NCBI RefSeq assembly: GCF_016026235.1
Contig: NZ_CP065613.1
Source: Escherichia coli
Lineage (GTDB): Bacteria; Pseudomonadota; Gammaproteobacteria; Enterobacterales; Enterobacteriaceae
Strand: one strand, 5' to 3'
DNA length: 64,000 nt
Notes under the pieces: model-generated
What the model saw: the letters and a program-made list of their open reading frames with translations, nothing else
Databases searched by the model: none
Told to the model about the DNA's origin: nothing
Part shown: one piece after another, positions 1-64,000 of the stretch
How positions within the stretch are numbered: position 1 is the stretch's first letter
Layout of the letters: every line of letters begins with the position of its first letter
Position numbers and translations under genes: made by a program

Positions 1-1
1 T

Positions 2-172
2 ACCGGTTTAACGGATTATGCTCAGGAGCCGTATTATTCGACGGCGGTGGGATTGCTTCACTATGGGAAAGAGTCACATCTTAACGGTGAAGCTGAAGTA
101 GAAAAACGTGTTACAGCATCAGTTGGCTCGTGGATCAAGCGACTCAATAGTTGGCTGCGAAAAGAGTTTTAA
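2..172 (+). CDS. ftsA: Cell division protein FtsA, 3' end (partial, start outside window)
   Basis: Open frame ending ...WIKRLNSWLRKEF-stop, immediately upstream of ftsZ as in the E. coli dcw cluster. Confidence 0.8.
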   Translation, partial: TGLTDYAQEPYYSTAVGLLHYGKESHLNGEAEVEKRVTASVGSWIKRLNSWLRKEF

Positions 173-232
173 TTTTTATGAGGCCGACAATGATTACGGC
201 CTCAGGCGACAGGCACAAATCGGAGAGAAACT

Positions 233-1384
233 ATGTTTGAACCAATGGAACTTACCAATGACGCGGTGATTAAAGTCATCGGCGTCGGCGGCGGCGGCGG
301 TAATGCTGTTGAACACATGGTGCGCGAGCGCATTGAAGGTGTTGAATTCTTCGCGGTAAATACCGATGCACAAGCGCTGCGTAAAACAGCGGTTGGACAG
401 ACGATTCAAATCGGTAGCGGTATCACCAAAGGACTGGGCGCTGGCGCTAATCCAGAAGTTGGCCGCAATGCGGCTGATGAGGATCGCGATGCACTGCGTG
501 CGGCGCTGGAAGGTGCAGACATGGTCTTTATTGCTGCGGGTATGGGTGGTGGTACCGGTACAGGTGCAGCACCAGTCGTCGCTGAAGTGGCAAAAGATTT
601 GGGTATCCTGACCGTTGCTGTCGTCACTAAGCCCTTCAACTTTGAAGGCAAGAAGCGTATGGCATTCGCGGAGCAGGGGATCACTGAACTGTCCAAGCAT
701 GTGGACTCTCTGATCACTATCCCGAACGACAAACTGCTGAAAGTTCTGGGCCGCGGTATCTCCCTGCTGGATGCGTTTGGCGCAGCGAACGATGTACTGA
801 AAGGCGCTGTGCAAGGTATCGCCGAACTGATTACTCGTCCGGGTTTGATGAACGTGGACTTTGCAGACGTACGCACCGTAATGTCTGAAATGGGCTACGC
901 AATGATGGGGTCTGGCGTGGCAAGCGGTGAAGACCGTGCGGAAGAAGCTGCTGAAATGGCTATCTCTTCTCCGCTGCTGGAAGATATCGACCTGTCTGGC
1001 GCACGCGGCGTGCTGGTTAACATCACAGCGGGCTTCGACCTGCGTCTGGATGAGTTCGAAACGGTAGGTAACACCATCCGTGCATTTGCTTCCGACAACG
1101 CGACCGTGGTTATCGGTACTTCTCTTGACCCGGATATGAATGACGAGCTGCGCGTAACTGTTGTTGCGACAGGTATCGGCATGGACAAACGTCCTGAAAT
1201 CACTCTGGTGACCAATAAGCAGGTTCAGCAGCCAGTGATGGATCGCTACCAGCAGCATGGGATGGCTCCGCTGACCCAGGAGCAGAAGCCGGTTGCTAAA
1301 GTCGTGAATGACAATGCGCCGCAAACTGCGAAAGAGCCGGATTATCTGGATATCCCAGCATTCCTGCGTAAGCAAGCTGATTAA
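233..1384 (+). CDS. ftsZ: Cell division GTPase FtsZ
   Basis: 383 aa ORF with tubulin signature GGGTGTG, N-terminal [26 protein letters not shown]. Confidence 0.97.
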
Positions 1385-1463
1385 GAATTGACTGGAATTT
1401 GGGTTTCGAGGCTCTTTGTGCTAAACTGGCCCGCCGAATGTATAGTACACTTCGGTTGGATAG

Positions 1464-2402
<939 letters not shown>

Positions 2403-2464
2403 CGACATTTATACTGTCGTATAAAATTCGACTGGCAAATCTGGCACTCTCTCCGGCCAGGTGA

Positions 2465-3145
<681 letters not shown>

Positions 3146-3206
3146 CAACAATAAACCTTTACTTCATTTTATTAACTCCGCAACGCGGGGCGTTTGAGAT
3201 TTTATT

Positions 3207-5912
3207 ATGCTAATCAAATTATTAACTAAAGTTTTCGGTAGTCGTAACGATCGCACCCTGCGCCGGATGCGCAAAGTGGTCAACATCATCAATGCCATGG
3301 AACCGGAGATGGAAAAACTCTCCGACGAAGAACTGAAAGGGAAAACCGCAGAGTTTCGTGCACGTCTGGAAAAAGGCGAAGTGCTGGAAAATCTGATCTC
3401 GGAAGCTTTCGCCGTGGTACGTGAGGCAAGTAAGCGCGTCTTTGGTATGCGTCACTTCGACGTTCAGTTACTCGGCGGTATGGTTCTTAACGAACGCTGC
3501 ATCGCCGAAATGCGTACCGGTGAAGGTAAAACCCTGACCGCAACGCTGCCTGCTTATCTGAACGCACTAACCGGTAAAGGCGTGCATGTAGTTACCGTCA
3601 ACGACTACCTGGCGCAACGTGACGCCGAAAACAACCGTCCGCTGTTTGAATTCCTTGGTCTGACTGTCGGTATCAACCTGCCGGGCATGCCAGCACCGGC
3701 AAAGCGCGAAGCTTACGCAGCTGACATCACTTACGGTACGAACAACGAATACGGCTTTGACTACCTGCGCGACAATATGGCGTTCAGCCCTGAAGAACGT
3801 GTACAGCGTAAACTGCACTATGCGCTGGTGGACGAAGTGGACTCCATCCTGATCGATGAAGCGCGTACACCGCTGATCATTTCCGGTCCGGCAGAAGACA
3901 GCTCGGAAATGTATAAACGCGTGAATAAAATTATTCCACACCTGATCCGCCAGGAAAAAGAAGACTCCGAAACCTTCCAGGGCGAAGGCCACTTCTCGGT
4001 GGACGAAAAATCTCGCCAGGTGAACCTGACCGAACGTGGTCTGGTGCTGATTGAAGAACTGCTGGTGAAAGAGGGCATCATGGATGAAGGGGAGTCTCTG
4101 TACTCTCCGGCGAACATCATGCTGATGCACCACGTAACGGCGGCGCTGCGCGCTCATGCGCTGTTTACCCGCGACGTCGACTACATCGTTAAAGATGGTG
4201 AAGTTATCATCGTTGACGAACACACCGGTCGTACCATGCAGGGCCGTCGCTGGTCCGATGGTCTGCACCAGGCTGTGGAAGCGAAAGAAGGTGTGCAGAT
4301 CCAGAACGAAAACCAAACGCTGGCTTCGATCACCTTCCAGAACTACTTCCGTCTGTATGAAAAACTGGCGGGGATGACCGGTACTGCTGATACCGAAGCT
4401 TTCGAATTTAGCTCCATCTACAAACTGGATACCGTCGTTGTTCCGACCAACCGTCCAATGATTCGTAAAGATCTGCCGGACCTGGTCTACATGACTGAAG
4501 CGGAAAAAATTCAGGCGATCATTGAAGATATCAAAGAACGTACTGCGAAAGGCCAGCCGGTGCTGGTGGGTACTATCTCCATCGAAAAATCGGAGCTGGT
4601 GTCAAACGAACTGACCAAAGCCGGTATTAAGCACAATGTCCTGAACGCCAAATTCCACGCCAACGAAGCGGCGATTGTTGCTCAGGCAGGTTATCCGGCT
4701 GCGGTGACTATCGCGACCAACATGGCGGGTCGTGGTACAGATATTGTGCTCGGTGGTAGCTGGCAGGCAGAAGTTGCCGCGCTGGAAAATCCGACCGCAG
4801 AGCAAATCGAAAAAATTAAAGCCGACTGGCAGGTACGTCACGATGCGGTACTGGCAGCAGGTGGCCTGCATATCATCGGTACCGAGCGTCACGAATCCCG
4901 TCGTATCGATAACCAGTTGCGCGGTCGTTCTGGTCGTCAGGGGGATGCTGGTTCTTCCCGTTTCTACCTGTCGATGGAAGATGCGCTGATGCGTATTTTT
5001 GCTTCCGACCGAGTATCCGGCATGATGCGTAAACTGGGTATGAAGCCAGGCGAAGCCATTGAACACCCGTGGGTGACCAAAGCGATTGCTAACGCCCAGC
5101 GTAAAGTTGAAAGCCGTAACTTCGACATTCGTAAGCAACTGCTGGAATATGATGACGTGGCTAACGATCAGCGTCGCGCCATTTACTCCCAGCGTAACGA
5201 ACTGCTGGATGTCAGCGATGTGAGCGAAACCATCAACAGCATTCGTGAAGATGTGTTCAAAGCCACCATTGATGCCTACATTCCGCCACAGTCGCTGGAA
5301 GAAATGTGGGATATTCCGGGGCTGCAGGAACGTCTGAAGAACGATTTCGACCTCGATTTACCAATTGCTGAGTGGCTGGATAAAGAACCCGAACTGCATG
5401 AAGAGACGCTGCGTGAGCGCATTCTGGCGCAGTCCATCGAAGTGTATCAGCGTAAAGAAGAAGTGGTTGGTGCTGAGATGATGCGTCACTTCGAGAAAGG
5501 CGTCATGCTGCAAACGCTTGACTCCCTGTGGAAAGAGCACCTGGCAGCGATGGACTATCTGCGTCAGGGTATCCACCTGCGTGGCTATGCACAGAAAGAT
5601 CCGAAGCAGGAATACAAACGTGAATCGTTCTCCATGTTTGCAGCGATGCTGGAGTCGTTGAAATATGAAGTTATCAGTACGCTGAGCAAAGTTCAGGTAC
5701 GTATGCCTGAAGAGGTTGAGGAGCTGGAACAACAGCGTCGTATGGAAGCCGAGCGTTTAGCGCAAATGCAGCAGCTTAGCCATCAGGATGACGACTCTGC
5801 AGCCGCAGCTGCACTGGCGGCGCAAACCGGTGAACGCAAAGTAGGACGTAACGATCCTTGCCCGTGCGGTTCCGGTAAAAAATACAAGCAGTGCCATGGT
5901 CGCCTGCAATAA
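3207..5912 (+). CDS. secA: Preprotein translocase ATPase SecA
   Basis: 901 aa ORF with Walker motifs and C-terminal zinc-binding [14 protein letters not shown]. Confidence 0.97.
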
Positions 5913-5933
5913 AAGCTAACAGTTGAAGTAAAA

Positions 5934-5957
5934 GGCGCAGGATTCTGCGCCTTTTTT
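5934..5957 (+). terminator. Stem-loop plus T-run downstream of secA
   Basis: ggcgcaggattctgcgcc followed by tttttt. Confidence 0.5.
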
Positions 5958-5971
5958 ATAGGTTTAAGACA

Positions 5972-6361
5972 ATGAAAAAGCTGCAAATTGTGGTAGGTAT
6001 TATTCGCAACGAGAACAATGAAATCTTTATAACGCGTCGCGCAGCAGATGCGCACATGGCGAATAAACTGGAGTTTCCCGGCGGTAAAATTGAAATGGGC
6101 GAAACGCCGAAACAGGCGGTGGTGCGTGAACTTCAGGAAGAAGTCGGGATTACCCCACAACATTTTTCGCTATTTGAAAAACTGGAATATGAATTCCCGG
6201 ACAGGCATATAACTCTGTGGTTCTGGCTGGTCGAAAGCTGGGAAGGGGAGCCGTGGGGTAAAGAAGGGCAACCCGGTGAGTGGATGGCGCTGGTCGGTCT
6301 GAATGCCGATGATTTTCCGCCAGCCAATGAACCGGTAATTGCGAAGCTTAAACGTCTGTAG
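5972..6361 (+). CDS. mutT: 8-oxo-dGTP diphosphatase MutT (Nudix)
   Basis: 129 aa ORF with Nudix box GGKIEMGETPKQAVVRELQEEVG. Confidence 0.95.
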   Translation: MKKLQIVVGIIRNENNEIFITRRAADAHMANKLEFPGGKIEMGETPKQAVVRELQEEVGITPQHFSLFEKLEYEFPDRHITLWFWLVESWEGEPWGKEGQPGEWMALVGLNADDFPPANEPVIAKLKRL

Positions 6362-7177
<816 letters not shown>

Positions 7178-7281
7178 ATCAGCATACTTGTCCTTAGCCT
7201 TCTGCAGTGACAGCTGGTAGTACAGCGTGCTTCTGGCCAGCCCTGCAGCCTTTAACAGGTCAGACTGGCAGTGTCCGCACT

Positions 7282-7812
7282 TCAGGCTCTGGATGACTTT
7301 CGTTTTTTCTCCAGCTCCTGGCGCTTTTTTTCCAGGAGATGCTCCTGCATGGCTTTCAGATATGCATTTTCTGCGCGAAGATAACGCAGCTCATTCTTCA
7401 TCTCTTCCGGCGTCATGTTTCCCTCGTTTTCATGGGTATCATCAGAACGGGTCATGCTTTTCTCCTTCCTGCGCCTGATAAAGGCCTCATTACCAGATTT
7501 GCGGTAGCCTTTTATCCAGTTTTTAACCATGTTGTGGCTGAGAATGTTAAACCGGGCAGCTACCCGGGGTAGAGACTCAGAATGCCCGAGAGCATAAAGA
7601 ACCACGCAAAGTTTATCTTCAGGAGAATAGCTACGCTTGTGTCTGCAATCCAGTGCCTGAGGACCGTGAAGAAGAAAAAGATTAATCCAGTGTGAGAGGC
7701 TGGTGTGAGAAAGTTGAAAGAGTTTTGCCGTAGAAATGATGCCTGCATGACCGGCCAGGTAATGATTTACAGCGGCAAGTTTTACTTCAAATGAATGTTT
7801 CATAAACTGCAC
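7282..7812 (-). CDS. insJ: IS150 OrfA (HTH DNA-binding protein)
   Basis: 176 aa ORF MKHSFEVKLAAVNHYLAGHAGIISTAKLFQLSHTSLSHWINLF... recognised as IS150 InsJ. Confidence 0.9.
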   Translation of the reverse strand: MQFMKHSFEVKLAAVNHYLAGHAGIISTAKLFQLSHTSLSHWINLFLLHGPQALDCRHKRSYSPEDKLCVVLYALGHSESLPRVAARFNILSHNMVKNWIKGYRKSGNEAFIRRRKEKSMTRSDDTHENEGNMTPEEMKNELRYLRAENAYLKAMQEHLLEKKRQELEKKRKSSRA

Positions 7813-7908
7813 CTTCAGATGTCAGATTATGTCCAACATTTGGGGTGCAGTTCATGGCGCGTCTTATCAGGCCTAAAGGGATTTCTAACTCATTGATAAA
7901 TTTTTTTT

Positions 7909-8010
<102 letters not shown>

Positions 8011-8012
8011 TG

Positions 8013-8210
8013 TCACTGCTTTGGTTCTTCGCTCCAGTCATCGCTTTCGGAAAGATCGCCACTGCTGGGGATTCGTTTTTCTTCAGCAGCCCATTCTCCG
8101 AGGTCGATCAGCTGACAACGTTTGGAGCAAAATGGCCGAAACGGGCTGATTTCACCCCACACCACCGTTTTCCCGCAGGTTGGGCAATTCACCGTAATAG
8201 TTTCTGACAT
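8013..8210 (-). CDS. yacG: DNA gyrase inhibitor YacG (zinc ribbon)
   Basis: 65 aa [43 protein letters not shown]. Confidence 0.9.
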
Positions 8211-8219
8211 TTTTACTCC

Positions 8220-8963
8220 TTAGCAACAGGCCAGTTCGAAATCCAGACGTTCCGGTACCTGTCCGTTTTCAGTGTCCAGCGGCATAAAACGAATGGCAAA
8301 ACGGCTCTTATGTCCGGAAATTTGCGGATAAAGCTGTGAATCGAGCGACAGATTCAGGCGCAGCAAGTCGGCATCGCCACCGTTATCCTGATAAAAACCA
8401 TTCAGGCTGGTTTGTTTACGGAAGGGGGCCGACTGGCGAATTAAATCCAGCACCATGGTAAGTGCCTGGGTGAGCGGGTTCAGGCTGGCAATCCAGGTTT
8501 CTACCTGGCTGTCGCGCTGCGCCTGGGGTAGATGCAGCCAAATGTGCAATGTTGGTAAATCAAAGCTGCAACAGCCGCCTGGGATGCTCAGTCGCTGACG
8601 CACCAGAGCAATCAAACGATCTTCACGTAGAAATTGCCCGATACGCGGCGCGGAGATTAATACGCTCCCCGCCGCTTTTAACTGCTGAATTAATGCTTCA
8701 ATACGGCTCTGGTCCACGCCAGGCACGCCAATCCAGGTCTGGAGTTTACGTTGCTGCCGGTCAAGTTCTTTCAACAGCTCAGTGCGGACTTCGCCGCGCT
8801 CGAAAACATCCAGTAATTCACTGACATTACGGAAGAAATGCAGCGCGCCAGCGTGGTCAACGATGGGTAAATTAACGGTGAGTTGCTGAATCAAAAACTC
8901 AATGCGCAGCCATGTACGCATTTTTTCATTTAGTGGATGTTCAAAAAGGACCTGGGTCTGCAT
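8220..8963 (-). CDS. zapD: Cell division protein ZapD
   Basis: 247 aa ORF in the conserved position between yacG and coaE. Confidence 0.88.
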
Positions 8964-9583
8964 TACGGTTTTTCCTGTGAGACAAACTGCGACGCAAGCT
9001 GCAAATAGTGTGCGTGCAGGCGGGCAACATCCGATGCGATAGCATCCGGTGCGCCGTTATTATCAATGACGTCATCTGCCACGGCAAGGCGGGCTTCGCG
9101 CGTTGCCTGAGCAGCAAGGATTTGTTCGACATGCTCGCGAGTTACATCATCGCGCTGCATGGTGCGCTTAAGTTGCGTTTCTGGGCTGACATCCACCACC
9201 AGCACTCGATTCGCTTTTTTATACAGTGAGTTTTCTACCAGCAATGGCACAACCCACAGTACATAGGGGGAGGTTGCTTGCTGGATCTGGTGTTGCGTCT
9301 CTTGCTGAATCAGCGGATGCAGCAGGTCGTTAAGCCAGTTTTTCTCTTCCGGGTTGGCGAAGATCCGCTCGCGCAAGGCCCGGCGCTGCAATGTTCCATC
9401 AGCAGCAATCATGTTAGCGCCAAAGTGATCAGCAATGGCATGTAGCGCAGGTGCACCTGGTTCAACCACCTGACGCGCAATAATATCGGCATCAATGACG
9501 TTAATTCCGAGATCAGCAAACGCATTGGCAACGGTACTCTTGCCACTGCCAATGCCTCCCGTTAAGGCAACTATATACCTCAT
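8963..9583 (-). CDS. coaE: Dephospho-CoA kinase CoaE
   Basis: 206 aa ORF with P-loop [19 protein letters not shown]. Confidence 0.92.
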
Positions 9584-9807
9584 AATTTATATTCCCGGGA
9601 ATTCATCATGATTATCAAAACGTTAAAAATGAGCGCACGAAAGCGAAATTGATGAAACGTTCGCTCACTATTTACCAGGTAAATTTATGGGATTGTAGCG
9701 TAAAAAAAGACAATTTCGCAGTCTTGCGCCGCATTGATTAGTGCGTATGATAGCGTCACTGGAGTTGCGCTCTTACCCTTATAGCCATTAACCCCAGGAA
9801 TCCGCAC

Positions 9808-10851
9808 ATGCGTATTGAAGAAGATCTGAAGTTAGGTTTTAAAGACGTTCTCATCCGCCCTAAACGCTCCACTCTTAAAAGCCGTTCCGATGTTGAACTG
9901 GAACGTCAATTCACCTTCAAACATTCAGGTCAGAGCTGGTCCGGCGTGCCGATTATCGCCGCAAATATGGACACCGTAGGCACATTTTCTATGGCCTCTG
10001 CGCTGGCTTCTTTTGATATTTTGACTGCTGTGCATAAACACTATTCTGTCGAAGAGTGGCAAGCGTTTATCAACAATTCTTCCGCTGATGTGCTGAAACA
10101 TGTGATGGTTTCTACCGGTACGTCAAATGCGGATTTCGAAAAAACTAAACAGATTCTCGACCTGAACCCGGCATTAAATTTCGTTTGTATTGACGTGGCG
10201 AATGGTTATTCCGAACACTTCGTGCAGTTCGTTGCGAAAGCGCGTGAAGCGTGGCCGACCAAAACCATTTGTGCTGGTAACGTAGTGACTGGTGAAATGT
10301 GTGAGGAGCTTATCCTCTCAGGTGCCGATATCGTTAAAGTTGGCATTGGCCCAGGTTCTGTTTGTACAACTCGCGTCAAAACAGGCGTCGGTTATCCGCA
10401 ACTTTCTGCGGTAATCGAATGTGCCGATGCTGCGCACGGTCTGGGCGGAATGATCGTCAGCGATGGTGGCTGCACCACGCCGGGCGATGTCGCGAAAGCT
10501 TTTGGCGGCGGTGCCGATTTCGTCATGCTTGGCGGCATGCTGGCGGGCCACGAAGAGAGCGGCGGTCGCATCGTTGAGGAGAACGGCGAGAAATTTATGC
10601 TGTTCTACGGCATGAGCTCCGAGTCTGCGATGAAACGTCACGTTGGCGGCGTTGCGGAATATCGCGCAGCAGAAGGTAAAACCGTTAAGCTGCCGCTGCG
10701 AGGCCCGGTTGAAAATACCGCGCGTGATATTTTGGGCGGCCTGCGTTCAGCTTGTACATACGTTGGGGCTTCACGCCTGAAAGAACTGACCAAGCGCACC
10801 ACATTTATCCGTGTGCAGGAACAAGAAAACCGCATCTTCAACAACCTGTAA
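9808..10851 (+). CDS. guaC: GMP reductase GuaC
   Basis: 347 aa IMPDH/GMPR-family [24 protein letters not shown]... Confidence 0.95.
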
Positions 10852-10885
10852 TCTTCCAACGCTGGTGTGGAGCAACACGCCAGCG

Positions 10886-12088
10886 TTATCCCATCCCACT
10901 CATCGCATCGCCTAAATGGAAAATTGGCAGATACATCGCCACCACCAGCGTACCGATAATTCCTCCCGTTATGATCAGCAACGCCGGTTCCAGTAAGGCT
11001 GCTAGGTTATCCGCCAGCGCCATTGTGTTATCCCGATGATGATGGGCGAGGTTGTCTAACATGAGATCCAGCGAGCCGGAGGCCTCTCCTGTTCTCACTA
11101 ATTGCAAACAGAGCGGGCTAAACTCACCGGTATTTTTTAGCGCCAGCCAGATGGGAAGACCGTTACTGATATCGTGCTGGATTTGTGTCAGAAGTTGCAC
11201 CCAGTACGGGCAGCGCATTGTTTCTCTGACGCTCTCTACGCCCTGTAAAAAAGTAATGCCTGCACTTTGTGTCAGCGCCAGAATCGTAAAGATCTGCGTG
11301 AGTTTTTGTCCCCGCATCAGTGAGCCCATAATCGGGATGTGTAACAGCAATTTCTGCCGCACGATAAGCCAGGTCGGTCGGCGCATCAGCAACTTATTGG
11401 CTATCGCCAGCAGAAAGCCGAACAACACCAGCAGCCAGCCCCATTCGCCACTAAAGTCTGCCAGCGTCATGATCCCCTGCGTTAGTGCCGGTAGTGGGGT
11501 GTTGAAGGTCTTATATATAGCGGCAAACTCCGGCAGAACAAAATGCAGCATTGCCACAACCACCATGATTGCCATCGCTAAAATGATGATGGGATAACGC
11601 AACGCTGATTTCACTTTGTCGGTCAACTGACGCTGGGCTTTTTGCTGACGCGCCAGTTCAAAGCAGCATTCATCCAGCTTACCGGTCAGTTCACCCGTGC
11701 GGATCATCGCCTGATAGAGCGGCGGAAATACCTCTGACCAGGGTAATAAGGCATTGGAAAAGGCAATGCCCTGTTCGAGATCGTGTGCCAGAGATTGCAG
11801 CAACGCTTGCCATTGCTTACTGGGATGCTGTTCCGCCAGCAGTGCCAGCCCTTCAGAAAGCGTTAACCCGGCTTTAAGTAGCGTCGCCAGTTGATGAATG
11901 ACTTCCGCGCTTTTATCTCCTCGCCACTGCGCAGAATTGATAGCAATTCGCTTCAGGCTTAGTGGAGTAACCATCTGTTGCTGTAGTGCCATGAGCAGCA
12001 AAGCACGGCTCTCTGCCCATAGCATCCCATCTTGCGCATTGCCGTCGCCGGTTATGCCATGCCAGCGCCAGAGTTGCTTACTCGCCAT
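10886..12088 (-). CDS. hofC: Type IV pilus / T2SS GspF-family inner membrane platform protein HofC
   Basis: 400 aa membrane ORF, GspF/PilC-like, in hofB-hofC-ppdD context. Confidence 0.88.
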   Translation of the reverse strand: MASKQLWRWHGITGDGNAQDGMLWAESRALLLMALQQQMVTPLSLKRIAINSAQWRGDKSAEVIHQLATLLKAGLTLSEGLALLAEQHPSKQWQALLQSLAHDLEQGIAFSNALLPWSEVFPPLYQAMIRTGELTGKLDECCFELARQQKAQRQLTDKVKSALRYPIIILAMAIMVVVAMLHFVLPEFAAIYKTFNTPLPALTQGIMTLADFSGEWGWLLVLFGFLLAIANKLLMRRPTWLIVRQKLLLHIPIMGSLMRGQKLTQIFTILALTQSAGITFLQGVESVRETMRCPYWVQLLTQIQHDISNGLPIWLALKNTGEFSPLCLQLVRTGEASGSLDLMLDNLAHHHRDNTMALADNLAALLEPALLIITGGIIGTLVVAMYLPIFHLGDAMSGMG

Positions 12089-13463
12089 GCGGCATCCCCA
12101 GTACGCGGATTAACTCTTCAAAGGTGGTTAAGCCTTGCTCCACGGCCAGGCAGCCGTTTTCAAAAAGCGTACGCATACCCGCCTGTCGTGCGTGCGTTTC
12201 CAGCGATTCAACGTCGGTATTAGCGGAAATAAGCTGACGAATGACCGGCGTTATGGGCAGAACTTCAAATAAGGCCGTACGACCATAAAAACCGTGGTAG
12301 CAATGTACACAACCGGGTGCCTGCCAGTGGGGCAGCGGCGACGGCCATACATTGACTGGAATATGGATGGGCTCCCCTTGCTGCTGGCGACAATGTGGGC
12401 AAAGTTTACGTACCAGACGCTGGGCTATTACCAGCGTAAGCGCTGATGAGAGCATCCAGCGGGCGACTCCCATTTGCTGTAAACGTACCAGCGTTTCGCA
12501 GGTGGAATTAGTGTGTAGGGTAGACAACACCAGGTGACCAGTTTGCGCCGCTTTAATAGCGATCTCTGCTGTTTCGCCATCGCGGATCTCTCCGATCATG
12601 ATGACGTCAGGATCCTGGCGCAATAACGCACGCAAAACGCCCTGAAAGGTGAGTCCTGCACGCGGATGGATTTGCGTCTGGTTTAGTCCGGCTATGGGGA
12701 TTTCAACCGGATCTTCGACGCTACAAATATTAATGTCAGCGGTATTCAGCTTTTGCAGGGCACTATAAAGCGTGACCGTTTTGCCGCTGCCGGTAGGGCC
12801 AGTTACCAGCACCAGTCCCTGTGGTTGTTGCAAGGCATGAGCAAAGTCCGCCAGTTGTAACGGCTGCATTCCAAGCGTGTTGACATCCAGTGCCTGACTC
12901 ACCTGCTGTAACAACCTTAATACCACCTTTTCACCACCCCGACATGGTAAGGTCGCAATACGAAATGAGACGGCGTTTCCTGCCAGTTCGACAGTGAATT
13001 GCCCGTCCTGCGGCAGGCGATGTTCCGCAATATCCAGGTTTCCCAGCACTTTTAATCTGGCGGTTAATGCGACTCCGGCATCCGGTGAAACATCCGGTAA
13101 AGGATGCAATACGCCGTCGATACGCAAGCGGATGCGGTAGGCATTGTCCGCTGGTTCGATATGAATATCAGATGCGCGTTGTTCCAGCGCAGATTGTAAC
13201 GTTCGAGTCAGCAACTCTGCTTTGGGCTGATGCTTCTCCTGAACAGCTACGGGCAATGTCTGTTGTGTGCGACTGGCGTGACCTTCCATTTGTTGGCGCG
13301 TCCAGCAGGTGATCTCAATACGTTTGGTGGTAGCGAAATGCAATGCGTCCAGTAGCTCATGCGAAGGTGCATCGACTACCGCAACATGAACCACCTCTTC
13401 GCTGGCATCCAGCAAGACTCCATGATAACGCAGACACAGGGCAGTGAGCTGTGGAATATTCAT
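12078..13463 (-). CDS. hofB: Type IV pilus assembly ATPase HofB (GspE/PilB family)
   Basis: 461 aa ORF with Walker A LVTGPTGSGKT and GspE signatures. Confidence 0.9.
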   Translation of the reverse strand: MNIPQLTALCLRYHGVLLDASEEVVHVAVVDAPSHELLDALHFATTKRIEITCWTRQQMEGHASRTQQTLPVAVQEKHQPKAELLTRTLQSALEQRASDIHIEPADNAYRIRLRIDGVLHPLPDVSPDAGVALTARLKVLGNLDIAEHRLPQDGQFTVELAGNAVSFRIATLPCRGGEKVVLRLLQQVSQALDVNTLGMQPLQLADFAHALQQPQGLVLVTGPTGSGKTVTLYSALQKLNTADINICSVEDPVEIPIAGLNQTQIHPRAGLTFQGVLRALLRQDPDVIMIGEIRDGETAEIAIKAAQTGHLVLSTLHTNSTCETLVRLQQMGVARWMLSSALTLVIAQRLVRKLCPHCRQQQGEPIHIPVNVWPSPLPHWQAPGCVHCYHGFYGRTALFEVLPITPVIRQLISANTDVESLETHARQAGMRTLFENGCLAVEQGLTTFEELIRVLGMPHGE

Positions 13464-13472
13464 TGCCGCTCC

Positions 13473-13913
13473 TTAGTTGGCGTCATCAAAGCGGAAGACA
13501 TCTTCGCAGGCTTGATGCAATGCGCTGTCACTTTGAATATTGCAGTTGCGCGTCCAGCCGGTGACGCCGTTTGCGTTATCCCAACCCGGTGTCATGACGA
13601 CGCTTAGCCCATTGAGACTTTCTTGCCCGGTCAGCGACACCACGCCCTTTGCCACACTCATGGCTGAAACATAGCGGGTGGTGGTAGGCGAGGGAATGCC
13701 ATTGCTGCCACCGTCGCAGGTATCTAATCCACCATGTTCCAGCGCGCACAACTCTACGGCGGTACGGTAAGGCACAAAGGTTTGTAGCATGTCGGTGAGT
13801 GCGGCTTTGCGCAGGTAGTTTTGATAAGCGGGAATACCAATGGCGCTTAAAATGGCAATGATGCCAATAACCACCATCAGTTCGATAAGTGTAAAACCGC
13901 GTTGCTTGTCCAT
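13473..13913 (-). CDS. ppdD: Type IV prepilin PpdD
   Basis: 146 aa ORF with prepilin N-terminus MDKQRGFTLIELMVVIGIIAILSAIGIPAYQNY. Confidence 0.9.
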   Translation of the reverse strand: MDKQRGFTLIELMVVIGIIAILSAIGIPAYQNYLRKAALTDMLQTFVPYRTAVELCALEHGGLDTCDGGSNGIPSPTTTRYVSAMSVAKGVVSLTGQESLNGLSVVMTPGWDNANGVTGWTRNCNIQSDSALHQACEDVFRFDDAN

Positions 13914-14115
13914 CTGTTTCGCTCCTTGATTTAGTTGGCGCTACTTTGGCAAACGCCATCAGCACAGGCGAGGGGCAAAAAACGAAACGGGAAAGCAGAT
14001 TCCGAGGTTTTTTATTTCGTTGCAGCGAAAGACAAGAAATTTGCGAGGCGTTACGAAGAAAGTTGGGGAAGGGGAGATTATCCGCCCGCGATGGAGCGGA
14101 TAAATCTGTCAACTA

Positions 14116-15069
<954 letters not shown>

Positions 15070-15096
15070 TTAGCACCACATATAAGGAGATCCTGC

Positions 15097-15648
15097 ATGT
15101 TGTTAGAACAGGGGTGGCTGGTTGGCGCGCGCCGCGTTCCCTCACCACATTACGATTGCCGCCCGGATGACGAAACACCCACCCTGCTGGTGGTGCACAA
15201 TATTAGCCTGCCGCCAGGCGAGTTTGGCGGTCCGTGGATCGACGCATTATTCACTGGAACTATTGATCCGCAGGCACATCCTTTCTTTGCTGAGATCGCC
15301 CATTTGCGCGTCTCCGCTCACTGTTTGATTCGCCGTGATGGTGAAATAGTCCAGTATGTTCCTTTCGATAAACGTGCCTGGCATGCGGGAGTCTCTCAGT
15401 ATCAGGGGCGCGAACGCTGCAATGATTTTTCTATTGGGATTGAGCTTGAAGGCACCGATACGCTGGCGTATACCGATGCGCAGTATCAACAGATTGCGGC
15501 GGTTACGCGGGCACTGATTGATTGCTATCCGGATATCGCTAAAAACATGACGGGCCATTGTGATATTGCGCCGGATCGGAAAACCGATCCCGGTCCTGCA
15601 TTTGATTGGGCACGGTTTCGTGCGCTGGTCAGCAAGGAGACAACATGA
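15097..15648 (+). CDS. ampD: 1,6-anhydro-N-acetylmuramyl-L-alanine amidase AmpD
   Basis: 183 aa [29 protein letters not shown]... Confidence 0.93.
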
Positions 15649-16499
15649 CGCTATTTACAACCTTACTGGTGTTAATTTTCGAGCGCCTGTTTAAGTTGGG
15701 CGAGCACTGGCAGCTTGATCATCGTCTTGAAGCGTTCTTTCGGCGGGTGAAACATTTTTCTCTCGGGCGCACGTTAGGCATGACCATTATTGCGATGGGC
15801 GTGACTTTTTTACTGTTACGCGCATTGCAGGGAGTATTGTTCAACGTTCCCACGCTGCTGGTGTGGCTGCTGATTGGTTTGCTGTGTATTGGCGCAGGTA
15901 AAGTTCGTCTTCATTATCATGCTTATCTGACAGCTGCTTCACGTAATGATAGCCATGCCCGTGCCACGATGGCTGGCGAACTCACCATGATTCACGGCGT
16001 CCCGGCAGGCTGCGACGAACGTGAGTATTTGCGTGAGCTGCAAAATGCATTGCTGTGGATTAACTTTCGTTTTTATCTTGCACCGCTGTTCTGGCTGATT
16101 GTGGGGGGAACCTGGGGACCCGTTACGCTGATGGGGTATGCGTTCTTGCGTGCATGGCAATACTGGCTGGCGCGATACCAGACGCCGCATCATCGTTTAC
16201 AGTCCGGCATTGATGCCGTGCTTCATGTACTGGATTGGGTGCCGGTTCGTCTTGCGGGTGTGGTATATGCCTTGATCGGTCATGGTGAGAAAGCGTTACC
16301 GGCCTGGTTTGCTTCGCTGGGTGATTTCCATACTTCGCAGTATCAGGTGTTAACGCGTCTGGCGCAGTTCTCTCTGGCGCGTGAACCGCATGTCGATAAG
16401 GTGGAGACGCCGAAGGCAGCGGTTTCAATGGCGAAGAAAACCTCGTTCGTGGTCGTGGTGGTGATTGCGCTACTGACGATTTACGGGGCGTTGGTGTAG
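15645..16499 (+). CDS. ampE: Regulatory membrane protein AmpE
   Basis: 284 aa membrane ORF starting [16 protein letters not shown], overlapping the ampD stop. Confidence 0.9.
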
Positions 16500-16528
16500 T
16501 GCCCGGCGATATACACCGGGCATTGTAA

Positions 16529-17479
16529 TCAGTAAGTCTCCGCAGGAGGGATGCCAAAGTCAGGCATCCCACTTTCATCCCAGCGAATCAATTTTAAGCG
16601 CGTATGGCGATTAGGATCGTACAGTGGATCGCCTTCTATTTCGGTGTAATTACGTGCGTGGTAGACCAGCACATCCTCACCCTCGGGCGTTTGGGTAAAA
16701 CTGTTATGTCTGGGGCCATACTGGCGATTTTCATAGCTGGTCGAAAAGACCGGACGCGGCGATTTATGCCAGTTCTCAGGCACTCTCGGGTCAGCGTCGA
16801 TGTCTATCCACAATAACCCCATGCAGTAGTTCTCGTCGGTAGCGCTGGCTGAGTAGCTGATGAATAACCGCTCGCCATGCATCACGACAGCCGGACCTTC
16901 ATTGACCCAGAATCCGCGACATTCCCAGTCATACTCCGGTTTGCTCAACATCACCGGCTCGCCTTTGATCGTCCACGGATTTTCCATTTCGGCCAGGTAA
17001 ATATTGGAGTTCCCGGCGATATCCGGTGCTTTTTGCGCCCACAAATACCACTGTTTACCCTGATGGTGAAAAGTGGTGGCATCCAGGGCAAAAGTATCAA
17101 ATGGTGTTTTAACTTGTCCTTTTTCAATCCACGTTCCGCTGAGCGGATCGGCATCACAACATTCAAGGGCAAACATCCGGTGCTGAAACATCCCCAGTTT
17201 GTCGAGCGCCTGAGTATGGGTGGCGGCAAAATAGATATACCACCGACCTGCAATATGATGCAGCTCCGGCGCCCAGATAAGTTCGCTCATGGGGCCGCTT
17301 TGCGGTTTACGCCACACCACGACAGGCGTGGCGCTGCGCAGCCCGACGAGCGAGTCTGCCCGGCGAATTTCCAGCCGGTCGTACTCCGGCACCGAGGCGA
17401 TAAAATAATAGTGGTTGCCATCGCGCAGTATAAAGGGATCGGCGCGTTGCTCGATAAATGGATTCGGCCAGTCTTGCAT
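16529..17479 (-). CDS. GH43-like glycoside hydrolase (predicted beta-xylosidase/arabinofuranosidase-type); accessory relative to K-12
   Basis: 316 aa ORF with ADPF and WAPE motifs typical of the five-bladed propeller GH43 clan; start overlaps the upstream transporter stop. Confidence 0.65.
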   Translation of the reverse strand: MQDWPNPFIEQRADPFILRDGNHYYFIASVPEYDRLEIRRADSLVGLRSATPVVVWRKPQSGPMSELIWAPELHHIAGRWYIYFAATHTQALDKLGMFQHRMFALECCDADPLSGTWIEKGQVKTPFDTFALDATTFHHQGKQWYLWAQKAPDIAGNSNIYLAEMENPWTIKGEPVMLSKPEYDWECRGFWVNEGPAVVMHGERLFISYSASATDENYCMGLLWIDIDADPRVPENWHKSPRPVFSTSYENRQYGPRHNSFTQTPEGEDVLVYHARNYTEIEGDPLYDPNRHTRLKLIRWDESGMPDFGIPPAETY

Positions 17480-18873
17480 TAGGCTTTCCTTACTGTTTCT
17501 ACAGCGTTTATTTCCTGATAGTCATTCAGTTCGCGGTAATTGGTGCGACGTTTTTCCAGATCGGTCTGGATGCGTTTCATCAGTTCGCGGTCTACTTTCA
17601 GTAGGCGGACGACGCCTGCGGTAATCAGATAGCCCACCCCAGGAATGACGGTAAAGAGCAGTACAATACCGTTAATCGCCGTGGCGCTTTGGGCTTTCGC
17701 ACCGGCATCGTAGCCGTACCATGAGAGCAGAAAGCCCACCATCGCCCCGGCAATGGCCAGGCCCAGTTTGAGGAAGAAAAGGTTACCGGAGAAGCTGATG
17801 CCGGTGATGCGTTTACCGGTTTTCCATTCGCCGTAGTCGTCGACGTCTGCCATCAGCGACCAGTGCAGCGGGGAGGGGATCTGGTGCAGAATGTTGAGCA
17901 CCACAATCATCACCGTGGCGTGCGGATTAAAGAAATAAAAGGCGCAGGAGAAAATTGCCAGCGCGATGTTGGTCCAGAAAAAGACTTTCAGTTTGCACCA
18001 GCGGTCGGTTAACACTTTCGCCAACATACTGCCGATCATCATTCCGACAACGCCGAGGCTAATAAAGAGGGTTGCAAACTGAGTACTCTCACCCATTACC
18101 CAGGTGACATAGTACATGGTTGCCGCCATGCGGATAAATCCAGGGCAGACGTTGCACAAGGTGAGCAGCAGAATGCGCACCCACTGATCGTTTTTCCAGA
18201 CATCTTTAAAATCGTTCTTCATGTCGTCATGGGTTTGTACCGCCGGGCGAATGCGCTCACGAACCGTGGCGAAACAGAACAAAAACATACACATACCGAT
18301 GATTGCCAGCACGGTCATAGCCAGCTGATACCCTTTCGCTTTGTCGCCGCCGCCAAATAGATCCACCATCGGCAATAGCGTCAGCGAGAGCAGAAGGGTA
18401 GCGATGCCCACCATCACAAAACGGTACGACTGGCAGGCCACGCGCTCTTGTGGGTCATTAGTAATCACGCCACCTAACGAGCAGTAAGGAATGTTAATGG
18501 CGGTATAGGTCAGGGAGAGCAGGAAATAGGTAACAAAGGCATAGATAACCTTGCTGCTATAGCTCCATTCTGGCGTGGTAAACATCAGGATGCTGAATAG
18601 CGCGTAGGGGAAGGCAATCCACAATAGCCAGGGACGAAAACGACCATATTTGCTTTGGGTGCGGTCGGCAATGGCCCCCATAATAGGGTCAGTGACGGCA
18701 TCGATAACCCGTACAGAGAGCAGTAATACGCCAACGAGTGCCGGGGCCAGACCAAAAATATCCGTATAAAAATAGTTAACAAACAGCATGATAGCGCCAA
18801 AGATGATGTTGCATCCTGCGTCGCCCATCCCGTAGCCGATCTTTTCTCTTACTGATAATTTACTGCTATTCAT
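17479..18873 (-). CDS. Glycoside-pentoside-hexuronide (GPH) family sugar:cation symporter
   Basis: 464 aa polytopic membrane ORF with MelB/GPH-like N-terminus GYGMGDAGCNIIFGAIMLFVNYFYTD. Confidence 0.75.
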   Translation of the reverse strand: MNSSKLSVREKIGYGMGDAGCNIIFGAIMLFVNYFYTDIFGLAPALVGVLLLSVRVIDAVTDPIMGAIADRTQSKYGRFRPWLLWIAFPYALFSILMFTTPEWSYSSKVIYAFVTYFLLSLTYTAINIPYCSLGGVITNDPQERVACQSYRFVMVGIATLLLSLTLLPMVDLFGGGDKAKGYQLAMTVLAIIGMCMFLFCFATVRERIRPAVQTHDDMKNDFKDVWKNDQWVRILLLTLCNVCPGFIRMAATMYYVTWVMGESTQFATLFISLGVVGMMIGSMLAKVLTDRWCKLKVFFWTNIALAIFSCAFYFFNPHATVMIVVLNILHQIPSPLHWSLMADVDDYGEWKTGKRITGISFSGNLFFLKLGLAIAGAMVGFLLSWYGYDAGAKAQSATAINGIVLLFTVIPGVGYLITAGVVRLLKVDRELMKRIQTDLEKRRTNYRELNDYQEINAVETVRKA

Positions 18874-19031
18874 AGAGAAGACTCCCCATCAAGTGATGAG
18901 GATAATTATTCGCTCGCTATGGATAAATTGCGTTGCAGGATAACGCCGCTGATATGGATAAAATCGCTTTGCACGGAAAAGTGTGAGGCAGGTAACAACC
19001 CTCACCCTGTACGGGTGAGGGCGTAGAGAGA

Positions 19032-20405
19032 TTAATGCGCTTTTACGGCTTTGGCGGTTTTCTCTTTAAACAGATAGCCGATACCTAACACGATCAGCCA
19101 TACCGGGATCAGGTATACCGAAATCGCCATTCCTGGGGTCATCAGCATAATCACCAGTACCGCCGCCATAAACAGCAGGCAGATCCAGTTACCCAGCGGA
19201 TAAAGCAGAGCAGGGAAGCGAGTTACCACGCCTTGTTCCTGCTTGGCGCGACGGAATTTCATATGCGCCAGGCTAATCATCGCCCAGTTGATCACCAGTG
19301 CAGATACCACCAGTGCCATTAACAGGCCAAATGCGGATTCCGGAGCAAGATAGTTAATCAATACGCACAATGCTGTAACCAGCGCAGACACCAGAATGGT
19401 GTTAACCGGTACGCCGCGTTTATCGACAGACGCCAGCGCTTTTGGCGCATTACCCTGTTGTGCCAGACCAAACAGCATACGGCTGTTGCAATATACGCAG
19501 CTGTTGTACACGGAGAGCGCCGCAGTCAGTACCACGATGTTCAGCGCATTCGCCACAAAGGTATCGCCTAACTCGTGGAAGATCAGCACAAACGGACTGG
19601 TATCGGCGGTAACGCGGGTCCACGGCATCAGTGAGAGCAGAACGGCTAACGAACCAATATAGAAAATCAGGATGCGGTAGATAACCTGGTTAGTTGCTTT
19701 CGGGATACTTTGCTCCGGGTTATCAGCTTCTGCTGCGGTGATCCCCACCAGTTCCAGACCACCGAACGAGAACATGATAATCGCCATCATCATCACCAGC
19801 CCGGTGAAGCCGTGCGGCAGGAAACCACCCTGATCCCACAGGTTGCTAACGCTTGCCTGCGGACCGCCGTTACCACTGAACAGCAGCCAGCCGCCGAAGA
19901 TGATCATCGCTACTACCGCAATAACTTTGATAATGGCAAACCAGAACTCCATCTCACCAAACACTTTTACGTTGGTCAGGTTGATGGCGTTAATCACCAC
20001 AAAGAACACGGCGGCAGAAACCCAGGTTGGGATTTCCGGATACCAGAACTGAATGTATTTACCCACGGCAGTCAGCTCTGCCATGGCAACTAAAACGTAC
20101 AGTACCCAGTAGTTCCAGCCAGAGGCGAAACCGGCAAAACTGCCCCAGTATTTATAAGCAAAGTGGCTAAAGGAGCCTGCGACAGGTTCTTCGACCACCA
20201 TTTCACCCAGCTGACGCATGATCAGAAAGGCGATAAAACCAGCAATGGCGTATCCCAGGATAATCCCTGGCCCTGCGGACTGTATTACGGAGGCGCTACC
20301 CAGGAATAGCCCTGTCCCTATCGCGCCACCCAGCGCGATAAGCTGAATATGGCGGTTTTTAAGGCCGCGCTTTAGCTGCTCGCCGTGCTGTTGACCTTCC
20401 ATCAT
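19032..20405 (-). CDS. aroP: Aromatic amino acid permease AroP
   Basis: 457 aa APC-family permease MMEGQQHGEQLKRGLKNRHIQLIALGGAIGTGLF. Confidence 0.95.
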   Translation of the reverse strand: MMEGQQHGEQLKRGLKNRHIQLIALGGAIGTGLFLGSASVIQSAGPGIILGYAIAGFIAFLIMRQLGEMVVEEPVAGSFSHFAYKYWGSFAGFASGWNYWVLYVLVAMAELTAVGKYIQFWYPEIPTWVSAAVFFVVINAINLTNVKVFGEMEFWFAIIKVIAVVAMIIFGGWLLFSGNGGPQASVSNLWDQGGFLPHGFTGLVMMMAIIMFSFGGLELVGITAAEADNPEQSIPKATNQVIYRILIFYIGSLAVLLSLMPWTRVTADTSPFVLIFHELGDTFVANALNIVVLTAALSVYNSCVYCNSRMLFGLAQQGNAPKALASVDKRGVPVNTILVSALVTALCVLINYLAPESAFGLLMALVVSALVINWAMISLAHMKFRRAKQEQGVVTRFPALLYPLGNWICLLFMAAVLVIMLMTPGMAISVYLIPVWLIVLGIGYLFKEKTAKAVKAH

Positions 20406-20982
20406 GAAACCTCGTGCGGTGATTGTTTTTTTGATCTACGCAGTGATGCGTGTGTAAGTTTGCAATTCCGTTTGTTGTATTGATTTCTTTACGTTTCATG
20501 TAACTGAATTATGATAATGCTACTTTTAACTATCACAAGATAATGGTATGTGCCCGGGAATGCACCTGCTTTATGTAGATGCGTTGATTTTTTGGATAAA
20601 AAAAAACCAATTGTAAGTTTTTTTCACATTTTATAGATACTTTAAGTAGGATAACATGCTGTTTTAACTAGCTATACTTGTCATTCTTCAAGTTACATGT
20701 GCTGCAACTCGAATTATTTAGAGTATATAAACCGGATTTATTTGCCTGCTGAACAACATGCCTTAGGTACCAGCACGATAATCTTACGAAATGCCATATA
20801 AAAATAAATAGATGTTAATAATGCAGTGGGCTTGTAACGTAAGTATTTAAATATAATATTGCGAGATGAGTGAAAACGTTAAGTAATAGAAATAATTTTT
20901 CATTAAAAGCGTTTATAATTGATCGAGAAATAAGTTTTCTATTTAATGGAAATAAGTTAAGGATAAACGGGAATAAAATAAA

Positions 20983-22764
20983 GTGAGCGATATTGTTTAC
21001 CTGAGAATAATCGGTGAGAAGCAGGGCGATATTTCTTCAGGCTGTGGGACGTATGCGTCGGTTGGTAATCGCTGGCAGGTTGGCCATGAAGATGAAATTT
21101 TTGCCTTTGCACTCACCAACGCCATTACCAGTACTGGTAATGGCGTTAATCTACAGGGGCTACAATTTTGCAAACTCATTGATAAAAGCTCACCGCTACT
21201 GTCTAATGCCATCAATCAGAATGAGCGGTTATTTATTGAAATCGATTTGTATCGTATAAATAAAAGCGGGCGCTGGGAACGGTATTATTATATTCAGCTA
21301 AGAAATGCTTCATTAACTGCTATTCATGTAAACATTTCTGACAATAATCTTCCTACCGAATGTGTAACTGTCGATTATCACTACATATTATGTAAACATC
21401 TAATAGCCAATACGGAATTTGACTGGTTGGCCTTTCCTGCTGGCTATAATAGCTTATTTATTCCGCCTAAAAGCCCACCTGCCAGTAATCTTAAGCCTGA
21501 ACCTCTACCAGTTGTTAACCTTCCACTCTCTTCACCAGCGGTTAACCCGGTCTATGCCAAATCCTGTCTGAAGGAGAAGGGATGTACAGATGCTGGAACG
21601 GCAGAAGAACCCGCTGAAAACTTCGGTCAAGTAGCGATTTTTGCTCAGCCAGTGGTTGATGACTGCTGTGGATACCACCATCCCGAGGCTAACGATGTCG
21701 GGCAACCCGCAGAAGCTCAAACCATGCTACTGTTTCCGGGTAGTGTGTTGGCGGCTCAAATATGGGGAAAATGGTCGCTCAGTGGCATACTCAGTGCAAC
21801 CCGCGGCTCTTACATCGGTGCGTTGGCATCTGCTTTGTATATTCCCTCTGCGGGCGAGGGCAGTGCTCGCGTGCTCGGACGTGATGAGTTCTGGTATGAG
21901 GAAGAACTGCGGCAGAAAGCACTAGCAGGCAGTACCGCCACCACCCGGGTACGTTTTTTCTGGGGAACTGATATTCACGGCAAGCCTCAGGTGTATGGTG
22001 TTCATACGGGTGAAGGTACGCCGTATGAAAACGTCCGCGTGGCGAACATGCAGTGGAACGAGCAGACGCAGCGTTATGAATTTACCCCCGCTCACGATGT
22101 CGATGGCCCCCTGATTACCTGGACGCCGGAAAATCCGGAACATGGGAATGTTCCGGGCCATACCGGTAACGACAGGCCGCCGCTGGATCAGCCCACCATT
22201 CTGGTGACGCCGATTCCGGACGGTACAGATACCTATACCACGCCGCCATTCCCGGTTCCTGATCCGAAAGAATTCAACGATTATATTCTGGTTTTTCCGG
22301 CGGGATCCGGTATTAAGCCCATCTATGTTTACCTGAAGGAGGATCCGCGAAAGCTGCCTGGTGTTGTAACAGGGCGCGGCGTCCCGCTTTCATCAGGAAC
22401 TCGCTGGCTGGATATGTCGGTATCCAATAACGGCAACGGCGCGCCAATCCCGGCGCATATTGCTGATAAATTGCGCGGACGGGAGTTTAAAACCTTTGAT
22501 GAGTTTCGCGAGGCGCTGTGGCTGGAGGTGAGTCAGGATCCGGAGTTGATAGCGCAGTTTTCAAGTGGTAACCAAACACGTATAAAACAAGGATTAACCG
22601 CAAAAGCACCTATTGACGGTTGGCATTATGGCCCTAAAGAAATAGTTAAAAAATTCCAGATACATCATCGTGTTGCAATTGAATATGGCGGCAGCGTATA
22701 CGATATTGATAATTTACGAATTGTTACCCCCAGACTACACGATGAGATTCACTACAGGAGATAA
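20983..22764 (+). CDS. Hcp (T6SS tube protein) fused to a C-terminal colicin E9-type HNH DNase domain (Hcp-ET class effector)
   Basis: N-terminal ~165 aa Hcp-like (LRIIGEKQGDISSG, GHEDE, SPLLSNAI, QLRNASLTAIHV); Pro-rich linker; C-terminal ~130 aa alignable with colicin E9 DNase (GAPIPAHIADKLRGREFKTFDEFREALWLEVSQDPEL ... HHRVAIEYGGSVYDIDNLRIVTPRLHDEIH); GTG start in an AT-rich leader. Confidence 0.85.
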   Translation: MSDIVYLRIIGEKQGDISSGCGTYASVGNRWQVGHEDEIFAFALTNAITSTGNGVNLQGLQFCKLIDKSSPLLSNAINQNERLFIEIDLYRINKSGRWERYYYIQLRNASLTAIHVNISDNNLPTECVTVDYHYILCKHLIANTEFDWLAFPAGYNSLFIPPKSPPASNLKPEPLPVVNLPLSSPAVNPVYAKSCLKEKGCTDAGTAEEPAENFGQVAIFAQPVVDDCCGYHHPEANDVGQPAEAQTMLLFPGSVLAAQIWGKWSLSGILSATRGSYIGALASALYIPSAGEGSARVLGRDEFWYEEELRQKALAGSTATTRVRFFWGTDIHGKPQVYGVHTGEGTPYENVRVANMQWNEQTQRYEFTPAHDVDGPLITWTPENPEHGNVPGHTGNDRPPLDQPTILVTPIPDGTDTYTTPPFPVPDPKEFNDYILVFPAGSGIKPIYVYLKEDPRKLPGVVTGRGVPLSSGTRWLDMSVSNNGNGAPIPAHIADKLRGREFKTFDEFREALWLEVSQDPELIAQFSSGNQTRIKQGLTAKAPIDGWHYGPKEIVKKFQIHHRVAIEYGGSVYDIDNLRIVTPRLHDEIHYRR

Positions 22765-22766
22765 AT

Positions 22767-23051
22767 ATGTTTAAAGAAAAGCTCCAGGATTATACCGAGG
22801 ATGAATTTCTTAATTTTTTAGGCGGATTGAGATCATCTATGAAAGATGGAAAATCCTTAAAAGGTAAGGAGCTAGAAATGTACTGGGATTCATTAGTAGA
22901 TCATTTTATTGAAATTACACAGCATCCGTCAGGGAGCGATCTAATTTTCTACCCTAAAAGTCAAGGAGATGATAAGCCTGAAAACATCCTGAAAATTGTC
23001 AAAGAATGGCGGCGTTCACAGGGGTTACCCTTGTTTAAAGACTCTAAATAA
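22767..23051 (+). CDS. Colicin-DNase immunity protein (Im9-like), cognate to the Hcp-DNase
   Basis: 94 aa; DYTEDEFLNFL ... ITQHPSGSDLIFYP ... resembles Im9 (DYTEAEFL ... TEHPSGSDLIYYP); starts 3 nt after the toxin stop. Confidence 0.85.
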   Translation: MFKEKLQDYTEDEFLNFLGGLRSSMKDGKSLKGKELEMYWDSLVDHFIEITQHPSGSDLIFYPKSQGDDKPENILKIVKEWRRSQGLPLFKDSK

Positions 23052-23204
23052 AGTAGATAATAAAACTATATATGGAACATCATCGCATCTGGCTAATGCG
23101 ATGATATTAATGACATAAAATAATAATGTGATTGCTCTTAAAAAACAGGTAAAAATACTGAAGCCTCATTAGGTTATTTTATCATTTTCCCGCTTTTACC
23201 GATA

Positions 23205-23458
23205 CCCTTTGGCTGGAGGTGAGTCAGTATCCGGAGTTGATAGCGCAGTTTTCAAGCGGTAATCAAACACGTATAAAACAAGGATTAATCGCAAAAGCAC
23301 CACTTGAAGGTTGGCATTATGGCACTAAAGAAATCGTTAAAAAATTCCACATGGATCATCGTGTTGCGATTGAATATAGTGGCGGAATTTACGATATTGA
23401 TAATTTAAGGAGGGCACACCTCATTTGCATGATGAAATTTATTACAGGAGATAGTTAA
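23205..23458 (+). pseudogene. Orphan HNH-DNase C-terminal fragment, no Hcp or linker, frameshifted at the 3' end
   Basis: Homology to the primary toxin begins abruptly at WLEVSQYPELIAQFSSGNQTRIKQGL...; the final HDEIYYRR motif is out of frame. Confidence 0.7.
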
Positions 23459-23749
23459 ATGTATAATTTTAAAGATAAAATAGAAGATTACACAGAGCGG
23501 GAATTCATTGAGTTGCTTGGCGAGTTTACAAATCCAACCGGGGATAACGCTCAATTAAAAGGGGAAGAGCTTGACAAATATTGGGATGATCTAGAAGAAC
23601 ATCTTACCAGAATTACACAACATCCGTTGATGAGCGATCTTATCTACTATCCTGCAAAGAAGGGAGATGATGAACCTGAAAACATCCTGAAAATTGTCAA
23701 AGAATGGCGGCGTTCACAGGGGCTACCCTTGTTTAAAGACTCTAAATAA
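23459..23749 (+). CDS. Orphan Im9-like immunity protein (variant 2)
   Basis: 96 aa; divergent N-terminal half, C-terminal PENILKIVKEWRRSQGLPLFKDSK identical to immunity 1. Confidence 0.8.
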   Translation: MYNFKDKIEDYTEREFIELLGEFTNPTGDNAQLKGEELDKYWDDLEEHLTRITQHPLMSDLIYYPAKKGDDEPENILKIVKEWRRSQGLPLFKDSK

Positions 23750-23901
23750 AGTAGATAATAAAACTATATATGGAACATCATCGCGTCTGGCTAATGCGAT
23801 GATGTTAATAACATAAAATAATAATGTGGGTGCTCTTAATAAACAGGTAAAATACTGAAATCTCATTAGGTTATTTTATCAATTTCCCGCTTTCACCGAT
23901 A

Positions 23902-24152
23902 CCCTTTGGCTGGAGGTGAGTCAGTATCCGGAGTTGATAGCGCAGTTTTCAACTGGTAACCAAACACGTATAAAACAAGGATTAATCGCAAAAGCGCCTC
24001 TTGAAGGTTGGCATTATGGATCTAAGGAAATTGTTGAAGAATTCCATATATATCATAGTGTTGCGATTGAATGTGGTGGCGAAATTTATTATATTGATAA
24101 TTAAAGGATTGTTACGTCTCGACTACATGATGAAATTCACTACAGGAGATAA
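23902..24152 (+). pseudogene. Orphan HNH-DNase C-terminal fragment with premature stop (TTA to TAA) before the terminal catalytic His motif
   Basis: WLEVSQYPELIAQFSTGNQTRIKQGLIAKAPLEGWHYGSKEIVEEFHIYHSVAIECGGEIYYIDN-stop, then in-frame RIVTSRLHDEIHYRR. Confidence 0.7.
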
Positions 24153-24448
24153 TGTATATGCATGATTTAAAATATAAAATATATTTTTACACAGAAGGTG
24201 AATTTCTTGAAATGCTTGAGGAGATAGTAAATGCAACTAGCAAAGATAAATCCCTAAAAGGGAAAAAATTAGAAAAATATCTCGATACCTTAGTGGATCA
24301 TTTCATTAAAATTACTGAACATCCTAAAAAGGGAGATCCCATTTTCTATCCTAATTCCCCAGAAGATGGTAAACCTGAAAACATCCTGAAAATCGTCAAA
24401 GAATGGCGGCGTTCGCAAGGATTGCCTTTGTTCAAAGATTCAGAATGA
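24152..24448 (+). CDS. Orphan Im9-like immunity protein (variant 3)
   Basis: 98 aa; conserved C-terminal PENILKIVKEWRRSQGLPLFKDSE, divergent N-terminal half. Confidence 0.8.
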   Translation: MYMHDLKYKIYFYTEGEFLEMLEEIVNATSKDKSLKGKKLEKYLDTLVDHFIKITEHPKKGDPIFYPNSPEDGKPENILKIVKEWRRSQGLPLFKDSE

Positions 24449-24855
24449 ACTCTAAACAGAATCTGTCACCTGAAAATCATCACGTTCTGGTTAAGTGATG
24501 ATTTTCGCTACGAGAAGGTTACGGTGGCGATTGTAGTGATAATAAGCAATGTAAAAAGAAAACATAGGTAAATACTACCTTTCTCTCCTTCCCTGAACAT
24601 TCATTTTACATATTAATTCACATAATTGAATTGTTATGCGTTTTGTTGCTTGGTGAATCGGTTCAGAGGAAATATTTTTTCGTTTCAATTCTGTTAATCT
24701 CACCCCTTGATGGGTAAATTTAACATTTGTGCATAGTTACAACTTTGAAACGTTATATATGTCAAGTTGTTAAAATGTGCACAGTTTCATGATTTCAATC
24801 AAAACCTGTATGGACATAAGGTGAATACTTTGTTACTTTAGCGTCACAGACATGA

Positions 24856-24872
24856 AATTGGTAAGACCAATT
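24856..24872. promoter_or_regulatory. PdhR operator palindrome AATTGGTAAGACCAATT
   Basis: Perfect inverted repeat matching the PdhR box, ~30 bp upstream of the pdhR start. Confidence 0.8.
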
Positions 24873-24903
24873 GACTTCGGCAAGTGGCTTAAGACAGGAA
24901 CTC

Positions 24904-25668
24904 ATGGCCTACAGCAAAATCCGCCAACCAAAACTCTCCGATGTGATTGAGCAGCAACTGGAGTTTTTGATCCTCGAAGGCACTCTCCGCCCGGGCGAAA
25001 AACTCCCACCGGAACGCGAACTGGCAAAACAGTTTGACGTCTCCCGTCCCTCCTTGCGTGAGGCGATTCAACGTCTCGAAGCGAAGGGCTTGTTGCTTCG
25101 TCGCCAGGGTGGCGGCACTTTTGTCCAGAGCAGCCTATGGCAAAGCTTCAGCGATCCGCTGGTGGAGCTGCTCTCCGACCATCCTGAGTCACAGTATGAC
25201 TTGCTCGAAACACGACACGCCCTGGAAGGTATCGCCGCTTATTACGCCGCGCTGCGTAGTACCGATGAAGACAAGGAACGCATCCGTGAACTCCATCACG
25301 CCATAGAACTGGCGCAGCAGTCTGGCGATCTGGACGCGGAATCAAACGCCGTACTCCAGTATCAGATTGCTGTCACTGAAGCGGCCCACAATGTGGTTCT
25401 GCTTCATCTGCTAAGGTGTATGGAGCCGATGTTGGCCCAGAATGTCCGCCAGAACTTCGAATTGCTCTATTCGCGTCGCGAGATGCTGCCGCTGGTGAGT
25501 AGTCACCGCACCCGCATATTTGAAGCGATTATGGCCGGTAAGCCGGAAGAAGCGCGCGAAGCATCGCATCGCCATCTGGCCTTTATCGAAGAAATTTTGC
25601 TCGACAGAAGTCGTGAAGAGAGCCGCCGTGAGCGTTCTCTGCGTCGTCTGGAGCAACGAAAGAATTAG
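24904..25668 (+). CDS. pdhR: Pyruvate dehydrogenase complex repressor PdhR (GntR family)
   Basis: 254 aa from [26 protein letters not shown]...; the ORF track adds 11 upstream codons. Confidence 0.95.
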
Positions 25669-25828
25669 TGATTTTTCTGGTAAAAATTATCCAGAAGATG
25701 TTGTAAATCAAGCGCATATAAAAGCGCGGCAACTAAACGTAGAACCTGTCTTATTGAGCTTTCCGGCGAGAGTTCAATGGGACAGGTTCCAGAAAACTCA
25801 ACGTTATTAGATAGATAAGGAATAACCC

Positions 25829-36967: not shown

Positions 36968-37321
36968 TTAACTCTGAAGCATAGCGGCACGACAGGCGTT
37001 CCAGCCTCTCACCTCTGCAATAGCGGCAACAGCATCAACCGCGTACATGCTAAGAGGATTAGGCATTGGTTTTTCTTCCGGTACTATTGGCGCTGGAGGG
37101 GCGGCGTATACTTCAATTATCCCATTATCAATAGGCCAATCCCCATCCTTGATGTAATCACTTGTGCCATCGACCTGCTGTTCTGCAATGTGGAAAGCAC
37201 CTATCGGCTCTGCTGTCAGCGATGCCAGAGCAATTTCATAAGCACGGCGTTCAACATTGTCTCGCACATCCAAACTGCTGATACGCTCTTTGATTTCTTT
37301 AATCAGTTCTTTGTCGTTCAC
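36968..37321 (-). CDS. Hypothetical prophage protein (DUF551-like)
   Basis: 117 aa ORF. Confidence 0.4.
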   Translation of the reverse strand: MNDKELIKEIKERISSLDVRDNVERRAYEIALASLTAEPIGAFHIAEQQVDGTSDYIKDGDWPIDNGIIEVYAAPPAPIVPEEKPMPNPLSMYAVDAVAAIAEVRGWNACRAAMLQS

Positions 37322-37393
37322 TTATGCCTCCGATTCCCGGATGTCACCCAAATCAACGCTACAATGCCAACCAGTGCAACGAGCGCAAAACTA

Positions 37394-37918
37394 TCAAGCA
37401 TCTCCAACCTCTTTAACGGTAACTGTCTGTGCCTCCAGTTCTGCTATGCGCTTTTCTGAGGCTTCAAGTAACGCCTGCTTATCGCGTAGCGCTTCTTCCA
37501 GTTCAGCAACATGGCATTCACTATCAATAAGGTTGTTCTCTGCTGCTTCCAGCTCAACACGCAACTTCCCTACCGTTAGCGCAATTTCCTCGTTCTCCTG
37601 ATCGCGGCTTTTGATGTATTGCAGGTTTCTTTCCCGTTCATCCAGTAGTGCCAGCGCAACATTTGGATTAAAAGCAGCAATAAATTCAGCGTTTGCATAA
37701 GCCTGAACATCTGTTTCAACCAGGCAGTTAACATGACATTCCGCAATCACACCACCGGGTTCTCCTTTCCATTTTTGACAAACAAAAACTCCTGTTAAAT
37801 TGCCGTGCTGGTTAACAGATGTATGCCCTACGATGTAGCTCCCTTTAGTTGCCTGCTCTGCCGCCTCACGCAGTGCCTGATAGTCAATCTTGCTCACTGG
37901 TTGCCTCCTTTGCGCCAC
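37394..37918 (-). CDS. Ea22-like early-left protein
   Basis: 174 aa with C-terminal coiled coil; DNA in 37440-37640 resembles the lambda ea22 region as recalled. Confidence 0.55.
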
Positions 37919-38071
37919 ATCGCATTCAGATATTTGTTGTCATTAACAGAACCGAAACTCTTTCTCTTAAGCAATTCCTCTCTCGATGGCATTGGCTTTA
38001 CGCGTTGGCGAATAATCATTTCTGCCGGAAGAATGCCGGGATTGTATGCAAGTCCTCTCATGGTAAATTCC

Positions 38072-38368
38072 TCAGTCATTACTGGTAGCGCCATAGCGTG
38101 AGCGGTAATTACGCAGGCGCGGGTCGATATATTCAGGGAATTTGTCTATTGTCGCTTTTCGCAACGGTCTCATTGCTGTTTCGTTTGTTCGGTCCTTCTC
38201 CTGTTTTAGCGCGAGTTGTATATCGCGTCGGTACATCCGTTCTGCTTTTGTTTCTGGTTTCAGAGCAAGAAACGCGTCGAAATTGTTTTTGATATTTTCC
38301 AGCACCTCCGCCTTGGAGCTACCGGAGCAGTTGCGCGGGTCATCCGCACCATACAGAGGCGCTGGCAT
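38072..38368 (-). CDS. Hypothetical prophage protein
   Basis: 98 aa ORF. Confidence 0.4.
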
Positions 38369-38391
38369 AATGGGAGCCTTATTTTCAGTAA

Positions 38392-38979
38392 TCAGAAAGG
38401 AGGGTAATCGTTCTGGCTGTAACCATAATCATCTGCATGATTATGGCTTACGTTTTTAGAGCGATTGTCTTTATCTTTGAGGCTGCCAACCATGTTGGCG
38501 ATAGTTTCTGGTTGCTTGCCTTCCGCCTTTTCTTTAAGGGTTTGACCTGTTTGTGCAATAAACGGGATGCGTATTTCCATCTGGTAGCTGTCTGCGCCAG
38601 TCTTTTTGTTTGTGGTTAATACTTTCTGGAGCACTAACCCGATTTTCTTTCCATGAAATTCAGGAGCAACAAATTTACTGGCGGAAACCATATGTTGCGT
38701 TAACTGCTTAATCCCAACACACCCCATCATGGCATGAACGACGTTTGCACCAAACTTGTTTTCCGTTCCGTCATTTTTCTGAACACAAACGCTAAGATAT
38801 TGGATTTTACGTCCGTCGTCGGATTCGCCAGAAAGCTCAATAAATTTTGCGCCTTTTTCTGATTGCTTTAGTTCTGCTTCAGTAATGGTAATGATATGAG
38901 CGCCAGTTTCGTTAATAAAACCACCTTGCCCTGCGGTCAGTGCTGCTTCTTCGTTATAAGTAAAAATCACGTTGCTCAT
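38392..38979 (-). CDS. DUF669-like protein (putative ssDNA-binding partner of Sak4-type recombinases)
   Basis: 195 aa ORF immediately downstream of and overlapping the AAA ATPase gene. Confidence 0.45.
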   Translation of the reverse strand: MSNVIFTYNEEAALTAGQGGFINETGAHIITITEAELKQSEKGAKFIELSGESDDGRKIQYLSVCVQKNDGTENKFGANVVHAMMGCVGIKQLTQHMVSASKFVAPEFHGKKIGLVLQKVLTTNKKTGADSYQMEIRIPFIAQTGQTLKEKAEGKQPETIANMVGSLKDKDNRSKNVSHNHADDYGYSQNDYPPF

Positions 38980-39656
38980 GCGGCGTTTTCCTTAATTTGA
39001 TGAACATTATTGATGCCGTAGTAATCACAAACAGTGGCATCGACGAAAGAGAGATCGTTATCAATCTCATTGGAGTCAAACATTCCCATTGGGGATTTAA
39101 CAGTGTCTGCACCGTTGTTTTTCGTGGTGAAAAAGAACTGGTCATCACGGGTAAGGGTGCGAAGAACTATAGTAAACATGCCTTCGACAGTGATTTTCTC
39201 GTCCAGCATTTTTCCTATAGTTTTCATTTTCACGCGCCCCATAGGGGTTTCTTCGGTGTGCGCAAGAAAATAGACTCTCAGGTCATCTGGCGCATCCTGT
39301 GCAGCCTTAATCACCTCCCATGCGTGGCGGCCTATCTCAGTAAATTTATCAAACGATTTTTCTTCTGAGCGGCGCATAAACTCATTGCTCATCACATACT
39401 GGAAGTCATCAACAATAACGATTCTTTTCCCGTATTCGTGAGCACGCTTAATTACGGCAACTATTACGCCCCATTTATCAGTGGTAACTACGGTTCCTTT
39501 TTTTGCTCTGGCATCCCATGCCAGCCAGTCTTTTGATTTAAATGGCAGCGGCTTGCCTATTGGTTTTATAAGTATTGCTTCCTCTGGATTGATATTTCTC
39601 ATGCTGGTTGATTTTCCGGTGCCAGATTCACCGAGTATTAATGTCGCAGTTCCCAT
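38976..39656 (-). CDS. Sak4-like RecA-fold ATPase (phage recombination/annealing protein)
   Basis: 226 aa with Walker A ILGESGTGKST and Walker B-like IVIVDDF; occupies the position of lambda exo/bet. Confidence 0.6.
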   Translation of the reverse strand: MGTATLILGESGTGKSTSMRNINPEEAILIKPIGKPLPFKSKDWLAWDARAKKGTVVTTDKWGVIVAVIKRAHEYGKRIVIVDDFQYVMSNEFMRRSEEKSFDKFTEIGRHAWEVIKAAQDAPDDLRVYFLAHTEETPMGRVKMKTIGKMLDEKITVEGMFTIVLRTLTRDDQFFFTTKNNGADTVKSPMGMFDSNEIDNDLSFVDATVCDYYGINNVHQIKENAA

Positions 39657-39664
39657 AATTTGCC

Positions 39665-39865
39665 TCAGAATGGTAATTCGGATGGGGTGGAAAGAAATTC
39701 GCGCTCATTCATGCGCTCTCTTTGCGCCTGCCATAAGCAAAGTTGTTTCTTTGATTTATCTCCCGCTTTACGCCAGTAACGAGCCTCAGCAATGTGATAC
39801 TCTCTTTTTAATCGACTTAACTCTGGGGTTTTCGCCAGTTCTACCGGAATCATTTTGACCTCCAT
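39665..39865 (-). CDS. Hypothetical small prophage protein
   Basis: 66 aa ORF. Confidence 0.35.
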   Translation of the reverse strand: MEVKMIPVELAKTPELSRLKREYHIAEARYWRKAGDKSKKQLCLWQAQRERMNEREFLSTPSELPF

Positions 39866-39948
39866 TTTTTATAAGCGTCGACGGCTTCACGAAACATCTT
39901 TTCATCGCCAATAAAAGTGGCGATAGTGAATTTAGTCTGGATAGCCAT
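39850..39948 (-). pseudogene. kil: kil remnant (host-killing FtsZ inhibitor), codons 6 onward; codons 1-5 (MDQTL) lie at 41216-41230 on the far side of the IS600-like element
   Basis: MAIQTKFTIATFIGDEKMFREAVDAYKKW... matches lambda Kil from residue 6; the ATA target duplication rejoins to give MDQTLMAIQTKF. Confidence 0.75.
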
Positions 39949-39992
39949 ATGAGGTGTACTGGCAATAGCGGACACTACCATTTGTTCTTTTT

Positions 39993-40811
39993 TTAAGCAG
40001 CCATCTGATGATATTTTTCCCTGAAGGCTGCCGGGGAGATATTCCCCAGACGAGAGTGACGACGCTGACGATTGTAGAAAATCTCAATGTATTCCCGTAT
40101 TACTGAGATGGCCTCATTCCGGCTCTTAAAACGATAGTGGCTCAGGCTCTCATTTTTCAGCGTTCCCCAGAAGCTTTCCATCGGAGCGTTGTCGTAACAG
40201 TTACCTTTACGCGACATTGATGTTTTCAGACCAGACTGCTCCTGTATGACCCGGTAATCGTATGCGCAGTACTGTGAACCTCGATCGGAGTGGTGGATTA
40301 GCCCGGCAGGTGGGCGCTGGCTCCTGAGCGCCATAAACAGGGCTTTACCTGTCAGCTCTTTTGTCATGCGCTCTCCCATGGCGTAGCCGACAATTTCGCA
40401 CGTATAAACATCTTTGATGCCAGCGAGGTACAACCATCCCTCCTGTGTGGCAACATACGTCAGGTCCGCCACCCAGACCTGATTTGGTGCTGTAGGAGCG
40501 AACGTCTGGTTCAGCAGATTTGGCGCAACTGGCAGATTGTGGTTCGAGTTCGTAGTCGCTCTGAACTTGCGTTTCTGCTTACAGCGTAGCCTTAGCTCCT
40601 TACGAAGACGTGCCAGTCGGTCACGACCAACGATGATGCCATTCTCTGCCAGCTCCGTCTGGAGCCGCCGGGTTCCATATGTTTCGCGAGTGCGGATATG
40701 TGCCACCTTAATCTCCAGTTTTAGCCGCTCATCACTTTGTTTTCTGTCTGAGGGTTCATGCTGTACCCAGTTGTAATAACCGCTCCTGGATACACCAAAT
40801 ACCCGACACAT
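39993..40811 (-). CDS. IS3-family transposase OrfB (DDE)
   Basis: 272 aa rve-domain ORF. Confidence 0.85.
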   Translation of the reverse strand: MCRVFGVSRSGYYNWVQHEPSDRKQSDERLKLEIKVAHIRTRETYGTRRLQTELAENGIIVGRDRLARLRKELRLRCKQKRKFRATTNSNHNLPVAPNLLNQTFAPTAPNQVWVADLTYVATQEGWLYLAGIKDVYTCEIVGYAMGERMTKELTGKALFMALRSQRPPAGLIHHSDRGSQYCAYDYRVIQEQSGLKTSMSRKGNCYDNAPMESFWGTLKNESLSHYRFKSRNEAISVIREYIEIFYNRQRRHSRLGNISPAAFREKYHQMAA

Positions 40812-40846
40812 CGCTTCAATGGGAAATTGTTGTCGCCATTGTTCGA

Positions 40847-41149
40847 TTAACGCGTATTTTTCAGCGACTCCTGTGCAAAATACGCTGTTGCTTTTTTTAA
40901 TATATCTCGCTCAAGGCGAGCTTCATTTAACGCCTTACGCAGTTGCAGAATTTCAGATTCCAGTTCAGCCACCGTGCGGGAACCAGGAGTACCGAGCCCT
41001 TTTCTGGCGGCGGTAACCCATTGTCCTAAAGTGCCTTCAGGAAGGGATAATCGGGAAGCGCCTTCACTGATCGAAAGTTGATTTTCAAGAACCGTTCTGA
41101 CAGCTTCGGCTTTGAACTCTTTAGAGTAACGTTGGGTTTTTCTGCTCAT
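40847..41149 (-). CDS. IS3-family transposase OrfA (HTH)
   Basis: 100 aa MSRKTQRYSKEFKAEAVRTVLENQLSISEGASRL... Confidence 0.85.
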   Translation of the reverse strand: MSRKTQRYSKEFKAEAVRTVLENQLSISEGASRLSLPEGTLGQWVTAARKGLGTPGSRTVAELESEILQLRKALNEARLERDILKKATAYFAQESLKNTR

Positions 41150-41210
41150 TATTAGCTCCTTCTGATGCCATTCTATTTCAGGAAGGAGTGTCCGTTAAAC
41201 TCAGGCTACC

Positions 41211-41363
41211 TCAATAAGTGTTTGATCCATTCTTTGGGACTCCTGGCTGATTAAGTATGTCGATAAGGCGTTTCCATCCGTCACGTAATTTACGGGTGAT
41301 TCGTTCAAGTAAAGATTCGGAAGGGCAGCCAGCAACAGGCCACCCTGCAATGGCATATTGCAT
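41211..41363 (-). CDS. cIII: cIII (FtsH inhibitor), last 4 codons replaced by a stop inside the IS inverted repeat
   Basis: MQYAIAGWPVAGCPSESLLERITRKLRDGWKRLIDILNQPGVPKNGSNTY-stop; lambda cIII continues GYPD. Confidence 0.8.
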   Translation of the reverse strand: MQYAIAGWPVAGCPSESLLERITRKLRDGWKRLIDILNQPGVPKNGSNTY

Positions 41364-41462
41364 GGTGTGCTCCTTATTTACGCTTTAAATTGCTCCGTGT
41401 ATTCACTCGTTGGAATGAATACACAGTGCAGTGTTTATTCTGTTGTTTATGCCAAAATAATT

Positions 41463-41705
41463 TTAATCAGCAATAAACTCTTCTGGTAATTTATCAACTA
41501 TTTGATGACTTATTATCAGCCATTTGCCATCCTTCGTTTCGTATGCATATTTCTGGTCTTTTATCATCATGTGTTCAGCTACTGCCTTAACTGCCTGTTC
41601 GGTTACATCTTCTTTCTTTCCCACCCACATTCCTTTTTCAGTGTTTAATGTTCCTTGAAAAATACGACCACTTAATGGGCTTGCGCCCATAGTTTTTACT
41701 CTCAT
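41463..41705 (-). CDS. Hypothetical early-left protein between N and cIII
   Basis: 80 aa ORF. Confidence 0.4.
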   Translation of the reverse strand: MRVKTMGASPLSGRIFQGTLNTEKGMWVGKKEDVTEQAVKAVAEHMMIKDQKYAYETKDGKWLIISHQIVDKLPEEFIAD

Positions 41706-41715
41706 GTATCAGTCC

Positions 41716-42042
41716 TCAAATAAGTGGTTTGCTGCCTAATTTCATTTTCTGGCGACCAACACAAGTCACACCCATTTCACTGCGTGGCTTGCTGTACCAT
41801 GTGCGCTGATTCTTGCGCTCAATACGTTGCAGGTTGCTTTCAATCTGTTCGTGGTATTCAGCCAGCACTGTAAGGTCTATCGGATTCAGCGCGCTTTCTA
41901 CTCGTGATTTCGGTTTGCGATTCAGCGAGAGAATAGGGCGGTTAACTGGTTTTGCGCTTACCCCAACCAACAGGGGATTTGCTGCTTTCCATTGAGCCTG
42001 TTTCTCTGCGCGACGTTCGCGGCGGCGTGTTTGTGCATCCAT
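41716..42042 (-). CDS. N: Antitermination protein N (lambda-type)
   Basis: 107 aa MDAQTRRRERRAEKQAQWKAANPLLVGVSAKPVNRPILSL... with arginine-rich motif; the ORF track adds 30 upstream codons. Confidence 0.9.
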   Translation of the reverse strand: MDAQTRRRERRAEKQAQWKAANPLLVGVSAKPVNRPILSLNRKPKSRVESALNPIDLTVLAEYHEQIESNLQRIERKNQRTWYSKPRSEMGVTCVGRQKMKLGSKPLI

Positions 42043-42152
42043 CTGGATTCTCCTGTCAGTTAGCTTTGAGTAACGCGCCGTGATGCTTATCTCCACGGTT
42101 GCTGTCTTGCAGCTGCATTTCGCGCTACTCAAAGCTTTCTGCTTTGAATGCT

Positions 42153-42184
42153 GCCCTTCTTCAGGGCTTAATTTTTAAGAGCAT
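42153..42184 (-). promoter_or_regulatory. nutL (boxB hairpin GCCCTGAAGAAGGGC plus adjacent boxA-like element)
   Basis: On the bottom strand ...gctcttaaaaattaagccctgaagaagggcagc... upstream of N. Confidence 0.75.
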
Positions 42185-42342
42185 CACCTTCAATGGTGGT
42201 CAGTGCGTCCTGCTGATGGCTAAATAGTACGATTTGTACTTTATCGAGTCAATACAAAATGTTCTAAATATAATTAGTTTCTTATAACGCTTTGTATTTA
42301 ATGGGTTTATATTTTGGAAAAAGAAAACCCGACACTAAGGTC

Positions 42343-43768
42343 TAATGCCGATCAGTTAAGGATCAGTTGACCGATCCAGTGGCTGTGTAAGAATCCGGAA
42401 ACGCTCACTTGTTTCCGGATTTTTTTATGCACATTGGACAGGCTCTTGATCTGGTATCCCGTTACGATTCTCTGCGTAACCCACTGACTTCTCTGGGGGA
42501 TTACCTCGACCCCGAACTCATCTCTCGTTGCCTTGCCGAATCAGGTACTGTAACGCTACGCAAGCGCCGTCTTCCCCTCGAAATGATGGTCTGGTGTATT
42601 GTTGGCATGGCGCTTGAGCGTAAAGAACCTCTTCACCAGATTGTGAATCGCCTGGACATCATGCTGCCGGGCAATCGCCCCTTCGTTGCCCCCAGTGCCG
42701 TTATTCAGGCCCGCCAGCGCCTGGGAAGTGAGGCTGTCCGCCGCGTGTTCACGAAAACAGCGCAGCTCTGGCATAACGCCACGCCGCATCCGCACTGGTG
42801 CGGCCTGACCCTGCTGGCCATCGATGGTGTGTTCTGGCGCACACCGGATACACCAGAGAACGATGCAGCCTTCCCCCGCCAGACACATGCCGGGAACCCG
42901 GCGCTCTACCCGCAGGTCAAAATGGTCTGCCAGATGGAACTGACCAGCCATCTGCTGACGGCTGCAGCCTTCGGCACGATGAAGAACAGCGAAAATGAGC
43001 TTGCTGAGCAACTTATAGAACAAACCGGCGATAACACTCTGACGTTAATGGATAAAGGTTATTACTCACTGGGACTGTTAAATGCCTGGAGCCTGGCGGG
43101 AGAACACCGCCACTGGATGATACCTCTCAGAAAGGGAGCGCAATATGAAGAGCTCAGAAAACTGGGTAAAGGCGATCATCTGGTGAAGCTGAAAACCAGC
43201 CCGCAGGCACGAAAAAAGTGGCCGGGACTGGGAAATGAAGTGACAGCCCGCCTGCTGACCGTGACGCGCAAAGGAAAAGTCTGCCATCTGCTGACGTCGA
43301 TGACGGACGCCATGCGCTTCCCCGGAGGAGAAATGGCGGATCTGTACAGTCATCGCTGGGAAATCGAACTGGGATACAGGGAGATAAAACAGACGATGCA
43401 ACTGAGCAGGCTGACGCTGAGAAGTAAAAAGCCGGAGCTTGTGGAGCAAGAGCTGTGGGGTGTCTTACTGGCTTATAATCTGGTGAGATATCAGATGATT
43501 AAAATGGCGGAACATCTGAAAGGTTACTGGCCGAATCAACTGAGTTTCTCAGAATCATGCGGAATGGTGATGAGAATGCTGATGACATTGCAGGGCGCTT
43601 CACCGGGACGTATACCGGAGCTGATGCGCGATCTTGCAAGTATGGGACAACTTGTGAAATTACCGACGAGAAGGGGAAGGGCCTTCCCGAGAGTGGTAAA
43701 GGAGAGGCCCTGGAAATACCCCACAGCCCCGAAAAAGAGCCAGTCAGTTGCTTAACTGACTGGCATTA
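42343..43768 (+). mobile_element. IS4 (1426 bp) with 12-bp target duplication gacactaaggtc
   Basis: Terminal inverted repeats taatgccgatcagttaagga.../...ttaactgactggcatta; identical 12-mer at 42331-42342 and 43769-43780. Confidence 0.88.
42409..43755 (+). CDS. IS4 transposase
   Basis: 448 aa DDE transposase ORF filling the element. Confidence 0.88.
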
Positions 43769-43815
43769 GACACTAAGGTCGGGTTATTGTTGTGTGCTTT
43801 AGAGTAGTGAGGCTG

Positions 43816-44550
43816 TTAACTAAATGTCTCTTCAGGCCACTGGCTGGCGATAACTTTCCCCACAACGGAACAACTCTCATTGCATGGGATCATTGGGTAT
43901 TGTGGGTTTAGTGGCTGTAGAAACACCTGACCACTATCCCTGATCAGTTTCTTGAAAGTAAATTCATCACCACCAAGTCTGGCTATGCAGAAATCGCCGG
44001 GCTCAACAGCTTGCTCAGGGTCAACCAGAATTAACATCCCGTCAGGAAAACTGGGTTTGGAACCTGTTGGTGCGGTCATGGAATTACCTTCAACTTCAAG
44101 CCAAAACGCACAATCACTGGCTTTTTTGGTTGTGCTGACCCATCTCTCCGCATCACCTTTGGTAAAGGTTCTAAGCTCAGGCGAGAACATCCCGGCCTGA
44201 ACATGAGAAAAAACAGGGTACTCATATTGTTTTTTAACGGGGGCAGATGAGTATTCGCCAACAGGTGAAAATGTACCGTCGTGGTTGAATGAGACGTTAT
44301 CAATACCAAGGTATTTAAACACCACACCAATCTCGTCAAGAGATGGATGACGAGATCCGCGCAACCAGTGACCAATTCCACCCTGCGTCATACCAAGCTC
44401 TTCAGCTAACTTCTCTTGAGTTATGCCGAGCTCTTTCATTCTGGATCTAGCCAGTTCATACCATTTCATTTTCATATCCTTATTATTACGCTCTGTACTA
44501 AAACCATCCATGCACAAGATGTATTTTTTGTTTGCATTCCAAAAGTACAT
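43816..44550 (-). CDS. cI: CI-type prophage repressor (HTH_XRE N-domain plus S24 LexA-like C-domain)
   Basis: 244 aa; C-terminal half matches lambda cI ([34 protein letters not shown] ... [10 protein letters not shown]) while the N-terminal DNA-binding domain is unrelated to lambda cI. Confidence 0.85.
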
Positions 44551-44586
44551 ATCGTATTATTGTCTCATGGTTACTATGGAGGGCAT

Positions 44587-44802
44587 ATGAGCAACCTACG
44601 AAAATATCGAGAGTCACTGAATATCTCTCAAACAACACTTGCTAAGGCGGTTGGATGCACACAGGGAGCTATTGGGCATTGGGAATCTGGTCGTCGCTTC
44701 CCAGACCTTAAAACATGCCGCGCTCTTGTTGCATGCCTAAACAAGTTAGGCGCAAAAGTCAGTCTTGATGACGTGTTCCCTCCGGAACACAAAGCCGCTT
44801 AA
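44587..44802 (+). CDS. cro: Cro-like HTH repressor (non-lambda)
   Basis: 71 aa MSNLRKYRESLNISQTTLAKAVGCTQGAIGHWESGRR..., divergent from cI across a ~36 bp operator region. Confidence 0.75.
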   Translation: MSNLRKYRESLNISQTTLAKAVGCTQGAIGHWESGRRFPDLKTCRALVACLNKLGAKVSLDDVFPPEHKAA

Positions 44803-44921
44803 GACATTCCAGCTCTTACACATTCCAGCCCTGAAAAAGGGCATCCAATTAAACCACACCTATGGTGTATGCATTTATTTGCATACATTCAATCAATTGT
44901 TGTCTAAGGAAATACTTACAT

Positions 44922-45290
44922 ATGGTTCGTGCAAACAAACGCAACGAGGCTCTACGAATCGAGAGTGCGTTGCTTAACAAAATCGCAATGCTTGGAACTG
45001 AGAAGACAGCGGAAGCTGTGGGAGTTGATAAGTCGCAGATCAGCAGGTGGAAGAGGGACTGGATTCCAAAGTTCTCAATGCTGCTTGCTGTTCTTGAATG
45101 GGGCGTCGTTGACGACGATATGGCTCGATTGGCACGACAAGTTGCTTCGATTCTCACCAATAAAAACGCCCGGTGTGGCAAACCGAGCGTTCTGAACAAA
45201 TCCAGATGGAGTTCTGAGGTCATTACTGGATCTATCAACAGGAGTCATTATGACAAATACAGCAAAAATACTCAACTTCGGCAGAGGTAA
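44922..45290 (+). CDS. cII: cII transcriptional activator, C-terminus divergent from lambda (possible frameshift)
   Basis: Residues 1-80 match lambda cII (MVRANKRNEALRIESALLNKIAMLGTEKTAEAVGVDKSQISRWKRDW...); the lambda C-terminal EQIQMEF is encoded in another frame. Confidence 0.7.
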   Translation: MVRANKRNEALRIESALLNKIAMLGTEKTAEAVGVDKSQISRWKRDWIPKFSMLLAVLEWGVVDDDMARLARQVASILTNKNARCGKPSVLNKSRWSSEVITGSINRSHYDKYSKNTQLRQR

Positions 45291-46188
45291 CTTTGCCGGA
45301 CAGGAGCGTAATGTGGCAGATCTCGATGATGGTTACGCCAGATTATCAAATATGCTGCTTGAGGCTTATTCAGGCGCAGATCTGACCAAGCGACAGTTTA
45401 AAGTGCTGCTTGCCATTCTGCGTAAAACCTATGGGTGGAATAAACCAATGGACAGAATCACTGATTCTCAACTTAGCGAGTTGACAAAGTTACCTGTCAA
45501 ACGATGCAATGAAGCCAAGTTAGAACTCGTCAGAATGAATATTATCAAGCAGCAAGGCGGCATGTTTGGACCAAACAAAAACATCTCAGAATGGTGTATC
45601 CCTCAAAACGAGGGGGGTTCCCCTAAAATGAGGGATATCCCTCAAAACGAGGGAAAATCCCCTAAAACGAGGGATAAAACATCCCTCAAATTGGGGGATT
45701 GCTATCCCTCAAAACAGGGGGACACAAAAGACACTATTACAAAAGAAAAAAGAAAAGATTATTCGTCCGAGAATTCTGGCGAATCCTCTGACCAGCCAGA
45801 AAACGATCTTTCTGTGGTTAAACCGGATGCTGCAATTCAGAGCGGCAGCAAGTGGGGAACAGCAGAAGACCTGACCGCCGCAGAGTGGATGTTTGACATG
45901 GTGAAGACTATCGCGCCATCAGCCAGAAAACCGAATTTTGCTGGGTGGGCTAACGATATCCGCCTGATGCGTGAACGTGACGGACGTAACCACCGCGATA
46001 TGTGTGTGCTTTTCCGCTGGGCCTGCCAGGACAACTTCTGGTCCGGTAACGTGCTAAGTCCGGCCAAACTCCGCGACAAGTGGACCCAGCTCGAAATCAA
46101 CCGTAACAAGCAACAGGCAGGCGTGACAGCCAGCAAACCAAAACTCGACCTGACAAACACTGACTGGATTTACGGGGTGGATTTATGA
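45250..46188 (+). CDS. O: Replication initiator O (lambda-type)
   Basis: 312 aa, matches lambda O with a 13-aa insertion in the iteron-encoded segment. Confidence 0.9.
   Translation: MTNTAKILNFGRGNFAGQERNVADLDDGYARLSNMLLEAYSGADLTKRQFKVLLAILRKTYGWNKPMDRITDSQLSELTKLPVKRCNEAKLELVRMNIIKQQGGMFGPNKNISEWCIPQNEGGSPKMRDIPQNEGKSPKTRDKTSLKLGDCYPSKQGDTKDTITKEKRKDYSSENSGESSDQPENDLSVVKPDAAIQSGSKWGTAEDLTAAEWMFDMVKTIAPSARKPNFAGWANDIRLMRERDGRNHRDMCVLFRWACQDNFWSGNVLSPAKLRDKWTQLEINRNKQQAGVTASKPKLDLTNTDWIYGVDL
45598..45765 (+). promoter_or_regulatory. ori-lambda: six iteron-like 18-19 bp repeats plus AT-rich region, inside O
   Basis: atccctcaaaacgagggg / ttcccctaaaatgaggga / atccctcaaaacgaggga / atcccctaaaacgaggga / atccctcaaattggggga / atccctcaaaacaggggga then A-rich tract. 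Confidence 0.8.
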
Positions 46189-46886
46189 AAAACATCGCCG
46201 CACAGATGGTTAACTTTGACCGTGAGCAGATGCGTCGGATCGCCAACAACTTGCCGGAACAGTACGACGAAAAGCCGCAGGTACAGCAGGTAGCGCAGAT
46301 CATCAACGGTGTGTTCAGCCAGTTACTGGCAACTTTCCCGGCGAGCCTGGCTAACCGTGACCAGAACGAACTGAACGAAATCCGCCGCCAGTGGGTTCTG
46401 GCTTTCCGGGAAAACGGGATCACCACAATGGAACAGGTTAACGCAGGAATGCGCGTAGCCCGTCGGCAGAATCGACCATTCCTGCCATCACCCGGGCAGT
46501 TTGTCGCCTGGTGCCGGGAAGAAGCATCCGTTACCGCCGGGCTGCCAAACGCCAGCGAGCTGGTTGATATGGTTTACGAGTATTGCCGGAAGCGAGGCCT
46601 GTATCCGGATGCGGAGTCTTATCCGTGGAAATCAAACGCGCACTACTGGCTGGTTACCAACCTGTATCAGAACATGCGGGCCAATGCGCTGACTGACGCG
46701 GAATTACGACGCAAGGCTGCCGATGAACTGACCTGTATGACAGTGCGAATTAACCGTGGTGAGGCGATACCTGAACCAGTAAAACAACTTCCTGTCATGG
46801 GCGGTAGACCTCTAAATCGTGCACAGGCTCTGGCGAAGATCGTAGAAATTAAAGCTAAGTTCGGACTGAAAGGAGCCAGTGTATGA
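46185..46886 (+). CDS. P: Replication protein P (DnaB helicase loader)
   Basis: 233 aa matching lambda P (MKNIAAQMVNFDREQMRRIANN...). Confidence 0.9.
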   Translation: MKNIAAQMVNFDREQMRRIANNLPEQYDEKPQVQQVAQIINGVFSQLLATFPASLANRDQNELNEIRRQWVLAFRENGITTMEQVNAGMRVARRQNRPFLPSPGQFVAWCREEASVTAGLPNASELVDMVYEYCRKRGLYPDAESYPWKSNAHYWLVTNLYQNMRANALTDAELRRKAADELTCMTVRINRGEAIPEPVKQLPVMGGRPLNRAQALAKIVEIKAKFGLKGASV

Positions 46887-47173
46887 CGGGCAAAGAGGCA
46901 ATTATTCATTATCTGGAGACGCACAAGAGCTTCTGTGCGCCGGACGTTGCCGCGCTAACAGGTGCAACAGTAACCAGCATAAATCAGGCCGCGGCTAAAA
47001 TGGCACGGGCAGGTCTTCTGGTTATCGAAAGTAAGGTCTGGCGAACGGTGTATTACCGGTTCGCTACCAGAGAAGAACGGGAAGGAAAGGTGAGCACGAA
47101 CCTGATTTTTAAGGAGTGTCGCCAGAGTGCCGCGATGAAACGGGTATTGGCGGTATATGGAGTTAAAAGATGA
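46883..47173 (+). CDS. ren: Ren (Rex exclusion escape protein)
   Basis: 96 aa matching lambda Ren (MTGKEAIIHYLETHKSFCAPDVAALTG...). Confidence 0.85.
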   Translation: MTGKEAIIHYLETHKSFCAPDVAALTGATVTSINQAAAKMARAGLLVIESKVWRTVYYRFATREEREGKVSTNLIFKECRQSAAMKRVLAVYGVKR

Positions 47174-47243
47174 CCATCTACATCACTGAGCTTGTAACAG
47201 GCCTGCTGGTAATCGCAGGCCTTTTTATTTGGGGGAGAGGGAA

Positions 47244-47522
47244 GTGAACGATAGCTACCGACAGTTTGAAAACTGGTGGTCAAAAGACAAAAGCCAGTTC
47301 ACAGGAGACGATGAATTAAAAGAGTTTGCCTGGGTGATATGGCAGGCATCGCGCTCTGCTATTGAACTGGATATCGACTGGCCCGAATCGAATGACGACT
47401 TTTGGAAAGATGGTGAAGAAGGTGCTTATGCGATGGGTTATGAGGATGGGCGTGACAAAACGGTAATTGCAGTAATGAAAGCCATCAGGGCCGCAGGAAT
47501 CAAAGAAAAGAATTTCGATTAA
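47244..47522 (+). CDS. Hypothetical acidic prophage protein (GTG start assumed)
   Basis: ORF with upstream GGAGAGGG Shine-Dalgarno, inserted between ren and ninB. Confidence 0.4.
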   Translation: MNDSYRQFENWWSKDKSQFTGDDELKEFAWVIWQASRSAIELDIDWPESNDDFWKDGEEGAYAMGYEDGRDKTVIAVMKAIRAAGIKEKNFD

Positions 47523-47653
47523 GCAAATATCACTTCAATAAATCGCTTTTAAGGCATCACAATCGCTCTGTAGCGAGGTAAACGCGTGCAAGGTATTTAT
47601 ATAGCAGCGAGAATGAAAAATGCGTCAGAATGCGTTTGAGGAGGTTTTAAGAA

Positions 47654-47863
47654 ATGAGTTCGTTGACTGAGCTTGTCCGCGCCGACTTTCAGGAGAACAT
47701 TGGTCGTGCAAAGCGGTACTGGTCTGCTTCCAGACTTCCGACTGGCGAGAGACAGAAAACGCCCCTAAGCCACGGAGCTATCCGCGTGACCGCGTTCTTC
47801 GCCGGTTGGTTAAAATCGATAATGATTTTCAGTGTGACAGAATTATCCGGAGTCTGGATTTAA
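47654..47863 (+). CDS. Hypothetical small protein (moron candidate)
   Basis: 69 aa ORF with strong GAGGAGG Shine-Dalgarno 8 nt upstream. Confidence 0.45.
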   Translation: MSSLTELVRADFQENIGRAKRYWSASRLPTGERQKTPLSHGAIRVTAFFAGWLKSIMIFSVTELSGVWI

Positions 47864-47878
47864 AGTGAAGGAGTGAGC

Positions 47879-48175
47879 ATGAGCAAAGTATCACGAGGAA
47901 TGAAAATATCGCTTATTTTCATCCTTAATCCGCATCGTATCTTTTTGGCTTCAGCAGTATGGCTGTCATATTTTGTTTATTGGTTAGCAGATAAATTGGA
48001 TGATTTTGCGAAATGGCTTGAGAATTTTGCGAATGCGAGGTTTGAGTCATGGCCGCTTATCGGAGAGAGGATGTCTGACGAATTAAACCGGTATTACGCG
48101 GATAAGCGCAAGGAGAAGAGCAGGAGGGCAAGTGAAGCAATTATTCCTGCTTCGCAACGAAGCAATCAGAAATAA
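47879..48175 (+). CDS. Hypothetical small membrane protein (moron candidate)
   Basis: ~98 aa with one predicted TM helix (ISLIFILNPHRIFLASAVWLSYFVYWLA) and a basic C-terminus; AAGGAG Shine-Dalgarno. Confidence 0.45.
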   Translation: MSKVSRGMKISLIFILNPHRIFLASAVWLSYFVYWLADKLDDFAKWLENFANARFESWPLIGERMSDELNRYYADKRKEKSRRASEAIIPASQRSNQK

Positions 48176-48599
48176 CGCCATAGACGCCATTCTCTCACTA
48201 CCCATCGACGACAAGTCACCCCACGAAGTCCACGTTAGAGAACCAAAGCGGAGCAATCCTCAAAACCGCCTTATGTGGGCGTTATTGCAGGACGTATCGC
48301 GTCAAGTGCTATGGCATGGTCAACGGCTGGCGCCGGAAGACTGGAAAGACCTGTTCACTGCCCTGTGGCTTAAGACCAAAAAACTGGAGCAACGAAGTGC
48401 GCCTGGTATCGACGGTGGCGTTGTCATGCTTGGTGTGCGTACCAGCAAAATGCGAAAGGCCAGCATGACTGAGCTTATCGAAATCATGTTCTGGTTCGGC
48501 TCAGAGCGCAACGTGCGGTGGAGTGATGACTCCCGGCGAGAGTATGAATGGTCACAACGGAAAGGTAACACGGACAATATGCGAGGGTTGAATGATTAA
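48132..48599 (+). CDS. ninB: NinB-family recombination protein
   Basis: 155 aa; ...NPQNRLMWALLQDVSRQVLWHGQRLAPEDWKDLFTA... parallels lambda NinB (...DQNRKLWACLGDVSRQVEWHGRWLDAESWKCVFTA...). Confidence 0.75.
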   Translation: MKQLFLLRNEAIRNNAIDAILSLPIDDKSPHEVHVREPKRSNPQNRLMWALLQDVSRQVLWHGQRLAPEDWKDLFTALWLKTKKLEQRSAPGIDGGVVMLGVRTSKMRKASMTELIEIMFWFGSERNVRWSDDSRREYEWSQRKGNTDNMRGLND

Positions 48600-49122
48600 G
48601 CATAAATCAGAAACACCAAAAGAAGTTAGAGACTGCTGGCAAACGCCGCTTTGGCTTTTTGATGCACTGGATATTGAGTTTGGATTCTGGCTTGATTCGG
48701 CAGCGAGCGACAAAAACGCTCTGTGCGCTCACTGGCTAACTGAGGCCGACGACGCGCTAAATTCTGAGTGGATAAGCCACGGTGCAATCTGGAATAACCC
48801 ACCGTACAGCAATATCAGGCCGTGGGTGGAAAAAGCCGCTGAGCAGTGCATACAACAGCGACAGACGGTAGTGATGCTTGTGCCAGAGGATATGTCTGTC
48901 GGATGGTTCAGTAAGGCTCTGGAGAGTGTTGACGAAGTTCGCATTATCACTGATGGACGGATTAATTTTATCGAACCATCGACAGGGCTGGAGAAGAAGG
49001 GAAACAGCAAAGGCTCCATGCTGCTGATTTGGCGACCGTTCATCAGTCCTCGACGGATGTTTACTACCGTATCCAAAGCGGCATTGATGGCGATCGGGCA
49101 GGGCGTCAGGAGGGCGGCATGA
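48592..49122 (+). CDS. Phage DNA N6-adenine methyltransferase (Dam-like)
   Basis: 176 aa with NPPY motif (IWNNPPYS). Confidence 0.75.
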
Positions 49123-49295
49123 GACGACAGCGACGAAGTATCACCGACATCATCTGCGAAAACTGCAAATACCTTCCAACGAAACGCTCCAGAAATAAAC
49201 GCAAGCCAATCCCAAAAGAATCTGACGTAAAAACCTTCAACTACACGGCTCACCTGTGGGATATCCGGTGGCTAAGACATCGTGCGAGGAAATGA
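49119..49295 (+). CDS. ninE: NinE
   Basis: 58 aa [58 protein letters not shown], matches lambda NinE. Confidence 0.8.
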
Positions 49296-49338
49296 CAATG
49301 GTGCTCGACAAGCCCCGCCGTTCAGGGCGGGGAAATTG

Positions 49339-49644
49339 TTAAGGATGAGGCTGAATTTCTTCAGGTCGGTATTTTGTTGAGAGATGAGAGATGTCAACTT
49401 CTCTCTCTGCTTTTTCAAGACTCCATGCCATCTGAAGACGAATCCATGAGGCCGGAGTTCCTCCAAGAACGGCGGCGAGACGAACAGCCATTTCAGGAGA
49501 GATTGCCGCATTTCCTGAAACCAGTCGCTGAACAGTGGAAGGCGCAACATCAAGCGCTCTTGCCAGCTCTCTGATCCCAATATTCTGATCTTCCAGAATA
49601 TCCGCAATAATTTCTCCTGGATGAGGGGGGTTAAACATCGTCAT
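49339..49644 (-). CDS. higA: HigA-type antitoxin (HTH_XRE)
   Basis: 101 aa; HTH region IGIRELARALDVAPSTVQRLVSG; immediately downstream of and overlapping the toxin gene. Confidence 0.8.
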   Translation of the reverse strand: MTMFNPPHPGEIIADILEDQNIGIRELARALDVAPSTVQRLVSGNAAISPEMAVRLAAVLGGTPASWIRLQMAWSLEKAEREVDISHLSTKYRPEEIQPHP

Positions 49645-49922
49645 TAATGGTAATCCTCGTAGTTAAGAATATAAGCGTCACCGTCACGAAACTCGAAGGT
49701 GATCCTCCAGTTACCGGAGACGGAGACAGACCACGTATCGGCCCTGTCTCCTTGCAACTGGTGCAGCCTGTAACCGGCAAGGTTAATATCATCAATGATT
49801 TCGGCTTGATCTATCACCTGAAGGCGCATTCTAAGGCGTTTAACATGATTGGGATTTACGCCTGATGCACTTCCAGTTTCAAAGAAACGTTGAAGTCCTT
49901 TGTGTTTCCAGCTTTTTATCAT
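49644..49922 (-). CDS. higB: HigB-type toxin (RelE/ParE superfamily mRNA interferase)
   Basis: 92 aa MIKSWKHKGLQRFFETGSASGVNPNHVKRL...NWRITFEFRDGDAYILNYEDYH, typical HigB. Confidence 0.8.
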   Translation of the reverse strand: MIKSWKHKGLQRFFETGSASGVNPNHVKRLRMRLQVIDQAEIIDDINLAGYRLHQLQGDRADTWSVSVSGNWRITFEFRDGDAYILNYEDYH

Positions 49923-50258
49923 GTTTGTTTCCTGTTGCGTTACGCGAATCATTATAGAGTGTGTTGTGTCATTCGCAACCGTTGGTTTGACAAAAACACA
50001 TATCCGGGGCTATATTCCCTGAACGCCAGCAAATCTGGCGTCGGGATTGGCGTCCCGGATATCGAAACGGTGCATAACCGCGCTGGCGGTTTTTTTATGC
50101 GCTAAGCACAGTCACATTCGCGATTTATGGTGGGCTGTGTGGGGGAGTTGAGAGACTCGCCGGATGTTTCGACCGGTTACGCCAACCCTGCACAGTTCAC
50201 CACCCAGCGATTGGCGTCGCAGGTGGTGAGTTAAAAACCATCGAAACGCGAGGTCGTT

Positions 50259-50945
50259 ATGACTGTTCAGATTTCTGTCAAAAACCTTTCCCCTGTTACC
50301 TATAACCAGATTCCGGTAATCACAACTGAGTTGCTTGCCCGCCTTTATGGAACAGAAACAATCCGTATACAGCAGAATCACCATGAAAATAAATCTCGGT
50401 TTATTGAGGGAAAGCACTTCTTTAAAGCTGTTGGTGATGAACTCAGAAATTTGCGACTAGTTTTAAACGAGTCGCAAAATGAGGTGAAAATCTCTCCCAA
50501 AACCCGCTCGCTCATCCTCTGGACAGAACGAGGCGCAGCCCGCCACGCAAAAATGCTCGAAACCGATCAGGCGTGGGAAGTGTTCGAAAAACTGGAAGAC
50601 TGCTATTTCAGCCAGACTTCGAAAAGCGCAGGTCATCACGAGAAGAAAACCAGCGAGCTTTCTGCAAAAGATGCAAACAGTCTGGTATGGTTGTGGGATT
50701 ATGCCAACCGCTCACAGGCATTATTCCGCGAACTGTATCCGGCGCTAAGACAAATTCAGTCTAACTATTCCGGCAGATGCCACGACTACGGTCATGAGTT
50801 CTCGTATGTTATCGGAATGGCGAGAGACGTTTTAATCAATCACACACGAGATGTTGATATTAATGAGCCAGACGGACCAACGAATCTTTCTGCATGGGTA
50901 AGACTTAAGAACAAAGAATTACCTCCTTCACTACATCACTACTGA
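50259..50945 (+). CDS. ORF6N-domain antirepressor-like protein
   Basis: 228 aa; N-terminal ORF6N-like segment ([36 protein letters not shown]). Confidence 0.55.
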
Positions 50946-51013
50946 CAGATTGCCAACGCAACGACCCAGCTTCGGCTGGGTTTTTTATTGCTGAATTTTC
51001 AATATGAGAGGAC

Positions 51014-51274
51014 ATGACAATGAACGAGCTGATAAATAGCAACGCCATTAAAATGACCAGCATTGAAATCGCTGAGTTGGTGGGTAAGCGTCATGACAAT
51101 GTGAAACGTACCATCGAAACGCTGGTTAAAAGTGGAGTTATCCGGCTTCCTCAAATTGAGGTTTCCGAAAGAATCAATAACTTAGGGTTCAATGTTCAGT
51201 ACGAGCATTACGTCTTCGAAGGCGAACAAGGTAAGCGCGACAGCATTATTGTCGTTGAAGGAGGTGTTGCATGA
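51014..51274 (+). CDS. Rha-family phage regulatory protein (short)
   Basis: 86 aa with Rha-like motif TSIEIAELVGKRHDNVKRTIETL. Confidence 0.55.
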   Translation: MTMNELINSNAIKMTSIEIAELVGKRHDNVKRTIETLVKSGVIRLPQIEVSERINNLGFNVQYEHYVFEGEQGKRDSIIVVEGGVA

Positions 51275-52040
51275 ATGCCGTAATTATTGCCAACGCAGAA
51301 ATCGTGCCGATTGAGTTTAATGGCGAGCGTGTTGTTACGTATCAAATGATTGCTGATATTCACGGGGTTCCAGTAGCCACTATTCAAAATGGCTATGCGC
51401 GAAACTCTGAGTATTTCATAGACAGGGAAGATACATATTTTATTGATTTTCATGAAAATACCTTTAGAAGGGGTTTTGAAATTCCTCCTCGTGGCATGCG
51501 AGTTTTCACTGAATCAGGCTATTTGATGCTGGTTAAAACCCTGCGCGACGAGACGGCGTGGAGAGTGCAACGTGAGCTTGTTCGCAATTATTTTCGTGGC
51601 CAAAAGAAGATAAGTCAGCCTTGCCCGACTTCACAAACCCTGCTGAAGCCGCCAGAGCGTGGGCAAACGAATATGAGCAGAAAGTGAAGCTGGAGCAACA
51701 ACTCGCGATTGCCGCACCTAAAGTTGAGTTTGCCGATCGCGTTGGCGAGGCCAGCGGAATTTTGATTGGAAACTTTGCAAAGGTTGTTGGTATTGGCCCA
51801 AACAAACTGTTTGCGTGGATGCGTGATCACAAAATCCTTATTGCTTCAGGTTCCCGGCGCAATGTGCCAATGCAGGAATATATGGATCGCGGCTATTTCA
51901 CAGTGAAAGAAACAGCGGTCAACACAAATCACGGAATACAGATATCGTTCACCACAAAAATCACCGGGCGTGGTCAACAGTGGCTGACCAGAAAGCTGCT
52001 CGATAACGGAATGCTGAAAGTAACAGGGGAGGCTGCATGA
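51271..52040 (+). pseudogene. Antirepressor (N-terminal DNA-binding plus KilA-C domain) split by a frameshift near 51600
   Basis: Overlapping ORFs 51271-51687 and 51621-52040 in different frames; second part ...DFTNPAEAARAWANEYEQKVKLEQQL... is KilA-C-like. Confidence 0.6.
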
Positions 52041-52399
52041 ATGAGTACAGATTCACGCTTCCATACCCGCCGTCGCTGAACACCTACTGGCGAAGACGGG
52101 GAAGCCGATACTACATCAGCGATAAAGGCCAGAAATACCGAAAAGACGTTCAGCAAATCATCCGCCAACTCAAGTTAGATATTTTCACCAAAGCACGACT
52201 CCGCATCAAAGTCATCGCAGACGTTCCAGACTCCCGCCGCCGCGACCTCGACAACATCCTGAAAGGTTTACTCGACTCCCTTATCCACGCCGGATTTGCG
52301 GAAGACGACGAGCAATTCGATGACATTCGCGTAATTCGTGGCGTGAAAGTACCAGGCGGACGGCTTGGAATAAAAATCACCGAACTGGAGAACGCATGA
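52037..52399 (+). CDS. rusA: RusA-family Holliday junction resolvase
   Basis: 120 aa; LPYPPSLNTYWRRRG ... RRRDLDNILKGLLDSL ... GGRLGIKITELE. Confidence 0.85.
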   Translation: MNEYRFTLPYPPSLNTYWRRRGSRYYISDKGQKYRKDVQQIIRQLKLDIFTKARLRIKVIADVPDSRRRDLDNILKGLLDSLIHAGFAEDDEQFDDIRVIRGVKVPGGRLGIKITELENA

Positions 52400-52584
52400 A
52401 CGCCACAATTCAAACGATACCAGAGCTTCTTATCCAGACACGAGGCAATCAGACCGAAGTGGCGAGGATGCTTTCCTGCGCAAGAGGAACAGTGCTCAAG
52501 TACAACCGAGACAGCAAAGGCGAGCGTCACGTAATAGTTAACGGCGTCCTGATGGTCAAACAGGGCAAAAGGGGAAGACGATGA
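52396..52584 (+). CDS. ninH: NinH-like protein
   Basis: 62 aa ...RGNQTEVARMLSCARGTVLKY..., located just upstream of Q. Confidence 0.65.
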   Translation: MNATIQTIPELLIQTRGNQTEVARMLSCARGTVLKYNRDSKGERHVIVNGVLMVKQGKRGRR

Positions 52585-53099
52585 GCATAAGAGAACTAAA
52601 CCTCACCAAAGAACAGCACGAGTGGCTGAATGGCTGGCTTGAACTGTGGGGCGCATGGGTTTATTCAGGTCGTCTGGAAAAGCGTATGAGCAGCGTAATA
52701 GCGAAGTTCATGGAGAGCGTAGAGCCGGGAAGAGTTATGACAAGGCCAATGTGCAATGATGATGATGGAATGTTGATTTCTCAGGTCGTCGATTCCGTCA
52801 TGTGCATTGACAAGAAAGCCTTTGGCATCCTCCTCAGCTACTACGCTCATGGTTCATCTAAGCGAGCAATTGCATCCTACTATCACGCGACTGCAAAGCC
52901 ACGCAAGATGTGTGGACGTGGTGGCGAGGGATGGAGAAAACCTTCACTGGCAACCTGTAGAAACGAAATTGACGACATCCTGAAAGCGTCGTTATTTGTT
53001 TTGTACCAGCCAATGCAAAATGCTTTCAAAATGCGTAAACGTGTTGAGAAAGTTAAGCATTTTGCTGTTAAAGACCTTGACATGCAATTATCCATTTAG
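52581..53099 (+). CDS. Q: Late-gene antiterminator Q (non-lambda type)
   Basis: 172 aa ORF in the Q position, directly followed by a pR'-like promoter and terminator. Confidence 0.65.
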   Translation: MSIRELNLTKEQHEWLNGWLELWGAWVYSGRLEKRMSSVIAKFMESVEPGRVMTRPMCNDDDGMLISQVVDSVMCIDKKAFGILLSYYAHGSSKRAIASYYHATAKPRKMCGRGGEGWRKPSLATCRNEIDDILKASLFVLYQPMQNAFKMRKRVEKVKHFAVKDLDMQLSI

Positions 53100-53106
53100 C
53101 CATAAT
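53077..53106 (+). promoter_or_regulatory. Putative late promoter pR' (TTGACA-18 bp-CATAAT)
   Basis: Consensus -35 and near-consensus -10 overlapping the Q stop codon. Confidence 0.55.
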
Positions 53107-53120
53107 TAGAAGGTAAGCTG

Positions 53121-53158
53121 CCGTTAGTGACTCTTAAGTTGCAACGGTGGCTTTTTTT
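53121..53158 (+). terminator. Putative tR' (stem-loop plus T7 run), Q-antiterminated
   Basis: ccgttag...caacggtggc followed by ttttttt. Confidence 0.5.
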
Positions 53159-53162
53159 ATTT

Positions 53163-53237
53163 GGGTCAGTCGTATAAAGGTCATTACGGAAGGCTGTTAA
53201 CCTTCTTATCGTGGTTCGAGTCCACGCTGTCCCGCCA
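53163..53237 (+). tRNA. tRNA-like sequence, anticodon GUU (Asn), imperfect acceptor and D stems; possibly degenerate
   Basis: Anticodon arm gaagg-CTGTTAA-ccttc, T arm cgtgg-TTCGAGT-ccacg, 3' CCA; one mismatch in the acceptor stem, weak D stem. Confidence 0.35.
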
Positions 53238-53242
53238 AATAT

Positions 53243-53318
53243 GCTGGTTTAGCTCCAATGGTAGAGCAGTCGCCTTGTAAGCGAATGGGTAGCGGTTCAA
53301 GTCCGTTAACCAGCACCA
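53243..53318 (+). tRNA. tRNA, anticodon UGU (Thr), 76 nt with encoded CCA
   Basis: 7-bp acceptor stem GCTGGTT/AACCAGC, D arm GCTC-CAATGGTA-GAGC, anticodon loop CTTGTAA, T arm AGCGG-TTCAAGT-CCGTT, discriminator A, CCA. Confidence 0.6.
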
Positions 53319-53434
53319 TAACTGAGCCGTAGCCACTGGCTATCCTGAATTCATCAGTGACAGTTACGCTGCGGCCTTCTTTTTCCCTTCCCAATATAAG
53401 AACTACGCCATCCGTTATTTGCGGAGGTGAGGCT

Positions 53435-53650
53435 ATGAAATCCATGGACAAAATATCAACGGGCATTGCCTACGGCACCTCCGCAGGCAGTGCCGGCTAC
53501 TGGTTTTTACAGTGGCTTGATCAGGTCAGTCCATCACAGTGGGCTGCGATTGGTGTGCTGGGAAGTCTGCTTCTGGGGCTTCTGACTTATCTGACGAATC
53601 TGTATTTCAAAATAAGAGAAGATAAGCGTAAGGCTGCGAGAGGTGAATAA
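53435..53650 (+). CDS. S: Phage 21-type pinholin S (dual-start; antiholin from Met1, holin from Met4)
   Basis: [45 protein letters not shown]... matches S21. Confidence 0.9.
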
Positions 53651-54147
53651 TGTCGCCATCATTACGCAAGGCTGTTGCAGTTGCTATTGGTGGCGGGGCT
53701 GTTGCTATAGCATCTGTGTTAATCACTGGCCCAGGTGGTAACGATGGTCTGGAAGGTGTCAGCTACATACCATACAAAGATATCATTGGTGTATGGACTG
53801 TATGTCACGGACACACCGGAAAAGACATCATGCCTGGTAAAACGTATACCGAAGCAGAATGCAAAGCTCTCCTGAATAAAGACCTTGCCACTGTCGCCAG
53901 ACAAATTAACCCGTACATCAAAGTCGATATACCGGAAACAACGCGCGGCGCTCTTTACTCGTTCGTTTACAACGTGGGCGCTGGCAATTTCAGAACATCG
54001 ACGCTTCTTCGCAAAATAAACCAGGGCGATATCAAAGGCGCATGTGACCAGCTACGTCGCTGGACATATGCTGGCGGTAAGCAATGGAAAGGGCTGATGA
54101 CCCGTCGTGAGATTGAGCGTGAAGTCTGTTTGTGGGGGCAGCAATGA
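53650..54147 (+). CDS. R: SAR endolysin R (phage 21-type lysozyme)
   Basis: 165 aa with N-terminal signal-arrest-release segment ([18 protein letters not shown]) and lysozyme domain. Confidence 0.9.
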
Positions 54148-54581
54148 GCAGAGTCACCGCGATTATCTCCGCTCTGGTTATCTGCATCATCGTCCGCCTG
54201 TCATGGGCTGTTAATCATTACCGTGATAACGCCATTACCTACAAAGAGCAGCGCGATAAGGCCACATCCATCATCTCTGATATGCAGAAGCGTCAACGTG
54301 ATGTAGCAGAACTCGACGCCAGATACACAAAGGAGCTTGCTGATGCTAACGCGACTATCGAAAGTCTCCGTGCTGATGTTTCTGCTGGTCGTAAGCGCCT
54401 GCAAGTCGCCGCCACCTGTGCAAAGTCAACGACCGGAGCCAGCAGCATGGGCTATGGAGAAAGCCCAGGACTTACAGCAGATGCTGAACTCAATTATTAC
54501 CGTCTCCGAAGTGGAATCGACAGGATAACCGCGCAGGTTAACTACCTGCAGGAATACATCAGGACGCAATGCCTGAAATAA
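54144..54581 (+). CDS. Rz: Spanin inner-membrane subunit Rz
   Basis: 145 aa [17 protein letters not shown]..., coiled coil. Confidence 0.85.
54337..54528 (+). CDS. Rz1: Spanin outer-membrane lipoprotein Rz1, nested in the +1 frame of Rz
   Basis: Lipobox LVVSAC followed by a Pro-rich segment; exact start uncertain. Confidence 0.65.
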
Positions 54582-54613
54582 TTTTTTTGCAAATCACAAA
54601 GTCAATTTAATGA

Positions 54614-54636
54614 GCCTCGCACTTGCGGGGCTTTTA
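54614..54636 (+). terminator. Stem-loop plus T-run downstream of Rz
   Basis: gcctcgc-actt-gcggggc followed by tttt. Confidence 0.5.
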
Positions 54637-54783
54637 TATGTCCGCAGTAAACCGCGCATCGCAGCGCGTAACAATCCCGAGTCTTTCAGAAAGCTGAGCC
54701 TGAGAACTGCCGTATATGGTGGCGACCATCTCGGGGCGGCTTTTCTGTGCGAACAGGCTCATCTTTCTAAAAGGTAAGACGCT

Positions 54784-55305
54784 ATGAATATCGTTCCACT
54801 GAATTACAAAGGCGAACCTATCCGCTTCAATACTGATGGCTGGATTAATGCCACTGATATTGCAAAACGTTTCGGGAAGCGTCTGGATCACTGGTTGTCC
54901 AACGCTGAAACTCTCGAATACGTTAGAGCTCTGGATGAGGTTTATTCAGGTGAACCATCGAAAATTCTACATACCCGTGATTCCGGGTATGTAAAAACAA
55001 GCAAGGCACGAAAGGACAGGGGCGGCGGAACATGGCAGCATCCAAAGTTATCAGTTGCCTTTGCAAGATGGTGCGATCCGAAATTCTCCGTATGGTGCGA
55101 CCTGCACATTGATAGTCTGCTTCGCGGTGAACTGACTGAGCAGCAGAAATATGAGCAAGCATGTCGCATTCGCGATGACCGGAAATCAAAAGCCAGCAAT
55201 GGGGCAAGAGAGATGGCTCGCTGGCGATGGGATAAGCCGGTTATTGAAGCAAATGTCGAGTACTGGCGCGAGCAACTGCAGTTGACTCTCGATATCGCGT
55301 GCTGA
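54784..55305 (+). CDS. KilA-N domain protein
   Basis: 173 aa; N-terminal segment with KilA-N-like features. Confidence 0.55.
   Translation: MNIVPLNYKGEPIRFNTDGWINATDIAKRFGKRLDHWLSNAETLEYVRALDEVYSGEPSKILHTRDSGYVKTSKARKDRGGGTWQHPKLSVAFARWCDPKFSVWCDLHIDSLLRGELTEQQKYEQACRIRDDRKSKASNGAREMARWRWDKPVIEANVEYWREQLQLTLDIAC

Positions 55306-64000: not shown

Follow-up and report, generated by a model that had tools for sequence, protein, structure and literature searches.

The closest described system to the locus studied here is araT-araU of Salmonella, where the two genes (STM14_0178 and STM14_0177) are strongly induced by L-arabinose (PMC11834461). An AraC regulon list includes araU/STM14_0177 (PMC8341724, citing Stringer 2014), and loss of STM0148, the hydrolase gene, cuts the gut expansion of Salmonella solely on arabinose-polysaccharide diets (PMC10016319). 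At the enzyme level, SaAraf43A and AtAbf43C are exo-1,5-alpha-L-arabinofuranosidases of subfamily 26 of glycoside hydrolase family 43 (GH43_26), a group with a deep, narrow exo pocket and oligosaccharides as substrates; in AtAbf43C, residues D168, D283, and E344 have been verified by mutagenesis (PMC12493170). WAraf43 and LbAraf43 cleave alpha-1,5 arabino-oligosaccharides of DP 2-3 but not alpha-1,3 arabinoxylan oligosaccharides, both are regarded as intracellular, and for WAraf43 it is uptake that sets the substrate size limit (PMC7125115).

Here, we describe a related gene pair between ampE and aroP in a 64,000-nucleotide stretch of Escherichia coli DNA (the window). Taken as a whole, it is likely that the pair is an araT-araU ortholog, bicistronic and controlled by AraC and CRP, that supplies the L-arabinose pathway with arabino-oligosaccharides. 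The features of the locus are collected in Table 1.

The gene pair and its ancestry

An earlier note on this DNA had claimed a GPH symporter and a GH43-like hydrolase as an overlapping pair on the minus strand, and both open reading frames were recovered exactly at the coordinates it gave. The stop codon of the transporter shares one base with the start codon of the hydrolase (TAATG), and a Shine-Dalgarno sequence, AAGGAAAG, precedes the overlapping hydrolase start; the arrangement is that of a translationally coupled pair. Where ampE and the GH43 gene converge, the hairpin has fold energies of -17.7 kcal/mol (minus strand, z = -4.5) and -19.7 kcal/mol (plus strand, z = -3.5); for the aroP terminator hairpin, the value is -21.2 kcal/mol (z = -4.75). 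An Rfam scan of positions 16300..21100 returned nothing relevant, the sole match being a sub-threshold isrH (E = 0.45).

Table 1. Features of the ampE-aroP locus, in window coordinates
Feature	Position	Strand	Evidence or remark
ampE	15645..16499	+	NF008219 equivalog passed
2.5-kb segment, missing in K-12 and in 98.9% of complete E. coli genomes	16499..18998		Junction comparison
GC-rich hairpin, likely bidirectional terminator	16501..16521		Between the convergent ampE and GH43 genes
GH43 subfamily-26-like predicted cytoplasmic exo-alpha-L-arabinofuranosidase, araU/STM0148 ortholog, 316 aa	16529..17479	-	PF04616 and solved relatives
GPH-family cation symporter, araT/STM0149 ortholog, 464 aa	17479..18873	-	TIGR00792 and MFS_2
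Shine-Dalgarno sequence GGGGAG	18882..18887	-	Read directly; 8 nt upstream of the transporter ATG
Candidate -10 hexamer AATAAT	18905..18910	-	Conserved block in an alignment of 74 upstream regions
AraC I2-like half-site CGGCGTTATCCTGCAAC	18932..18948	-	Overlaps a weak -35; aligns with araI2 of ParaBAD
AraC I1-like half-site AAGCGATTTTATCCATA	18953..18969	-	14/17 match to araI1 TAGCATTTTTATCCATA
CRP-like site TGTTACCTGCCTCACA	18982..18997	-	Consensus at 9/10 positions
aroP terminator hairpin, also in K-12	18999..19021		Right edge of the segment that K-12 lacks
aroP	19032..20405	-	NF007594 equivalog passed

The transporter matched the NCBIfam model TIGR00792 (GPH:cation symporter) at 417 bits against a cutoff of 231.35, over positions 1-437 of 437, and the Pfam domain MFS_2 (PF13347) at 2.4e-95 (320 bits); it also aligned with MelB structures at 4e-48. 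These profile matches assign it to the glycoside-pentoside-hexuronide (GPH):cation symporter family, TC 2.A.2. It did not reach the cutoff of the YagG subfamily (NF007237, 475 < 610) or those of the YicJ-type (NF008526, 484 < 836), glucuronide (UidB; NF007353, 288 < 528), and MelB (NF007749, 251 < 456) equivalogs, so no characterised ortholog pins its specificity. We infer its substrate class solely from the partner enzyme and the promoter.

The hydrolase matched the profile of the five-bladed-propeller catalytic domain, Glyco_hydro_43 (PF04616), at 2.6e-78 (263.7 bits, cutoff 32.2) over profile positions 2-288 of 288, which places it in glycoside hydrolase family 43. Its best solved relatives are 5M8B, 5M8E, 3K1U, 9NXJ/9NXG, and 3AKF, with E values from about 1e-127 to 1e-103, while the next GH43 structure after these top six reached only E = 8.5e-15. 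Alignments with LbAraf43 (5M8B), WAraf43 (5M8E), AtAbf43C (9NXG), and SaAraf43A (3AKF) are full length, and the solved homologs are approximately 60% identical, as estimated by eye from the alignments, which is close enough to fix the fold. Because the top six solved structures, SaAraf43A and AtAbf43C among them, all lie at E <= 1e-103, the hydrolase clusters with characterised GH43_26 enzymes, and its membership of subfamily 26 is assigned by this clustering. Residues D14, D133, and E194 align with D168, D283, and E344 of AtAbf43C; D14 is unchanged across all 80 orthologs, while D133 and E194 are conserved by alignment. As judged from these alignments, the catalytic triad is intact. The N-terminus (MQDWPNPFIEQRAD...) lacks a hydrophobic signal sequence, and the catalytic Asp comes as early as residue 14. 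By analogy with the activities reported for its homologs (PMC7125115, PMC12493170), the enzyme is predicted to carry out exo alpha-1,5-L-arabinofuranosyl hydrolysis.

In a clustered protein search with the hydrolase, the top match came from Salmonella (87%), and the E. coli cluster itself was not among the matches listed. Amino acid identity to Salmonella is 91% for the transporter and 87% for the hydrolase. The order aroP-GPH-GH43-ampE is found in Salmonella, Citrobacter, and Pseudescherichia, and of 80 loci, drawn from more than 25 genera, 79 have ampE adjoining the GH43 gene. On gene order and protein identity, the pair is the Escherichia ortholog of Salmonella STM0149/STM0148 (STM14_0178-STM14_0177; araT-araU). 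The STM0148 and STM0149 tags were assigned by gene order and by the LT2 numbering, in which ampE is STM0147 and aroP is STM0150; a literature search for araT/araU returned only unrelated papers. The dS values to Salmonella are 1.72 for the GH43 gene and 1.09 for the GPH gene, next to 1.49 for ampE, 1.05 for aroP, and 1.22 for nadC (range of the flanking genes, 1.05-1.64), a level of divergence that fits vertical descent. The GC content of the pair (52%) equals that of its flanks, and no mobility genes or repeats were found at the segment edges. A foreign genomic islet, considered as the origin of the segment, was rejected on its flank-like GC and dS and its synteny in more than 25 genera; comparative evidence identifies the locus as the ancestral Enterobacteriaceae state and not an insertion. 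In Pseudescherichia vulneris, a second pair, composed of a GPH gene and a 515-aa GH43/GH43_C2 (xylosidase-type) gene, adjoins the araT/araU-like pair.

Distribution and private changes in E. coli

As stated in the earlier note, ampE and aroP are adjacent in K-12 (42 bp apart in BW25113), and both genes of the pair, which were looked for at this position, are absent there. Its description of the locus as strain variable also held in a synteny comparison across E. coli, where 53 of the 5,426 complete genomes carry the pair. One deletion junction of the K-12 type is common to 5,364 of these 5,426 genomes, a pattern that indicates a single near-fixed deletion that removed the pair from approximately 99% of E. 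coli. In the 9-nt sequence at the K-12 junction, AGATTATTG, the likeness to the -10 region covers too few bases to be judged as a remnant of the segment.

Among carriers, nucleotide diversity is 0.14-0.18% in the pair versus 1.1-1.6% in the flanks, approximately ten times lower, and by this measure one young haplotype is shared by the roughly 1% of strains with the pair. Identity to the cryptic Escherichia sp. E1V33 is 99.65% in the pair and just 87-93% in the flanks. An E1V33-like ampE tract is present in 11 carriers and in no non-carrier; it differs by approximately 10% from all 5,370 other E. coli, agrees with E1V33 at 24 of 26 diagnostic sites, and has a sharp breakpoint around ampE position 600, upstream of which the E1V33 ampE is equally diverged from E. 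coli. In most carriers, the adjacent flanks are of the E. coli type (99.7% to K-12). The likeliest route of re-entry for the pair is homologous recombination, through ampE and aroP, with DNA of an E1V33-like cryptic Escherichia lineage, with the direction of transfer read from one cryptic-lineage genome and from the ampE side only. On the aroP side, a divergent tract (gene positions 917-1145) was discarded as an introgression marker; it is a common E. coli dimorphism found in 672 genomes, including non-carriers.

Both genes of the window have private changes. The transporter is 464 aa long, while every other E. coli carrier encodes one of 468 or 472 aa, and a 12-bp deletion at 17900/17901, between TGCTC direct repeats, removes the residues LYFL from helix X, which are present in 75 of 75 transporter homologs. 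In the hydrolase, a G-to-A change at 16711 produces G257R within the invariant GPGHNSF motif, at a position where all 80 orthologs and all five solved homologs have Gly. The two changes were seen in the window alone among 54 E. coli copies. Because they hit invariant positions in both genes, the operon of the window probably has weakened activity or none. The transporter may tolerate the loss of four residues from a transmembrane helix, and G257R may not be inactivating by analogy with AtAbf43C, which stays active with H408A, a substitution at the neighbour of the Gly matching G257 (PMC12493170).

A stronger possibility, that the operon in the window strain is a pseudogenising, non-functional relic in which uptake, hydrolysis, or both are abolished, is one to which we give slightly less credence than to its opposite; it concerns current function and not identity. 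The private nature and the invariant positions (75/75 and 80/80) of the changes speak for it, as do the loss of the locus from E. coli as a species and the overt decay of the carrier MB56, whose GH43 gene is interrupted by a stop codon and whose transporter gene carries an ISSen4 insertion. Against it, both reading frames in the window are open, the catalytic triad is intact, and the neighbouring His mutation is tolerated in AtAbf43C (PMC12493170). Assembly or sequencing errors could account for the changes, yet the deletion is flanked by 5-bp direct repeats, as in real slippage.

A fuller history, which we rate somewhat short of an even chance, is an ancient single deletion, a recent regain in approximately 1% of strains from cryptic Escherichia, and a decay that has already begun in some of them (the window and MB56). 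It is unlikely that the pair is instead an ancient presence/absence polymorphism kept inside E. coli, never lost and regained, and that E1V33 got it from E. coli. The E. coli-type flanks of most carriers would agree with such a polymorphism, and the comparison included a single genome of the E1V33 clade, but a pair diversity ten-fold below that of the immediately adjacent genes argues against it, as do the E1V33-like ampE tract of the 11 carriers, with its distance from other E. coli, and the equal divergence of E1V33 ampE upstream of the breakpoint.

Promoter layout and predicted function

The region upstream of the transporter has the layout of an AraC-regulon promoter, with two direct-repeat 17-bp half-sites placed 4 bp apart, as in araI, at the -35 and a CRP site upstream. 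The I1-like match was checked against a real araBAD promoter, and 0.47 chance occurrences of the I1 motif are expected in 64 kb; the I2-like half-site resembles araI2 weakly. The distance from the I2-like site to the candidate -10 is 21 nt, versus 20 nt in ParaBAD, and the CRP-like site is the sole consensus match in the window. Across 74 loci, the TCCAT core of the I1-like site and the I2-like core CCTGCAACGC are each at least 95% conserved, and TGT[TG]A-N6-TCACA occurs in 70 of 74 orthologous promoters. The CRP, I1, I2, and -10 blocks are all kept in Salmonella in a further alignment of upstream regions, and the araBAD-like layout is conserved over approximately 70 Enterobacteriaceae species. 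A consensus sigma-70 scan upstream of the transporter found no promoter, a null result that is expected and uninformative because the promoter would be activator dependent. A third TCCATA site (18918..18934) was dropped as an AraC half-site for lack of conservation in Salmonella and other genera. Neither a divergent araC gene nor an O2 looping operator was found near the pair. By analogy with Salmonella, we infer that AraC would bind the E. coli copy and that its transcription would depend on arabinose.

The earlier proposal of a pentoside or small oligosaccharide as the substrate can be made more specific: a GH43_26-like enzyme and an AraC/CRP-type promoter point to alpha-1,5-L-arabino-oligosaccharides. 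We hypothesize that cAMP-CRP and arabinose-bound AraC would act at the araBAD-like promoter to transcribe the coupled genes, and that the GPH symporter would import short alpha-1,5-linked L-arabinofuranosyl oligosaccharides, probably of DP 2-3, which may originate from pectic arabinan and be freed by other gut microbes. The cytoplasmic GH43_26 exo-enzyme would take arabinose off the non-reducing end by an inverting mechanism, with D14 as the putative base, E194 as the acid, and D133 as the pKa modulator, and the released L-arabinose would enter AraBAD catabolism and reinforce AraC induction.

We consider it improbable that the hydrolase acts outside the cell on dietary polysaccharides to free L-arabinose, the model put forward for Salmonella STM0148, with the symporter unrelated or devoted to other cargo. 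The in vivo Salmonella data were read as arabinose liberation from complex plant polysaccharides (PMC10016319), but an N-terminus without a signal sequence and with the catalytic Asp so close to its start, a GH43_26 pocket suited to oligosaccharides (PMC12493170), and the intracellular status accorded to the close homolog WAraf43 (PMC7125115) all count against secretion. So does the coupling of the hydrolase to the symporter in every genus examined. Least probable of all is a xyloside/beta-xylosidase system, for which we counted database labels ("GH43 family beta-xylosidase"), the deposition of PDB 5M8B and 3K1U as beta-xylosidase, and the GPH relatives YagG and YicJ, which adjoin xylosidase-type genes in K-12. 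Against it, the characterised cluster members are alpha-1,5 arabinofuranosidases (PMC12493170, PMC7125115), the promoter sites are of the AraC and not the XylR type, the Salmonella orthologs are L-arabinose induced (PMC11834461), and the separate xylosidase-type pair alongside in P. vulneris implies distinct roles. For annotation, an araT/araU-like name is preferable to the beta-xylosidase label.

If the history of deletion, regain, and renewed decay is true, the locus would be a natural gain/loss experiment on arabino-oligosaccharide access, the E. coli niche, and competition with Salmonella. The status of the E. coli copy could matter because Salmonella requires the hydrolase ortholog to expand in the gut on arabinose from fibre (PMC10016319); a working copy in a commensal or pathogenic E. 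coli strain could alter how it competes with Salmonella for nutrients and how it grows on breakdown products of pectic arabinan. With nearly all other enterobacterial genera conserving the locus, its near-fixed deletion in E. coli is a concrete metabolic difference, and the 53 carriers, some intact (FDAARGOS_943, KV7, and PapRG-04-4 among them) and some decayed, are ready strains for testing.

Comparison with known systems

The Salmonella araT-araU genes occupy the same slot between aroP and ampE in the same order and orientation. The operon belongs to the core genome in Salmonella and most Enterobacteriaceae, whereas in E. coli it is a young haplotype confined to approximately 1% of the complete genomes, and the Salmonella genes have neither the 4-aa deletion nor the G257R of the window. 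With YagG and YicJ of K-12 and with MelB, the window transporter has the GPH fold in common, but it forms a distinct orthologous group. The promoter is like that of E. coli araBAD in element order and in near-identical spacing, with the CRP half-site TCACACTTT, an I1 identical at 14 of 17 positions, a 4-bp spacer, an I2 over the -35, and a -10 approximately 20 nt further on; it departs from araBAD in the sequences of I2 and of the -10. Like LbAraf43 and WAraf43, the hydrolase is a single domain without a signal peptide, encoded beside a sugar permease gene (PMC7125115). It has the Asp/Asp/Glu triad and the GPGHNSF motif in common with the GH43_26 arabinofuranosidases, but it lacks the CBM42 module of SaAraf43A and AtAbf43C. 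Unlike the solved GH43_26 enzymes, it is Gram-negative and predicted to be AraC regulated, and the window allele has an Arg where those enzymes keep the invariant Gly257.

The gene pair and its likely substrate

The transporter and hydrolase genes between ampE and aroP are, as judged from their predicted products, an araT/araU-type operon of Enterobacteriaceae for the uptake and hydrolysis of arabino-oligosaccharides, a system that is already known. The earlier note had proposed a glycoside uptake and hydrolysis operon, a reading that is supported and can now be sharpened to this type, and its coordinates for both minus-strand open reading frames are exact. The K-12 adjacency of ampE and aroP, which it mentioned, is correct, with a gap of 42 bp in K-12 BW25113.

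Reading of the sequence places one base in common between the transporter stop and the hydrolase start (TAATG), with a ribosome-binding site, AAGGAAAG, directly 5' of the latter, and the two genes would therefore be translationally coupled. The transporter matches Pfam MFS_2 (2.4e-95) and NCBIfam TIGR00792 (GPH:cation symporter; score 417, cutoff 231) and falls under the NCBIfam cutoffs for the YagG, YicJ-type, glucuronide, and MelB groups, and so forms a separate orthologous group within the GPH family. The hydrolase matches Pfam Glyco_hydro_43 (2.6e-78), and the flanking genes score above the equivalog cutoffs for AmpE and AroP.

Structure-database comparison aligned the full-length hydrolase with a tight cluster of solved GH43 enzymes: 5M8B (Lactobacillus brevis), 5M8E (Weissella), and 3K1U (E ~1e-127), 9NXJ/9NXG (AtAbf43C; E ~1e-119), and 3AKF (SaAraf43A; E ~1e-104). 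The next-best GH43 structure, outside this cluster, had an E value of only 8.5e-15. SaAraf43A and AtAbf43C are GH43 subfamily 26 exo-1,5-alpha-L-arabinofuranosidases with a deep and narrow exo pocket, and the catalytic triad D168/D283/E344 of AtAbf43C is proven (PMC12493170); residues D14, D133, and E194 of the hydrolase align with it. The substrates of WAraf43 and LbAraf43 are alpha-1,5 arabino-oligosaccharides (DP 2-3), the alpha-1,3-linked arabinose of arabinoxylan oligosaccharides being left uncut; both enzymes are without signal peptides, and the range of oligosaccharides used is limited by uptake (PMC7125115). The E. coli hydrolase is likewise predicted to have no signal peptide, because its N-terminus is MQDWPNPFIEQRAD and the catalytic Asp is already residue 14.

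Promoter and regulation

The promoter region, read as the 158 bp upstream of the transporter, contains a series of elements resembling those of araBAD. The araBAD reference promoter was confirmed by a 100% match in the araC-araB intergenic region of real genomes; when the transporter promoter is aligned with it, the elements of the two correspond in order and spacing, and I1 is identical at 14 of 17 positions. Chance matches expected in 64 kb number 0.47 for the I1-like motif and 0.30 for the CRP-like motif, so that each alone is mildly unexpected. TGT[TG]A-N6-TCACA is found in 70 of 74 orthologous promoters, and conservation across the set extends to the I1 TCCAT core, the AATAAT hexamer, and the CCTGCAACGC block; these conserved blocks coincide exactly with the CRP-like, I1, I2, and AATAAT elements, as they also do in alignment A1. 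The literature on the Salmonella orthologs agrees with the predicted AraC/CRP-type promoter: L-arabinose is a strong inducer of STM14_0177/0178 (PMC11834461), and PMC8341724 includes araU/STM14_0177 in the AraC regulon, after Stringer et al. 2014.

Features of the arabinoside pair, its promoter, and carrier alleles (window positions unless a locus fetched from another genome is named)
Feature	Coordinates	Strand	Remark
Transporter ORF	17479..18873	minus	464 aa
Hydrolase ORF	16529..17479	minus	316 aa
CRP-like site TGTTACCTGCCTCACA	18997..18982	minus	first in order
AraC I1-like half-site AAGCGATTTTATCCATA	18969..18953	minus	after CRP-like site
Spacer between I1-like and I2-like half-sites		minus	4 bp
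I2-like half-site CGGCGTTATCCTGCAAC	18948..18932	minus	
AATAAT hexamer	18910..18905	minus	21 nt past I2-like half-site
GGGGAG, then transporter ATG		minus	last in order
E1V33-type ampE 3' tract	L091 (KV7) 5716..5971		equivalent window ~16244..16499
NAVE duplication	L003 (2018-02-2CC) transporter C-terminus		equivalent window ~17495

Descent, loss, and probable re-entry

The pair also lies between aroP and ampE in Salmonella, Citrobacter, and Pseudescherichia. When a single genome was scanned for each species, 348 relatives came up; in the 80 best loci, which span more than 25 genera of enterobacteria, ampE adjoins the hydrolase in 79, and aroP is ahead of the transporter in every locus with a long enough flank. 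The dS between E. coli and Salmonella is 1.72 for the hydrolase and 1.09 for the transporter, compared with 1.49, 1.05, 1.22, and 1.64 for the neighbouring ampE, aroP, nadC, and ampD, and the GC content of the pair (52%) is similar to that of its flanks. The shared position, neighbour-like dS, and flank-like GC together mark the pair as the vertical ortholog of Salmonella STM0149/STM0148.

Pseudescherichia vulneris (L005 9149..13688) has extra genes between the pair and ampE, namely another GPH transporter, a xylosidase-type GH43 of 515 aa that includes a GH43_C2 domain, and a 419-aa gene without a Pfam match; the site appears to gather glycoside-utilisation cassettes. The same pair, at 80-87% identity and with neither ampE nor aroP nearby, occurs in Gallibacterium salpingitidis (Pasteurellaceae; L086 3594..5945), which suggests horizontal transfer out of Enterobacteriaceae.

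Only 53 of 5426 complete E. coli genomes have the pair, every copy being chromosomal and at the ampE-aroP site. A 120-bp probe found the K-12 junction, in which ampE and aroP are joined without the pair, in 5364 of the complete genomes, and this identity indicates loss by one nearly fixed deletion, an old event that would account for the rarity of the operon. Among Escherichia species representatives, the pair was detected in only two, the cryptic Escherichia sp. E1V33, with 100% protein identity, and E. whittamii, with 93%. Nucleotide diversity among eight carriers is 0.14-0.18% in the pair, 1.6% in adjacent ampE, and 1.1% in aroP; the pair is 99.65% identical to that of E1V33, although identity between the E1V33 flanks and E. 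coli is only 87-93%.

In KV7 and O78 strain 3, ampE changes from E. coli-type to E1V33-type at a sharp breakpoint at about gene position 600. The resulting 3' tract matches E1V33 at 24 of 26 diagnostic sites, differs by ~10% from the sequence in every other E. coli, and is found in 11 genomes, all carriers, and in 0 of the other ~5,370; the window keeps at most its last 35 bp, including the ampE TAG stop. The simplest reading is that E. coli lost the operon, that a single haplotype may have come back from an E1V33-like lineage through homologous recombination, and that this haplotype would then have moved among backgrounds while its donor flanks were trimmed bit by bit. Introgression has thus probably restored the operon in ~1% of strains. 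We infer the direction of transfer, from the E1V33-like lineage into E. coli, from a single genome of the cryptic lineage.

The aroP side gives no information on transfer. An aroP segment (window 19261..19489, gene positions 917-1145) is dimorphic in E. coli, with 672 genomes matching the window type at 95% identity or more, non-carriers such as ATCC 8739 among them, and 4744, including K-12, matching it at only 90-95%, and this dimorphism shows no linkage to the pair. MSB1_4I (L089 4346..5200), labelled E. coli and without the pair, has an ampE 5' portion ~89% identical to K-12, more diverged from K-12 than that of E1V33, which suggests further introgressed alleles at this locus.

Decay in carriers, surrounding DNA, and the Salmonella counterpart

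Two changes in the window occur in none of the 53 carriers in the database. In the transporter, 12 bp are missing between TGCTC direct repeats at 17900/17901, which takes LYFL out of the helix aligned with MelB helix X, ~12 residues ahead of the Trp aligned to MelB W342; LYFL is kept in 75/75 transporter orthologs. In the hydrolase, G->A at 16711 produces G257R in GPGHNSF, at a position that is Gly in 80/80 orthologs and likewise in each of the five solved homologs that the alignments show. Mutation of AtAbf43C H408, the His beside this Gly, leaves activity intact (PMC12493170), so that inactivation is plausible rather than certain; the operon is probably impaired in this strain. Carrier MB56 (L095 6001..9582) is an independent case of decay, with an internal stop in the GH43 gene and a transporter split by the IS3-family ISSen4, which shows that the operon is being lost anew among carriers. 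In four carriers, a 12-bp tandem duplication repeats NAVE near the transporter C-terminus (472 aa versus 468).

Elsewhere in the window, a low-GC (30-40%) insertion between aroP and pdhR (20983..24450, plus strand), missing from K-12 and most other carriers, encodes a 593-aa protein in which domains of Hcp (T6SS tube), S-type pyocin, and colicin/pyocin DNase are fused; a colicin-immunity gene comes next (22767..23051), and the FDAARGOS_943 annotation places two more immunity-gene copies. Downstream of lpdA (~32800..64000), gene order departs from that usual in E. coli, and a lambdoid prophage (integrase fragment, replication protein O, large terminase gpA, and lambda-type portal) is broken by IS elements (rve-type and IS4-type transposases). 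Most E. coli genomes lack about 9% of 1..16500 and align to it in two pieces; full coverage is seen only in FDAARGOS_943, in whose annotation an IS3-family transposase lies in this stretch.

The interest of the operon is modest and lies in its population history in E. coli and the contrast with Salmonella, in which STM0149/STM0148 form the same pair at the same aroP-ampE location. There, the STM0148 arabinofuranosidase makes the bacterium more competitive in the mouse gut, but only with arabinose polysaccharides in the diet (PMC10016319).

Follow-up and report, generated by a model that had tools for sequence, protein, structure and literature searches.

The window analysed here is a 64,000-nucleotide stretch of one strand from Escherichia coli (GCF_016026235.1, NZ_CP065613.1), with all coordinates counted from its first letter. 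Within it, the divergent genes aroP and pdhR are separated by 4,497 bp, compared with 540 bp in K-12, which bears out the original prediction, made from the sequence alone, of a spacer far longer than that of K-12. The same prediction had placed the start of pdhR at 24871, which corresponds to a TTG extension of the open reading frame; the true ATG lies at 24903. The spacer and its edges contain:

19032–20405, minus strand: aroP, divergent from pdhR
20453–20493, no strand assigned: two TyrR-box-like sites in the native aroP control region, putatively weak (20453–20470) and strong (20476–20493)
20519–20549, plus strand: sequence corresponding to the aroP promoter P3, with −10 element TGGTAT (20544–20549) and −35 equivalent GCTACT (20519–20524)
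20616–24640, no strand assigned: inserted DNA (PAIusp proper), delimited by blastn and global alignment to K-12 and by composition
24856–24872, no strand assigned: PdhR operator palindrome AATTGGTAAGACCAATT, native, intact and identical in K-12

Alignment to K-12 indicated that the insert stands in place of some 80 bp of the K-12 spacer. On the left side, homology to K-12 is strong up to 20492 and weak up to about 20615; on the right, it returns weakly at about 24615–24640 and strongly at 24714, so that both junctions are blurred by diverged flanks (20493–20615 and about 24615–24713). An island of ~4.4 kb had been predicted here: the insertion is real, but its size was overestimated, as only about 4.0 kb is foreign and about 470 bp is native. 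The PdhR operator lies in sequence 99% identical to K-12 and is undisrupted, as had been claimed. No tRNA gene was found in the 15–30 kb portion of the window, no integrase ORF in the insert and no flanking direct repeat; the locus thus lacks the hallmarks of a classical tRNA-linked pathogenicity island (tRNA site, integrase, direct repeats), as does PAIusp in published descriptions (PMC7142922).

Profiling of G+C content, suggested as a check, showed the spacer to be AT-rich relative to the rest of the 64 kb: 40.0% over 20406–24870 and 40.6% over the inserted part (about 20616–24640), against a mean of 50.0% (sd 2.4, minimum 45.0) for 4-kb windows elsewhere, with all 25 of the 25 lowest-G+C 500-bp windows falling within the aroP–pdhR spacer. 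The composition is uneven, dropping to 30.8% in the 577 bp 5′ of usp, the gene for an Hcp fusion, while the usp gene body is not AT-rich (48.6% overall, 55% in the segment encoding its inner-membrane-translocation (IMT) domain and 52% in the linker). The ~550 bp upstream of the Hcp gene had been described as extremely AT-rich and foreign; the low G+C holds, but the left ~210 bp belongs to the native aroP control region, because homology to K-12 reaches 20492 and, weakly, about 20615.

From usp to the right-hand junction, the island encodes the following:

20983–22764, plus strand: usp (= hcp-ET3-4), 593-aa evolved Hcp toxin with Pfam domains T6SS_HCP, Pyocin_S and Col-Pyo_DNase
20983–21420, plus strand: Hcp (T6SS tube) domain, aa 1–146, from Pfam, NCBIfam TIGR03344 and PDB Hcp matches
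21421–21906, plus strand: Pro-rich, Cys-containing linker, aa 147–308
21907–22332, plus strand: pyocin-S IMT domain (Pfam E = 2e-40; PDB 3MFB matches aa 307–452)
22360–22755, plus strand: colicin/pyocin-type HNH DNase, aa 460–591 (Pfam E = 3e-42)
22519–22764, plus strand: exchangeable DNase ‘tip’, type A, aa 513–593, starting at the conserved WLEVSQ motif
22767–23051, plus strand: immunity gene 1, class alpha, 94 aa (orfU2/imu type; Pfam Colicin_Pyocin, E = 7e-30)
23079–23105, plus strand: stem-loop (inverted repeat) 3′ of immunity gene 1 (−12.6 kcal/mol, z = −2.6)
23210–23458, plus strand: dead orphan DNase tip psi-1, from sequence comparison (RefSeq ‘hypothetical protein’)
23459–23749, plus strand: immunity gene 2, class beta, 96 aa (orfU3/imu3 type; Pfam E = 6e-28; class comparison)
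23774–23806, plus strand: stem-loop 3′ of immunity gene 2 (−17.7 kcal/mol, z = −4.3)
23907–24152, plus strand: dead orphan DNase tip psi-2, from sequence comparison (annotated ‘hypothetical protein’)
24152–24448, plus strand: immunity gene 3, class gamma (orfU1 type), 98 aa from 24152 or 96 aa from 24158 (Pfam E = 2e-26)
24471–24507, plus strand: terminal stem-loop with U-run (−16.8 kcal/mol, z = −2.65)

This insert is PAIusp, a small “pathogenicity island” of uropathogenic E. coli that has already been described. Published accounts place usp (with Hcp, pyocin-S and colicin-DNase domains) and imu1–3 between aroP and pdhR, the site of the island in all usp-positive genomes (PMC7142922); they give Usp a length of 593 aa (PMC2907695) and list UTI89_C0121 as Hcp-ET3-4 (PMC6730261). 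The window has the same site, a 593-aa three-domain protein and three small downstream immunity ORFs of 94, 96 and 98 aa, within the range for PAIusp (two to four ORFs of about 94–98 aa); UTI89 encodes a 97% identical Usp at this position, in the same gene order. With the islands of UTI89, Z42 and TA211 it shares the site, the 593-aa protein, three colicin/pyocin-type immunity genes and low G+C, and it differs in being a minority allele with a 53-bp extra leader segment and a different P3 −35. The island was thus real and correctly described, but already known. The prediction missed both the name and a 25-year literature (PAIusp, usp, imu1–3/orfU1–3).

Among complete E. coli genomes, usp is carried by 1,058 of 5,426, the aroP–pdhR site being empty in K-12 and most E. 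coli; this gene content is therefore not common to the whole species. Conservation of usp is 95–100% in 1,057 of the 1,058 carriers, only nine of which are at least 99% identical to the window over usp, and the exact window protein occurs on 29 contigs, whereas the UTI89 allele is on at least 1,000. Pseudogenes of usp occur in strains 1002W03 (frameshifted) and SCU-172 (5′-truncated).

The window usp frame is open over its full length and encodes a bona fide N-terminal Hcp domain (TIGR03344 score for the protein 124.7 bits, cut-off 58.9), 40% identical to the 159-aa Hcp that the nearest complete genome encodes in its T6SS-1 cluster, and a C-terminal toxin with an adjacent immunity gene. The linker (aa 147–308) had no Pfam or NCBIfam match. 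PDB matches of the DNase (E = 1e-26 to 1e-39) are to colicins E9 and E7, pyocins AP41 and S2 and klebicin G, with HNH residues aligned, and the catalytic residues H561, H562, N577, H586 and H590 are all present; Usp has DNase activity in vitro that depends on the HNH motif, as judged from mutants of the equivalent residues (PMC3685522). The same layout—N-terminal Hcp, C-terminal toxin, then immunity genes—characterises Hcp-ET1 to Hcp-ET5 (Ma et al., 2017), among which Hcp-ET3-4 is antibacterial and neutralised by its own immunity genes, according to Ma et al. (2017) as relayed in PMC6730261. Among Hcp-ET effectors, the window usp locus stands far from any T6SS cluster, with no T6SS genes within the 64-kb window. 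The ‘Pyocin S3 toxin domain’ of the Hcp-ET nomenclature is better regarded as an IMT domain without toxicity, the role assigned to the pyocin-S domain (PF06958) in a study that lists Usp among T6SS effectors (PMC9040868); Usp therefore has one toxin domain rather than two.

The island is built from three tandem modules of ~698 bp, spaced 691–699 bp apart, whose homology begins sharply at the W513 codon of usp, so that the tandem downstream modules share junction homology with the usp 3′ end, as in polymorphic-toxin loci. Between the immunity genes lie two ORFs annotated as ‘hypothetical’, each the defunct remnant of a DNase tip that has been displaced. Psi-1 carries H561D, a frameshift after the R579-equivalent residue and, in the old frame, H590Y, a lesion type also seen in UTI89 and four other strains; psi-2 carries H561Y and a TAA stop at 24102–24104 (L578*). 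Neither is an intact, recombination-ready orphan, each combining a His-to-Asp/Tyr change with a frameshift or stop. Strain A1.S1.65 retains an intact orphan tip A and pairs an active tip C with the gamma immunity class. Active tips in usp-positive E. coli are of type A (as in the window) in about 23%, type B in 52% and type C in 25%; 18 of the 81 residues distinguish tip A from tip B, most of them within the exosite that binds the immunity protein, yet one alpha immunity class (97% identical) accompanies both.

This arrangement resembles the orphan CT–immunity loci of CDI and Rhs systems (model: PMC4436062), in which tandem modules, each a promoterless toxin tip with an immunity gene, lie 3′ of a full-length toxin gene, with a short conserved swap-point sequence (here WLEVSQ) and a fused tip that varies by strain. 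Unlike in those systems, exchange affects not a whole toxin domain but just the C-terminal 81 aa of a single DNase fold, which comprise the exosite for immunity binding and the HNH motif, and both orphans in the window are pseudogenes. We suggest tentatively, at somewhat less than an even chance, that the immunity array is a fossil record of serial DNase-tip replacement. No such modular account was found in the accessible literature, which describes uspI/uspII and four orfU arrangements alone, although Parret & De Mot (2002) or Nakano (2001) may contain one.

The immunity proteins belong to the colicin/pyocin Im family, with the conserved helix-III motif DLI[F/Y]YP and PDB matches to the immunity proteins of pyocin AP41, colicins E7, E9, E2 and E8, and pyocin S2. 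Immunity protein 1 is presumably the cognate of tip A, while the gamma class lies directly 3′ of active tip C in other strains (class linkage in L005), and for the beta class none of the six loci examined supplies a live partner toxin. All three classes were present in every island subtype sampled. ORF sizes of 98, 97 and 96 aa in strain A1.S1.65 match published orfU1–3 (PMC3685522). A tight Usp–OrfU1 complex has been demonstrated (PMC3685522); one group saw no high-affinity binding between Usp and Imu and suggested protection by Imu3 through DNA binding (PMC3917654). The stem-loop at 24471–24507, not flagged by a simple terminator scan, is likely to mark the operon end.

For related alleles, usp transcription has been traced to P3, the native divergent promoter of aroP, with activation by TyrR, repression by H-NS and induction by urea and 37 °C; P3 is published as the sole usp promoter, and its −10 element was mutagenised (PMC7142922). 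An hns mutant has more Usp protein and higher E. coli usp-lacZ activity, and H-NS shifts a S. bongori promoter fragment in EMSA, the constructs for H-NS binding and repression coming from E. coli TA211 and S. bongori (PMC7142922). Horizontal acquisition and H-NS silencing, predicted here from AT-richness relative to the host, had thus been shown experimentally in 2020 in those alleles (PMC7142922). The island does lie between two regulatory regions, as claimed, but does not merely sit there, since in related alleles usp is driven by aroP P3 with TyrR. In the window, the TyrR-box-like region up to 20492 is 98% identical to K-12; the strong and weak assignments draw on fragment descriptions in PMC7142922, and the site at 20476–20493 differs from TGTAAA-N6-TTTACA at three positions, a match not significant alone. 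Relative to the tested 527-bp leader, the window aroP–usp leader has a 53-bp insertion and substitutions, two of them in the P3 −35 equivalent, which aligns as GCTACT in the window, AGTACT in UTI89 and AAGACT in K-12. Sequence correspondence suggests that P3 functions in the window allele; by extension from related alleles, its transcription would be raised by TyrR with aromatic amino acids, by urea and by 37 °C, and H-NS on the AT-rich leader would repress usp.

Taken jointly, we consider it probable that PAIusp is a polymorphic-toxin locus that entered the aroP–pdhR spacer by horizontal transfer, with a toxin delivered by a T6SS, countered in the producer by immunity protein and expressed from P3. 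Usp, the ‘evolved Hcp’ encoded by the island’s single large gene, would ride by its Hcp domain on the tube of a T6SS encoded elsewhere into a neighbouring bacterium, as reported for Hcp-ET proteins; the pyocin-S IMT module would then pass the toxin across the inner membrane, from the periplasm into the cytoplasm, probably by way of FtsH as for pyocin G and nuclease colicins, and there the C-terminal colicin-E9-like HNH DNase would degrade the prey chromosome. The producer would be shielded by the adjacent colicin/pyocin-family immunity protein, and the two further immunity genes, behind dead tip relics, most likely guard against other Usp variants, because the third belongs to the class cognate to active tip C of uspI strains. 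Against this reading count the absence of T6SS genes from the 64-kb window, the IS21-split tssC of the nearest complete genome, a 2015 review that found evidence for Usp secretion lacking (PMC4436062), the failure of one group to see high-affinity Usp–Imu binding, the reported genotoxicity to mammalian cells and the differences between the window leader and the tested one.

Parts of this architecture could also suit a diffusible, T6SS-independent bacteriocin of colicin or S-pyocin type, released and taken up via an outer-membrane receptor—Parret and De Mot’s original proposal, as relayed in PMC3685522 and PMC3917654. Klebicin G, colicin E9 and pyocins S2 and AP41 show homology to the C-terminal two thirds of Usp together with its immunity, and IMT and HNH DNase domains with aligned catalytic residues are shared with nuclease colicins and S-pyocins (ColE2/E7/E8/E9–Im, pyocins S2/AP41, klebicin G). 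However, Hcp replaces the delivery domain, leaving no receptor-binding or Tol/Ton outer-membrane translocation domain; the locus is chromosomal rather than plasmid-borne, with no lysis ORF in the island and no LexA box (CTGT-N8-ACAG, up to one mismatch) between 15897 and 27178; and the promoter is under TyrR/H-NS rather than SOS control. Without LexA box, lysis gene or receptor-binding domain, Usp is therefore not a classical colicin, and we regard this explanation as very improbable.

A stronger rival, though still unlikely in our view, is that Usp acts mainly as a host-directed genotoxin or virulence factor in urinary-tract or gut colonisation, the imu genes only protecting the producer. Usp is reported to be genotoxic to mammalian cells (PMC7142922; PMC9341358): it is described as a bacteriocin-like genotoxin that damages DNA and activates caspases in human cell lines, that enhanced infection in a mouse model and that is linked epidemiologically to pyelonephritis, prostatitis and bacteraemia (PMC7142922; PMC9341358; PMC4436062; PMC3685522), and its induction by urea and 37 °C fits such a role. 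Yet a eukaryotic target explains no part of the interbacterial-weapon architecture (Hcp carrier, an IMT domain specific to passage through a bacterial inner membrane, colicin-type immunity, extra immunity genes, alternative tips), and the literature documents no route by which Usp would enter host cells (PMC4436062). The two roles are not mutually exclusive. Delivery also bears on an improbable third explanation, that the toxin is undeliverable in the window strain and the island persists mainly because, as an immunity cassette or a self-addictive pair of toxin and immunity, it protects against neighbours that make Usp. In FDAARGOS_943, the nearest complete genome (99.9% identical over the locus), the aspV T6SS-1 sheath gene tssC is split by IS21; retention of three immunity classes in all sampled subtypes and the pseudogenes of 1002W03 and SCU-172 point the same way. 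Against it, window usp is full-length with all catalytic residues, near-universal conservation holds among carriers, and the tssC break was observed in the aspV cluster of a proxy genome.

If PAIusp is indeed a T6SS-delivered weapon with serially replaced tips, usp-positive lineages would be mutually immune, since three immunity classes are kept in every sampled subtype, and the weapon would bite only the ~80% of E. coli without the island. The aroP flank of the window is K-12-like and, unlike UTI89, has a GH43/GPH-symporter insertion on the other side of aroP, absent also from K-12.

The start codons of aroP (19032-20405, minus strand) and the divergent pdhR lie 4,497 bp apart in the window and 540 bp apart in K-12, in agreement with the original prediction of about 4.5 kb here as against a few hundred base pairs in K-12. 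The same prediction had pdhR begin at 24871, which proved to be a TTG extension with the frame unchanged; the annotated ATG is at 24903. When aligned with K-12, the left flank is 98% identical until 20492 and shows diverged homology to ~20615, and the right flank shows weak homology from ~24615-24640 and 99% identity from 24714 on, so that ~4.0 kb (roughly 20616-24640) is extra, standing in place of ~80 bp of the K-12 spacer. The native flanks at 20493-20615 (which takes in the aroP P1/P2/P3 promoter region) and ~24615-24713 have diverged from K-12 far more than the outer DNA (98-99% identical), a pattern that fits either co-transfer of neighbouring DNA or old change that was locally relaxed or adaptive. 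As predicted, the insertion leaves the PdhR operator undisrupted: its palindrome (24856-24872, AATTGGTAAGACCAATT) is intact and falls in sequence identical to K-12.

The insert is the well-known island PAIusp, which went unrecognised in the first reading of the sequence. PAIusp is ~4 kb long, carries usp together with the immunity genes imu1-3 (orfU1-3) and occupies the aroP-pdhR intergenic region in all usp-positive genomes (PMC7142922); the product, Usp (uropathogenic-specific protein), is 593 aa long (PMC2907695). We base the identification on the UTI89 locus, where gene order and site are as in the window and the protein is 97% identical, and on three cross-checks: the UTI89 spacer has the length of the published 527-bp aroP-usp fragment (PMC7142922); H314/H315/N330/H339 of the older 346-aa Usp (PMC3685522) correspond to H561/H562/N577/H586, given a start at M248; and strain A1.S1.65 shows, in order, the lengths of 98/97/96 aa published for orfU1-3. 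According to PMC6730261, the UTI89 gene (UTI89_C0121) is the ‘Hcp-ET3-4’ of Ma et al. (2017). The island, its protein, immunity genes, location, horizontal origin and H-NS/TyrR regulation have thus all been published already.

Among 5,426 complete E. coli genomes, usp is present in 1,058, always in single copy and always on the chromosome; K-12 and most strains have an empty site, and the gene content is therefore not common to all E. coli. The window allele is a minority variant (at least 99% identical in 9 of the 1,058 carriers, with the exact protein on 29 contigs) that has the architecture of the common alleles. A tRNA scan of 15-30 kb found none, so PAIusp is not tRNA-linked, and ORF and repeat searches of the island revealed no integrase, lysis gene or flanking direct repeat.

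Matches to domain and structure databases give the toxin gene the following layout:

20983-22764, plus strand: usp, a 593-aa ORF with three domains
N-terminal part of the product: Hcp/TssD domain (TIGR03344, 124.7 bits against a cut-off of 58.9; matches to PDB Hcp structures)
aa 309-450: pyocin-S domain PF06958, an inner-membrane translocation (IMT) domain (match to PDB 3MFB)
aa 460-591: colicin/pyocin HNH DNase (klebicin G, pyocins AP41/S2/S8 and colicins E9/E2/E7, E = 1e-26 to 1e-39)

None of the HNH residues H561, H562, N577, H586 and H590 is missing, and the Hcp domain is 40% identical to the T6SS-1 Hcp of the nearest complete genome, FDAARGOS_943. Between the Hcp and IMT domains lies a linker of ~160 aa (aa 147-308; 21421-21906), rich in proline and with the cysteine-containing motifs KSCLKEKGC and DDCCGYHH, which has no match in Pfam, NCBIfam or PDB. 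Downstream of usp, three ORFs of 94, 96 and 98 aa all encode Colicin_Pyocin immunity proteins (E = 1e-26 to 1e-30), homologous to those of colicins E2/E7/E8/E9 and pyocins S2/AP41, and two short ORFs between them (79 and 62 aa) match the C-terminal half of the DNase domain. RefSeq labels usp ‘type VI secretion system tube protein TssD’ and both short ORFs ‘hypothetical protein’, which hides a classic UPEC marker and a polymorphic-toxin array, a lesson in annotation for genome scans.

The insert has a G+C content of 40.6%, against a mean of 50.0% (sd 2.4, minimum 45.0) for the other 4-kb windows of the 64 kb, and all 25 of the lowest-G+C 500-bp windows fall within the aroP-pdhR spacer. Within 20983-24448, G+C forms a mosaic (Hcp part 40%, linker 52%, IMT 55%, DNase 47%, immunity array 35.5%), which suggests that the toxin gene itself was pieced together from differently derived parts. 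Horizontal acquisition with H-NS silencing, as originally proposed, is supported and has been published for related alleles by Rihtar et al. (2020), who likewise argued foreign origin from low G+C (PMC7142922).

Those experiments on related alleles established control by P3, TyrR and H-NS. The gene has no promoter of its own and is transcribed from the native divergent aroP promoter P3 (-10 TGGTAT); it is activated by TyrR with phenylalanine, and expression rises with urea and at 37-42 °C; H-NS represses it, an hns mutant having more Usp protein and more E. coli usp-lacZ activity, and H-NS binding was seen by EMSA on an S. bongori fragment (PMC7142922). The corresponding sites in the window are:

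20544-20549: -10 element of aroP P3, by homology to the published promoter
20453-20470 and 20476-20493: TyrR-box homologues, by homology with characterised K-12 sites

At the P3 -35 position the window has GCTACT, UTI89 AGTACT and K-12 AAGACT. Matches to the TyrR-box consensus were fewer across the window than expected by chance, and the assignment therefore rests on K-12 homology rather than on the scan. General scans were uninformative, with 14 promoter-like sites (13.0 expected) that missed the published P3, and three terminator-like sites (3.8 expected) that missed the terminal hairpin. The 577 bp from aroP to usp are 30.8% G+C, as AT-rich as had been claimed; since P3 and the TyrR boxes lie in the left spacer, however, the left ~210 bp of this region are native regulatory DNA. 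The island does lie between the aroP and pdhR control regions, as predicted, but it is tied into aroP control and not simply adjacent to it, a compact case of an acquired toxin operon that has taken over a promoter of its host (aroP P3/TyrR) and is damped by H-NS. In its leader the window allele has an extra 53 bp (~20681-20733) that neither UTI89 nor A1.S1.65 possesses. This segment lies downstream of the P3 start, in the part of the leader where other alleles reportedly have H-NS sites; because of this difference from UTI89, we carry the published regulation over to the window allele as an inference.

From the 3′ end of usp through the array run three tandem modules of ~698 bp, at a spacing of 691-699 bp, each comprising the last 81 DNase codons (the tip, aa 513-593), then an immunity gene, then a stem-loop (-12.6, -17.7 and -16.8 kcal/mol in order, the third with a U-run). 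The downstream copies become homologous to the full-length gene abruptly, at the W513 codon of the conserved WLEVSQ motif, so that the swapped unit is the immunity-binding exosite plus the HNH motif. Both downstream copies are dead:

23210-23458: psi-1, a dead tip with H561D, a frameshift past the R579 equivalent and H590Y
23907-24152: psi-2, a dead tip with H561Y and a TAA stop at L578

These lesions recur by class in UTI89 and four other strains, with the same frameshift or stop and H561 changed to Asp or Tyr. We did not find this reading of the orphans in the openly accessible literature.

Across six loci the immunity proteins fall into classes alpha (94-97 aa), beta (96 aa) and gamma (98 aa), in arrays of three or four modules of varying order. 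Live tip A occurs in the window and UTI89, tip B in three strains (18 of 81 residues differ from A) and tip C in A1.S1.65 (26 of 81 differ from A); junction queries among the 1,058 carriers gave ~552 B, ~265 C and ~241-244 A, counts that are approximate in that some junction matches join gene and orphan pieces. Tips A and B are paired with one immunity class, 97% identical, and no live partner for beta was present in the six loci sampled. In A1.S1.65, tip C is followed by gamma, and an intact tip A lies downstream as an orphan ahead of alpha, the arrangement that the displacement model for CDI/Rhs loci predicts (PMC4436062). The dead tip preceding gamma is A-like (79% to tip A, 58% to tip C), whereas the live partner of gamma elsewhere is tip C, which means that reassortment between tips and immunity genes has taken place as well. 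An en-bloc model, with each orphan the decayed cognate of the next immunity gene, is contradicted for gamma. Earlier work distinguished two types of usp, uspI and uspII, and four arrangements of orfU (PMC3685522); to this known kind of system our modular reading adds a modest refinement.

The architecture is most likely that of a contact-dependent interbacterial weapon, a compact case in which a T6SS carrier has taken up DNase and immunity modules of the colicin type. The Hcp domain would act as carrier for a T6SS encoded elsewhere, onto which it would be loaded in the window strain; the IMT domain would take the toxin into the prey cytoplasm, presumably with the help of FtsH; and the distal immunity genes would most likely guard against other Usp variants. 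PF06958 is an IMT domain common to nuclease bacteriocins and T6SS DNases, pyocin G reaches the cytoplasm only with this domain and FtsH, and Usp is among the listed IMT-bearing T6SS effectors (PMC9040868). On the same authority we reject the ‘Pyocin S3 plus colicin DNase’ description in the Hcp-ET naming, which makes PF06958 a second toxin domain. Experiments on related alleles have shown that the protein has DNase activity in vitro, dependent on its HNH residues, that Usp and the adjacent immunity protein form a tight, inhibited complex (PMC3685522) and, as relayed in PMC6730261, that Hcp-ET3-4 is antibacterial and neutralised by its own immunity genes (Ma et al., 2017). One group did not see the tight Usp-Imu complex and proposed DNA shielding by Imu3 (PMC3917654), and a 2015 review described evidence for Usp secretion as lacking (PMC4436062).

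Genotoxicity of Usp for mammalian cells has also been reported (PMC7142922, PMC9341358) and may coexist with an antibacterial role, but it leaves the Hcp, IMT and immunity-array features unexplained; the ‘genotoxin’ and Hcp-ET ‘antibacterial effector’ literatures, which show little mutual citation, meet in one protein at this locus. A classical diffusible bacteriocin is unlikely, given that there is neither a receptor-binding domain nor a lysis gene and that a motif search of the spacer found no LexA box, which counts against colicin-like SOS control. As to the delivery system that an interbacterial weapon of this kind would use, there are no T6SS genes within the 64-kb window. FDAARGOS_943, 99.9% identical over the locus, has a T6SS-1 cluster at tRNA-Asp (aspV), ~120 kb from the locus; its sheath gene tssC is split by IS21 and its effector region holds more IS elements (IS1, IS600, ISAs1), so that this T6SS-1 is probably inactive there. 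Pseudogenes of usp with the immunity array kept, frameshifted in 1002W03 and 5′-truncated in SCU-172, hint that immunity genes can outlive the toxin.

An Rfam search of 19-26 kb (E ≤ 1) found nothing credible inside the island; the only real match was the tp2 sRNA, a known family unrelated to PAIusp, which lies in the pdhR-aceE intergenic region antisense to the operon. A second strain-variable insertion (16529-18873, minus strand) separates aroP from ampE on the side away from PAIusp; in UTI89 the two are direct neighbours, and K-12 likewise lacks the inserted genes. These and one further feature of the window are:

25713-25826, minus strand: tp2 sRNA (Rfam RF02030, 103 bits against a gathering score of 50)
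16529-17479, minus strand: GH43 glycoside hydrolase
17479-18873, minus strand: GPH/MFS_2 sugar:cation symporter
6455-7812, minus strand: IS3-family insertion sequence between yacG and mutT, with two ORFs bearing HTH and rve integrase-core domains

The counterpart of this last element in the near-identical FDAARGOS_943 is annotated as an IS3 transposase with a programmed frameshift.

Follow-up and report, generated by a model that had tools for sequence, protein, structure and literature searches.

Orphan DNase–immunity modules at the hcp-et3-4 locus of Escherichia coli and their probable exchange by homologous recombination

The colicin DNases and their Im proteins are, to our knowledge, the best-understood protein–protein specificity system in bacteria. 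Specificity is determined by DNase residues ~72–98 and by helix II of the immunity protein, and DNase–Im pairs cross-react broadly, as among colicins E2, E7, E8 and E9. Some colicin E plasmids carry extra immunity genes, such as the E8 immunity gene on ColE3-CA38 and the E5 immunity gene on ColE9-J. Orphan toxin-tip/immunity modules also reportedly lie downstream of rhs and cdiA, as Poole et al. in 2011 and Koskiniemi et al. in 2014 are said to have described.

[quoted passage not shown] 2017, PMC5361080). For the Staphylococcus T7SS, the available part of PMC9484751 describes EsaG/TsaI as non-identical tandem immunity paralogues with homologous recombination between copies. Closest of all is uropathogenic E. 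coli UTI89, whose hcp-et3-4 (ETI) locus (Ma et al. 2017, Virulence 8:1189) is outlined in parts of PMC6730261 and PMC12466380. According to these summaries the hcp-et3-4 toxin functions as a T6SS effector; the review PMC6730261 adds that related Hcp effectors (Hcp-ETs) are delivered by the T6SS and that the UTI89 toxin is neutralised by all three immunity proteins. The available parts of the two summaries make no mention of dead DNase fragments, mosaic structure or permuted arrays, some of which Ma et al. 2017 itself may hold. PMC12546727, on orphan bacteriocin immunity genes in E. coli, was considered as a prior account and set aside, as it deals with plasmids and not with the hcp-et3-4 locus.

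The window, that is the whole 64,000-nt stretch of E. coli DNA analysed here, contains this already known locus, with a layout identical to that of UTI89 (UTI89_C0121). The two have in common the site between aroP and pdhR, a toxin with Hcp, Pyocin_S and colicin-DNase parts, and three immunity genes; immunity protein A is identical in the two, and B and C each show 99% identity. All features described below are on the plus strand. No T6SS cluster was found within the annotated stretch from lpxC to hpt (window about 1500–44600).

The primary toxin gene hcp-et3-4 (20983–22764, annotated tssD) encodes 593 aa in a single frame and has the same site and architecture as UTI89_C0121. Pfam placed T6SS_HCP at residues 28–139, Pyocin_S at 309–450 and Col-Pyo_DNase (PF21431, E 5.9e-42) at 460–591. 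The Hcp part was also matched by NCBIfam TIGR03344 (residues 1–146, 124.7 bits against a cut-off of 58.9) and by PF05638, so that an N-terminal Hcp/TssD is joined in frame to a C-terminal toxin, as in specialised Hcp effectors. The DNase domain matched the colicin E9/E7 and pyocin AP41 DNases in the PDB (E about 1e-28), and the catalytic and metal-binding histidines (H102, H103, H127 and H131 of E9) are intact in the toxin as QIHH ... RLH ... EIH.

The locus was present in 1058 of 5426 complete E. coli genomes, about one in five (counts skewed to heavily sequenced clones, e.g. ST131), always on the chromosome and between aroP and pdhR; carriers include ST131, ST95, ST73 and Nissle 1917. The initial annotation had named assembly duplication as one of the findings that would undo its reading. 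An assembly or sequencing artefact, with repeats collapsed or expanded, has the repetitive layout in its favour and nothing else, and we regard it as vanishingly improbable: the cassette copies are too diverged (they differ by 10–36%), and the same layout recurs in about 1050 genomes that were finished independently, UTI89, S88 and Nissle 1917 among them.

As first annotated, two further cassettes follow the primary toxin/immunity pair. Positions 23052–24448 comprise two repeat units of ~698 bp, each consisting of a ~150-bp spacer, the inactivated last ~246 nt of the upstream Hcp-PyocinS-DNase gene and a complete PF01320 immunity gene. A repeat search recovered two corresponding families with three copies each (260 and 298 nt), which lie 691–699 nt apart with 64–90% identity, far above chance.

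By sequence alignment, DNase remnant 1 (23210–23458, type B slot) contains the immunity-binding stretch and the HNH motif, and remnant 2 (23907–24152, type C slot) is a mosaic; both are inactivated. Each aligns to the last 81 codons of the DNase domain, up to the old stop codon, and not to the ~55 codons initially estimated; 66–67 codons precede each lesion. Both lack the Hcp and Pyocin_S parts, the truncation required of an orphan module. The lesions near the terminal HNH histidines are those originally proposed. Remnant 1 has a 1-nt deletion (−1 frameshift) directly after DNLR, at about 23411 (alignment column 245), which was present in every strain examined; remnant 2 has a TTA>TAA change at 24102–24104, at the L of DNLR. 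Frameshift and stop both precede H127, and neither remnant retains the full set of catalytic and metal-binding histidines. In alignment to colicin E9, HH (H102/H103) is further changed to DH and the last His (H131) to Y in remnant 1, and HH to YH in remnant 2. Judged by their sequences, both remnants are pseudogene fragments and not nucleases. Annotations of remnant 2 as an ‘HNH endonuclease’ in some genomes were considered as possible intact copies and rejected, since they are the same 62-aa truncated ORF, renamed. The mosaic of remnant 2 consists of a 5′ part of ~190 nt that resembles other E. coli tips and a last part of ~58 nt that resembles the Nissle-type tip; compared with the Nissle primary gene, its binding stretch is 57% identical and its last 58 nt are 93% identical.

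The immunity gene of type A (22767–23051, 94 aa, Im7/Im9-like family) adjoins the toxin gene; its product is 100% identical to the S88 protein and has the same accession as in UTI89 (WP_000471928.1). Type B (23459–23749, 96 aa) is intact, its product is 98% identical to a 1242-member PF01320 cluster, its relatives carry precomputed PF01320 assignments, and its PDB matches are the AP41 immunity protein, Im7, Im8 and Im9 (E 1e-13 to 1e-19). Type C (24152–24448) is an intact ORF of 98 aa, or 96 aa from the RefSeq start ATG at 24158. By their dN/dS values of 0.14–0.35, the immunity genes are shown to be under purifying selection; the value for B against a B-like gene of L010 was 0.17. The 24 C-terminal residues, initially taken to be identical in the immunity proteins, are so between A and B, whereas the last residue of C is E instead of K (23/24). 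Divergence outside this shared terminus was borne out: the variable part of the genes is only 62–63% identical at the nucleotide level, against 96–100% in the flanks. The variable part of C shares 98% identity with the immunity gene behind the full-length toxin in Nissle 1917, and over ~90 nt its core is 97–100% nucleotide-identical to a member of the Salmonella salamae array. The conserved helix III motif (D-L-I-Y/F-Y-P) reads SDLIFYP or SDLIYYP in A and B and GDPIFYP in the window’s C; the L>P change (codon 24338–24340) is specific to the window, and this proline might impair its immunity C.

Both remnants begin abruptly at TGGCTGGAGGTGAGTCAG (WLEVSQ), as had been noticed, and the next residue is Y in both where the primary toxin has D. 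From WLEVSQ onward the remnants are homologous to the main gene, at 96% in the first 50 nt. A pattern search in the DNase domain found two copies of the 8-nt direct repeat TGGCTGGA, 114 nt apart (22405–22526), at 22405–22412 (codons WLD) and 22519–22526 (codons WLE). The WLEVSQ junction is probably the secondary scar of a 114-nt deletion between these repeats and not the boundary of displacement; the end-points of the deletion at TGGCTGGA are deduced from the repeats and from alignment with the longer orphans of Superficieibacter. In a local alignment, the last ~22 nt of spacer 1 (23188–23209) resemble the toxin gene just upstream of the first TGGCTGGA copy. This match is weak by itself, as 142 of 2000 shuffles scored equally well, and would be credible only jointly with the homology of the spacer to the longer Superficieibacter orphans.

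Spacer 1 (23052–23209; hairpin 23079–23105, fold −12.8 kcal/mol) is 93% identical to spacer 2 (23750–23906; hairpin 23774–23806, fold −17.8 kcal/mol, z −3.1) and 82–88% identical to the inter-cassette spacers of Superficieibacter. The flank behind the last immunity gene (24449–24530; strong hairpin 24472–24506, fold −23.7 kcal/mol) is homologous by BLAST to the flank and the inter-immunity spacers of the Salmonella aroP–pdhR array. These hairpins have no U-tract. A consensus scan of 20400–24900 returned promoter-like sites (14 against 13.6 expected) and terminator-like sites (3 against 3.4 expected) at chance level, and an Rfam scan of the locus gave sub-threshold chance matches only. We infer that the orphan immunity genes are expressed.

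Across strains, immunity types A, B and C recur in differing orders with 2–4 copies per array. The window, S88 and UTI89 have A-B-C and ST131 has A′-B-C-B′; A′-B′, A′-C-B′ and A-A-B were also observed, as were N/C-A-B in Nissle 1917 and N/C-B-C in MCJCHV-1. Nissle 1917 and MCJCHV-1 show that a module which is primary in one strain can be an orphan in another. Type A is primary in the window and orphan in Nissle 1917, where the window’s primary tip and immunity A occupy an orphan slot intact; 167 genomes had an intact window-type tip with immunity A in an orphan slot at 99% identity or above, and 13 more had one at 95–99%. The search for alternative tips on the full-length gene, which the initial annotation had suggested, revealed the Nissle-type tip followed by immunity C in 263 genomes, though with a binding stretch different from that of the window’s C module. 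On a full-length toxin, B was found only as a B-like (86%) pair at another locus and in an inactive fusion in NR1441, where the full-length gene is joined to remnant B′ by a crossover inside the conserved CCGGAGTTGATAGCGCAGTTTTCA and carries the remnant’s frameshift. A chimeric query (conserved toxin part plus B cassette) for a full-length B-type E. coli toxin was uninformative, since the search joins separate pieces and each of its top hits consisted of two such pieces with 1392 bp between them. Whichever type of immunity gene stands last in an array, it bears one and the same SNP pattern at its 3′ end; this points to crossovers within the conserved final 72 nt of that gene, and a change of array copy number by unequal crossing-over is supported. 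Other genera share this architecture: in Superficieibacter, DNase fragments of 114 aa are intact and accompanied by immunity genes, S. bongori has a 114-aa orphan with an A-like immunity gene, and S. salamae has five immunity genes, with no more than the final ~20 nt of the toxin gene retained.

Binding stretches on full-length genes were of the ST131 type in 552 (52% of locus-bearing genomes), of the window type in ~243 (23%) and of the Nissle type in 263 (25%). The initial annotation had described the remnants as differing in this stretch; they do, but by only 4–5 residues from the primary tip (89–92% nucleotide identity), compared with 62–63% for the immunity variable parts. The binding stretch of remnant 2 shares 57% identity with the tip found together with immunity C in other genomes, and 89% with the window’s own tip. 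The remnants’ binding stretches appear to have been homogenised and to be mismatched to the neighbouring immunity genes; such sub-module exchange would mean that the remnants no longer carry a binding stretch matching their immunity. Among 11 functional pairs the binding stretch did not covary with the immunity variable region (Spearman about 0). General co-inheritance of the two was dropped for this reason, and only specific close matches were kept, so that the matching of immunity to toxin relies on few of them; which immunity protein blocks which toxin is predicted on this basis.

We read positions 23052–24448 as the distal part of the hcp-et3-4 polymorphic-toxin locus, in which two orphan modules have been exchanged by homologous recombination and their immunity genes retained against incoming toxins, and we give this reading a probability of about 80%. 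A module is a 5′-truncated dead copy of the toxin 3′ end, followed by a complete Im-family immunity gene and a hairpin-containing spacer. The units have conserved boundaries: the 5′ one lies about 45 nt past the WLEVSQ junction, and the 3′ one comprises the spacer together with the final 72 nt of the immunity gene. Recombination at these boundaries would swap the variable cores between strains and between slots and would shift tip/immunity pairs between the expressed position and the orphan slots, unequal crossing-over there would enlarge or shrink the array, and a full-length gene would occasionally be fused to a dead remnant. The order of these events is our reconstruction. We propose that what keeps the immunity genes intact is the ability of the encoded proteins to bind incoming DNase toxins of the same family and block them; together, the three immunity types of the window would match the three toxin variants circulating at the locus in E. 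coli. The initial annotation’s view, of modules moved by homologous recombination with immunity kept against related toxins, is supported by the swaps between primary and orphan slots, by immunity C behind a full-length toxin in 263 genomes, by the NR1441 fusion and by the shared 3′ SNP pattern of the terminal immunity genes. Plain in-situ tandem duplication of the toxin 3′ end with its immunity gene, followed by divergence into redundant dosage or back-up copies, would account for the shared junction, the 93%-identical spacers and the regular ~698-bp spacing of both units, for remnant binding stretches that are close to that of the window’s toxin (89–92%), and for the neutralisation of the toxin by all three immunity proteins stated in the review of Ma et al. 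2017 (PMC6730261), which also means that the extra genes are not purely ‘orphan’. It predicts uniform divergence, whereas the observed divergence is mosaic, with flanks at 96–100% and immunity cores at 62–63%; moreover, in 263 genomes a full-length tip of very different sequence is accompanied by a gene 98% identical to immunity C, the core of C has a nearly identical counterpart in Salmonella, and at another locus a full-length toxin has a B-like gene as its sole immunity. Duplication probably made the slots, but their contents go beyond what it explains, and as a full account we consider it unlikely. DNase–Im pairs do cross-react broadly, so the extra immunity genes might be simply redundant.

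A further account, which we hold to be less probable than its negation, is that the orphan units are no fossils but form a working reservoir, from which binding-stretch segments that are still intact can be copied into the expressed gene while the immunity to match is in place beforehand. The window’s toxin would have taken its binding stretch from the B-type unit, or would have it in common with that unit, with immunity B as the true partner of this toxin and A as the leftover of an ST131-type toxin. Apart from a ~100-nt patch in the binding stretch (62% identity), the window and ST131 toxins are essentially alike, the two downstream HNH segments being 91–100% identical, and the adjoining immunity genes are 97% identical. 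The window’s patch has 94% nucleotide identity to the L010 toxin, which is accompanied by a single immunity, 86% identical to B, so that the first ‘orphan’ may be functionally cognate, and S. bongori pairs an ST131-like binding stretch with an A-like immunity protein (85/94 residues). NR1441 proves recombination between a primary gene and an orphan. Against this, the cases of adjacency are few, there is no global covariation and transfer may have run in either direction; both window remnants are HNH-dead, and an active toxin could arise only through partial conversion tracts; and immunity A may give good protection whichever of the two binding stretches the toxin has. Equally tentative is the view that the array is a pan-immunity set, with one immunity type per circulating binding-stretch variant, and a buffer for changes of specificity, in which the window/UTI89 toxin would have exchanged only its binding patch, for that of the B type, leaving B as the real partner and A as the leftover. 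If there is one immunity type per circulating variant, most lineages would be mutually immune.

Under the reading of exchanged modules with retained immunity, the locus resembles the V. cholerae T6SS clusters (PMC5361080), which likewise have immunity arrays 3′ of the effector, sometimes with the shifted 3′ end of the old effector. Unlike there, the modules of the window are all of a single protein family (colicin DNase/Im) and have conserved boundaries in common, so ordinary homologous recombination and unequal crossing-over would suffice, and exchange also takes place inside the modules, so that binding stretch and immunity gene become uncoupled. EsaG/TsaI, in the available part of PMC9484751, differ in that they belong to toxin and immunity families unrelated to those of the window, serve another secretion system and have no intergenic toxin remnants.

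The rhs and cdiA orphans are likewise 5′-truncated tips with short homology to the main gene, followed by immunity genes, and can likewise fuse with the main gene, as in NR1441. Here, by contrast, the carrier is Hcp, all tips have one fold and both window tips are catalytically dead, so that fusion disarms the toxin instead of re-arming it. Colicins E9/Im9 and E7/Im7 share the DNase and immunity folds of the locus, and colicin E plasmids also place a non-cognate immunity gene behind the cognate one; unlike these plasmids, the locus is chromosomal, has a toxin that the literature describes as T6SS-delivered, and contains 2–5 tandem units with toxin remnants. It represents no new kind of system but a clean and very common case of the evolution of a polymorphic-toxin locus. 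A one-to-one mapping of immunity to toxin, if true, would predict which major extraintestinal E. coli lineages kill each other by means of this effector, and would provide a natural case of toxin specificity shifting under pre-existing immunity.

The locus is flanked by aroP (19032-20405, minus strand) and pdhR (24871-25668) and comprises the toxin gene hcp-et3-4 (20983-22764), immunity gene A directly after it (22767-23051), and two orphan units. In the 593-aa toxin, Pfam and NCBIfam profiles place Hcp/TssD at the N-terminus, Pyocin_S in the middle and a colicin/pyocin DNase at the C-terminus; this last domain matches the solved DNases of colicins E9, E7 and E2 and pyocins AP41 and S2. Unit 1 consists of a spacer (23052-23209), a toxin remnant (23210-23458) and immunity gene B (23459-23749), and unit 2 of a spacer (23750-23906), a remnant (23907-24152) and immunity gene C (24152-24448). 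About 700 nt were alignable across the three units with a mean column identity of 84%, the repeat finder returned three-copy families of 260 and 298 nt spaced 691-699 nt apart, and a hairpin was predicted 3' of each immunity gene. ORFs, alignment and repeats bore out the two cassettes, each with a remnant and a full immunity gene, of the initial annotation; its remnant length of ~55 codons was wrong, as each remnant comprises the toxin gene's final 81 codons in full. The region is best read as an orphan toxin-tip/immunity array of the same kind as those in V. cholerae T6SS clusters (PMC5361080) and at rhs and cdiA loci; its modules are of the colicin-DNase/Im type and its carrier is Hcp.

Elsewhere in the window, ampE and aroP are separated by genes for a family 43 glycoside hydrolase (GH43) and a sugar symporter of the GPH family (about 16518-18874, minus strand), which are missing at this position in S88, UTI89, ST131 and Nissle; in Salmonella a matching MFS_2 transporter adjoins aroP, in S. 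enterica subsp. salamae (S. salamae) together with a partly visible GH43 gene. Annotation transferred from the near-identical FDAARGOS_943 placed an IS3-family transposase between mutT and yacG (about 6473-7821) and a truncated gspE (hofB) pseudogene at about 12073-13452.

Among 5426 complete E. coli genomes, 1058 carry the 3.7-kb locus, always on the chromosome, with at least 80% of the query covered in 1050 of them; this recurrence excludes an assembly duplication. Strain FDAARGOS_943 matched the window at 99.9% identity. The layout recurs in UTI89, whose immunity A is identical and whose B and C are 99% identical. Both the locus and the trio of immunity genes have been published, and this kind of system is well known. 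The review PMC6730261 describes UTI89_C0121 as the “Hcp-ET3-4” effector, counts E. coli with the species that have “orphan immunity genes”, and reports that all three UTI89 immunity proteins neutralise the toxin; PMC12466380 assigns the hcp-et3-4 cluster to phylogroups B2 and F.

Cassette typing of twelve E. coli loci besides the window showed that immunity types vary in order and number: A-B-C (window, S88, UTI89), A'-B-C-B' (ST131, strain 4/0), A'-B' (TUM14697), A'-C-B' (1002W03), C-A-B (Nissle 1917, JA0257), C-B-C (MCJCHV-1) and A-A-B (GPEC1186). The Nissle full-length toxin has a strongly divergent tip (FIKSNQNNVSQGYSPYVPEEGYYYG...), with immunity C after it, and the first orphan slot of that strain contains an intact window-type tip (98% nt) and, behind it, immunity A. 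The comparison across strains yielded an alternative tip: immunity C follows a full-length toxin with the Nissle-type tip in 263 complete genomes. The intact orphan A module occurs in 167 complete genomes at ≥99% identity and in a further 13 at 95–99%. In NR1441 (L021 2500-4575) a single unit is left, in which the full-length gene is fused to remnant B' and followed by one immunity gene; the crossover lies inside a 24-nt conserved stretch 3' of the junction, the WLEVSQ start common to both remnants, and the remnant's frameshift was inherited. At the level of sequence comparison, NR1441 is direct proof of recombination between primary gene and orphan. Annotation also gives a frameshift in the primary toxin of TUM14697, 1002W03 and GPEC1186, and together with the NR1441 fusion these cases indicate that loss of toxin with retention of immunity recurs.

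The last immunity gene of every array, whether type B or C, has one 3' SNP pattern (ending KDSE, then unique flank), and internal copies end KDSK, then spacer; 3' crossovers are therefore placed within the immunity gene's final 72 nt, which are conserved. Another E. coli (L030 2308-3291) has chimeric immunity genes, one with an A N-terminal part and a B C-terminal part, the other with a C N-terminus on a B body, which fits unequal crossing-over within immunity genes. Simple duplication probably created the slots but leaves their contents unexplained. Displacement of toxin tips by recombination with immunity retained, as initially proposed, is supported, with refinements, by the permuted arrays, the 263-genome C module and NR1441. 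IS1 insertions in some strains truncate the toxin gene, or the array and pdhR (L007, Z22-2, 4084-6510; L008, AHB12, 4395-5092), that of Z22-2 being associated with a large deletion extending to the yad fimbrial operon.

Frameshift, nonsense and catalytic substitutions have become fixed in the remnants. Alignments confirmed the frameshift in remnant 1, a 1-nt deletion directly 3' of the DNLR codons, and TTA>TAA at the L of DNLR in remnant 2. These two lesions near the terminal histidines stood, but the list was incomplete: against colicin E9, remnant 1 has DH and remnant 2 YH in place of the HH pair (H102/H103), and remnant 1 also has Y for the last histidine (H131). Immunity genes were intact in every strain inspected, with dN/dS of 0.14–0.35 against their closest relatives.

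The window immunity proteins A (94 aa, MFKEKL...), B (96 aa, MYNFKD...) and C (98 aa, MYMHDLKYK...) all belong to the Im7/Im9-like family (PF01320). They have their last 23–24 residues in common, diverge strongly upstream and are 57–64% identical overall; the N-terminal divergence seen initially held, as did the identical C-terminal 24 aa except for the last residue of C. The core of C is 97–100% identical over about 90 nt to an S. salamae array member, with 57–70% over the gene's first 60 nt and 83–90% in its 3' part, a profile consistent with inter-genus transfer of a sub-genic segment. Codon 63 of window C (24338-24340) encodes proline, and leucine in the other five type-C genes examined, giving GDPIFYP for GDLIFYP in conserved helix III. 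This motif is a DNase-binding hot-spot in Im proteins. The gene for C is intact, but its function may be weakened by L>P.

The spacers between the cassettes of a Superficieibacter array, which occupies another chromosomal site, share 82–88% identity with the E. coli spacer. The orphan DNase fragments of this array are intact (114 aa), and their homology to the toxin begins near GVPLS.. TRWLD, at the DNase domain start. A pattern search found TGGCTGGA twice in the window toxin, at WLD (22405) and WLE (22519), 114 nt apart, and the E. coli orphans resemble that longer form with the segment between these repeats removed. The abrupt common junction would then be a one-off deletion scar propagated with the unit, and not the boundary of each displacement event. 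The short toxin-like spacer end was not significant taken alone.

A homologous Hcp-DNase toxin is present at the Salmonella aroP-pdhR site. S. salamae (L015/L016 3860-7377) carries a tandem row of five immunity genes and no toxin remnants; all that persists in the 69-bp spacers is a hairpin and the toxin gene's final ~20 nt, AGGAG ribosome-binding site included. S. bongori (L024 2739-5632) has a fragmented toxin and one intact 114-aa orphan DNase piece with its immunity gene.

Window unit 2 is 93% identical to the Nissle primary module over the last 58 nt of the toxin gene and 98% over the immunity core; its binding stretch, the immunity-binding part of the DNase tip, is 89% identical to that of the window's own toxin and 57% to that of Nissle. 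The ST131 and window toxins (L002 4620-5152 vs. window 22519-23051) differ almost only in a ~100-nt binding patch (62% identity), and the adjacent immunity genes are 97% identical; toxin specificity thus appears uncoupled from immunity. All E. coli remnants have the window-type binding stretch irrespective of the immunity gene downstream, so the remnants have been homogenised and an adjacent remnant is no guide to an immunity protein's partner. The toxin of another enterobacterium, at the yjcZ-proP site (L010), has a binding stretch 94% nt-identical to that of the window and a sole, B-like immunity gene (86% aa identity), and in S. bongori the immunity protein paired with an ST131-like stretch is A-like (85/94 residues identical to A'). 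These cases suggest, as a hypothesis, that A pairs with ST131-type, B with window-type and C with Nissle-type stretches; the pairing keeps that standing because a global covariation test of binding stretch against immunity was null. On full-length genes, the census counted 552 ST131-type, about 243 window-type and 263 Nissle-type stretches.

It is possible that immunity B, encoded in the first orphan unit, is the true partner of the resident toxin, and that the array buffers changes in toxin specificity. On the best reading, the array is retained because its immunity proteins block the cell's own toxin, as published experiment indicates, and DNase toxins of the same family from other E. coli.

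Follow-up and report, generated by a model that had tools for sequence, protein, structure and literature searches.

Which recombination genes stand at the position of lambda gam, bet and exo in the lambda-like prophage of this Escherichia coli genome, and what role might they play there? The window analysed, a stretch of 64,000 nucleotides from contig NZ_CP065613.1 (assembly GCF_016026235.1), had been read in an initial annotation as carrying an overlapping pair of genes, encoding a Sak4-like RecA-fold ATPase and a DUF669-like protein, in place of the lambda Red genes. We consider it highly probable (about 90%) that the locus is a homologous-recombination module of the HK620 type, hkaM-sak4-ssb-abc2, which takes the place of gam-bet-exo in the early-left (pL) operon of a lambda-like prophage. 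The corresponding module of phage HK620, hkaM-hkaL(sak4)-hkaK(ssb)-hkaJ(abc2), is known from earlier work (Clark et al. 2001; Hutinet et al. 2018, PMC5928155). The pair is an already characterised system, the HK620 Sak4-SSB, located in an ordinary decaying lambdoid prophage; this prior characterisation, as well as the membership of Abc2 and HkaM in the module, was missed by the initial annotation.

Identity of the Sak4 Protein

The two overlapping open reading frames lie on the minus strand, exactly as first described, at 38976..39656 (sak4, the hkaL homologue) and 38392..38979 (ssb, the hkaK homologue), and share 4 nt, ATGA, in which the sak4 stop codon overlaps the ssb start codon. The sak4 gene, preceded by the Shine-Dalgarno sequence GAGG 8 nt 5′ of its ATG, encodes a protein of 226 aa that identity and family profiles classify as a core-only RecA/Rad51-like ATP-dependent single-strand annealing protein. 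In a direct comparison with the HK620 genome (AF335538), 224 of the 226 residues (99%) were identical to HkaL, the two substitutions being located at positions D43 and G63. Residues 1-220 matched phrog_2872, annotated as "Sak4-like ssDNA annealing protein" (PHROGs; E=1e-107), and the Pfam family AAA_24 (PF13479) was matched with 29.4 bits against a gathering cut-off of 27, so the profile search proposed for this protein came out in its favour. The Walker A motif GESGTGKS (residues 9-16; 39609..39632, minus strand) and the Walker B motif IVIVDD (residues 79-84; 39405..39422, minus strand) were read from the translation. Residues G9, S11, G12, G14 and K15 of the former and D83 and D84 of the latter were invariant in an alignment with homologues 43-54% identical, which took in proteins from Aeromonas, Shewanella and Vibrio phages. 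Searches of NCBIfam yielded no meaningful match for Sak4, a sequence search of the PDB yielded none, and in a profile comparison with ORF28 of phage phiAT3 (hhalign) the P-loop alone aligned. The fold that characterises Sak4 proteins is a RecA core lacking a secondary DNA-binding domain of roughly 70 residues. The AlphaFold model, built from 6 sequences only, was poor (pLDDT 59.8); the best fold matches of this low-confidence model were RecA, RAD51 paralogues, the staphylococcal-phage Sak4 8rc5 and RadB, which is consistent with the published assignment to the RecA core.

The HK620 protein has been studied experimentally. HkaL (Sak4) is a monomer that consists of the RecA core only, requires ATP to bind ssDNA and anneals complementary strands (PMC5928155). 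It allows oligonucleotide recombineering at a low level and has no strand-exchange activity (PMC5928155). Given the 99% identity, we infer that the Sak4 encoded here would likewise bind ssDNA in an ATP-dependent manner, anneal it and act in recombineering in vivo.

The Cognate SSB and Its Relation to DUF669

As many as 80% of sak4 genes reportedly have a cognate ssb next to them, and in the window this partner is the 195-aa HkaK homologue, also designated "SSB-HK620" or "SSB-2", an atypical OB-fold ssDNA-binding protein. It is identical to HkaK at 189 of 195 residues (97%; 6 substitutions) and matched phrog_743, "single strand DNA binding protein" (PHROGs; E=5.5e-65). The C-terminus, ...DDYGYSQNDYPPF, matches HK620 exactly over the last 15 residues, and the Sak4-recruiting motif NDYPPF (residues 190-195; 38395..38412, minus strand) is consequently intact and the same as in HK620. 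HkaK, apparently a tetramer, binds ssDNA and strongly stimulates Sak4 in vivo and in vitro via NDYPPF (PMC5928155), and deletion of this motif lowered recombineering 10-fold and abolished the binding of Sak4 to SSB-coated ssDNA (PMC5928155).

The label "DUF669-like" given to this protein in the initial annotation holds at one level and fails at another. Hutinet et al. stated that HkaK corresponds to Pfam DUF669 and showed it to be an SSB (PMC5928155), and it was linked by HHsearch, at a probability cut-off of 95%, to N4 gp45 and the SSBs of Lc-Nu and phiAT3 (PMC5928155). Most homologues are likewise named "DUF669 domain-containing protein" in NCBI and UniRef. However, the Pfam DUF669 profile (PF05037; gathering score 21 bits) did not match the SSB even at E<=10, nor did it match six of its homologues at E<=1, although the profile itself performs as expected, since ORF29 of Lactobacillus phage phiAT3 matched at E=1.6e-11. 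A comparison of a HkaK-family profile (22 sequences) with phiAT3 ORF29 was not significant (hhalign; E=0.069, probability 0.8%).

The AlphaFold model of the SSB had a pLDDT of 76, with 85-92 in the core, and matched OB-fold ssDNA binders, in agreement with an OB-fold core. Its best viral fold match was a DUF669 domain-containing protein (Foldseek, BFVD; E=3.3e-14), about 10 further DUF669-named proteins followed with E-values between 2e-5 and 4e-4 in the same search, and the SSBs of Vibrio phage phi50-12 and Roseobacter phage RD-1410W1-01, both of which we take to be N4-like, were also matched by fold. The Pfam SSB family (PF00436) gave no match at E<=10, solved structures in the PDB gave none by sequence, and NCBIfam gave no meaningful one. 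We regard the protein as an atypical OB-fold SSB outside the canonical bacterial SSB family, whose kinship with DUF669 lies at the level of the fold and below that of the Pfam HMM. Because the current Pfam profile does not match it, the wording "DUF669-like" is as strong as it should be, and we prefer the name "cognate SSB".

The SSB core also occurs next to other recombinases. In Stx2 phages such as P13374 (locus L008, 1067-3588), TL-2011c and ArgO145, an SSB of the HkaK type, approximately 86% identical over residues 1-189, is present, and there it is situated directly after gam-recT-exo rather than after sak4, its last six residues being YGSDSF instead of NDYPPF. The SSB core thus seems to be common to different recombinase partners, with the tail apparently swapped.

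Composition of the Module and Comparison with Known Systems

The pair is flanked on both sides by further members of the module. Upstream, as the first gene, the hkaM-like small gene (39665..39853, minus strand) encodes 62 aa when read from the methionine preceded by GGAGG, the open reading frame itself extending to 39865; 61 of the 62 residues (98%) are identical to HK620 HkaM, and phrog_1723 was matched with E=3.5e-33. Downstream, as the fourth gene, abc2 (38072..38368, minus strand) encodes anti-RecBCD protein 2, a protein of 98 aa that matched PF11043 (E=1.3e-34, 118.6 bits, positions 1-97 of the 97-position profile) and phrog_656 (E=5.5e-44) and is 60% identical to HK620 Abc2. No meaningful NCBIfam match was obtained for Abc2 or HkaM. 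All four open reading frames are full-length and have good Shine-Dalgarno sequences. Beyond abc2, a DUF2737 gene (37894-38094) precedes the Ead/Ea22-like gene (37394-37918; PF13935, E=5.5e-38). The placement of the pair between the Ea22-like gene and kil was therefore right, but the interval also holds the DUF2737 gene, abc2 and the hkaM-like gene. Among the open reading frames in 37394-39981, neither Pfam nor PHROGs gave a match to the Exo, Bet or Gam families; hkaM-sak4-ssb-abc2 occupies the equivalent position of lambda gam-bet-exo, which bears out the proposal that another module stands in place of Red.

The module shares with that of HK620 its four genes, their order and lengths (62, 226, 195 and 98 aa), the ATGA overlap, the location after kil and the NDYPPF tail, with Sak4, SSB and HkaM 99%, 97% and 98% identical, respectively. 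In contrast, Abc2 is merely 60% identical. HK620 is a P22-like podovirus, whereas the module in the window is embedded in a lambda-type background with a lambda-like int, N and cIII, has an IS600 just upstream and belongs to a defective prophage. The same module is carried by the Escherichia phages HK629 (Lambdavirus) and JEP4 and by Stx1a- and Stx2a-converting phages, in which the DNA over kil-hkaM-sak4-ssb-abc2 is 97-99% identical; HK629 has the identical arrangement in a lambda-like genome, including gene sizes and the ATGA overlap. Unlike the window, the annotated stretches inspected, namely the HK629 locus and the JEP4 feature list, have no insertion sequence in the operon.

When compared to lambda Red (gam-bet-exo) and the P22 genes arf-erf-abc1-abc2, the module has the same operon position and the same job, combining a strand-annealing protein with a RecBCD modulator, and it has abc2 in common with P22. 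The annealase differs in kind: that of the HK620 type is a RecA/Rad51-core ATPase rather than a Rad52-like protein such as Beta or Erf, it needs ATP and a dedicated SSB, and its module is without an exonuclease (PMC12315714). The role of RecBCD modulator is filled here by Abc2. Modules of the HK620 type lack a nuclease gene, and their Abc2 acts by binding RecC and preventing the activation of RecBCD at Chi (PMC12315714), in place of the outright block of the enzyme by lambda Gam.

More distant relatives keep the same gene order. Sak4 followed by SSB is also found in Aeromonas, Shewanella and Vibrio phages at 32-54% identity, and the adjacency of sak4 and ssb was seen in five distant phages. 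The AAA_24 and DUF669 pairs of Firmicutes phages, such as phiAT3 ORF28/ORF29, have the same architecture of an AAA_24 ATPase and then a small SSB. The sequence similarity of the window SSB to SSBs of the phiAT3 ORF29 and N4 gp45 type lies below detection by the Pfam DUF669 HMM, while its fold matches DUF669-named proteins.

Occurrence of the Module

The 2-kb segment 38000-40000 was covered to at least 80% in 65 phage records, at up to ~97% identity, including JEP4, TL-2011a and many Stx2a-converting phages. In a tblastn search with Sak4, the phage records with matches included JEP4, HK629 and Stx1a- and Stx2a-converting phages. In bacterial genomes, the 1265-bp pair was covered to at least 80% in 178 of 5426 complete E. 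coli genomes, always on the chromosome. With its HK620-type module in a lambda-type genome, the prophage exemplifies the exchange of lambdoid Rec modules in the form of cassettes, and it adds one more natural allele of the Sak4-SSB pair for recombineering, which differs from HK620 by 2 substitutions in Sak4 and 6 in the SSB. The locus also provides the correct annotation for genes that many RefSeq and GenBank records still call "ATP-binding protein" or "hypothetical protein", and illustrates that a non-Red recombination module can be recognised from raw sequence on a first-pass reading. The wider importance of the module in this genome is little.

Organization of the pL Operon and the IS600 Insertion

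The module is the distal part of a leftward operon in the order pL, nutL, N, DUF7446, cIII, IS600, kil, hkaM, sak4, ssb, abc2. A promoter scan located a pL-like promoter, TTGACT-17-TACTAT, at 42224..42252 on the minus strand, assigned by its match to the consensus. Downstream of it are the nutL boxB GCCCTGAAGAAGGGC, a lambda-type N gene (42042-41716, minus strand) and, between N and cIII, a DUF7446 gene (41463-41705, minus strand). N and nutL are intact.

The IS600-like insertion placed upstream of the module by the initial annotation could be confirmed at base resolution. This IS3-family element (39950..41213, minus strand; 1264 bp) is composed of orfA (40847-41149) and orfB (39993-40811), points in the same direction as pL, and is bounded by imperfect 27-bp terminal inverted repeats and a 3-bp TAT target duplication. 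Its transposase matched the NCBIfam family transpos_IS3 (E=5e-100), and matching copies are annotated as IS600 in RefSeq. The insertion site is the overlap of cIII and kil. As a result of the insertion, cIII (41214..41363, minus strand) is cut after codon 50 of 54, with the remaining GYPD* codons located beyond the element at 39932-39946, and the native ribosome-binding site and first five codons of kil (MDQTL) lie apart from the remainder of the gene, a remnant at ~39850..39948 on the minus strand (PF06301 Lambda_Kil, E=1.2e-17).

Positioned between pL and the module, IS600 may be polar. A simple scan of the minus strand detected no terminator-like site within IS600, nor any promoter-like site leading from its right end into kil. 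Since no promoter-like site exits this end, expression of the module would depend on N-antiterminated read-through from pL across the 1264-bp element.

The kil/IS600 junction was searched in complete E. coli genomes, among which no identical junction was present, the sole high-coverage record having IS600 at a different site. In E. coli STEC strain 6629 (locus L011, 3358-4514), an IS600 is inserted in the same pL operon and the same orientation, ~250 bp further upstream, where it stands before an intact cIII-kil-hkaM-sak4-ssb-abc2; listings of several other STEC genomes also place IS600 beside the same module. The element in strain 6629, again upstream of the toxic kil gene, was inserted independently, possibly under selection for prophage taming.

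Proposed Function and Alternative Explanations

The mechanism proposed here follows from the HK620 proteins studied experimentally, because Sak4 and SSB are 97-99% identical to them. The two substituted positions in Sak4, the six in the SSB and the only 60% identical Abc2 weigh against this transfer. The tetrameric atypical SSB would coat ssDNA and, once bound, recruit monomeric Sak4 through its C-terminal NDYPPF tail. Sak4, as a RecA-core-only ATPase, would use ATP for ssDNA binding and anneal complementary SSB-coated strands, the expected outcome being single-strand annealing and oligonucleotide recombineering and not strand exchange. At the same time, Abc2 would bind RecC and block RecBCD activation at Chi sites (PMC12315714). 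During lytic growth, modules of the HK620 type would support recombination-dependent replication, concatemer formation and mosaic exchange.

Two other views of what the pair does have to be weighed against this one. It could be argued that the pair is not a recombination system, but a generic P-loop "DNA-binding ATPase" of 226 aa next to an unrelated, uncharacterised protein of 195 aa; many records do say "ATP-binding protein", "DNA binding ATPase" or "hypothetical protein", the AAA_24 score is marginal (29.4 against 27), the second protein has no Pfam match, and neither protein has an NCBIfam or PDB sequence match. Such a reading is refuted by the 99% and 97% identity of the two proteins to HkaL and HkaK, for which annealing, ssDNA binding and in vivo recombineering have been demonstrated, and the fold matches to OB-fold and RecA-like proteins also stand against it; we regard its probability as negligible, and the initial view that the two are recombination proteins stands. 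It is rather unlikely, though it deserves more weight, that Sak4-SSB is mainly a replication factor, serving phage DNA replication and multimer formation with annealing as the underlying activity. Sak4 of Staphylococcus aureus phages has been reported to be needed for DNA replication and multimer formation (Neamah et al.), Rec modules are tied to the theta-to-sigma replication switch (PMC12315714), and the phiAT3 AAA_24/DUF669 pair is situated directly upstream of replication genes. Nevertheless, this is a statement on physiological role that is compatible with annealing, and hence with an HK620-type recombination module.

The remaining alternatives concern whether the module contributes anything in its present location. 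It is possible, although we lean against it, that the module is a silent relic whose open reading frames have remained intact through recent decay, with IS600 polarity cutting it off from pL, and that it makes no contribution to the cell or the phage. The insertion of IS600 inside the operon between pL and the module, the destruction of the cIII 3′ end and kil 5′ end, the 1-bp frameshift in int, the IS4 in the cI-proximal terminator and the scan that found no promoter-like site from the right end of IS600 into kil all speak for such silence. On the other hand, the four full-length open reading frames retain their good Shine-Dalgarno sequences, N and nutL are intact and antiterminated transcription could cross IS600, and the scan gave no terminator-like site on the element's minus strand; moreover, silence would concern expression only and leave the identity of the genes as an HK620-type module unchanged. 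A far more speculative scenario, to which we assign a very low probability, is that the IS600 insertions at two sites represent selected "taming" that silences the toxic kil gene, with Sak4-SSB-Abc2 maybe expressed at a low level from the element or by read-through, as a domesticated annealing pathway of the host. If true, the host would gain a RecA-independent annealing pathway promoting IS- and prophage-mediated genome rearrangement.

State of the Prophage and Its Insertion Site

The prophage carrying the module is a decaying lambda-like one. Its lambda-type int gene (32877-33946, minus strand) is split into two open reading frames and is a frameshift pseudogene; compared to the intact int of E. 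coli FDAARGOS_943, the closest relative for both the host flank and the module, it is identical except for a single missing G beside position 33622. Because int is frameshifted, the prophage can probably not be induced as a viable phage, and useful expression of the module may never occur. As the prophage is otherwise decaying, it probably carries the module along as a passenger that is still intact, rather than making active use of it.

An IS4 element is located at 42343-43768 (1426 bp) with the 12-bp target duplication GACACTAAGGTC. It is inserted in the hairpin AACCCGAC...GTCGGGTT, followed by a T-run, directly after the cI stop codon, and this hairpin is a tIMM-like terminator. Destruction of pL by IS4 was considered and rejected, as the element lies in the post-cI terminator hairpin and leaves the pL-like promoter and nutL untouched.

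The left prophage junction (32760-32830) is situated away from lambda attB (ybhC-ybhB), the site of the prophage in the closest relative, and the host flank at this junction is composed of aceE-aceF-lpdA-yacH. Homology to yacH stops at ~32807 in ...CTTATCAGTAAGTTG and is followed by the lambda P′-arm sequence ACATTATAAAAAAGCATTGCTTATC. The junction resembles the product of Int-mediated integration at a secondary att site within yacH, which would have no more than TAAGTTG in common with the core.

Between xis and the Ea22 region, the minus strand carries at 34227-34850 and 35172-35894 an intact AntA/P22_AR_C antirepressor-like gene and an open reading frame of 240 aa, the latter with no Pfam match. 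At the corresponding place in the FDAARGOS_943 prophage, the antA-like gene is interrupted by an IS600 and followed by a gene encoding an ORF6N-domain protein.

Follow-up and report, generated by a model that had tools for sequence, protein, structure and literature searches.

Is the loss of a toxic prophage gene selected by the host, or a mere by-product of the spread of mobile elements? The question is raised by a 64,000-nucleotide stretch of Escherichia coli DNA (hereafter the window), in which kil, a gene of a lambda-like prophage, is disrupted by IS600. The element and its parts are as follows.

39950 to 41213, minus strand: complete 1264-bp copy of IS600 (IS3 family), assigned by identity to annotated copies; IRL lies at the 41213 end, IRR at the 39950 end
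39947 to 39949: first copy of the target-site duplication, ATA on the plus strand, TAT on the coding strand
41214 to 41216: second copy of the target-site duplication, ATA on the plus strand
40847 to 41149, minus strand: IS600 orfA, 100 aa, with a HTH
39993 to 40811, minus strand: IS600 orfB ORF, 272 aa from the first ATG, predicted to be expressed as OrfAB via a -1 frameshift
40891 to 40898, minus strand: A7G slippery run in the orfA/orfB overlap, candidate site of the programmed -1 frameshift

The sequence-only reading had described an IS600 of 1264 bp, of the IS3 family, with a 3-bp ATA duplication, and all its sequence statements hold. The element starts with TGAGGTG and finishes with CTACCTCA. 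The inverted repeats, of the TG...CA type, are imperfect (TGAGGTGTACTGG... versus TGAGGTAGCCTGA...), as about 20 of the 29 outermost positions match, and the flanking TAT/TAT is a 3-bp direct target duplication. Identity is complete (100%, 1264/1264 bp) to a copy annotated on the E. coli plasmid NZ_CP065616.1, and measures 99.4–99.5% over 1264 bp to copies from S. sonnei, S. dysenteriae and S. boydii; the matched copies are labelled in the database as 'IS3-like element IS600 family transposase'. A 'programmed frameshift' is marked by PGAP in copies 99.3–99.4% identical to the window one. The fused 385-aa OrfAB matches the IS3 transposase profile NF033516 from position 1 to 369 of 369, with a score of 413 bits (cut-off, 160), and the transposase, judged from its reading frame, is a full-length, intact ORF. 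IS600 itself is an already known mobile element, and its insertion here is real but ordinary.

Misjoins commonly arise from IS copies, and a repeat-collapsing assembler could have wrongly placed one in kil. This general tendency, with no specific support at this locus, is opposed by the perfect 3-bp duplication and by the exact restoration of kil and cIII upon excision described below. Both the cIII-side IS600 junction and a neighbouring IS4 junction recur, at 99.87% identity, in the independent public assembly GCA_001907395.1 (locus L011), which makes a misassembly unlikely; the odds that the insertion is an artefact are virtually nil.

The two parts of the disrupted gene are found at either side of the element.

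41216 to 41230, minus strand: kil 5' fragment, codons 1–5 (ATG GAT CAA ACA CTT, MDQTL)
39850 to 39948, minus strand: kil 3' fragment, codons 6–37 plus the stop

Codon 6 (ATG) begins at 39948, and the stop codon spans 39852 to 39850. The sequence-only reading had put the split between codons 5 and 6, which is correct to the base. Deletion in silico of IS600 and one copy of the duplication, a check proposed with the sequence-only reading, yields a continuous 37-aa Kil, MDQTLMAIQTKFTIATFIGDEKMFREAVDAYKKWRSK, and an intact kil/cIII overlap, with a CIII of 54 aa (...PKNGSNTYGYPD). Besides the IS600 split, no additional defects were found in the kil fragments. The restored Kil matches PHROG 3924 ('Kil protein for bacterial septation inhibition') along residues 1–37 (E=4.9e-27), and residues 1–34 are identical to those of the commonest 47-aa alleles sampled. 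The position is also that of the Kil family, as kil, part of the N-dependent pL operon, begins within the 3' end of cIII. The 37-aa allele accompanies a Sak4/DUF669 module replacing gam-bet-exo, and is found in 30 of the 117 sampled loci.

Killing by Kil is abolished by an early stop codon, by an amber mutation at codon 31 or by deletion of codons 20–26 (PMC3961180). As interrupted, the 5' fragment reads MDQTLIEVA before a stop. Since the native product is reduced to this peptide of 9 residues, and the other 32 codons are left with no translation start of their own, Kil is most probably not made from the interrupted allele, and its activity would be lost. A kil::IS600 lysogen is predicted to lack Kil-dependent filamentation upon induction. 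A hybrid ORF of 43 aa (39850 to 39981, minus strand) starts within the IS600 end, and joins 11 IS-encoded residues to Kil residues 6–37. As N-terminally tagged His6-FLAG-Kil is active (PMC3961180), the hybrid ORF may yield a weakly expressed, active Kil variant; an exact-sequence look-up of the 43-aa ORF matched no database record.

The element also clips the overlapping gene.

41211 to 41363, minus strand: cIII, shortened to 50 codons, with the stop TGA at 41213 to 41211 provided by the IS600 terminus

The product ends in ...NTY, and the TGA which follows corresponds to the first three bases of the IS600 end. That the element supplies a stop replacing the last four CIII residues had been correctly noted: residues 51–54 (GYPD) are lost, while residues 1–50 keep their sequence. 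PF02061 (Lambda_CIII) is recorded for the exact 50-aa product. A natural 46-aa allele, annotated as CIII by PGAP, is found in 23 of 107 sampled loci, and CIII residues 14–37 are both essential and sufficient for activity (PMC1838920). On these grounds the clip, being within natural variation, is almost certainly harmless. As only residues 51–54 are missing and the active core is kept, the protein most probably still works.

Whether genes located 3' of kil are affected depends on the elements of the operon listed below.

42224 to 42252, minus strand: pL-like promoter, TTGACT-17-TACTAT, a consensus match only
42153 to 42167, minus strand: hairpin (GCCCTGAAGAAGGGC) of nutL, which we take to be a boxB of lambda type from established lambda knowledge
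41716 to 42039, minus strand: N antiterminator of lambda type, intact and 107 aa long; in L011 the gene has a PF11438/N36 record
38976 to 39656, minus strand: Sak4-like ssDNA-annealing ATPase, 3' of kil (phrog_2872, E=1e-107)
38392 to 38979, minus strand: DUF669/SSB-like protein (phrog_743; 'DUF669' according to PGAP in locus L002)

The identities proposed for the downstream genes (Sak4-like, DUF669/SSB-like, Ea22-like) were borne out, but the polar effect attributed to the insertion is doubtful. Terminator prediction on the transcribed strand revealed no terminator-like site inside IS600, and N, boxB and the pL-like promoter are all intact. N antitermination classically relieves the polarity of IS elements, and the intact N/nutL system should do so here. 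An IS4 resides at 42343 to 43768, within a hairpin downstream of cI. The idea that it severs pL from N-cIII-kil was discarded, as the pL-like promoter, with IS4 on its cI side, remains joined to the three genes.

The sequence-only reading had called IS inactivation of kil a recognised route to prophage domestication. On a domestication reading, the prophage would be unable to excise, and the IS600 knockout would have been favoured because it rids the cell of the FtsZ inhibitor Kil. Cells in which Kil is made from pL form filaments and die, and a defective prophage can be derepressed without loss of the cell when kil is mutated (PMC3961180). In the window, int is frameshifted by a 1-nt deletion in a G-run (about 33,620), a homopolymer in which the change could be a sequencing error. 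The ORFs of O, P, Q, holin, endolysin, Rz and terminase all have the expected length, as assessed within the window, beyond which the tail end of the prophage falls. Q had been suspected to be truncated, but it is another allele, which shows no similarity to the lambda-type Q carried by the relatives. With replication and lysis ORFs of expected length, induction should kill the cell with or without Kil, which speaks against selection for its loss. So does the presence of a cI-like repressor ORF, as pL is repressed in a lysogen. A literature search found no paper linking kil with inactivation by IS600 or IS629, and kil is absent from titles and abstracts of the literature matching kil, domestication and prophage; selected domestication is unsupported, and no precedent for it was found in the literature.

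Comparison with related prophages gives no sign of selection. IS600 resides in the Sak4-like ATPase gene in SJ2D, in the DUF669 gene in 2011C_4247, in antA/B and ninB in FDAARGOS_943, and kil is intact in all three. The element is promiscuous in this prophage family, and hits neighbouring genes just as readily as kil. FDAARGOS_943 is the closest complete genome (99.3% identity across 24 kb), and its plasmid, riddled with IS elements, carries virK, capU and sepA. Three IS elements are found in the 64-kb window.

A search for other insertions at the kil site gave mostly negative results. Neither the window IS600 junction nor an IS629-like junction was found at the site in 5,426 complete E. coli genomes, at least 1,372 of which carry the cIII/kil sequence. 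A scan of IMG/VR for the kil+TGA junction gave no true match versus at least 117 uninterrupted copies, as the 7 matches were all unrelated sequences; the same scan of genome representatives gave merely chance 18-mer matches in unrelated phyla. A full-length kil ORF is found in 114 of 117 IMG/VR kil loci, in a sample which required the first 29 nt of kil to be intact. Look-up of the 50-aa truncated CIII retrieved 41 blocks, and nearly all the contigs examined end at, or 1–2 nt past, ...CTTAT. Control look-ups with CIII truncated to 49 and 51 aa were equally productive (44 and 59 blocks, respectively). The contig ends and the controls mark the 41-block signal as noise from the fragmented assembly of a repeated prophage segment, and a recurrent breakpoint at the kil site was rejected.

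The exception is L008 (SRR33894027), in which a different IS3-family element, a 1310-bp IS629-like unit, is inserted at the same nucleotide in another prophage. In L008, as with IS600 in the window and in L011, the flank is joined to the element directly after ...ATGGATCAAACACTTAT. In L048 an IS629-like insertion is located within cIII, 36 nt ahead of the point where kil starts. The look-up which yielded L008 detected insertions at the exact kil-site codon only, and was thus biased towards a coincidence of this kind. A purely neutral model accounts for the same-nucleotide insertion in L008 only as a coincidence across a very large database. The L008 insertion is a curiosity, not a pattern.

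Sequence or structure of the cIII/kil overlap might attract IS3-family transposases, as the shared joining point of IS600 and the IS629-like element could suggest. Against such attraction, the 123 IS629-like ends retrieved from 120 viral contigs are bordered by 115 different sequences, none of which is the kil site, and five IS600 copies, that of the window and four in related loci, are flanked by unrelated duplications (TAT, GCT, ACT, CTG, GTT) with no common motif. The empty genome and IMG/VR scans, the single-codon scope of the L008 look-up and the equally frequent CIII controls point the same way, and an insertional hot spot is highly improbable. Selected silencing of Kil, to which the L008 and L048 insertions could lend weight, would predict an excess or recurrence of kil inactivation, and only one independent same-site event, L008, was found. 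The lack of both junctions among so many kil-bearing genomes, the prevalence of full-length kil and the hits in neighbouring genes argue further against domestication, which we regard as unlikely. The broader notion that the L008, L048 and window insertions together mark either a structural hot spot for the IS3 family or convergent silencing of Kil in non-excising prophages is distinctly unlikely. If true, convergent silencing would be a natural, recurrent 'safety catch' mutation of locked-in lambdoid prophages.

The insertion is best explained as neutral, a by-product of the expansion of IS600 and one lesion among several in the prophage, next to the int frameshift and IS4, rather than as a selected disarming of Kil, and we hold this to be probable. 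A single intact IS600 would have transposed into a lambda-like prophage of an IS-rich lineage of E. coli/Shigella type, landing within the 32-nt cIII/kil overlap and making the usual 3-bp duplication. The event was probably recent, given the 100% identity to another copy and the kil fragments free of further defects. Transcripts started at pL, with N acting at nutL, should extend across IS600, which has the same orientation, into the Sak4/DUF669/Abc2 genes.

In annotation, the kil fragments should be viewed as one IS-interrupted kil pseudogene, and the shortened cIII as a probably functional gene. In E. coli/Shigella lineages rich in IS elements, accessory genes of lambdoid prophages are eroded by IS600, and the locus adds one more case; beyond annotation, kil::IS600 has little importance. 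Were kil insertions recurrent and selected, they would be relevant to the ways in which hosts disarm toxic genes of prophages, but the present data do not suggest this.

The locus may be compared with four known systems. Lambda Kil is a 47-aa division inhibitor dependent on FtsZ/ZipA (PHROG 3924, Pfam PF06301). The restored ORF of the window, a putative Kil, likewise lies in the pL operon and overlaps cIII at its 3' end, but it measures 37 aa (...KKWRSK) and is split by an IS. Lambda CIII is a 54-aa inhibitor of FtsH (Pfam PF02061); the window product keeps residues 1–50, including region 14–37, and is shorter than the lambda protein, yet longer than the common natural 46-aa allele. IS600 does not differ from the element known in Shigella and E. 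coli, and only its insertion site, between kil codons 5 and 6, is particular. The IS-disrupted lambdoid prophages of FDAARGOS_943, SJ2D and 2011C_4247 share with the window the same IS600, the same prophage module, 3-bp duplications and accessory genes as targets; they differ in that kil is spared, and the genes hit are those of Sak4, DUF669, antA/B and ninB.

The early region of the window prophage is interrupted, within kil and over the 3' end of cIII, by a complete IS3-family element flanked by a duplicated ATA (39947-39949 and 41214-41216). It is made up as follows:

39950..41213, minus strand, IS600 segment holding orfA and orfB (1264 bp)
41149..40847, minus strand, IS600 orfA, transposase ORF from the ORF listing (100 aa)
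40811..39993, minus strand, IS600 orfB, transposase ORF from the ORF listing (272 aa)

The ends (TGAGGTGTACTGG... and TGAGGTAGCCTGA...) are imperfect inverted repeats of the IS600 family, which agree at about 20 of their 29 outermost positions. Among 889 records retrieved from plasmids by megablast, the best is a full-length, 100% identical copy in the E. coli plasmid NZ_CP065616.1; for copies of S. sonnei, S. dysenteriae and S. boydii identity is 99.4-99.5%, and all are annotated as 'IS3-like element IS600 family transposase'. The window carries one copy only. An A7G run lies within the orfA/orfB overlap, and orfA read with a -1 slip at this run yields a 385-aa protein, which spans positions 1-369 of 369 of the NCBIfam IS3 transposase model at 413 bits (cut-off 160 bits). 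The copy is complete and, judging from its sequence, presumably active.

On the minus strand the junctions read ATG GAT CAA ACA CTT AT|TGAGG... at the 41213 end, and ...CCTCA|T ATG GCT ATC CAG... at the 39950 end. Interrupted kil encodes MDQTLIEVA before a stop, and cIII is closed after ...SNTY by a TGA that IS600 supplies with its first three bases. The sequence-only reading had set the 1264-bp insertion between MDQTL (41216-41230) and codon 6 (from 39948), with an ATA target-site duplication, and was right in each of these coordinates. Excision in silico of IS600 and one copy of the duplication leaves an intact kil/cIII overlap, in which both Kil (MDQTLMAIQTKFTIATFIGDEKMFREAVDAYKKWRSK, 37 aa) and CIII (MQYAIAGWPVAGCPSESLLERITRKLRDGWKRLIDILNQPGVPKNGSNTYGYPD, 54 aa) are continuous ORFs. 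Restored Kil scores E=4.9e-27 against PHROG 3924 ('Kil protein for bacterial septation inhibition'), and is only 2-4 residues apart from 37-aa proteins of related prophages, named 'host cell division inhibitory peptide Kil' by PGAP. As a continuous ORF is restored and IS600 repeats are present, the observation stands. Searching for exact matches to CIII truncated at 50 aa led to L011, a 1540-bp contig of GCA_001907395.1 which is 99.87% identical to window 40843..42382, covers the cIII/IS600 junction and extends into the adjoining IS4. Misassembly of the window insertion is improbable, because L011 comes from the same lineage and was independently assembled.

The insertion is absent from 5,426 complete E. 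coli genomes, where a 4-kb query across IS600 found no place with at least 80% cover. A recurrent breakpoint at ...CTTAT was considered and rejected: nearly all of the other truncated-CIII contigs read only end at ...CTTAT, ...CTTATG or ...CTTATGG, and control look-ups with CIII cut to 49 or 51 residues gave 44 and 59 blocks, respectively, versus 41 for 50 aa. By their sequence, they reflect contigs that break off within a repeated prophage segment and do not denote insertions. L008, a Logan assembly of SRR33894027, reads ...ATGGATCAAACACTTAT|TGAACCGCCCCGGGTTTCCTGGAGAG, kil being joined at the same nucleotide as in the window (L008 2997-3038, window 41214-41230). The 26-mer TGAACCGCCCCGGGTTTCCTGGAGAG forms one terminus of a 1310-bp IS3-family element with TGAACCGCCCCGGG inverted repeats, widespread on E. 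coli plasmids and annotated 'IS3 family transposase', which from these ends we take to be IS629/IS1203-like. The L008 prophage is lambdoid and unrelated to that of the window, and as immunity and N region differ, the two insertions are independent. The L008 junction was found in none of the 5,426 complete genomes, though cIII/kil sequence occurs in at least 1,372. In IMG/VR, 120 contigs yield 123 ends of the 1310-bp element; their flanks are of 115 kinds, and none is the kil site. One of these ends, in L048, places the same element type inside cIII, 36 nt ahead of the kil start. Scanning IMG/VR with a degenerate pattern (kil codons 1-5, then TTGA) gave 7 matches, all unrelated sequences; the uninterrupted kil start gave at least 120. 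The look-up behind L008 spans 153 billion gene positions and is blind to insertions except at this codon; the shared nucleotide is treated as a coincidence worth noting, not as a pattern.

Lambda kil acts as a protein; killing is lost through a stop in the 5' part of the gene, an amber at codon 31, deletion of codons 20-26 or disruption of the stop codon, and N-terminally tagged His6-FLAG-Kil is still active (PMC3961180). Since 1267 bp now part the native start from codons 6-37, loss of Kil in the window prophage is a reasonable inference. Codon 6 itself is ATG, and an ATG in the IS600 end, 11 codons upstream of codon 6, opens a 43-aa hybrid ORF (39850..39981) just past the orfB stop; because His6-FLAG-Kil is active, a weakly translated active variant may be made. 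In 117 IMG/VR loci sampled for an intact kil start, Kil measures 37 aa in 30, 47 aa in about 74 and 54 aa in 13, and residues 1-34 are almost invariant. By this comparison the 37-aa form, a putative inhibitor, is a common natural one. The three length classes part exactly after ...KKW (IMG/VR L161-L238; window 39850-41363), where the downstream recombination module switches between gam-bet-exo and Sak4/DUF669.

That cIII is clipped, as the sequence-only reading held, is true; the effect is probably nil. Lambda CIII needs no more than residues 14-37 for its activity, and cannot do without them (PMC1838920, citing Kornitzer et al. 1991); these residues are unaltered in the window. A natural 46-aa allele (...PKNG, then stop), annotated as CIII by PGAP, occurs where Kil has Lys3, in 23/107 sampled loci, so that loss of GYPD falls inside natural variation. 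The Kil Q3K substitution also makes the stop of this allele.

Polarity on the downstream genes had also been proposed. The genes do lie there (a 66-aa protein, Sak4-like annealase, DUF669/SSB-like protein, Abc2, Ea22-like protein); polarity is doubtful, because no terminator-like hairpin is predicted on the minus strand within IS600, and the following features are intact:

41716..42039, minus strand, N, with a lambda-type arginine-rich N terminus
42153..42167, minus strand, lambda-type boxB GCCCTGAAGAAGGGC
42252..42224, minus strand, pL-like promoter

All three remain contiguous with cIII-kil, and IS600 has the orientation of the pL operon. Adhya, Gottesman and de Crombrugghe reportedly found in 1974 that N-modified RNA polymerase overrides Rho-dependent polarity of IS insertions. 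Genes downstream of IS600 should still be transcribed upon induction.

The pL/oL region is separated from cI by a second element:

42343..43768, complete IS4 (1426 bp), with a 12-bp target-site duplication GACACTAAGGTC at 42331-42342 and 43769-43780

IS4 sits in the stem-loop of a terminator-like hairpin that closely follows the cI-like repressor gene. The prophage resides within yacH (DUF3300), beside lpd (window 32031-32900), and not at the lambda attB by ybhC; its junction (..TTCTTATCAGTAA|GTTGAC..) has a non-canonical core, TTCTTATCAGTAA in place of GCTTTTTTATACTAA. Compared with an intact homologue (about 99% identity), lambda-type int (32877-33946, minus strand) lacks one G of a G5 run (about 33,620) and is split into ORFs of 131 and 230 aa; either int is a true pseudogene, the prophage being locked in, or the homopolymer was misread in sequencing. 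CII, O, P, Ren, Q, holin, endolysin, Rz, terminase and portal ORFs have the expected size, the tail lying beyond the window; Q is another allele than in relatives, and two tRNAs are present. An opposite-strand two-gene cassette lies inside the nin region (49272-49952, minus strand).

The chromosomal part of the window (lpxC-secMA-mutT ... aroP, a T6SS Hcp-DNase island, pdhR-aceEF-lpd; names of common genes are taken over from matching genomes) has its closest complete genome in E. coli FDAARGOS_943 (99.3% identity across 24 kb), in which yacH is intact beside lpd. Between aroP and pdhR (20983-24448), a 593-aa fusion protein joins Hcp (TssD) to a DNase-type T6SS effector domain at the C terminus; the small paralogous ORFs that follow (94-98 aa alternating with 62-79 aa) look like an immunity gene array. 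A third IS (IS3 family, about 6420-7853; orfB 6455-7177, orfA 7282-7812) splits a REP/PU palindrome at its midpoint (GCCTGATGCGACGCTGGC | IS | TGGCGCGTCTTATCAGGCC), with mutT on one side and yacG/zapD on the other, an arrangement reminiscent of the REP-specific IS1397.

In FDAARGOS_943 the canonical lambda attB is occupied by a sister prophage, which shares the left-arm module and has an intact kil; IS600 breaks its antA/B and ninB. This prophage matches window 48631-49296, a segment that takes in no more than 25 nt at the start of the nin cassette, at 97.4%; genes annotated as RelE/ParE-family toxin and HTH antitoxin follow. In the STEC-like strains SJ2D and 2011C_4247, IS600 interrupts the Sak4-like ATPase gene and the DUF669 gene, respectively, and the 3-bp duplications at the five copies examined are unrelated. 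A plasmid of FDAARGOS_943, bearing virK, capU and sepA, is crowded with IS elements.

The insertion into kil is most readily understood as an ordinary, probably recent jump, in a lineage where IS600 actively peppers prophage accessory genes; kil is one among several hits, and its disruption need not reflect selection. The case for selection against kil is weak, because pL is under repression in the lysogenic state, induction would in any event kill the cell through the apparently intact genes for replication and lysis, and kil is conserved across other prophages and, in the great majority of them, unbroken. A literature search turned up no support for IS inactivation of kil as a recognised route to prophage domestication. 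The observation stands confirmed; the interpretation first given to it is partly supported. Neither the element nor the phenomenon is novel, both being already known.

Follow-up and report, generated by a model that had tools for sequence, protein, structure and literature searches.

A conserved stem-loop from the 5' flank of the PreS small RNA, joined to the cIII leader in an Escherichia coli prophage

The early-left operon and the hairpin ahead of cIII

The window, by which we mean the whole 64,000-nucleotide stretch of E. coli DNA analysed here, contains a decaying, IS-ridden prophage. The following features make up its early-left locus.

41211..41363, minus strand: cIII (PF02061), cut after codon 50 by IS600 and taking its stop codon from the IS end
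41318..41376, minus strand: cIII translational control element (Rfam RF01804 Lambda_thermo, 88.5 bits, E 2.4e-21)
41463..41705, minus strand: 80-aa ORF encoding a DUF7446 protein (PF24233, E 5.6e-29)
41716..42042, minus strand: lambda-type antiterminator N (PF11438)
42153-42167: nutL boxB
42252-42224: pL-like promoter
39950-41213: IS600, 1264 bp, inserted in cIII after codon 50 with a 3-bp TAT target duplication
40847-41149, minus strand: IS600 orfA
39993-40811, minus strand: IS600 orfB
42409-43755: IS4-family transposase gene (NF033592, E 1.5e-90), just upstream of the pL-like promoter and nutL

N, nutL boxB and the pL-like promoter all lie upstream on the same strand, which places the spacer ahead of cIII, with its hairpin, in an early-left transcript and bears out the pL context assigned to it in a preliminary description of this DNA. 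The N stop codon and the start of the DUF7446 gene are 10 nt apart, and the DUF7446 gene is the variable accessory gene that precedes the hairpin in this lineage. A promoter-like match (TTACCA-18-TAAAAT, 9/12) was also seen on the minus strand at 41460-41489, inside the 3' end of the DUF7446 gene and some 25 nt before the hairpin; lambda does not share it, and chance could account for it in this region. Insertion of IS600 has displaced the last five codons of cIII (YGYPD, then the stop) to 39949-39932, and the early-left operon has probably been cut off from its immunity region by the IS4-family element. Across 36000-48000 the best coverage by any complete E. coli genome is 52% or less; taken with IS600 and the IS4-family element, this suggests a Shigella-like genome rich in IS elements as the source, more than a typical E. 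coli.

The stop of the 80-aa ORF (41463) and the cIII ATG (41363) are separated by 99 nt, and this spacer harbours an inverted repeat, which is real and lies where it had first been noticed. Its parts are as follows.

41391..41430, minus strand: stem-loop of 14 bp, an A·A mismatch and 3 bp, from folding and covariation
41430->41413, minus strand: hairpin 5' arm, UGCACUGUGUAUUCAUUC
41412->41409, minus strand: hairpin loop, CAAC, 4 nt
41408->41391, minus strand: hairpin 3' arm, GAGUGAAUACACGGAGCA

In the leftward RNA (pL sense, which is also the cIII sense) the hairpin reads UGC-A-CUGUGUAUUCAUUC / CAAC / GAGUGAAUACACGG-A-GCA. Counted from the loop outward, 14 contiguous pairs, two of them U·G, are followed by a 1x1 A·A mismatch and three further pairs. 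The perfect stem of about 9 bp given in the preliminary description is therefore correct as the Watson-Crick core and understates the full extent of the helix. Folding energy, one of the checks suggested there, predicts a stable structure: the isolated AU-rich hairpin folds with a ΔG of -21.8 kcal/mol against -6.5 ± 2.1 for dinucleotide shuffles (z = -7.4; 0/200 shuffles as good), and the complete 99-nt spacer with -27.9 kcal/mol (z = -5.6; 0/200 as good). The complementary plus strand is weaker, at -16.2 kcal/mol for the hairpin alone and z = -2.5 for the spacer. By length, the hairpin is among the top three short-loop inverted repeats of the 64-kb window.

None of the Rfam covariance models covers the window hairpin, and the only match nearby is RF01804; likewise, Rfam 15 searched in lambda and Salmonella phage SE16 holds no family for the hairpin or for PreS, the small RNA introduced below. 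The RF01804 element begins 14 nt 3' of the hairpin foot. The hairpin is thus outside that model (41318-41376), and it and the cIII thermoregulator are separate, adjacent cis-acting RNA structures of one mRNA.

Origin of the hairpin in the lambda PreS locus

BLAST matches of the region to lambda and Stx phages fall into two pieces about 650 bp apart, the second of them just downstream of ral. Positions 41389-41457 of the window correspond to the lambda sequence immediately after ral, hairpin included, with one mismatch over about 70 nt. In lambda this spacer leads into PreS (LPR1), described as an Hfq-dependent sRNA between ral and ea10 that ends at the terminator tL2a (Silverman et al., bioRxiv 10.1101/2024.10.31.621285). 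The preprint reports a northern band of about 88 nt and a shorter form of about 68 nt.

The position of PreS +1 can be deduced from the primers P810, P969 and P1103 together with the numbering of Fig. S3E in the same preprint (bioRxiv 10.1101/2024.10.31.621285). The PreS cloning and T7 primers start GAGCAATGTCGC, and the primer for full deletion of PreS ends ...GAGTGAATACACG, which makes +1 the G of GAGCAAU. Counted from this G, the tL2a U-run ends after 88 nt, in agreement with the northern band; as it rests on preprint primers and a northern size, the assignment carries an uncertainty of a few nucleotides. The +1 G is the 14th nucleotide of the hairpin 3' arm, so that the mature PreS 5' end would sit on the foot of the stem-loop. 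The remaining features of the spacer can be named accordingly.

41431..41457, minus strand: conserved 5' flank, UUUUGGCAUAAACAACAGAAUAAACAC, homologous to lambda just downstream of ral
41389..41395, minus strand: GAGCAAU, the first 7 nt of lambda PreS/LPR1, with the +1-equivalent G at 41395
41380..41388, minus strand: 9-nt junction filler, UUAAAGCGU, replacing about 124 nt

The 5' flank includes a GAAUAA(A/G)CAC block common to most upstream families. Homology to the lambda ral-PreS spacer stops 7 nt into PreS, and GAGCAAU, whose G, G and C pair with the upstream GCAC, is all that is left of PreS in the window. The PreS seed UUGUUCUGAUUAUUGG and tL2a are absent from the locus, and a search of the whole window that allowed up to 3 mismatches found no match to the seed. 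What the window holds is therefore a remnant of the PreS locus and not a PreS gene. In comparison with the lambda PreS locus, it shares the ral-to-PreS spacer with the hairpin and PreS +1 to +7 and differs in lacking the seed, the body and tL2a.

Two further identities for the hairpin were considered and ruled out. Lambda does not carry it directly ahead of cIII, since the pre-cIII spacer of V00638 is different, and it is not tL2a, which the preprint gives as the PreS terminator (bioRxiv 10.1101/2024.10.31.621285). As delimited in the preprint, the sRNA does not include the hairpin itself, which goes undiscussed in the accessible text. Its sequence has been public since 1981 as part of lambda, and older papers may already mention it.

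The DUF7446-bearing E. coli prophages have the order DUF7446, hairpin, PreS, tL2a, a second terminator-like hairpin and cIII. Measured against the nearest of these, the roughly 124 nt replaced in the window comprise the PreS body, tL2a and the second terminator hairpin; beyond the 9 unrelated nucleotides, homology resumes at the cIII Shine-Dalgarno. Sequence comparison thus shows two things that the preliminary description had missed. The hairpin is not native to the cIII leader, and what stands there is the 5' flank of the PreS locus, spared by a deletion-substitution that removed the PreS body, tL2a and the second terminator-like hairpin and joined the stem-loop to the cIII leader.

Every occurrence of the junction TTAAAGCGTAAATAAGGAGCACACC in IMG/VR (8/8 loci) is attached to the hairpin. 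It is present in 3/5,426 complete E. coli genomes, and no record of the phage collection carries it contiguously. Its occurrence in the fused form alone points to a single origin. Four different genes precede the junction in its various copies, together with several N types, and the operons concerned (N-x-cIII-kil) look intact in other respects.

As a separate observation, the lambda sequence AAUAACAGAAUAA, which precedes the hairpin, can pair with the PreS seed over 13 bp with one bulge (-18.5 kcal/mol; locus L001, lambda V00638, 1545-1560 versus 1462-1475, minus strand), a duplex equalled by 0.6% of shuffles. This 'anti-seed' pairing was rejected as a general feature of the locus: in the window/majority variant and in five other upstream families it is no better than in shuffles, and it is probably fortuitous or specific to lambda.

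Conservation and covariation of the stem-loop

We gathered related loci through a PreS 5' anchor, which returned 261 copies (47 unique 45-mers), 251 of them PreS-linked. Predicted folds place a hairpin at the same position in 261/261 copies. The upper stem comes in at least five unrelated types, namely GUGUAUUCAUUC, UAAUGACCAUU, UAAUGCGGAUUC, UAUAGC(A/U)GAUU and UUAUCGACUUUC, within GCAC...GAGC flanks that vary little or not at all and pair into a short lower stem involving PreS +1, +3 and +4. The loop lies 12-13 nt from PreS +1 in every stem type.

The alignment window contained 44 unique variants from lambdoid and P22-like phages. RNAalifold returned 12 pairs, nine of which show compensatory changes, and 98.7% of cells across the 44 variants are paired. 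Double-change cells numbered 133, against 40.9 ± 4.3 in shuffles (0/500), and the covariation score was 0.678, compared with 0.171 for shuffled alignments and at most 0.157 for slid registers. Because the rows of this alignment belong to few clades, the independent events amount in effect to about the five stem types plus several changes within types. Type A (lambda-type), with 93% column identity, gave no informative covariation by itself; the signal became informative once P22-like variants were included. In Salmonella phage SE16, for example, the corresponding position ahead of a diverged PreS-like RNA is taken by a hairpin with a wholly different sequence. The hairpin is a conserved structured RNA element whose pairs are kept by compensatory substitutions.

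We also noted that the PreS-like RNA of P22-like phages (SE16, locus L142, 630-745, minus strand, and about 120 IMG/VR loci, L143-L262) has its own terminator and an altered seed, UUCUGGUUAAUCG versus UUCUGAUUAUUGG in lambda, which suggests different or shifted targets.

The sense fold is the more stable in 38/44 variants, and the U·G pairs are located on the pL-sense strand. This stability of the sense strand speaks more for an RNA element of the pL transcript than for a palindrome in DNA. Taken with the homology to lambda, these comparisons show the element of the window to be an intact copy of the conserved stem-loop that flanks the 5' end of PreS in lambda and in many lambdoid and P22-like phages.

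A candidate processing signal and its alternatives

No sigma-70-like promoter was found ahead of PreS in lambda, and the sequence upstream of the hairpin belongs to more than 10 unrelated families, leaving no conserved promoter. A promoter of its own for the RNA downstream of the hairpin was rejected on these grounds, and the PreS 5' end must then come from processing of read-through transcripts. The preliminary description had proposed that the hairpin is either a terminator or a processing site. The second of these is plausible and gains indirect support from a PreS +1 on the 3' foot of the stem, the lack of a promoter before it and a covarying stem at a fixed 12-13 nt.

We infer cleavage at the hairpin by analogy. 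The stem-loop would form in the pL transcript without terminating transcription and would be cut endonucleolytically at its 3' foot, between 41396 and 41395, most likely by RNase III as at intercistronic signals of the T7 R1.1 type. After such a cut the upstream N-DUF7446 message would end in the stem-loop, which would protect its 3' end, and a downstream RNA with a 5'-monophosphate would be freed. In lambda this RNA would be PreS, and in the window a cIII mRNA whose 32-nt leader starts with GAGCAAUUUAAAGCG.

The dimensions of the hairpin can be set against those of known substrates. The minimal helix of E. coli RNase III is 11 bp (Pertzev & Nicholson 2006, PMC1540722). As given in that paper, site 2 of R1.1[WC]/µR1.1 has 11 bp and a 2-nt overhang, and the 28-nt µR1.1 hairpin product consists of 11 bp, a 4-nt loop and a 2-nt 3' overhang, a geometry in which the cut on the 3' arm falls 13 nt from the loop. 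With 14 bp in the window and 10-12 bp, the minimal length, in types B-E, the upper stem together with the loop-to-+1 spacing fits the length rule for RNase III hairpins given there (PMC1540722). A GC or CG pair is described as inhibitory at positions 2 and 4 of the proximal box (PMC1540722); in the 11-bp register both positions are U-A, under a register and box numbering that we assigned ourselves. An in vivo rule reported by Altuvia et al. (2018, PMC6212723) is that the two pairs between the cuts include a G-C, and in the same self-assigned register a G-C and a U·G pair lie between the predicted cuts. The hairpin also has a U-A/U·G step that is a candidate 'distal box'-like element. The proximal-box pairs are not conserved between stem types, and below the proposed cut there is just a short helix of 1 bp, a mismatch and 2-3 bp. 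Natural RNase III substrates usually extend over about two helical turns.

Compared with T7 R1.1 and µR1.1, the hairpin is likewise intercistronic in a phage early polycistronic RNA, has an upper helix of at least 11 bp closed by a tetraloop, places the proposed scissile bond 13 nt from the loop on the 3' arm beside a mismatch, and, in our self-assigned 11-bp register, has no GC pair at pb2/pb4. It differs in that the two share no sequence similarity, the lower stem of the window hairpin is much shorter and the cut is a predicted one. The expression of the neighbouring gene, cIII, is known to be subject to RNase III (Altuvia et al. 1987, as quoted in later papers), and in lambda the effect is cited there as binding without cleavage. 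Our searches for literature on lambda pL processing, tL2 and RNase III sites near ral/ea10 returned only the PreS preprint and a review, and none was found on lambda 5' ends in rnc+ versus rnc- cells.

Weighing these points, we see about an even chance that the whole reading is correct, namely that the stem-loop is the conserved 5' flank of PreS acting as a non-terminating, T7 R1.1-like processing signal, orphaned in this prophage. The more specific proposal, that the covarying stem-loop is an RNase III signal that makes the PreS 5' end in lambda-like and P22-like phages and has been captured by cIII in the PreS-less lineage, is tentative, and the probabilities lean somewhat against it.

A role in processing or RNA stability that does not involve RNase III is a serious rival, if on present evidence a doubtful one. 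The hairpin could be cut by RNase E or another enzyme, act as a barrier to 3' exonucleases or insulate the downstream RNA from pairing with upstream sequence, and the same conservation, covariation and position data would fit. RNase E commonly generates Hfq-binding sRNAs derived from 3'UTRs and operons, the stems are near the lower size limit for RNase III, and the PreS form of about 68 nt points to other processing nearby. On the other hand, the +1 G is paired in the invariant lower stem and not in an AU-rich single strand, and the constant 12-13 nt from the loop better suits an enzyme that measures a helix.

It is also possible, albeit unlikely, that in this lineage the hairpin is purely a relic, which still forms and has had no role since PreS was lost, the deletion endpoint lying 3 nt beyond it. 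The rarity of the junction and its single fused form would agree with this, as would the disruption of cIII in the window. Stem-breaking substitutions occur in 2/10 orphan copies and 5/156 PreS-linked copies, a non-significant difference (Fisher p = 0.058) among copies that are not independent; the excess hints that the element may be dispensable without PreS, and as a sign of relaxed selection on the orphan copies it is suggestive only. Against a relic, the orphan module has come to stand behind four different upstream genes, in operons that are intact in other respects, and its stem is unbroken in 8/10 copies. Within this particular prophage the hairpin is probably idle, as cIII is split by IS600 and an IS4-family element lies just upstream of pL.

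The other role first proposed, that of a transcription terminator in the N-antiterminated pL operon, is highly improbable, as is that of a pause site there. It would suit a very stable stem in an operon known to hold several terminators, and lambda does have terminator-like hairpins in the equivalent interval. However, the stem is followed by GGAGCAAUUUAAAGCG with no U-run, and a stem without a U-tract is not an intrinsic terminator. A terminator scan left the hairpin unflagged on both strands, and the same scan does report the three terminator-like hairpins of lambda, including tL2a and the pre-cIII hairpin. Moreover, in lambda and about 250 related loci PreS is made directly downstream, which needs read-through of the hairpin. 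The sites of the lambda tL2 cluster occupy the same operon interval between N and cIII and are GC-rich 8-bp stems with U-runs (-12.1 and -9.4 kcal/mol), whereas the window hairpin is AU-rich, has 14 bp and no U-run, and takes a position upstream of them. The true terminators, tL2a and the pre-cIII hairpin, are distinct sequences that are deleted here; indeed, no intrinsic-terminator-like hairpin was found between N and cIII on the minus strand (41364-42042), all three such sites of the lambda N-cIII interval being missing from the window.

A DNA-level palindrome serving as a protein-binding site, recombination hotspot or mosaic boundary, which the position of the hairpin exactly at the border between the hypervariable accessory-gene region and a conserved block might suggest, is least credible of all, given five unrelated stem sequences without a common protein-recognisable motif, strand-specific wobble pairs with the sense fold more stable in 38/44 variants, and a hairpin type that tracks neither N type nor upstream gene.

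For annotation, the hairpin should not be labelled a terminator or part of the cIII thermosensor. For the window itself the message is modest, a remnant of a known locus in a decaying prophage. If the RNase III proposal is true, cleavage by that enzyme would fix the 5' end of the cIII mRNA and thereby its translation and stability, all within an early-left operon in which none of the three intrinsic-terminator-like sites between N and cIII is left. In intact relatives with this terminator-less arrangement, cIII expression might lean less on N antitermination. In its accessible text the preprint (bioRxiv 10.1101/2024.10.31.621285) does not say how PreS is released from the pL transcript, and the literature searched yielded no description of an RNase III step in its biogenesis. 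A hairpin that strictly co-occurs with PreS, covaries and keeps a fixed distance to +1 provides a concrete, testable hypothesis for that biogenesis. Its five interchangeable stem types amount to a natural series of compensatory mutations, and they are material for an Rfam-style model of the PreS locus, PreS being absent from Rfam 15.

Follow-up and report, generated by a model that had tools for sequence, protein, structure and literature searches.

In phage lambda, the interval between the repressor gene cI and the OL/pL region carries rexA/rexB. In the prophage described here, this interval holds a copy of the insertion sequence IS4, which raises the question of what the insertion has replaced or changed. 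A preliminary description of the locus placed the element where lambda carries rexA/rexB, and suggested that it may alter the OL/pL architecture and could mark the loss of a rex-like exclusion module. The placement is confirmed, IS4 lying between cI and OL/pL, and so are the distances given with it (47 bp from the cI stop and ~300 bp upstream of the N start). Between the end of IS4 and the cI stop codon (43816-43818) there are 47 nt (43769-43815); on the other side, the N start codon (42040-42042) is 300 nt (42043-42342) away from the element. All positions refer to the window, i.e., the whole 64-kb stretch of DNA (64,000 nucleotides) that was analyzed, and the features discussed are collected in Table 1.

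The prophage is lambda-like, with N, nutL, nutR, cIII, xis, and the C-terminal domain of cI being of the lambda type, while the N-terminal domain of the repressor, the operators, and cro are not those of lambda. The C-terminal 405 nt of cI are 93.6% identical to lambda cI (J02459 37233-37637), whereas the N-terminal DNA-binding domain, the operators, and cro gave no lambda match (window 43816-44802). The repressor is a mosaic, which implies that a different immunity specificity is carried on a lambda-like oligomerisation/cleavage domain.

Table 1. Positions of IS4, its target site, and the surrounding immunity-region features in the window (a dot marks features without strand).
Feature	Position	Strand	Details and basis
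Antiterminator N, lambda type	41716-42042	-	94% nucleotide identity to lambda
nutL boxB	42153-42167	-	Minus-strand sequence GCCCTGAAGAAGGGC; lambda 35496-35583, including the annotated NutL, is 96.6% identical
Candidate pL	42224-42252	-	-35 TTGACT (42247-42252), 17-nt spacer, -10 TACTAT (42224-42229); consensus scan only
OL1-like site	42227-42241	.	Putative assignment
OL2-like site	42251-42265	.	Putative assignment
OL3-like site	42286-42300	.	Putative assignment
Split T_IMM-like terminator, downstream half	42316-42342	-	3' stem arm (+ strand AACCCGAC) and U-run (reverse complement of GGAAAAAGAAAA); fold, lambda homology
Target site duplication, left copy	42331-42342	.	GACACTAAGGTC; repeat comparison
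IS4 left terminal inverted repeat (IRL)	42343-42360	+	16/18 against the reverse complement of the right end
IS4-internal hairpin	42392-42426	+	AATCCGGAAAC...GTTTCCGGATT, then T7, just 5' of the transposase ATG; ViennaRNA fold
IS4 transposase ORF	42409-43755	+	Single, uninterrupted; 448 aa from TTG, 442 aa from ATG at 42427
IS4 right-end hairpin	43729-43764	-	GCCAGTCAGTT-AAGC-AACTGACTGGC, 11 bp, then TCTTTTT; terminator scan, fold
IS4 right terminal inverted repeat (IRR)	43751-43768	-	Pairs with IRL
Target site duplication, right copy	43769-43780	.	GACACTAAGGTC; repeat comparison
Split T_IMM-like terminator, upstream half	43781-43788	-	GGGTTATT on the + strand; fold
cI-type repressor	43816-44511	-	231 aa as annotated in relatives; Pfam HTH_3 and Peptidase_S24 (HTH and LexA/S24 autocleavage)
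OR site related to OL	44487-44501	.	Putative assignment
OR site related to OL	44511-44525	.	Putative assignment
OR1	44544-44558	.	Related to OL; 17-mer matched to OL1 at 44542-44558; putative assignment

IS4 and its target duplication

IS4 of Escherichia coli is the type element of the IS4 family and is known as insG in K-12. The window contains a complete copy on the + strand (42343-43768) of exactly 1426 bp, which starts with TAATGCCGATCAGTTAAG, ends in the reverse complement of TAATGCCAGTCAGTTAAG, and is bounded by 18-bp terminal inverted repeats. Over the full 1426 bp it is 100% identical to copies annotated as 'IS4-like element IS4 family transposase' (e.g., in NZ_CP011416.1). The transposase scores 303.7 bits against NCBIfam NF033592 (IS4 transposase, cutoff 115) and shows the Pfam domains Nterm_IS4 and DDE_Tnp_1, and a protein identical to it is found in 228 blocks of the collection. 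Both the ORF and the ends of the copy are intact, so the earlier account of a 1426-bp IS4 with an intact transposase is correct. The element has the length, the ends, the DDE ORF, and the near-identity to annotated copies that characterize IS4, together with a duplication in the 11-13 bp range and A-tract/T-tract arms. It is also common in the species: at least 80% of IS4 is covered at one place in 2479 of 5426 E. coli complete genomes, and 1790 records have at least 99% identity to it.

IS4 is flanked by a perfect 12-bp direct repeat, GACACTAAGGTC, that does not extend on either side and is absent elsewhere in the 64-kb window. The odds of finding an exact 12-mer at both ends of the element by chance are ~6e-8. 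The range given in the preliminary description, 42343-43780, comprises IS4 and the right copy of the repeat, the left copy beginning at 42331.

To compare the locus with IS-free relatives, an empty site was built in silico from 600 bp of left flank, one copy of the repeat, and 600 bp of right flank. This site is covered to at least 80% at one place in 126 E. coli complete genomes, and in all 40 matches listed of these 126 it is matched end to end, in one piece, with ~97-98% identity. The genes annotated under the matches are 'antitermination protein N' and 'LexA family protein'. Phage Dewey likewise contains the empty site in one uninterrupted piece, with about 97% identity. In the five IS-free relatives that were aligned (L001, L002, L008, L009, and L010), the sequence GAC[A/G]CTAAGGTC occurs once and the flanks are continuous. 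Because the 12-mer is single in these five relatives, the repeat is a true target site duplication, as had been proposed, and the uninterrupted site in the 126 genomes and Dewey favors the same reading. Both copies of the repeat are intact, so that there was no adjacent deletion, and the insertion was precise, with nothing deleted. The alternative that the 12-bp repeat belongs to the phage itself, or that the element is one other than IS4, is refuted and retains practically no probability, since the 12-mer is single-copy in 5/5 IS-free relatives inspected, its length falls within the 11-13 bp seen at the other IS4 sites compared, the element is indistinguishable from annotated IS4, and nothing was found in favor of this alternative.

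The occupied site, with IS4 at this position, is present in 0 of the 5426 E. coli complete genomes. No IS-free copy of the same prophage lineage was found among these genomes either, the nearest IS-free sequences being the ~97-98% identical ones mentioned above. An exact look-up of the cI protein returned only three short draft contigs, and the two that were inspected, both from NCBI draft assemblies, end at or inside IS4. Contig L012 stops 3 bases before the IS4 end and has 0 mismatches over 3398 bp, and contig L011 stops 98 bp inside IS4 and has 3 mismatches over 4841 bp. Both apparently belong to the same lineage, and the insertion would explain why short-read assemblies of this lineage break exactly at this locus.

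The predicted terminator at the insertion site

IS4 went into a hairpin, AAAACCCGAC-ACTAAG-GTCGGGTT, and its target comprises the loop and the upper part of the stem. Read on the minus strand, that of cI, the reconstructed site is AAUAACCCGAC-CUUAGU-GUCGGGUUUUCUUUUUCC, with an 8-bp G+C-rich stem, a 6-nt loop, and a U-run. The reconstructed hairpin, which is followed by UUCUUUUU, has a folding energy of -12.1 kcal/mol with z = -3.37 relative to shuffled sequences (ViennaRNA). Coming from cI, it follows the stop codon after 33 nt and is itself followed, 30 nt further on, by the OL3-like site. Its counterpart in lambda (GAAAACCCGGCGCTGAGGCCGGGTTATTCTTG, J02459 35803-35826) lies directly after rexB. 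The two sequences are identical at 27 of 32 positions including flanks, and their stems differ by a compensatory G-C to A-T change. In lambda, T_IMM is the intrinsic terminator immediately downstream of rexB, at the end of the PRM transcripts (bioRxiv 10.1101/2021.04.19.439022). With a predicted leftward terminator between the last immunity gene and OL, and with homology to lambda, the hairpin split by IS4 is the homologue of T_IMM, predicted to close the cI operon. The preliminary description had noticed neither this homologue as the target nor the match of the site to the target pattern of IS4.

An older target rule for IS4, AAA-N20-TTT, was reportedly formulated by Mayaux et al. in 1984 and is said to go back also to Klaer. 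We compared 21 distinct IS4 sites, this one included, of which 12 come from E. coli complete genomes and 9 were obtained through an exact-protein look-up that is blind to the flanks. Part of this sample was ranked by similarity to the present locus and is therefore biased; the unbiased subset consists of the 9 sites, 8 of them from one genome. The 21 sites follow the pattern AAAA-SSS-[11-13 bp]-SSS-TTTT, with duplications of 11, 12, or 13 bp. Left of the duplication, A is found at positions -7 to -4 in 13-21 of the 21 sites (18-21 for positions -7 to -5); right of it, T is found at positions +4 to +8 in 15-20 of them, and the three positions adjoining it on either side (-3 to -1 and +1 to +3) are predominantly G or C. 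AAA and TTT flank the duplication at a distance of no more than 8 nt at 15/21 sites, compared to 0.9% of random window positions, and the A-tract and T-tract pattern is present in 9/9 of the sites sampled blind to flanks. The site in the window, AAAAccc[GACACTAAGGTC]gggTTATT, fits this pattern, with the slight departure that the right arm is TTATT and not TTTTT. Many of the compared sites are terminator hairpins just 3' of genes (dacB/obg, rplI, rpoD, adhE, mukB, aroA, typA), and several are located within genes and are non-palindromic. For the IS4 subgroup, target duplications of 10-13 bp have been described (PMC2266710), and De Palmenaer et al. is cited for the target pattern.

A single 5.19-Mb genome (GCA_016026215.1, CP065611.1; L022-L030) carries at least 9 IS4 copies whose transposase is identical to that of the window. 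Most of these are in terminator-like palindromes 3' of genes, e.g., adhE, mukB, aroA, and typA.

On the preferred reading, the site was picked by IS4's own preference for an A-tract and a T-tract ~18-20 bp apart with G+C-rich arms. Many intrinsic terminators have this shape. Since the pattern coincides with that of intrinsic terminators, IS4 tends to land just after genes, including phage repressor operons. As the position can be explained by the target preference, selection on a phage function does not need to be invoked. We consider it very probable that a complete IS4 transposed into the T_IMM homologue at the end of the cI operon in a lambda-like prophage. The element would have moved by the normal cut-and-paste route, and the insertion duplicated 12 bp of the hairpin loop and upper stem.

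Termination, operators, and immunity

The first consequence to consider concerns the end of the cI transcript. The insertion abolishes the native hairpin at the cI-proximal junction, where only -1.4 kcal/mol remains. However, transcription on the cI strand would meet another hairpin in the initial 40 nt of IS4, which as RNA reads GCCAGUCAGUU-AAGC-AACUGACUGGC followed by UCUUUUU and has an energy of -18.7 kcal/mol with z = -3.56. According to the fold, this hairpin and its U-run probably take over the termination of the cI transcript, and the replacement terminator in the right end of IS4 would be located ~20 nt further along it. The hairpin and T7 at the left end of IS4 are predicted to shield the transposase gene from transcripts arriving from the left flank. 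In the region 39000-46000, an Rfam scan gave no match in or next to IS4, and its only two matches were the lambda cIII thermoregulator and a snoRNA, the latter by chance.

The preliminary description had also suggested that the insertion may alter the OL/pL architecture, and had proposed mapping the operators relative to the IS end. This suggestion is not supported. The candidate pL and the three OL-like sites are all to the left of the duplication, with the closest OL-like site at least 30 bp away from it, and all of them are intact and conserved in the IS-free relatives. Homology to lambda runs up to 42218, near the candidate pL, and both nutL boxB and N are intact. OL1 and OR1 match at 15/17 positions and OL3 and OR3 at 14/17, while the remaining operator-like sites match the OL1 17-mer seed more weakly (10-12/17).

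Two small differences were seen in the vicinity. The nutL boxA (42176-42183, minus strand) is TGCTCTTA in the window and CGCTCTTA or GGCTCTTA in the IS-free relatives, and an extra A at ~42205 is present in the window and in L001 relative to the other four relatives aligned.

As the IS4-end hairpin likely ends the cI transcripts and OL/pL are untouched, the insertion is expected to be nearly neutral for immunity. The physical change that would remain is the distance between OL and OR, which goes from ~0.88 to ~2.32 kb. That the physical change lies in the terminator and in this distance, and not in the operators, had been missed in the preliminary description.

The prophage itself is decaying by insertion sequences, namely IS4 and IS600, in addition to a split int gene. 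The IS600-like (IS3-family) element (39950-41213) is complete (1264 bp); its 27-nt inverted repeats are imperfect, and the trinucleotide ATA is duplicated on either side of it (39947-39949 and 41214-41216). It lies near the 3' end of a lambda-type cIII (41211-41363, minus strand), which has lost its last four codons (GYPD) to the far side of the element. Upstream of the truncated cIII coding sequence, the lambda cIII thermoregulator (Rfam RF01804; 41318-41376, minus strand) is intact and scores 88.5 bits, the gathering score being 50. The lambda-type int (32877-33946, minus strand) is split into the overlapping ORFs 33551-33946 and 32877-33569 and looks like a frameshift pseudogene, while xis (33924-34142) is intact. 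Excision of the prophage has probably become impossible.

At its left end (32740-32880; P' arm, lambda-like from ~32812), the prophage meets a truncated yacH-like ORF (32103-32789) by lpd, the junction being at the core-like sequence ATTCTTATCAGTAAGTTGAC. This junction is present in 0 of the 5426 E. coli complete genomes and could be the result of secondary-site integration or of a rearrangement. Elsewhere in the window, a 593-aa ORF (20983-22764, + strand) encodes both an Hcp (TssD) domain and an antibacterial T6SS DNase effector domain, and is located in ~4.4 kb of extra DNA between aroP-like and pdhR-like ORFs.

An alternative reading is that the insertion matters for the immunity switch and changes the stability of the lysogen. 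Three routes can be envisaged: read-through from PRM/PRE to pL/N, antisense transposase RNA running into cI, and a weakening of looping by the 1.44-kb wider OL-OR interval. The loss of the native hairpin at the cI-proximal junction speaks for such an effect, and the stronger hairpin and U-run in the first 40 nt of IS4 speak against it. A second, weaker hybrid hairpin followed by the native U-run at the far junction points in the same direction; considered as a second terminator in its own right, however, this left-junction hybrid folds no better than shuffled sequence (z = -0.95) and was discarded. Also in favor of an effect, the right end of IS4 has no U-run after the hairpin on the + strand, and the OL1-OR1 spacing increases from ~879 to 2317 bp; lambda, however, works with OL1 and OR1 2407 bp apart. 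Furthermore, with int split and IS600 in cIII the prophage is already defective, making selection on fine regulation doubtful. Taken together, we regard a functional effect on the switch as unlikely, and retain the nearly neutral insertion into the T_IMM homologue as the preferred reading.

A more general idea can be put forward tentatively, and we hold it to be possible rather than probable: IS4 could be a 'terminator-swapping' element, which homes to terminator-shaped sites, carries inward-blocking hairpin/U-runs at both ends, replaces the terminator that it destroys, and would thus be near-neutral. If so, the end of the cI operon would be preserved here, and the resetting of the OL-OR distance from ~0.9 kb to a lambda-like 2.3 kb could measurably change looping.

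The rex slot and comparison with known systems

The remaining alternative is that a rex-like exclusion module between cI and OL was lost together with the arrival of IS4 or through it, as had been suggested in the preliminary description. Lambda has rexA/rexB in this very interval, and phage phi458 (L007, 2111-3157), which shares the OL and terminator flank, carries a 348-aa ORF (Orf11) between cI and a lambda-type T_IMM hairpin, so the slot is sometimes occupied in this immunity group. A PADLOC search of Orf11 gave no match, and the gene is a candidate for a cargo or exclusion gene. Against a loss caused by IS4, an IS-mediated adjacent deletion would remove one copy of the repeat and some flank, whereas here both 12-bp copies are intact and the removal of IS4 recreates the contiguous sequence of the 126 genomes and Dewey. 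In addition, the distance from the cI stop to the hairpin is 33 nt both here and in the five IS-free relatives inspected, which leaves no rex-like module in the interval. As the terminator follows the cI stop after no more than 33 nt in the lineage, IS4 replaced no such module, and the slot was empty in advance of the insertion. A loss of a rex-like module with or through IS4 is thus very improbable.

The gene order in lambda is OL - T_IMM - rexB - rexA - cI, while that in this prophage is OL - T_IMM - 33 nt - cI. The T_IMM homologue has the same place relative to OL as in lambda, the same hairpin, and the U-run on the leftward strand; the difference is that T_IMM follows rexB in lambda, whereas its homologue here follows cI directly and is now split by IS4. 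The rexA/rexB module occupies the same cI-OL interval, and no such genes are present there in this prophage or in the IS-free relatives. Unlike the rexA/rexB cargo, IS4 sits at the OL-proximal edge of this slot, in the terminator, and replaces no gene. For annotation, the cI-OL interval of this prophage should accordingly be read as IS4 and not as an exclusion or defence module, with the repressor, the operators, and pL intact.

Compared to palindrome- or terminator-seeking insertion sequences, such as the REP-targeting ones (PMC1525189), IS4 similarly enters short G+C-rich intergenic palindromes 3' of genes; the distinction is that IS4 follows an A-tract/T-tract pair at fixed spacing, whereas the REP-targeting elements follow a specific repeat family. 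Relative to the known IS4 of E. coli, the present copy shows no difference in length, ends, transposase ORF, duplication size, or target arms, and its location alone is new. This is an ordinary insertion of a known insertion sequence, following a known target preference, in a degraded prophage.

Follow-up and report, generated by a model that had tools for sequence, protein, structure and literature searches.

The immunity region of a prophage in Escherichia coli (contig NZ_CP065613.1) raises the question of how a repressor that shares its C-terminal half with phage lambda comes to carry a DNA-binding domain, and to be paired with a Cro protein, which are not those of lambda, and of whether such a combination amounts to an immunity specificity of its own. 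A sequence-only reading of the locus had proposed a mosaic of this kind, with a distinct immunity, on a lambda backbone. The window, i.e. the whole stretch of DNA that was analysed, comprises 64,000 nucleotides, and the features that bear on the question are collected in the table. The mosaic was confirmed as an observation, and the interpretation placed upon it is partly supported. With a probability of roughly 0.9, the locus is the immunity region of the group formed by VT2-Sakai, the Stx1-converting phage, Nil2, 2851 and phi458, set in a lambda-type early region and operating a standard switch.

Table. Features of the immunity region and its neighbourhood, in window positions, with the basis of each assignment.
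Feature	Position	Strand	Basis and remarks
N antiterminator gene, lambda-type, 108 aa (from MDAQTRRRE)	41716..42042	minus	ORF and blastn
nutL and PL leader, lambda-type	42130..42218	minus	96.6% nt identity to lambda 35496-35583
Predicted PL: TTGACT, 17-bp spacer, TACTAT	42224..42252	minus	consensus scan; overlaps OL1 and OL2
Predicted operator OL1, TAGTACGATTTGTACTT	42225..42241		exact ARTAC-N5-GTAYT match; top PWM score in the window
Predicted operator OL2, CAATACAAAATGTTCTA	42250..42266		annotation transfer, pattern and PWM
Predicted operator OL3, TATAACGCTTTGTATTT	42283..42299		annotation transfer; rank 6 in the 64-kb window with the OR-only PWM
Target-site duplication, 12 bp, left copy, GACACTAAGGTC	42331..42342		sequence
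IS4 element, 1,426 bp, terminal inverted repeats TAATGCCGATCAGTTAAGG / CTTAACTGACTGGCATTA	42343..43768	plus	element ends and empty site
Target-site duplication, 12 bp, right copy	43769..43780		sequence
cI, lambdoid repressor, 219 aa	43816-44475	minus	ATG 44475 (MKMKWYEL); alternative start 44469
cI C-terminal part, residues 84-219 and stop	43816..44226	minus	lambda-type Peptidase_S24 domain
cI N-terminal DNA-binding domain and linker, residues 1-83	44227..44475	minus	non-lambda, HTH_3 type
Predicted PRM	44482..44510	minus	VT2-Sakai (AP000422) annotation transferred by alignment; -10 overlaps OR3
Predicted operator OR3, TATTACGCTCTGTACTA	44484..44500		annotation transfer, pattern and PWM
Predicted operator OR2, ATGCACAAGATGTATTT	44510..44526		annotation transfer and PWM; weakest match
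Predicted PR: TTTGCA, 18-bp spacer, TATTAT	44531..44560	plus	consensus scan; overlaps OR1
Predicted operator OR1, AAGTACATATCGTATTA	44543..44559		exact pattern match; second-highest PWM score
cro, 71 aa, all-alpha HTH_3 type	44587..44802	plus	Pfam PF01381, E 5e-12
Lambda-type right arm: nutR/tR1, PRE, cII, O, P, ren	44809..47245	plus	95.2% nt identity to lambda 38247-40642

The leftward gene codes for a repressor of the LexA/cI type, combining a helix-turn-helix domain (HTH_3, PF01381, residues 11-58, E 1.3e-10 in Pfam) with an S24 peptidase domain (PF00717, residues 87-209, E 7.6e-29), the latter bearing an Ala-Gly site and a Ser/Lys dyad. These residues, Ala94-Gly95, Ser132 and Lys175, align with A111-G112, S149 and K192 of lambda cI within an alignment in which 134 of 136 positions are identical, and the PDB structures that match best are those of the lambda repressor and of its C-terminal domain (3bdn, E 8e-97). 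The open reading frames of cI and cro are both intact. The start codon of cI is likely to be that at 44475 or that at 44469: similarity to the repressor of Salmonella phage g341c starts at MKM(K/N)WY, and the annotators of VT2-Sakai placed the start of the homologous gene at MKWYEL. Two upstream candidates were rejected, namely 44550 (244 aa), from which the longest frame runs, and 44511 (231 aa), the start given by PGAP and Sato; the extension overruns operators OR2 and OR3 and lacks conservation in g341c.

In the cro position, a rightward reading frame of 71 codons starts at ATG 44587. The claim that its product is wholly non-lambda was borne out, as no BLASTP match to lambda Cro was obtained at E<100. 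The closer relative lies within the same locus, where the N-terminal domain of cI and Cro share 35% identity over 62 residues (E 6e-13), and the recognition helix of Cro (TQGAIGHWESG) resembles that of cI. Lambda Cro has an alpha+beta fold; in switches of the 434/P22 style, repressor and Cro are homologous helix-turn-helix proteins which read the same sites. By its predicted fold, the present Cro is of this 434/P22-like class and not of the lambda Cro fold.

The DNA which these proteins would recognise was located by transferring the annotation of AP005153 and AP000422 to the window, followed by a PWM scan. Six 17-bp pseudo-palindromic operators are predicted, with the symmetrised consensus TAGTACAAATTGTACTA and most of the information in the TAC/GTA cores, and the candidate sites coincide with the operators annotated in both records. 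The pattern ARTAC-N5-GTAYT, with at most one mismatch allowed, is matched seven times in 64 kb, which is about the number expected by chance; four of the seven fall within two control regions of 80 bp, and the two exact matches in the window are OL1 and OR1. When the PWM is derived from the OR sites only, OL1, OL2 and OL3 take ranks 1, 5 and 6 in 64 kb, and the reciprocal OL-only matrix places OR1 second and OR3 fifth, with OR2 outside the top 12. Generic repeat finding in OR recovered the OR1/OR3 inverted pair only. A degenerate lambda operator pattern, searched with up to three mismatches, has no match in the region from 42 to 45 kb. Operators had been anticipated on both sides of cI; on the left this held, with sites at 42225-42299, and on the right they lie at 44484-44559 rather than at 44551-44586 as proposed.

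The promoters accompany these sites. The predicted PL agrees with the annotated PL of VT2-Sakai and of the Stx1 phage, and the predicted PR with the one given for AP005153 and AP000422. The predicted PRM stops some 7 nt short of ATG 44475, an arrangement suggestive of a leaderless cI mRNA like that of lambda. We infer the assignment of PL, PR and PRM, and their use, from these correspondences.

Taken together, the domains, active-site residues, operators, segment boundaries and identity to known phages are those from which we infer a standard lambdoid bistable switch, the occupancy of its operators included. The XRE-type helix-turn-helix domain of cI (residues 1 to about 70) would read the six operators, three over PL and three over PR/PRM, and the lambda-type C-terminal domain would supply dimerisation together with cooperative contacts between dimers. 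Repressor dimers, bound cooperatively at OL and OR, would then keep PL and PR repressed and autoregulate PRM, and Cro would bind the same operators and shut PRM. The near-identity to the lambda C-terminal domain points to RecA-dependent autocleavage; RecA-stimulated self-cleavage at Ala94-Gly95, by Ser132 and Lys175, would part the two domains and lead to prophage induction.

The genes surrounding this cassette are of the lambda type, as had been claimed for N, cII, O and P (about 94-95% nt identity). Positions 41741-42068 match lambda N at 93.9% (blastn), position 42218 corresponds to lambda 35583, adjoining the PL start, and the elements N, nutL, nutR, cII, O, P and ren are 94-97% identical to those of lambda. 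The O gene contains six iterons, and PRE with the cII binding site (TTGC-N6-TTGC, at about 44930-44945) lies within the lambda-type segment. The notion of a lambda backbone holds for part of the prophage only. By blastn, int-xis is 98%, the kil-cIII fragments 100%, N 94% and cII-ren 95% identical to lambda, but lambda type does not extend to the nin, Q, lysis and head regions: the nin/Q/lysis region shows scattered short lambda matches only, and the structural genes show essentially none, being closest to those of phi458 and mEp460-type phages. There is no rexA or rexB; next to cI come a terminator hairpin and, beyond it, OL, the order seen in E. coli 2015C-4136CT1.

The prophage has also suffered damage. 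An IS4 element (transposase ORF 42409-43755; NCBIfam transpos_IS4_1, 303.7 bits) has split the cI-distal terminator hairpin, AACCCGAC-ACTAAG-GTCGGGTT, one half of which is the left copy of the target-site duplication; the uninterrupted site is found in E. coli 2015C-4136CT1. An IS3-family element disrupts kil/cIII, and in alignment cII is frameshifted after residue 80. The host prophage is decaying and, in view of these three lesions, probably defective, and its switch may no longer matter biologically. The region could accordingly be regarded as a non-functional relic, whose switch goes unused in a defective prophage, a view that concerns its present-day use rather than its identity and that the same IS4, IS3-family and cII lesions favour. 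We consider it unlikely, since the cI and cro frames are uninterrupted, cI lies only two residues from that of the plaque-forming phage phi458, none of the six operators or of the PL, PR and PRM matches is damaged, identity to phi458 being 100% between the N-terminal domain and the end of cro, and defective prophages commonly keep a working repressor.

Whatever its present use, the structure of the locus is sharply divided with respect to lambda. When the whole window was used as a blastn query against NC_001416, positions 43822-44226, the 3' 405 bp of cI, matched lambda 37233-37637 at 93.6% nt identity. The encoded residues 84-219 follow lambda cI almost residue for residue, as had been noticed, with 134 of 136 identical from Tyr84 onwards; the exceptions are Cys122 in place of Ser and Ser219 in place of Gly. 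Over residues 1-83, by comparison, 19 of 83 positions (23%) are identical, and the helix-turn-helix core alone is detectably related to lambda (26 aa, E 1e-7). The non-lambda character of the N-terminal domain was therefore upheld, although its length is 83 residues and not the approximately 95 first given. Positions 44227-44808 gave no blastn alignment to lambda, and a forced alignment yields 41-46% identity. The joint does lie inside cI, as proposed: the step falls at 44226/44227, i.e. codon 83/84, where, over a few bases, nucleotide identity of about 96% gives way to a random level, and it is situated in the inter-domain linker, 10 residues before Ala94-Gly95. Outside the repressor gene, lambda homology ends at the PL start (42218) and restarts 6 bp past the cro stop (44809).

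Such a boundary is sharp far beyond chance and does not have the form of gradual divergence. A difference in rate, whereby the N-terminal domains of cI and cro have merely evolved faster than the C-terminal domain with no recombination involved, would find a precedent in the known diversification of phage repressor DNA-binding specificities, and in g341c, whose cI is more diverged in its N-terminal domain (56% identity) than in its C-terminal domain (79%). It is nevertheless very improbable, because nucleotide identity, which reflects mostly synonymous sites, holds at 93.6% up to 44226 before becoming random within a few bases, and the flanks N and cII-P stand at the same level of lambda identity, about 94-95%. 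Lambda Cro and the Cro encoded here differ in fold class and show no similarity that could be detected, and in phage PDP110P1 a third type of N-terminal domain precedes the lambda C-terminal domain, with its breakpoint elsewhere.

The cI protein is 97.7% identical to that of AP005153 and AP005154 (five residues differ from AP005153), 99.1% identical to that of phi458 (two residues differ) and 97.2% identical to that of VT2-Sakai, the last of which was matched in the protein search and is absent among the DNA-search matches listed. Expressed separately for the N- and C-terminal domains, identity is 23%/99% for lambda, 96%/98% for the Stx1 phage, 100%/99% for phi458 and 96%/97% for VT2-Sakai. 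Cro is identical at 71 of 71 residues to the Cro of AP005153 and to that of phi458. All three marks of the group, i.e. cI over its whole length, Cro and the set of six operators, were found in the window. The sequence-only reading had named whole-length identity to a single known immunity type as its refutation, and cI and cro do match one known type along their entire length.

The joint with lambda is a property of the group as well. In nucleotide alignments, the Stx1 phage, VT2-Sakai and phi458 all have it at codon 83/84, which indicates that it was inherited and not made in this prophage. In the phage collection, 63 records reach at least 95% identity over the N-terminal domain, and 63 reach it over the whole of cI; as totals, these equal counts fit a constant pairing of this N-terminal domain with a lambda-type C-terminal domain. 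The 987-bp cI-cro region occurs in 101 phage records at 93.6-97.8% identity, 62 of them with at least 80% coverage, and, at 80% coverage or more, in about 775 of 5,426 complete E. coli genomes, out of roughly 1,200 E. coli genomes that have a match; it adjoins a lambda-type cII-O-P in 341 complete E. coli genomes. Among the complete E. coli genomes and phage records, none exceeds 97.8% identity over the 987 bp. Among the phage records with the region are AP005153 and AP005154, respectively the Stx1-converting phage and Stx2 phage II of O157:H7 Morioka V526, together with Nil2, 2851 and many O157 'PA' phages; phi458, Dewey, Louie, ev017 and ev207, which also have it, are non-Stx phages.

The relationship to lambda had been described from the other side. 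Smith et al. 2012 (PMC3430580) reported that the carboxy terminus of lambda CI, and not its amino terminus, is common with the "CI2c" type, that the amino terminus of lambda CI is unique, and that cro4 is common to 1717, Stx2 II and VT2-Sa; the group described here is their 'CI2c + Cro4'. A survey in BMC Genomics in 2022 placed lambda CI and the proteins of this group together in CI 'Clade I' (PMC8951638). In electrophoretic mobility shift assays (EMSA), lambda CI bound the VT2-Sakai operators only at 3.7-6.4 uM, compared with 0.2-3 uM for its own (PMC10742460), a difference consistent with distinct operator specificity. The repressor, cro and operator set is thus already known and widespread, and its relationship to lambda is published. 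That this prophage should itself be a new recombinant, with an unseen immunity specificity on a lambda genome, is hardly credible, even if comparison with lambda alone gives the look of a fresh hybrid and identity over the 987 bp stays at or below 97.8% in complete E. coli genomes and phage records: Cro is 100% and cI 97-99% identical to several sequenced phages, the joint sits at the same nucleotide in those phages, cI-cro with a lambda cII-O-P occurs in 341 E. coli genomes, and the lambda relationship of this cI type has been in print since 2012.

Membership of the group carries consequences for immunity. Compared with their VT2-Sakai counterparts, the operators show one to three differences per site, mostly at central or edge positions, and the TAC/GTA cores are kept; as the differences from the Stx phages are mostly so placed, homoimmunity with VT2-Sakai-type phages is likely. 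The host cell is probably immune to phages of the VT2-Sakai/Stx1-phage immunity group.

The boundary at codon 83/84 is the trace of an old exchange within the inter-domain linker and is common to every member of the group. Within the C-terminal domain the history is more intricate. Compared over this segment, the window, phi458, the Stx phages and lambda stand at about the same distance from one another, with 92-95% nt identity. Over 44080-44226 the window is identical to phi458; over 43957-44062 it agrees with the Stx-phage allele, and phi458 there agrees with lambda. This patchwork of tracts implies further breakpoints inside the shared domain. In the Lambdavirus PDP110P1, a third N-terminal domain is found on the lambda C-terminal domain, with the joint lying deeper. 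On these alignments, the shared domain behaves as a homologous recombination handle for immunity cassettes and continues to act as a place of exchange between cI alleles, which fits the classical modular view and is not new. The cI of g341c is a full-length relative, with 56% N-terminal and 79% C-terminal identity, and the ST64T-like C2 proteins share about 54% identity in the N-terminal domain; these proteins suggest a long-standing association of the N-terminal domain family with related S24 domains.

The locus illustrates cleanly how phage repressors exchange modules where two domains meet, but, the relationship having been published, it counts for little as a discovery. Its importance in practice is modest; the widely shared lambda-type C-terminal domain provides homology for the movement of cassettes between lambda-like and Stx-converting phages. 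A nearly identical domain of this type is present in thousands of lambdoid prophages whose N-terminal domains differ, those of the lambda, VT2-Sakai and PDP110P1 types. The patchwork of breakpoints is compatible with frequent contact of such alleles in one cell. A doubtful, though conceivable, consequence of the shared domain is that co-resident prophages form mixed cI dimers or oligomers, and thereby couple their induction thresholds or weaken their mutual immunity. Were such cross-talk to occur, a defective non-Stx prophage could modulate VT2-Sakai-type Stx phages or immunise its host against them.

Among known systems, VT2-Sakai (AP000422), AP005153, AP005154, Nil2 and 2851 resemble the window in the architecture of cI and in its lambda joint. 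Across this Stx-phage group, cI is 97-98% and Cro 100% identical to the proteins encoded here, the six operators occupy equivalent positions and keep the same conserved bases in their half-sites, and the layout of PL, PR and PRM is the same. The DNA of OR is 84.7% identical between the window and the Stx phages, the changes falling mainly at central and edge operator positions. The two differ in their surroundings: the Stx phages have a non-lambda N, an HK022-like cII/O and a different P where the flanks of the window are lambda-type, and they carry extra ORFs between cI and OL, whereas in the window cI is followed by the terminator and OL.

A closer counterpart is phi458 (OP434518), the DNA of which is 100% identical to that of the window from the N-terminal domain of cI through cro. 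The same lambda-type cII-O-P-ren arm is present in phi458, in the related non-Stx phages Dewey, Louie and ev017/ev207, and in the prophage of E. coli 2015C-4136CT1, which also has the same compact N-OL-terminator-cI order, without IS4. Matches to phi458 cover 58% of the window between 39 and 64 kb, at 93.5% identity. The likeness is looser in the C-terminal domain, where DNA identity to phi458 is 94.8% and the window is a patchwork of Stx-like and lambda-like tracts, and between cI and OL, where phi458 has a 1-kb ORF and the window carries IS4.

Lambda itself shares with the window tripartite OL and OR regions, divergent PRM and PR, a cI ATG about 9 bp from OR3, the type of N, nut sites, PRE, cII, O and P, and the cleavage site and catalytic residues of the repressor. 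The operators are of the form TAGTAC..GTACTA in the window and of the TATCACCGC type in lambda, spaced at 25-33 bp and 23-24 bp, respectively; lambda has rexA and rexB, which the window lacks, and an alpha+beta Cro in place of the all-alpha HTH_3 protein predicted here. The lambda imm434 and imm21 hybrids embody the same concept, an immunity cassette substituted into the early region of lambda, and in them the right boundary lies just past cro and the left boundary at PL/OL. Unlike those laboratory hybrids, the arrangement in the window is natural, and it leaves the lambda cI C-terminal domain in place.

A complete IS4 lies beside the repressor gene cI of the prophage, bounded by a 12-bp target duplication, GACACTAAGGTC, and its point of insertion is the loop of the terminator hairpin directly downstream of cI; the prophage of E. 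coli 2015C-4136CT1, a relative with a compact N-OL-terminator-cI arrangement, holds the same terminator site uninterrupted. A second insertion, of 1,264 bp, carries an IS3-family transposase (ORF 39993-40811; family match 335 bits) and is bordered by segments corresponding to lambda 33228-33316 and 33314-33480, each 100% identical and overlapping one another by 3 bp. Since it lies between these two segments, both kil and cIII are disrupted. To the right of the repressor, the cII reading frame shifts past residue 80 relative to both lambda and the 2015C-4136CT1 prophage, from which it differs by the loss of one base in an A-run and by a small insertion, and a 45-residue out-of-frame tail, overlapping the start of O, stands in place of the final 17 residues.

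Features of the prophage and its left junction
Feature	Coordinates	Detail
Left end and junction	32780-34169	left end at 32791
Insertion with IS3-family transposase	39950-41213	1,264 bp
IS4, complete	42343-43768	1,426 bp
Target duplication	42331-42342 and 43769-43780	12 bp, flanks IS4
cII, frameshifted	44922-45290	aligned with lambda and the E. coli 2015C-4136CT1 prophage
Replication origin within O	45597-45721	six iteron-like 19-bp repeats

At the left end, a 98% match to lambda begins inside the attP core (lambda 27727) and takes in int and xis. The flanking host genes are pdhR-aceEF-lpd and a truncated yacH-like ORF. This flank is the pdhR-aceEF-lpd region rather than gal-bio, and the junction core, TTATCAGTAAGTTGACA, is unlike that of lambda, which suggests that the prophage integrated at a non-canonical site or that a rearrangement took place. 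The host flank (24000-32807) shares 99.9% identity with E. coli FDAARGOS_943, whose genome has many matches to the query, scattered over 31 places; with other E. coli the identity is about 98-99%. Among 5,426 complete E. coli genomes, none carried a cI-cro region more than 97.8% identical. Together with the IS load, these matches hint that the host is Shigella-like or rich in IS elements.

The phage also carries two tRNA genes, Asn-GTT and Thr-TGT (53163-53318); directly downstream of them is a short segment matching lambda between Q and S. The solved structure nearest to Cro (44587-44802) is PDB 28tn, an 82-aa 'lambda repressor-like protein' (E 4.5e-17; residues 1-69 aligned), and this Cro family therefore has a structural template. 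The replication region also departs from lambda, with an O protein of 312 aa rather than 299 aa, and an origin whose iteron-like repeats exceed the four of lambda by two.
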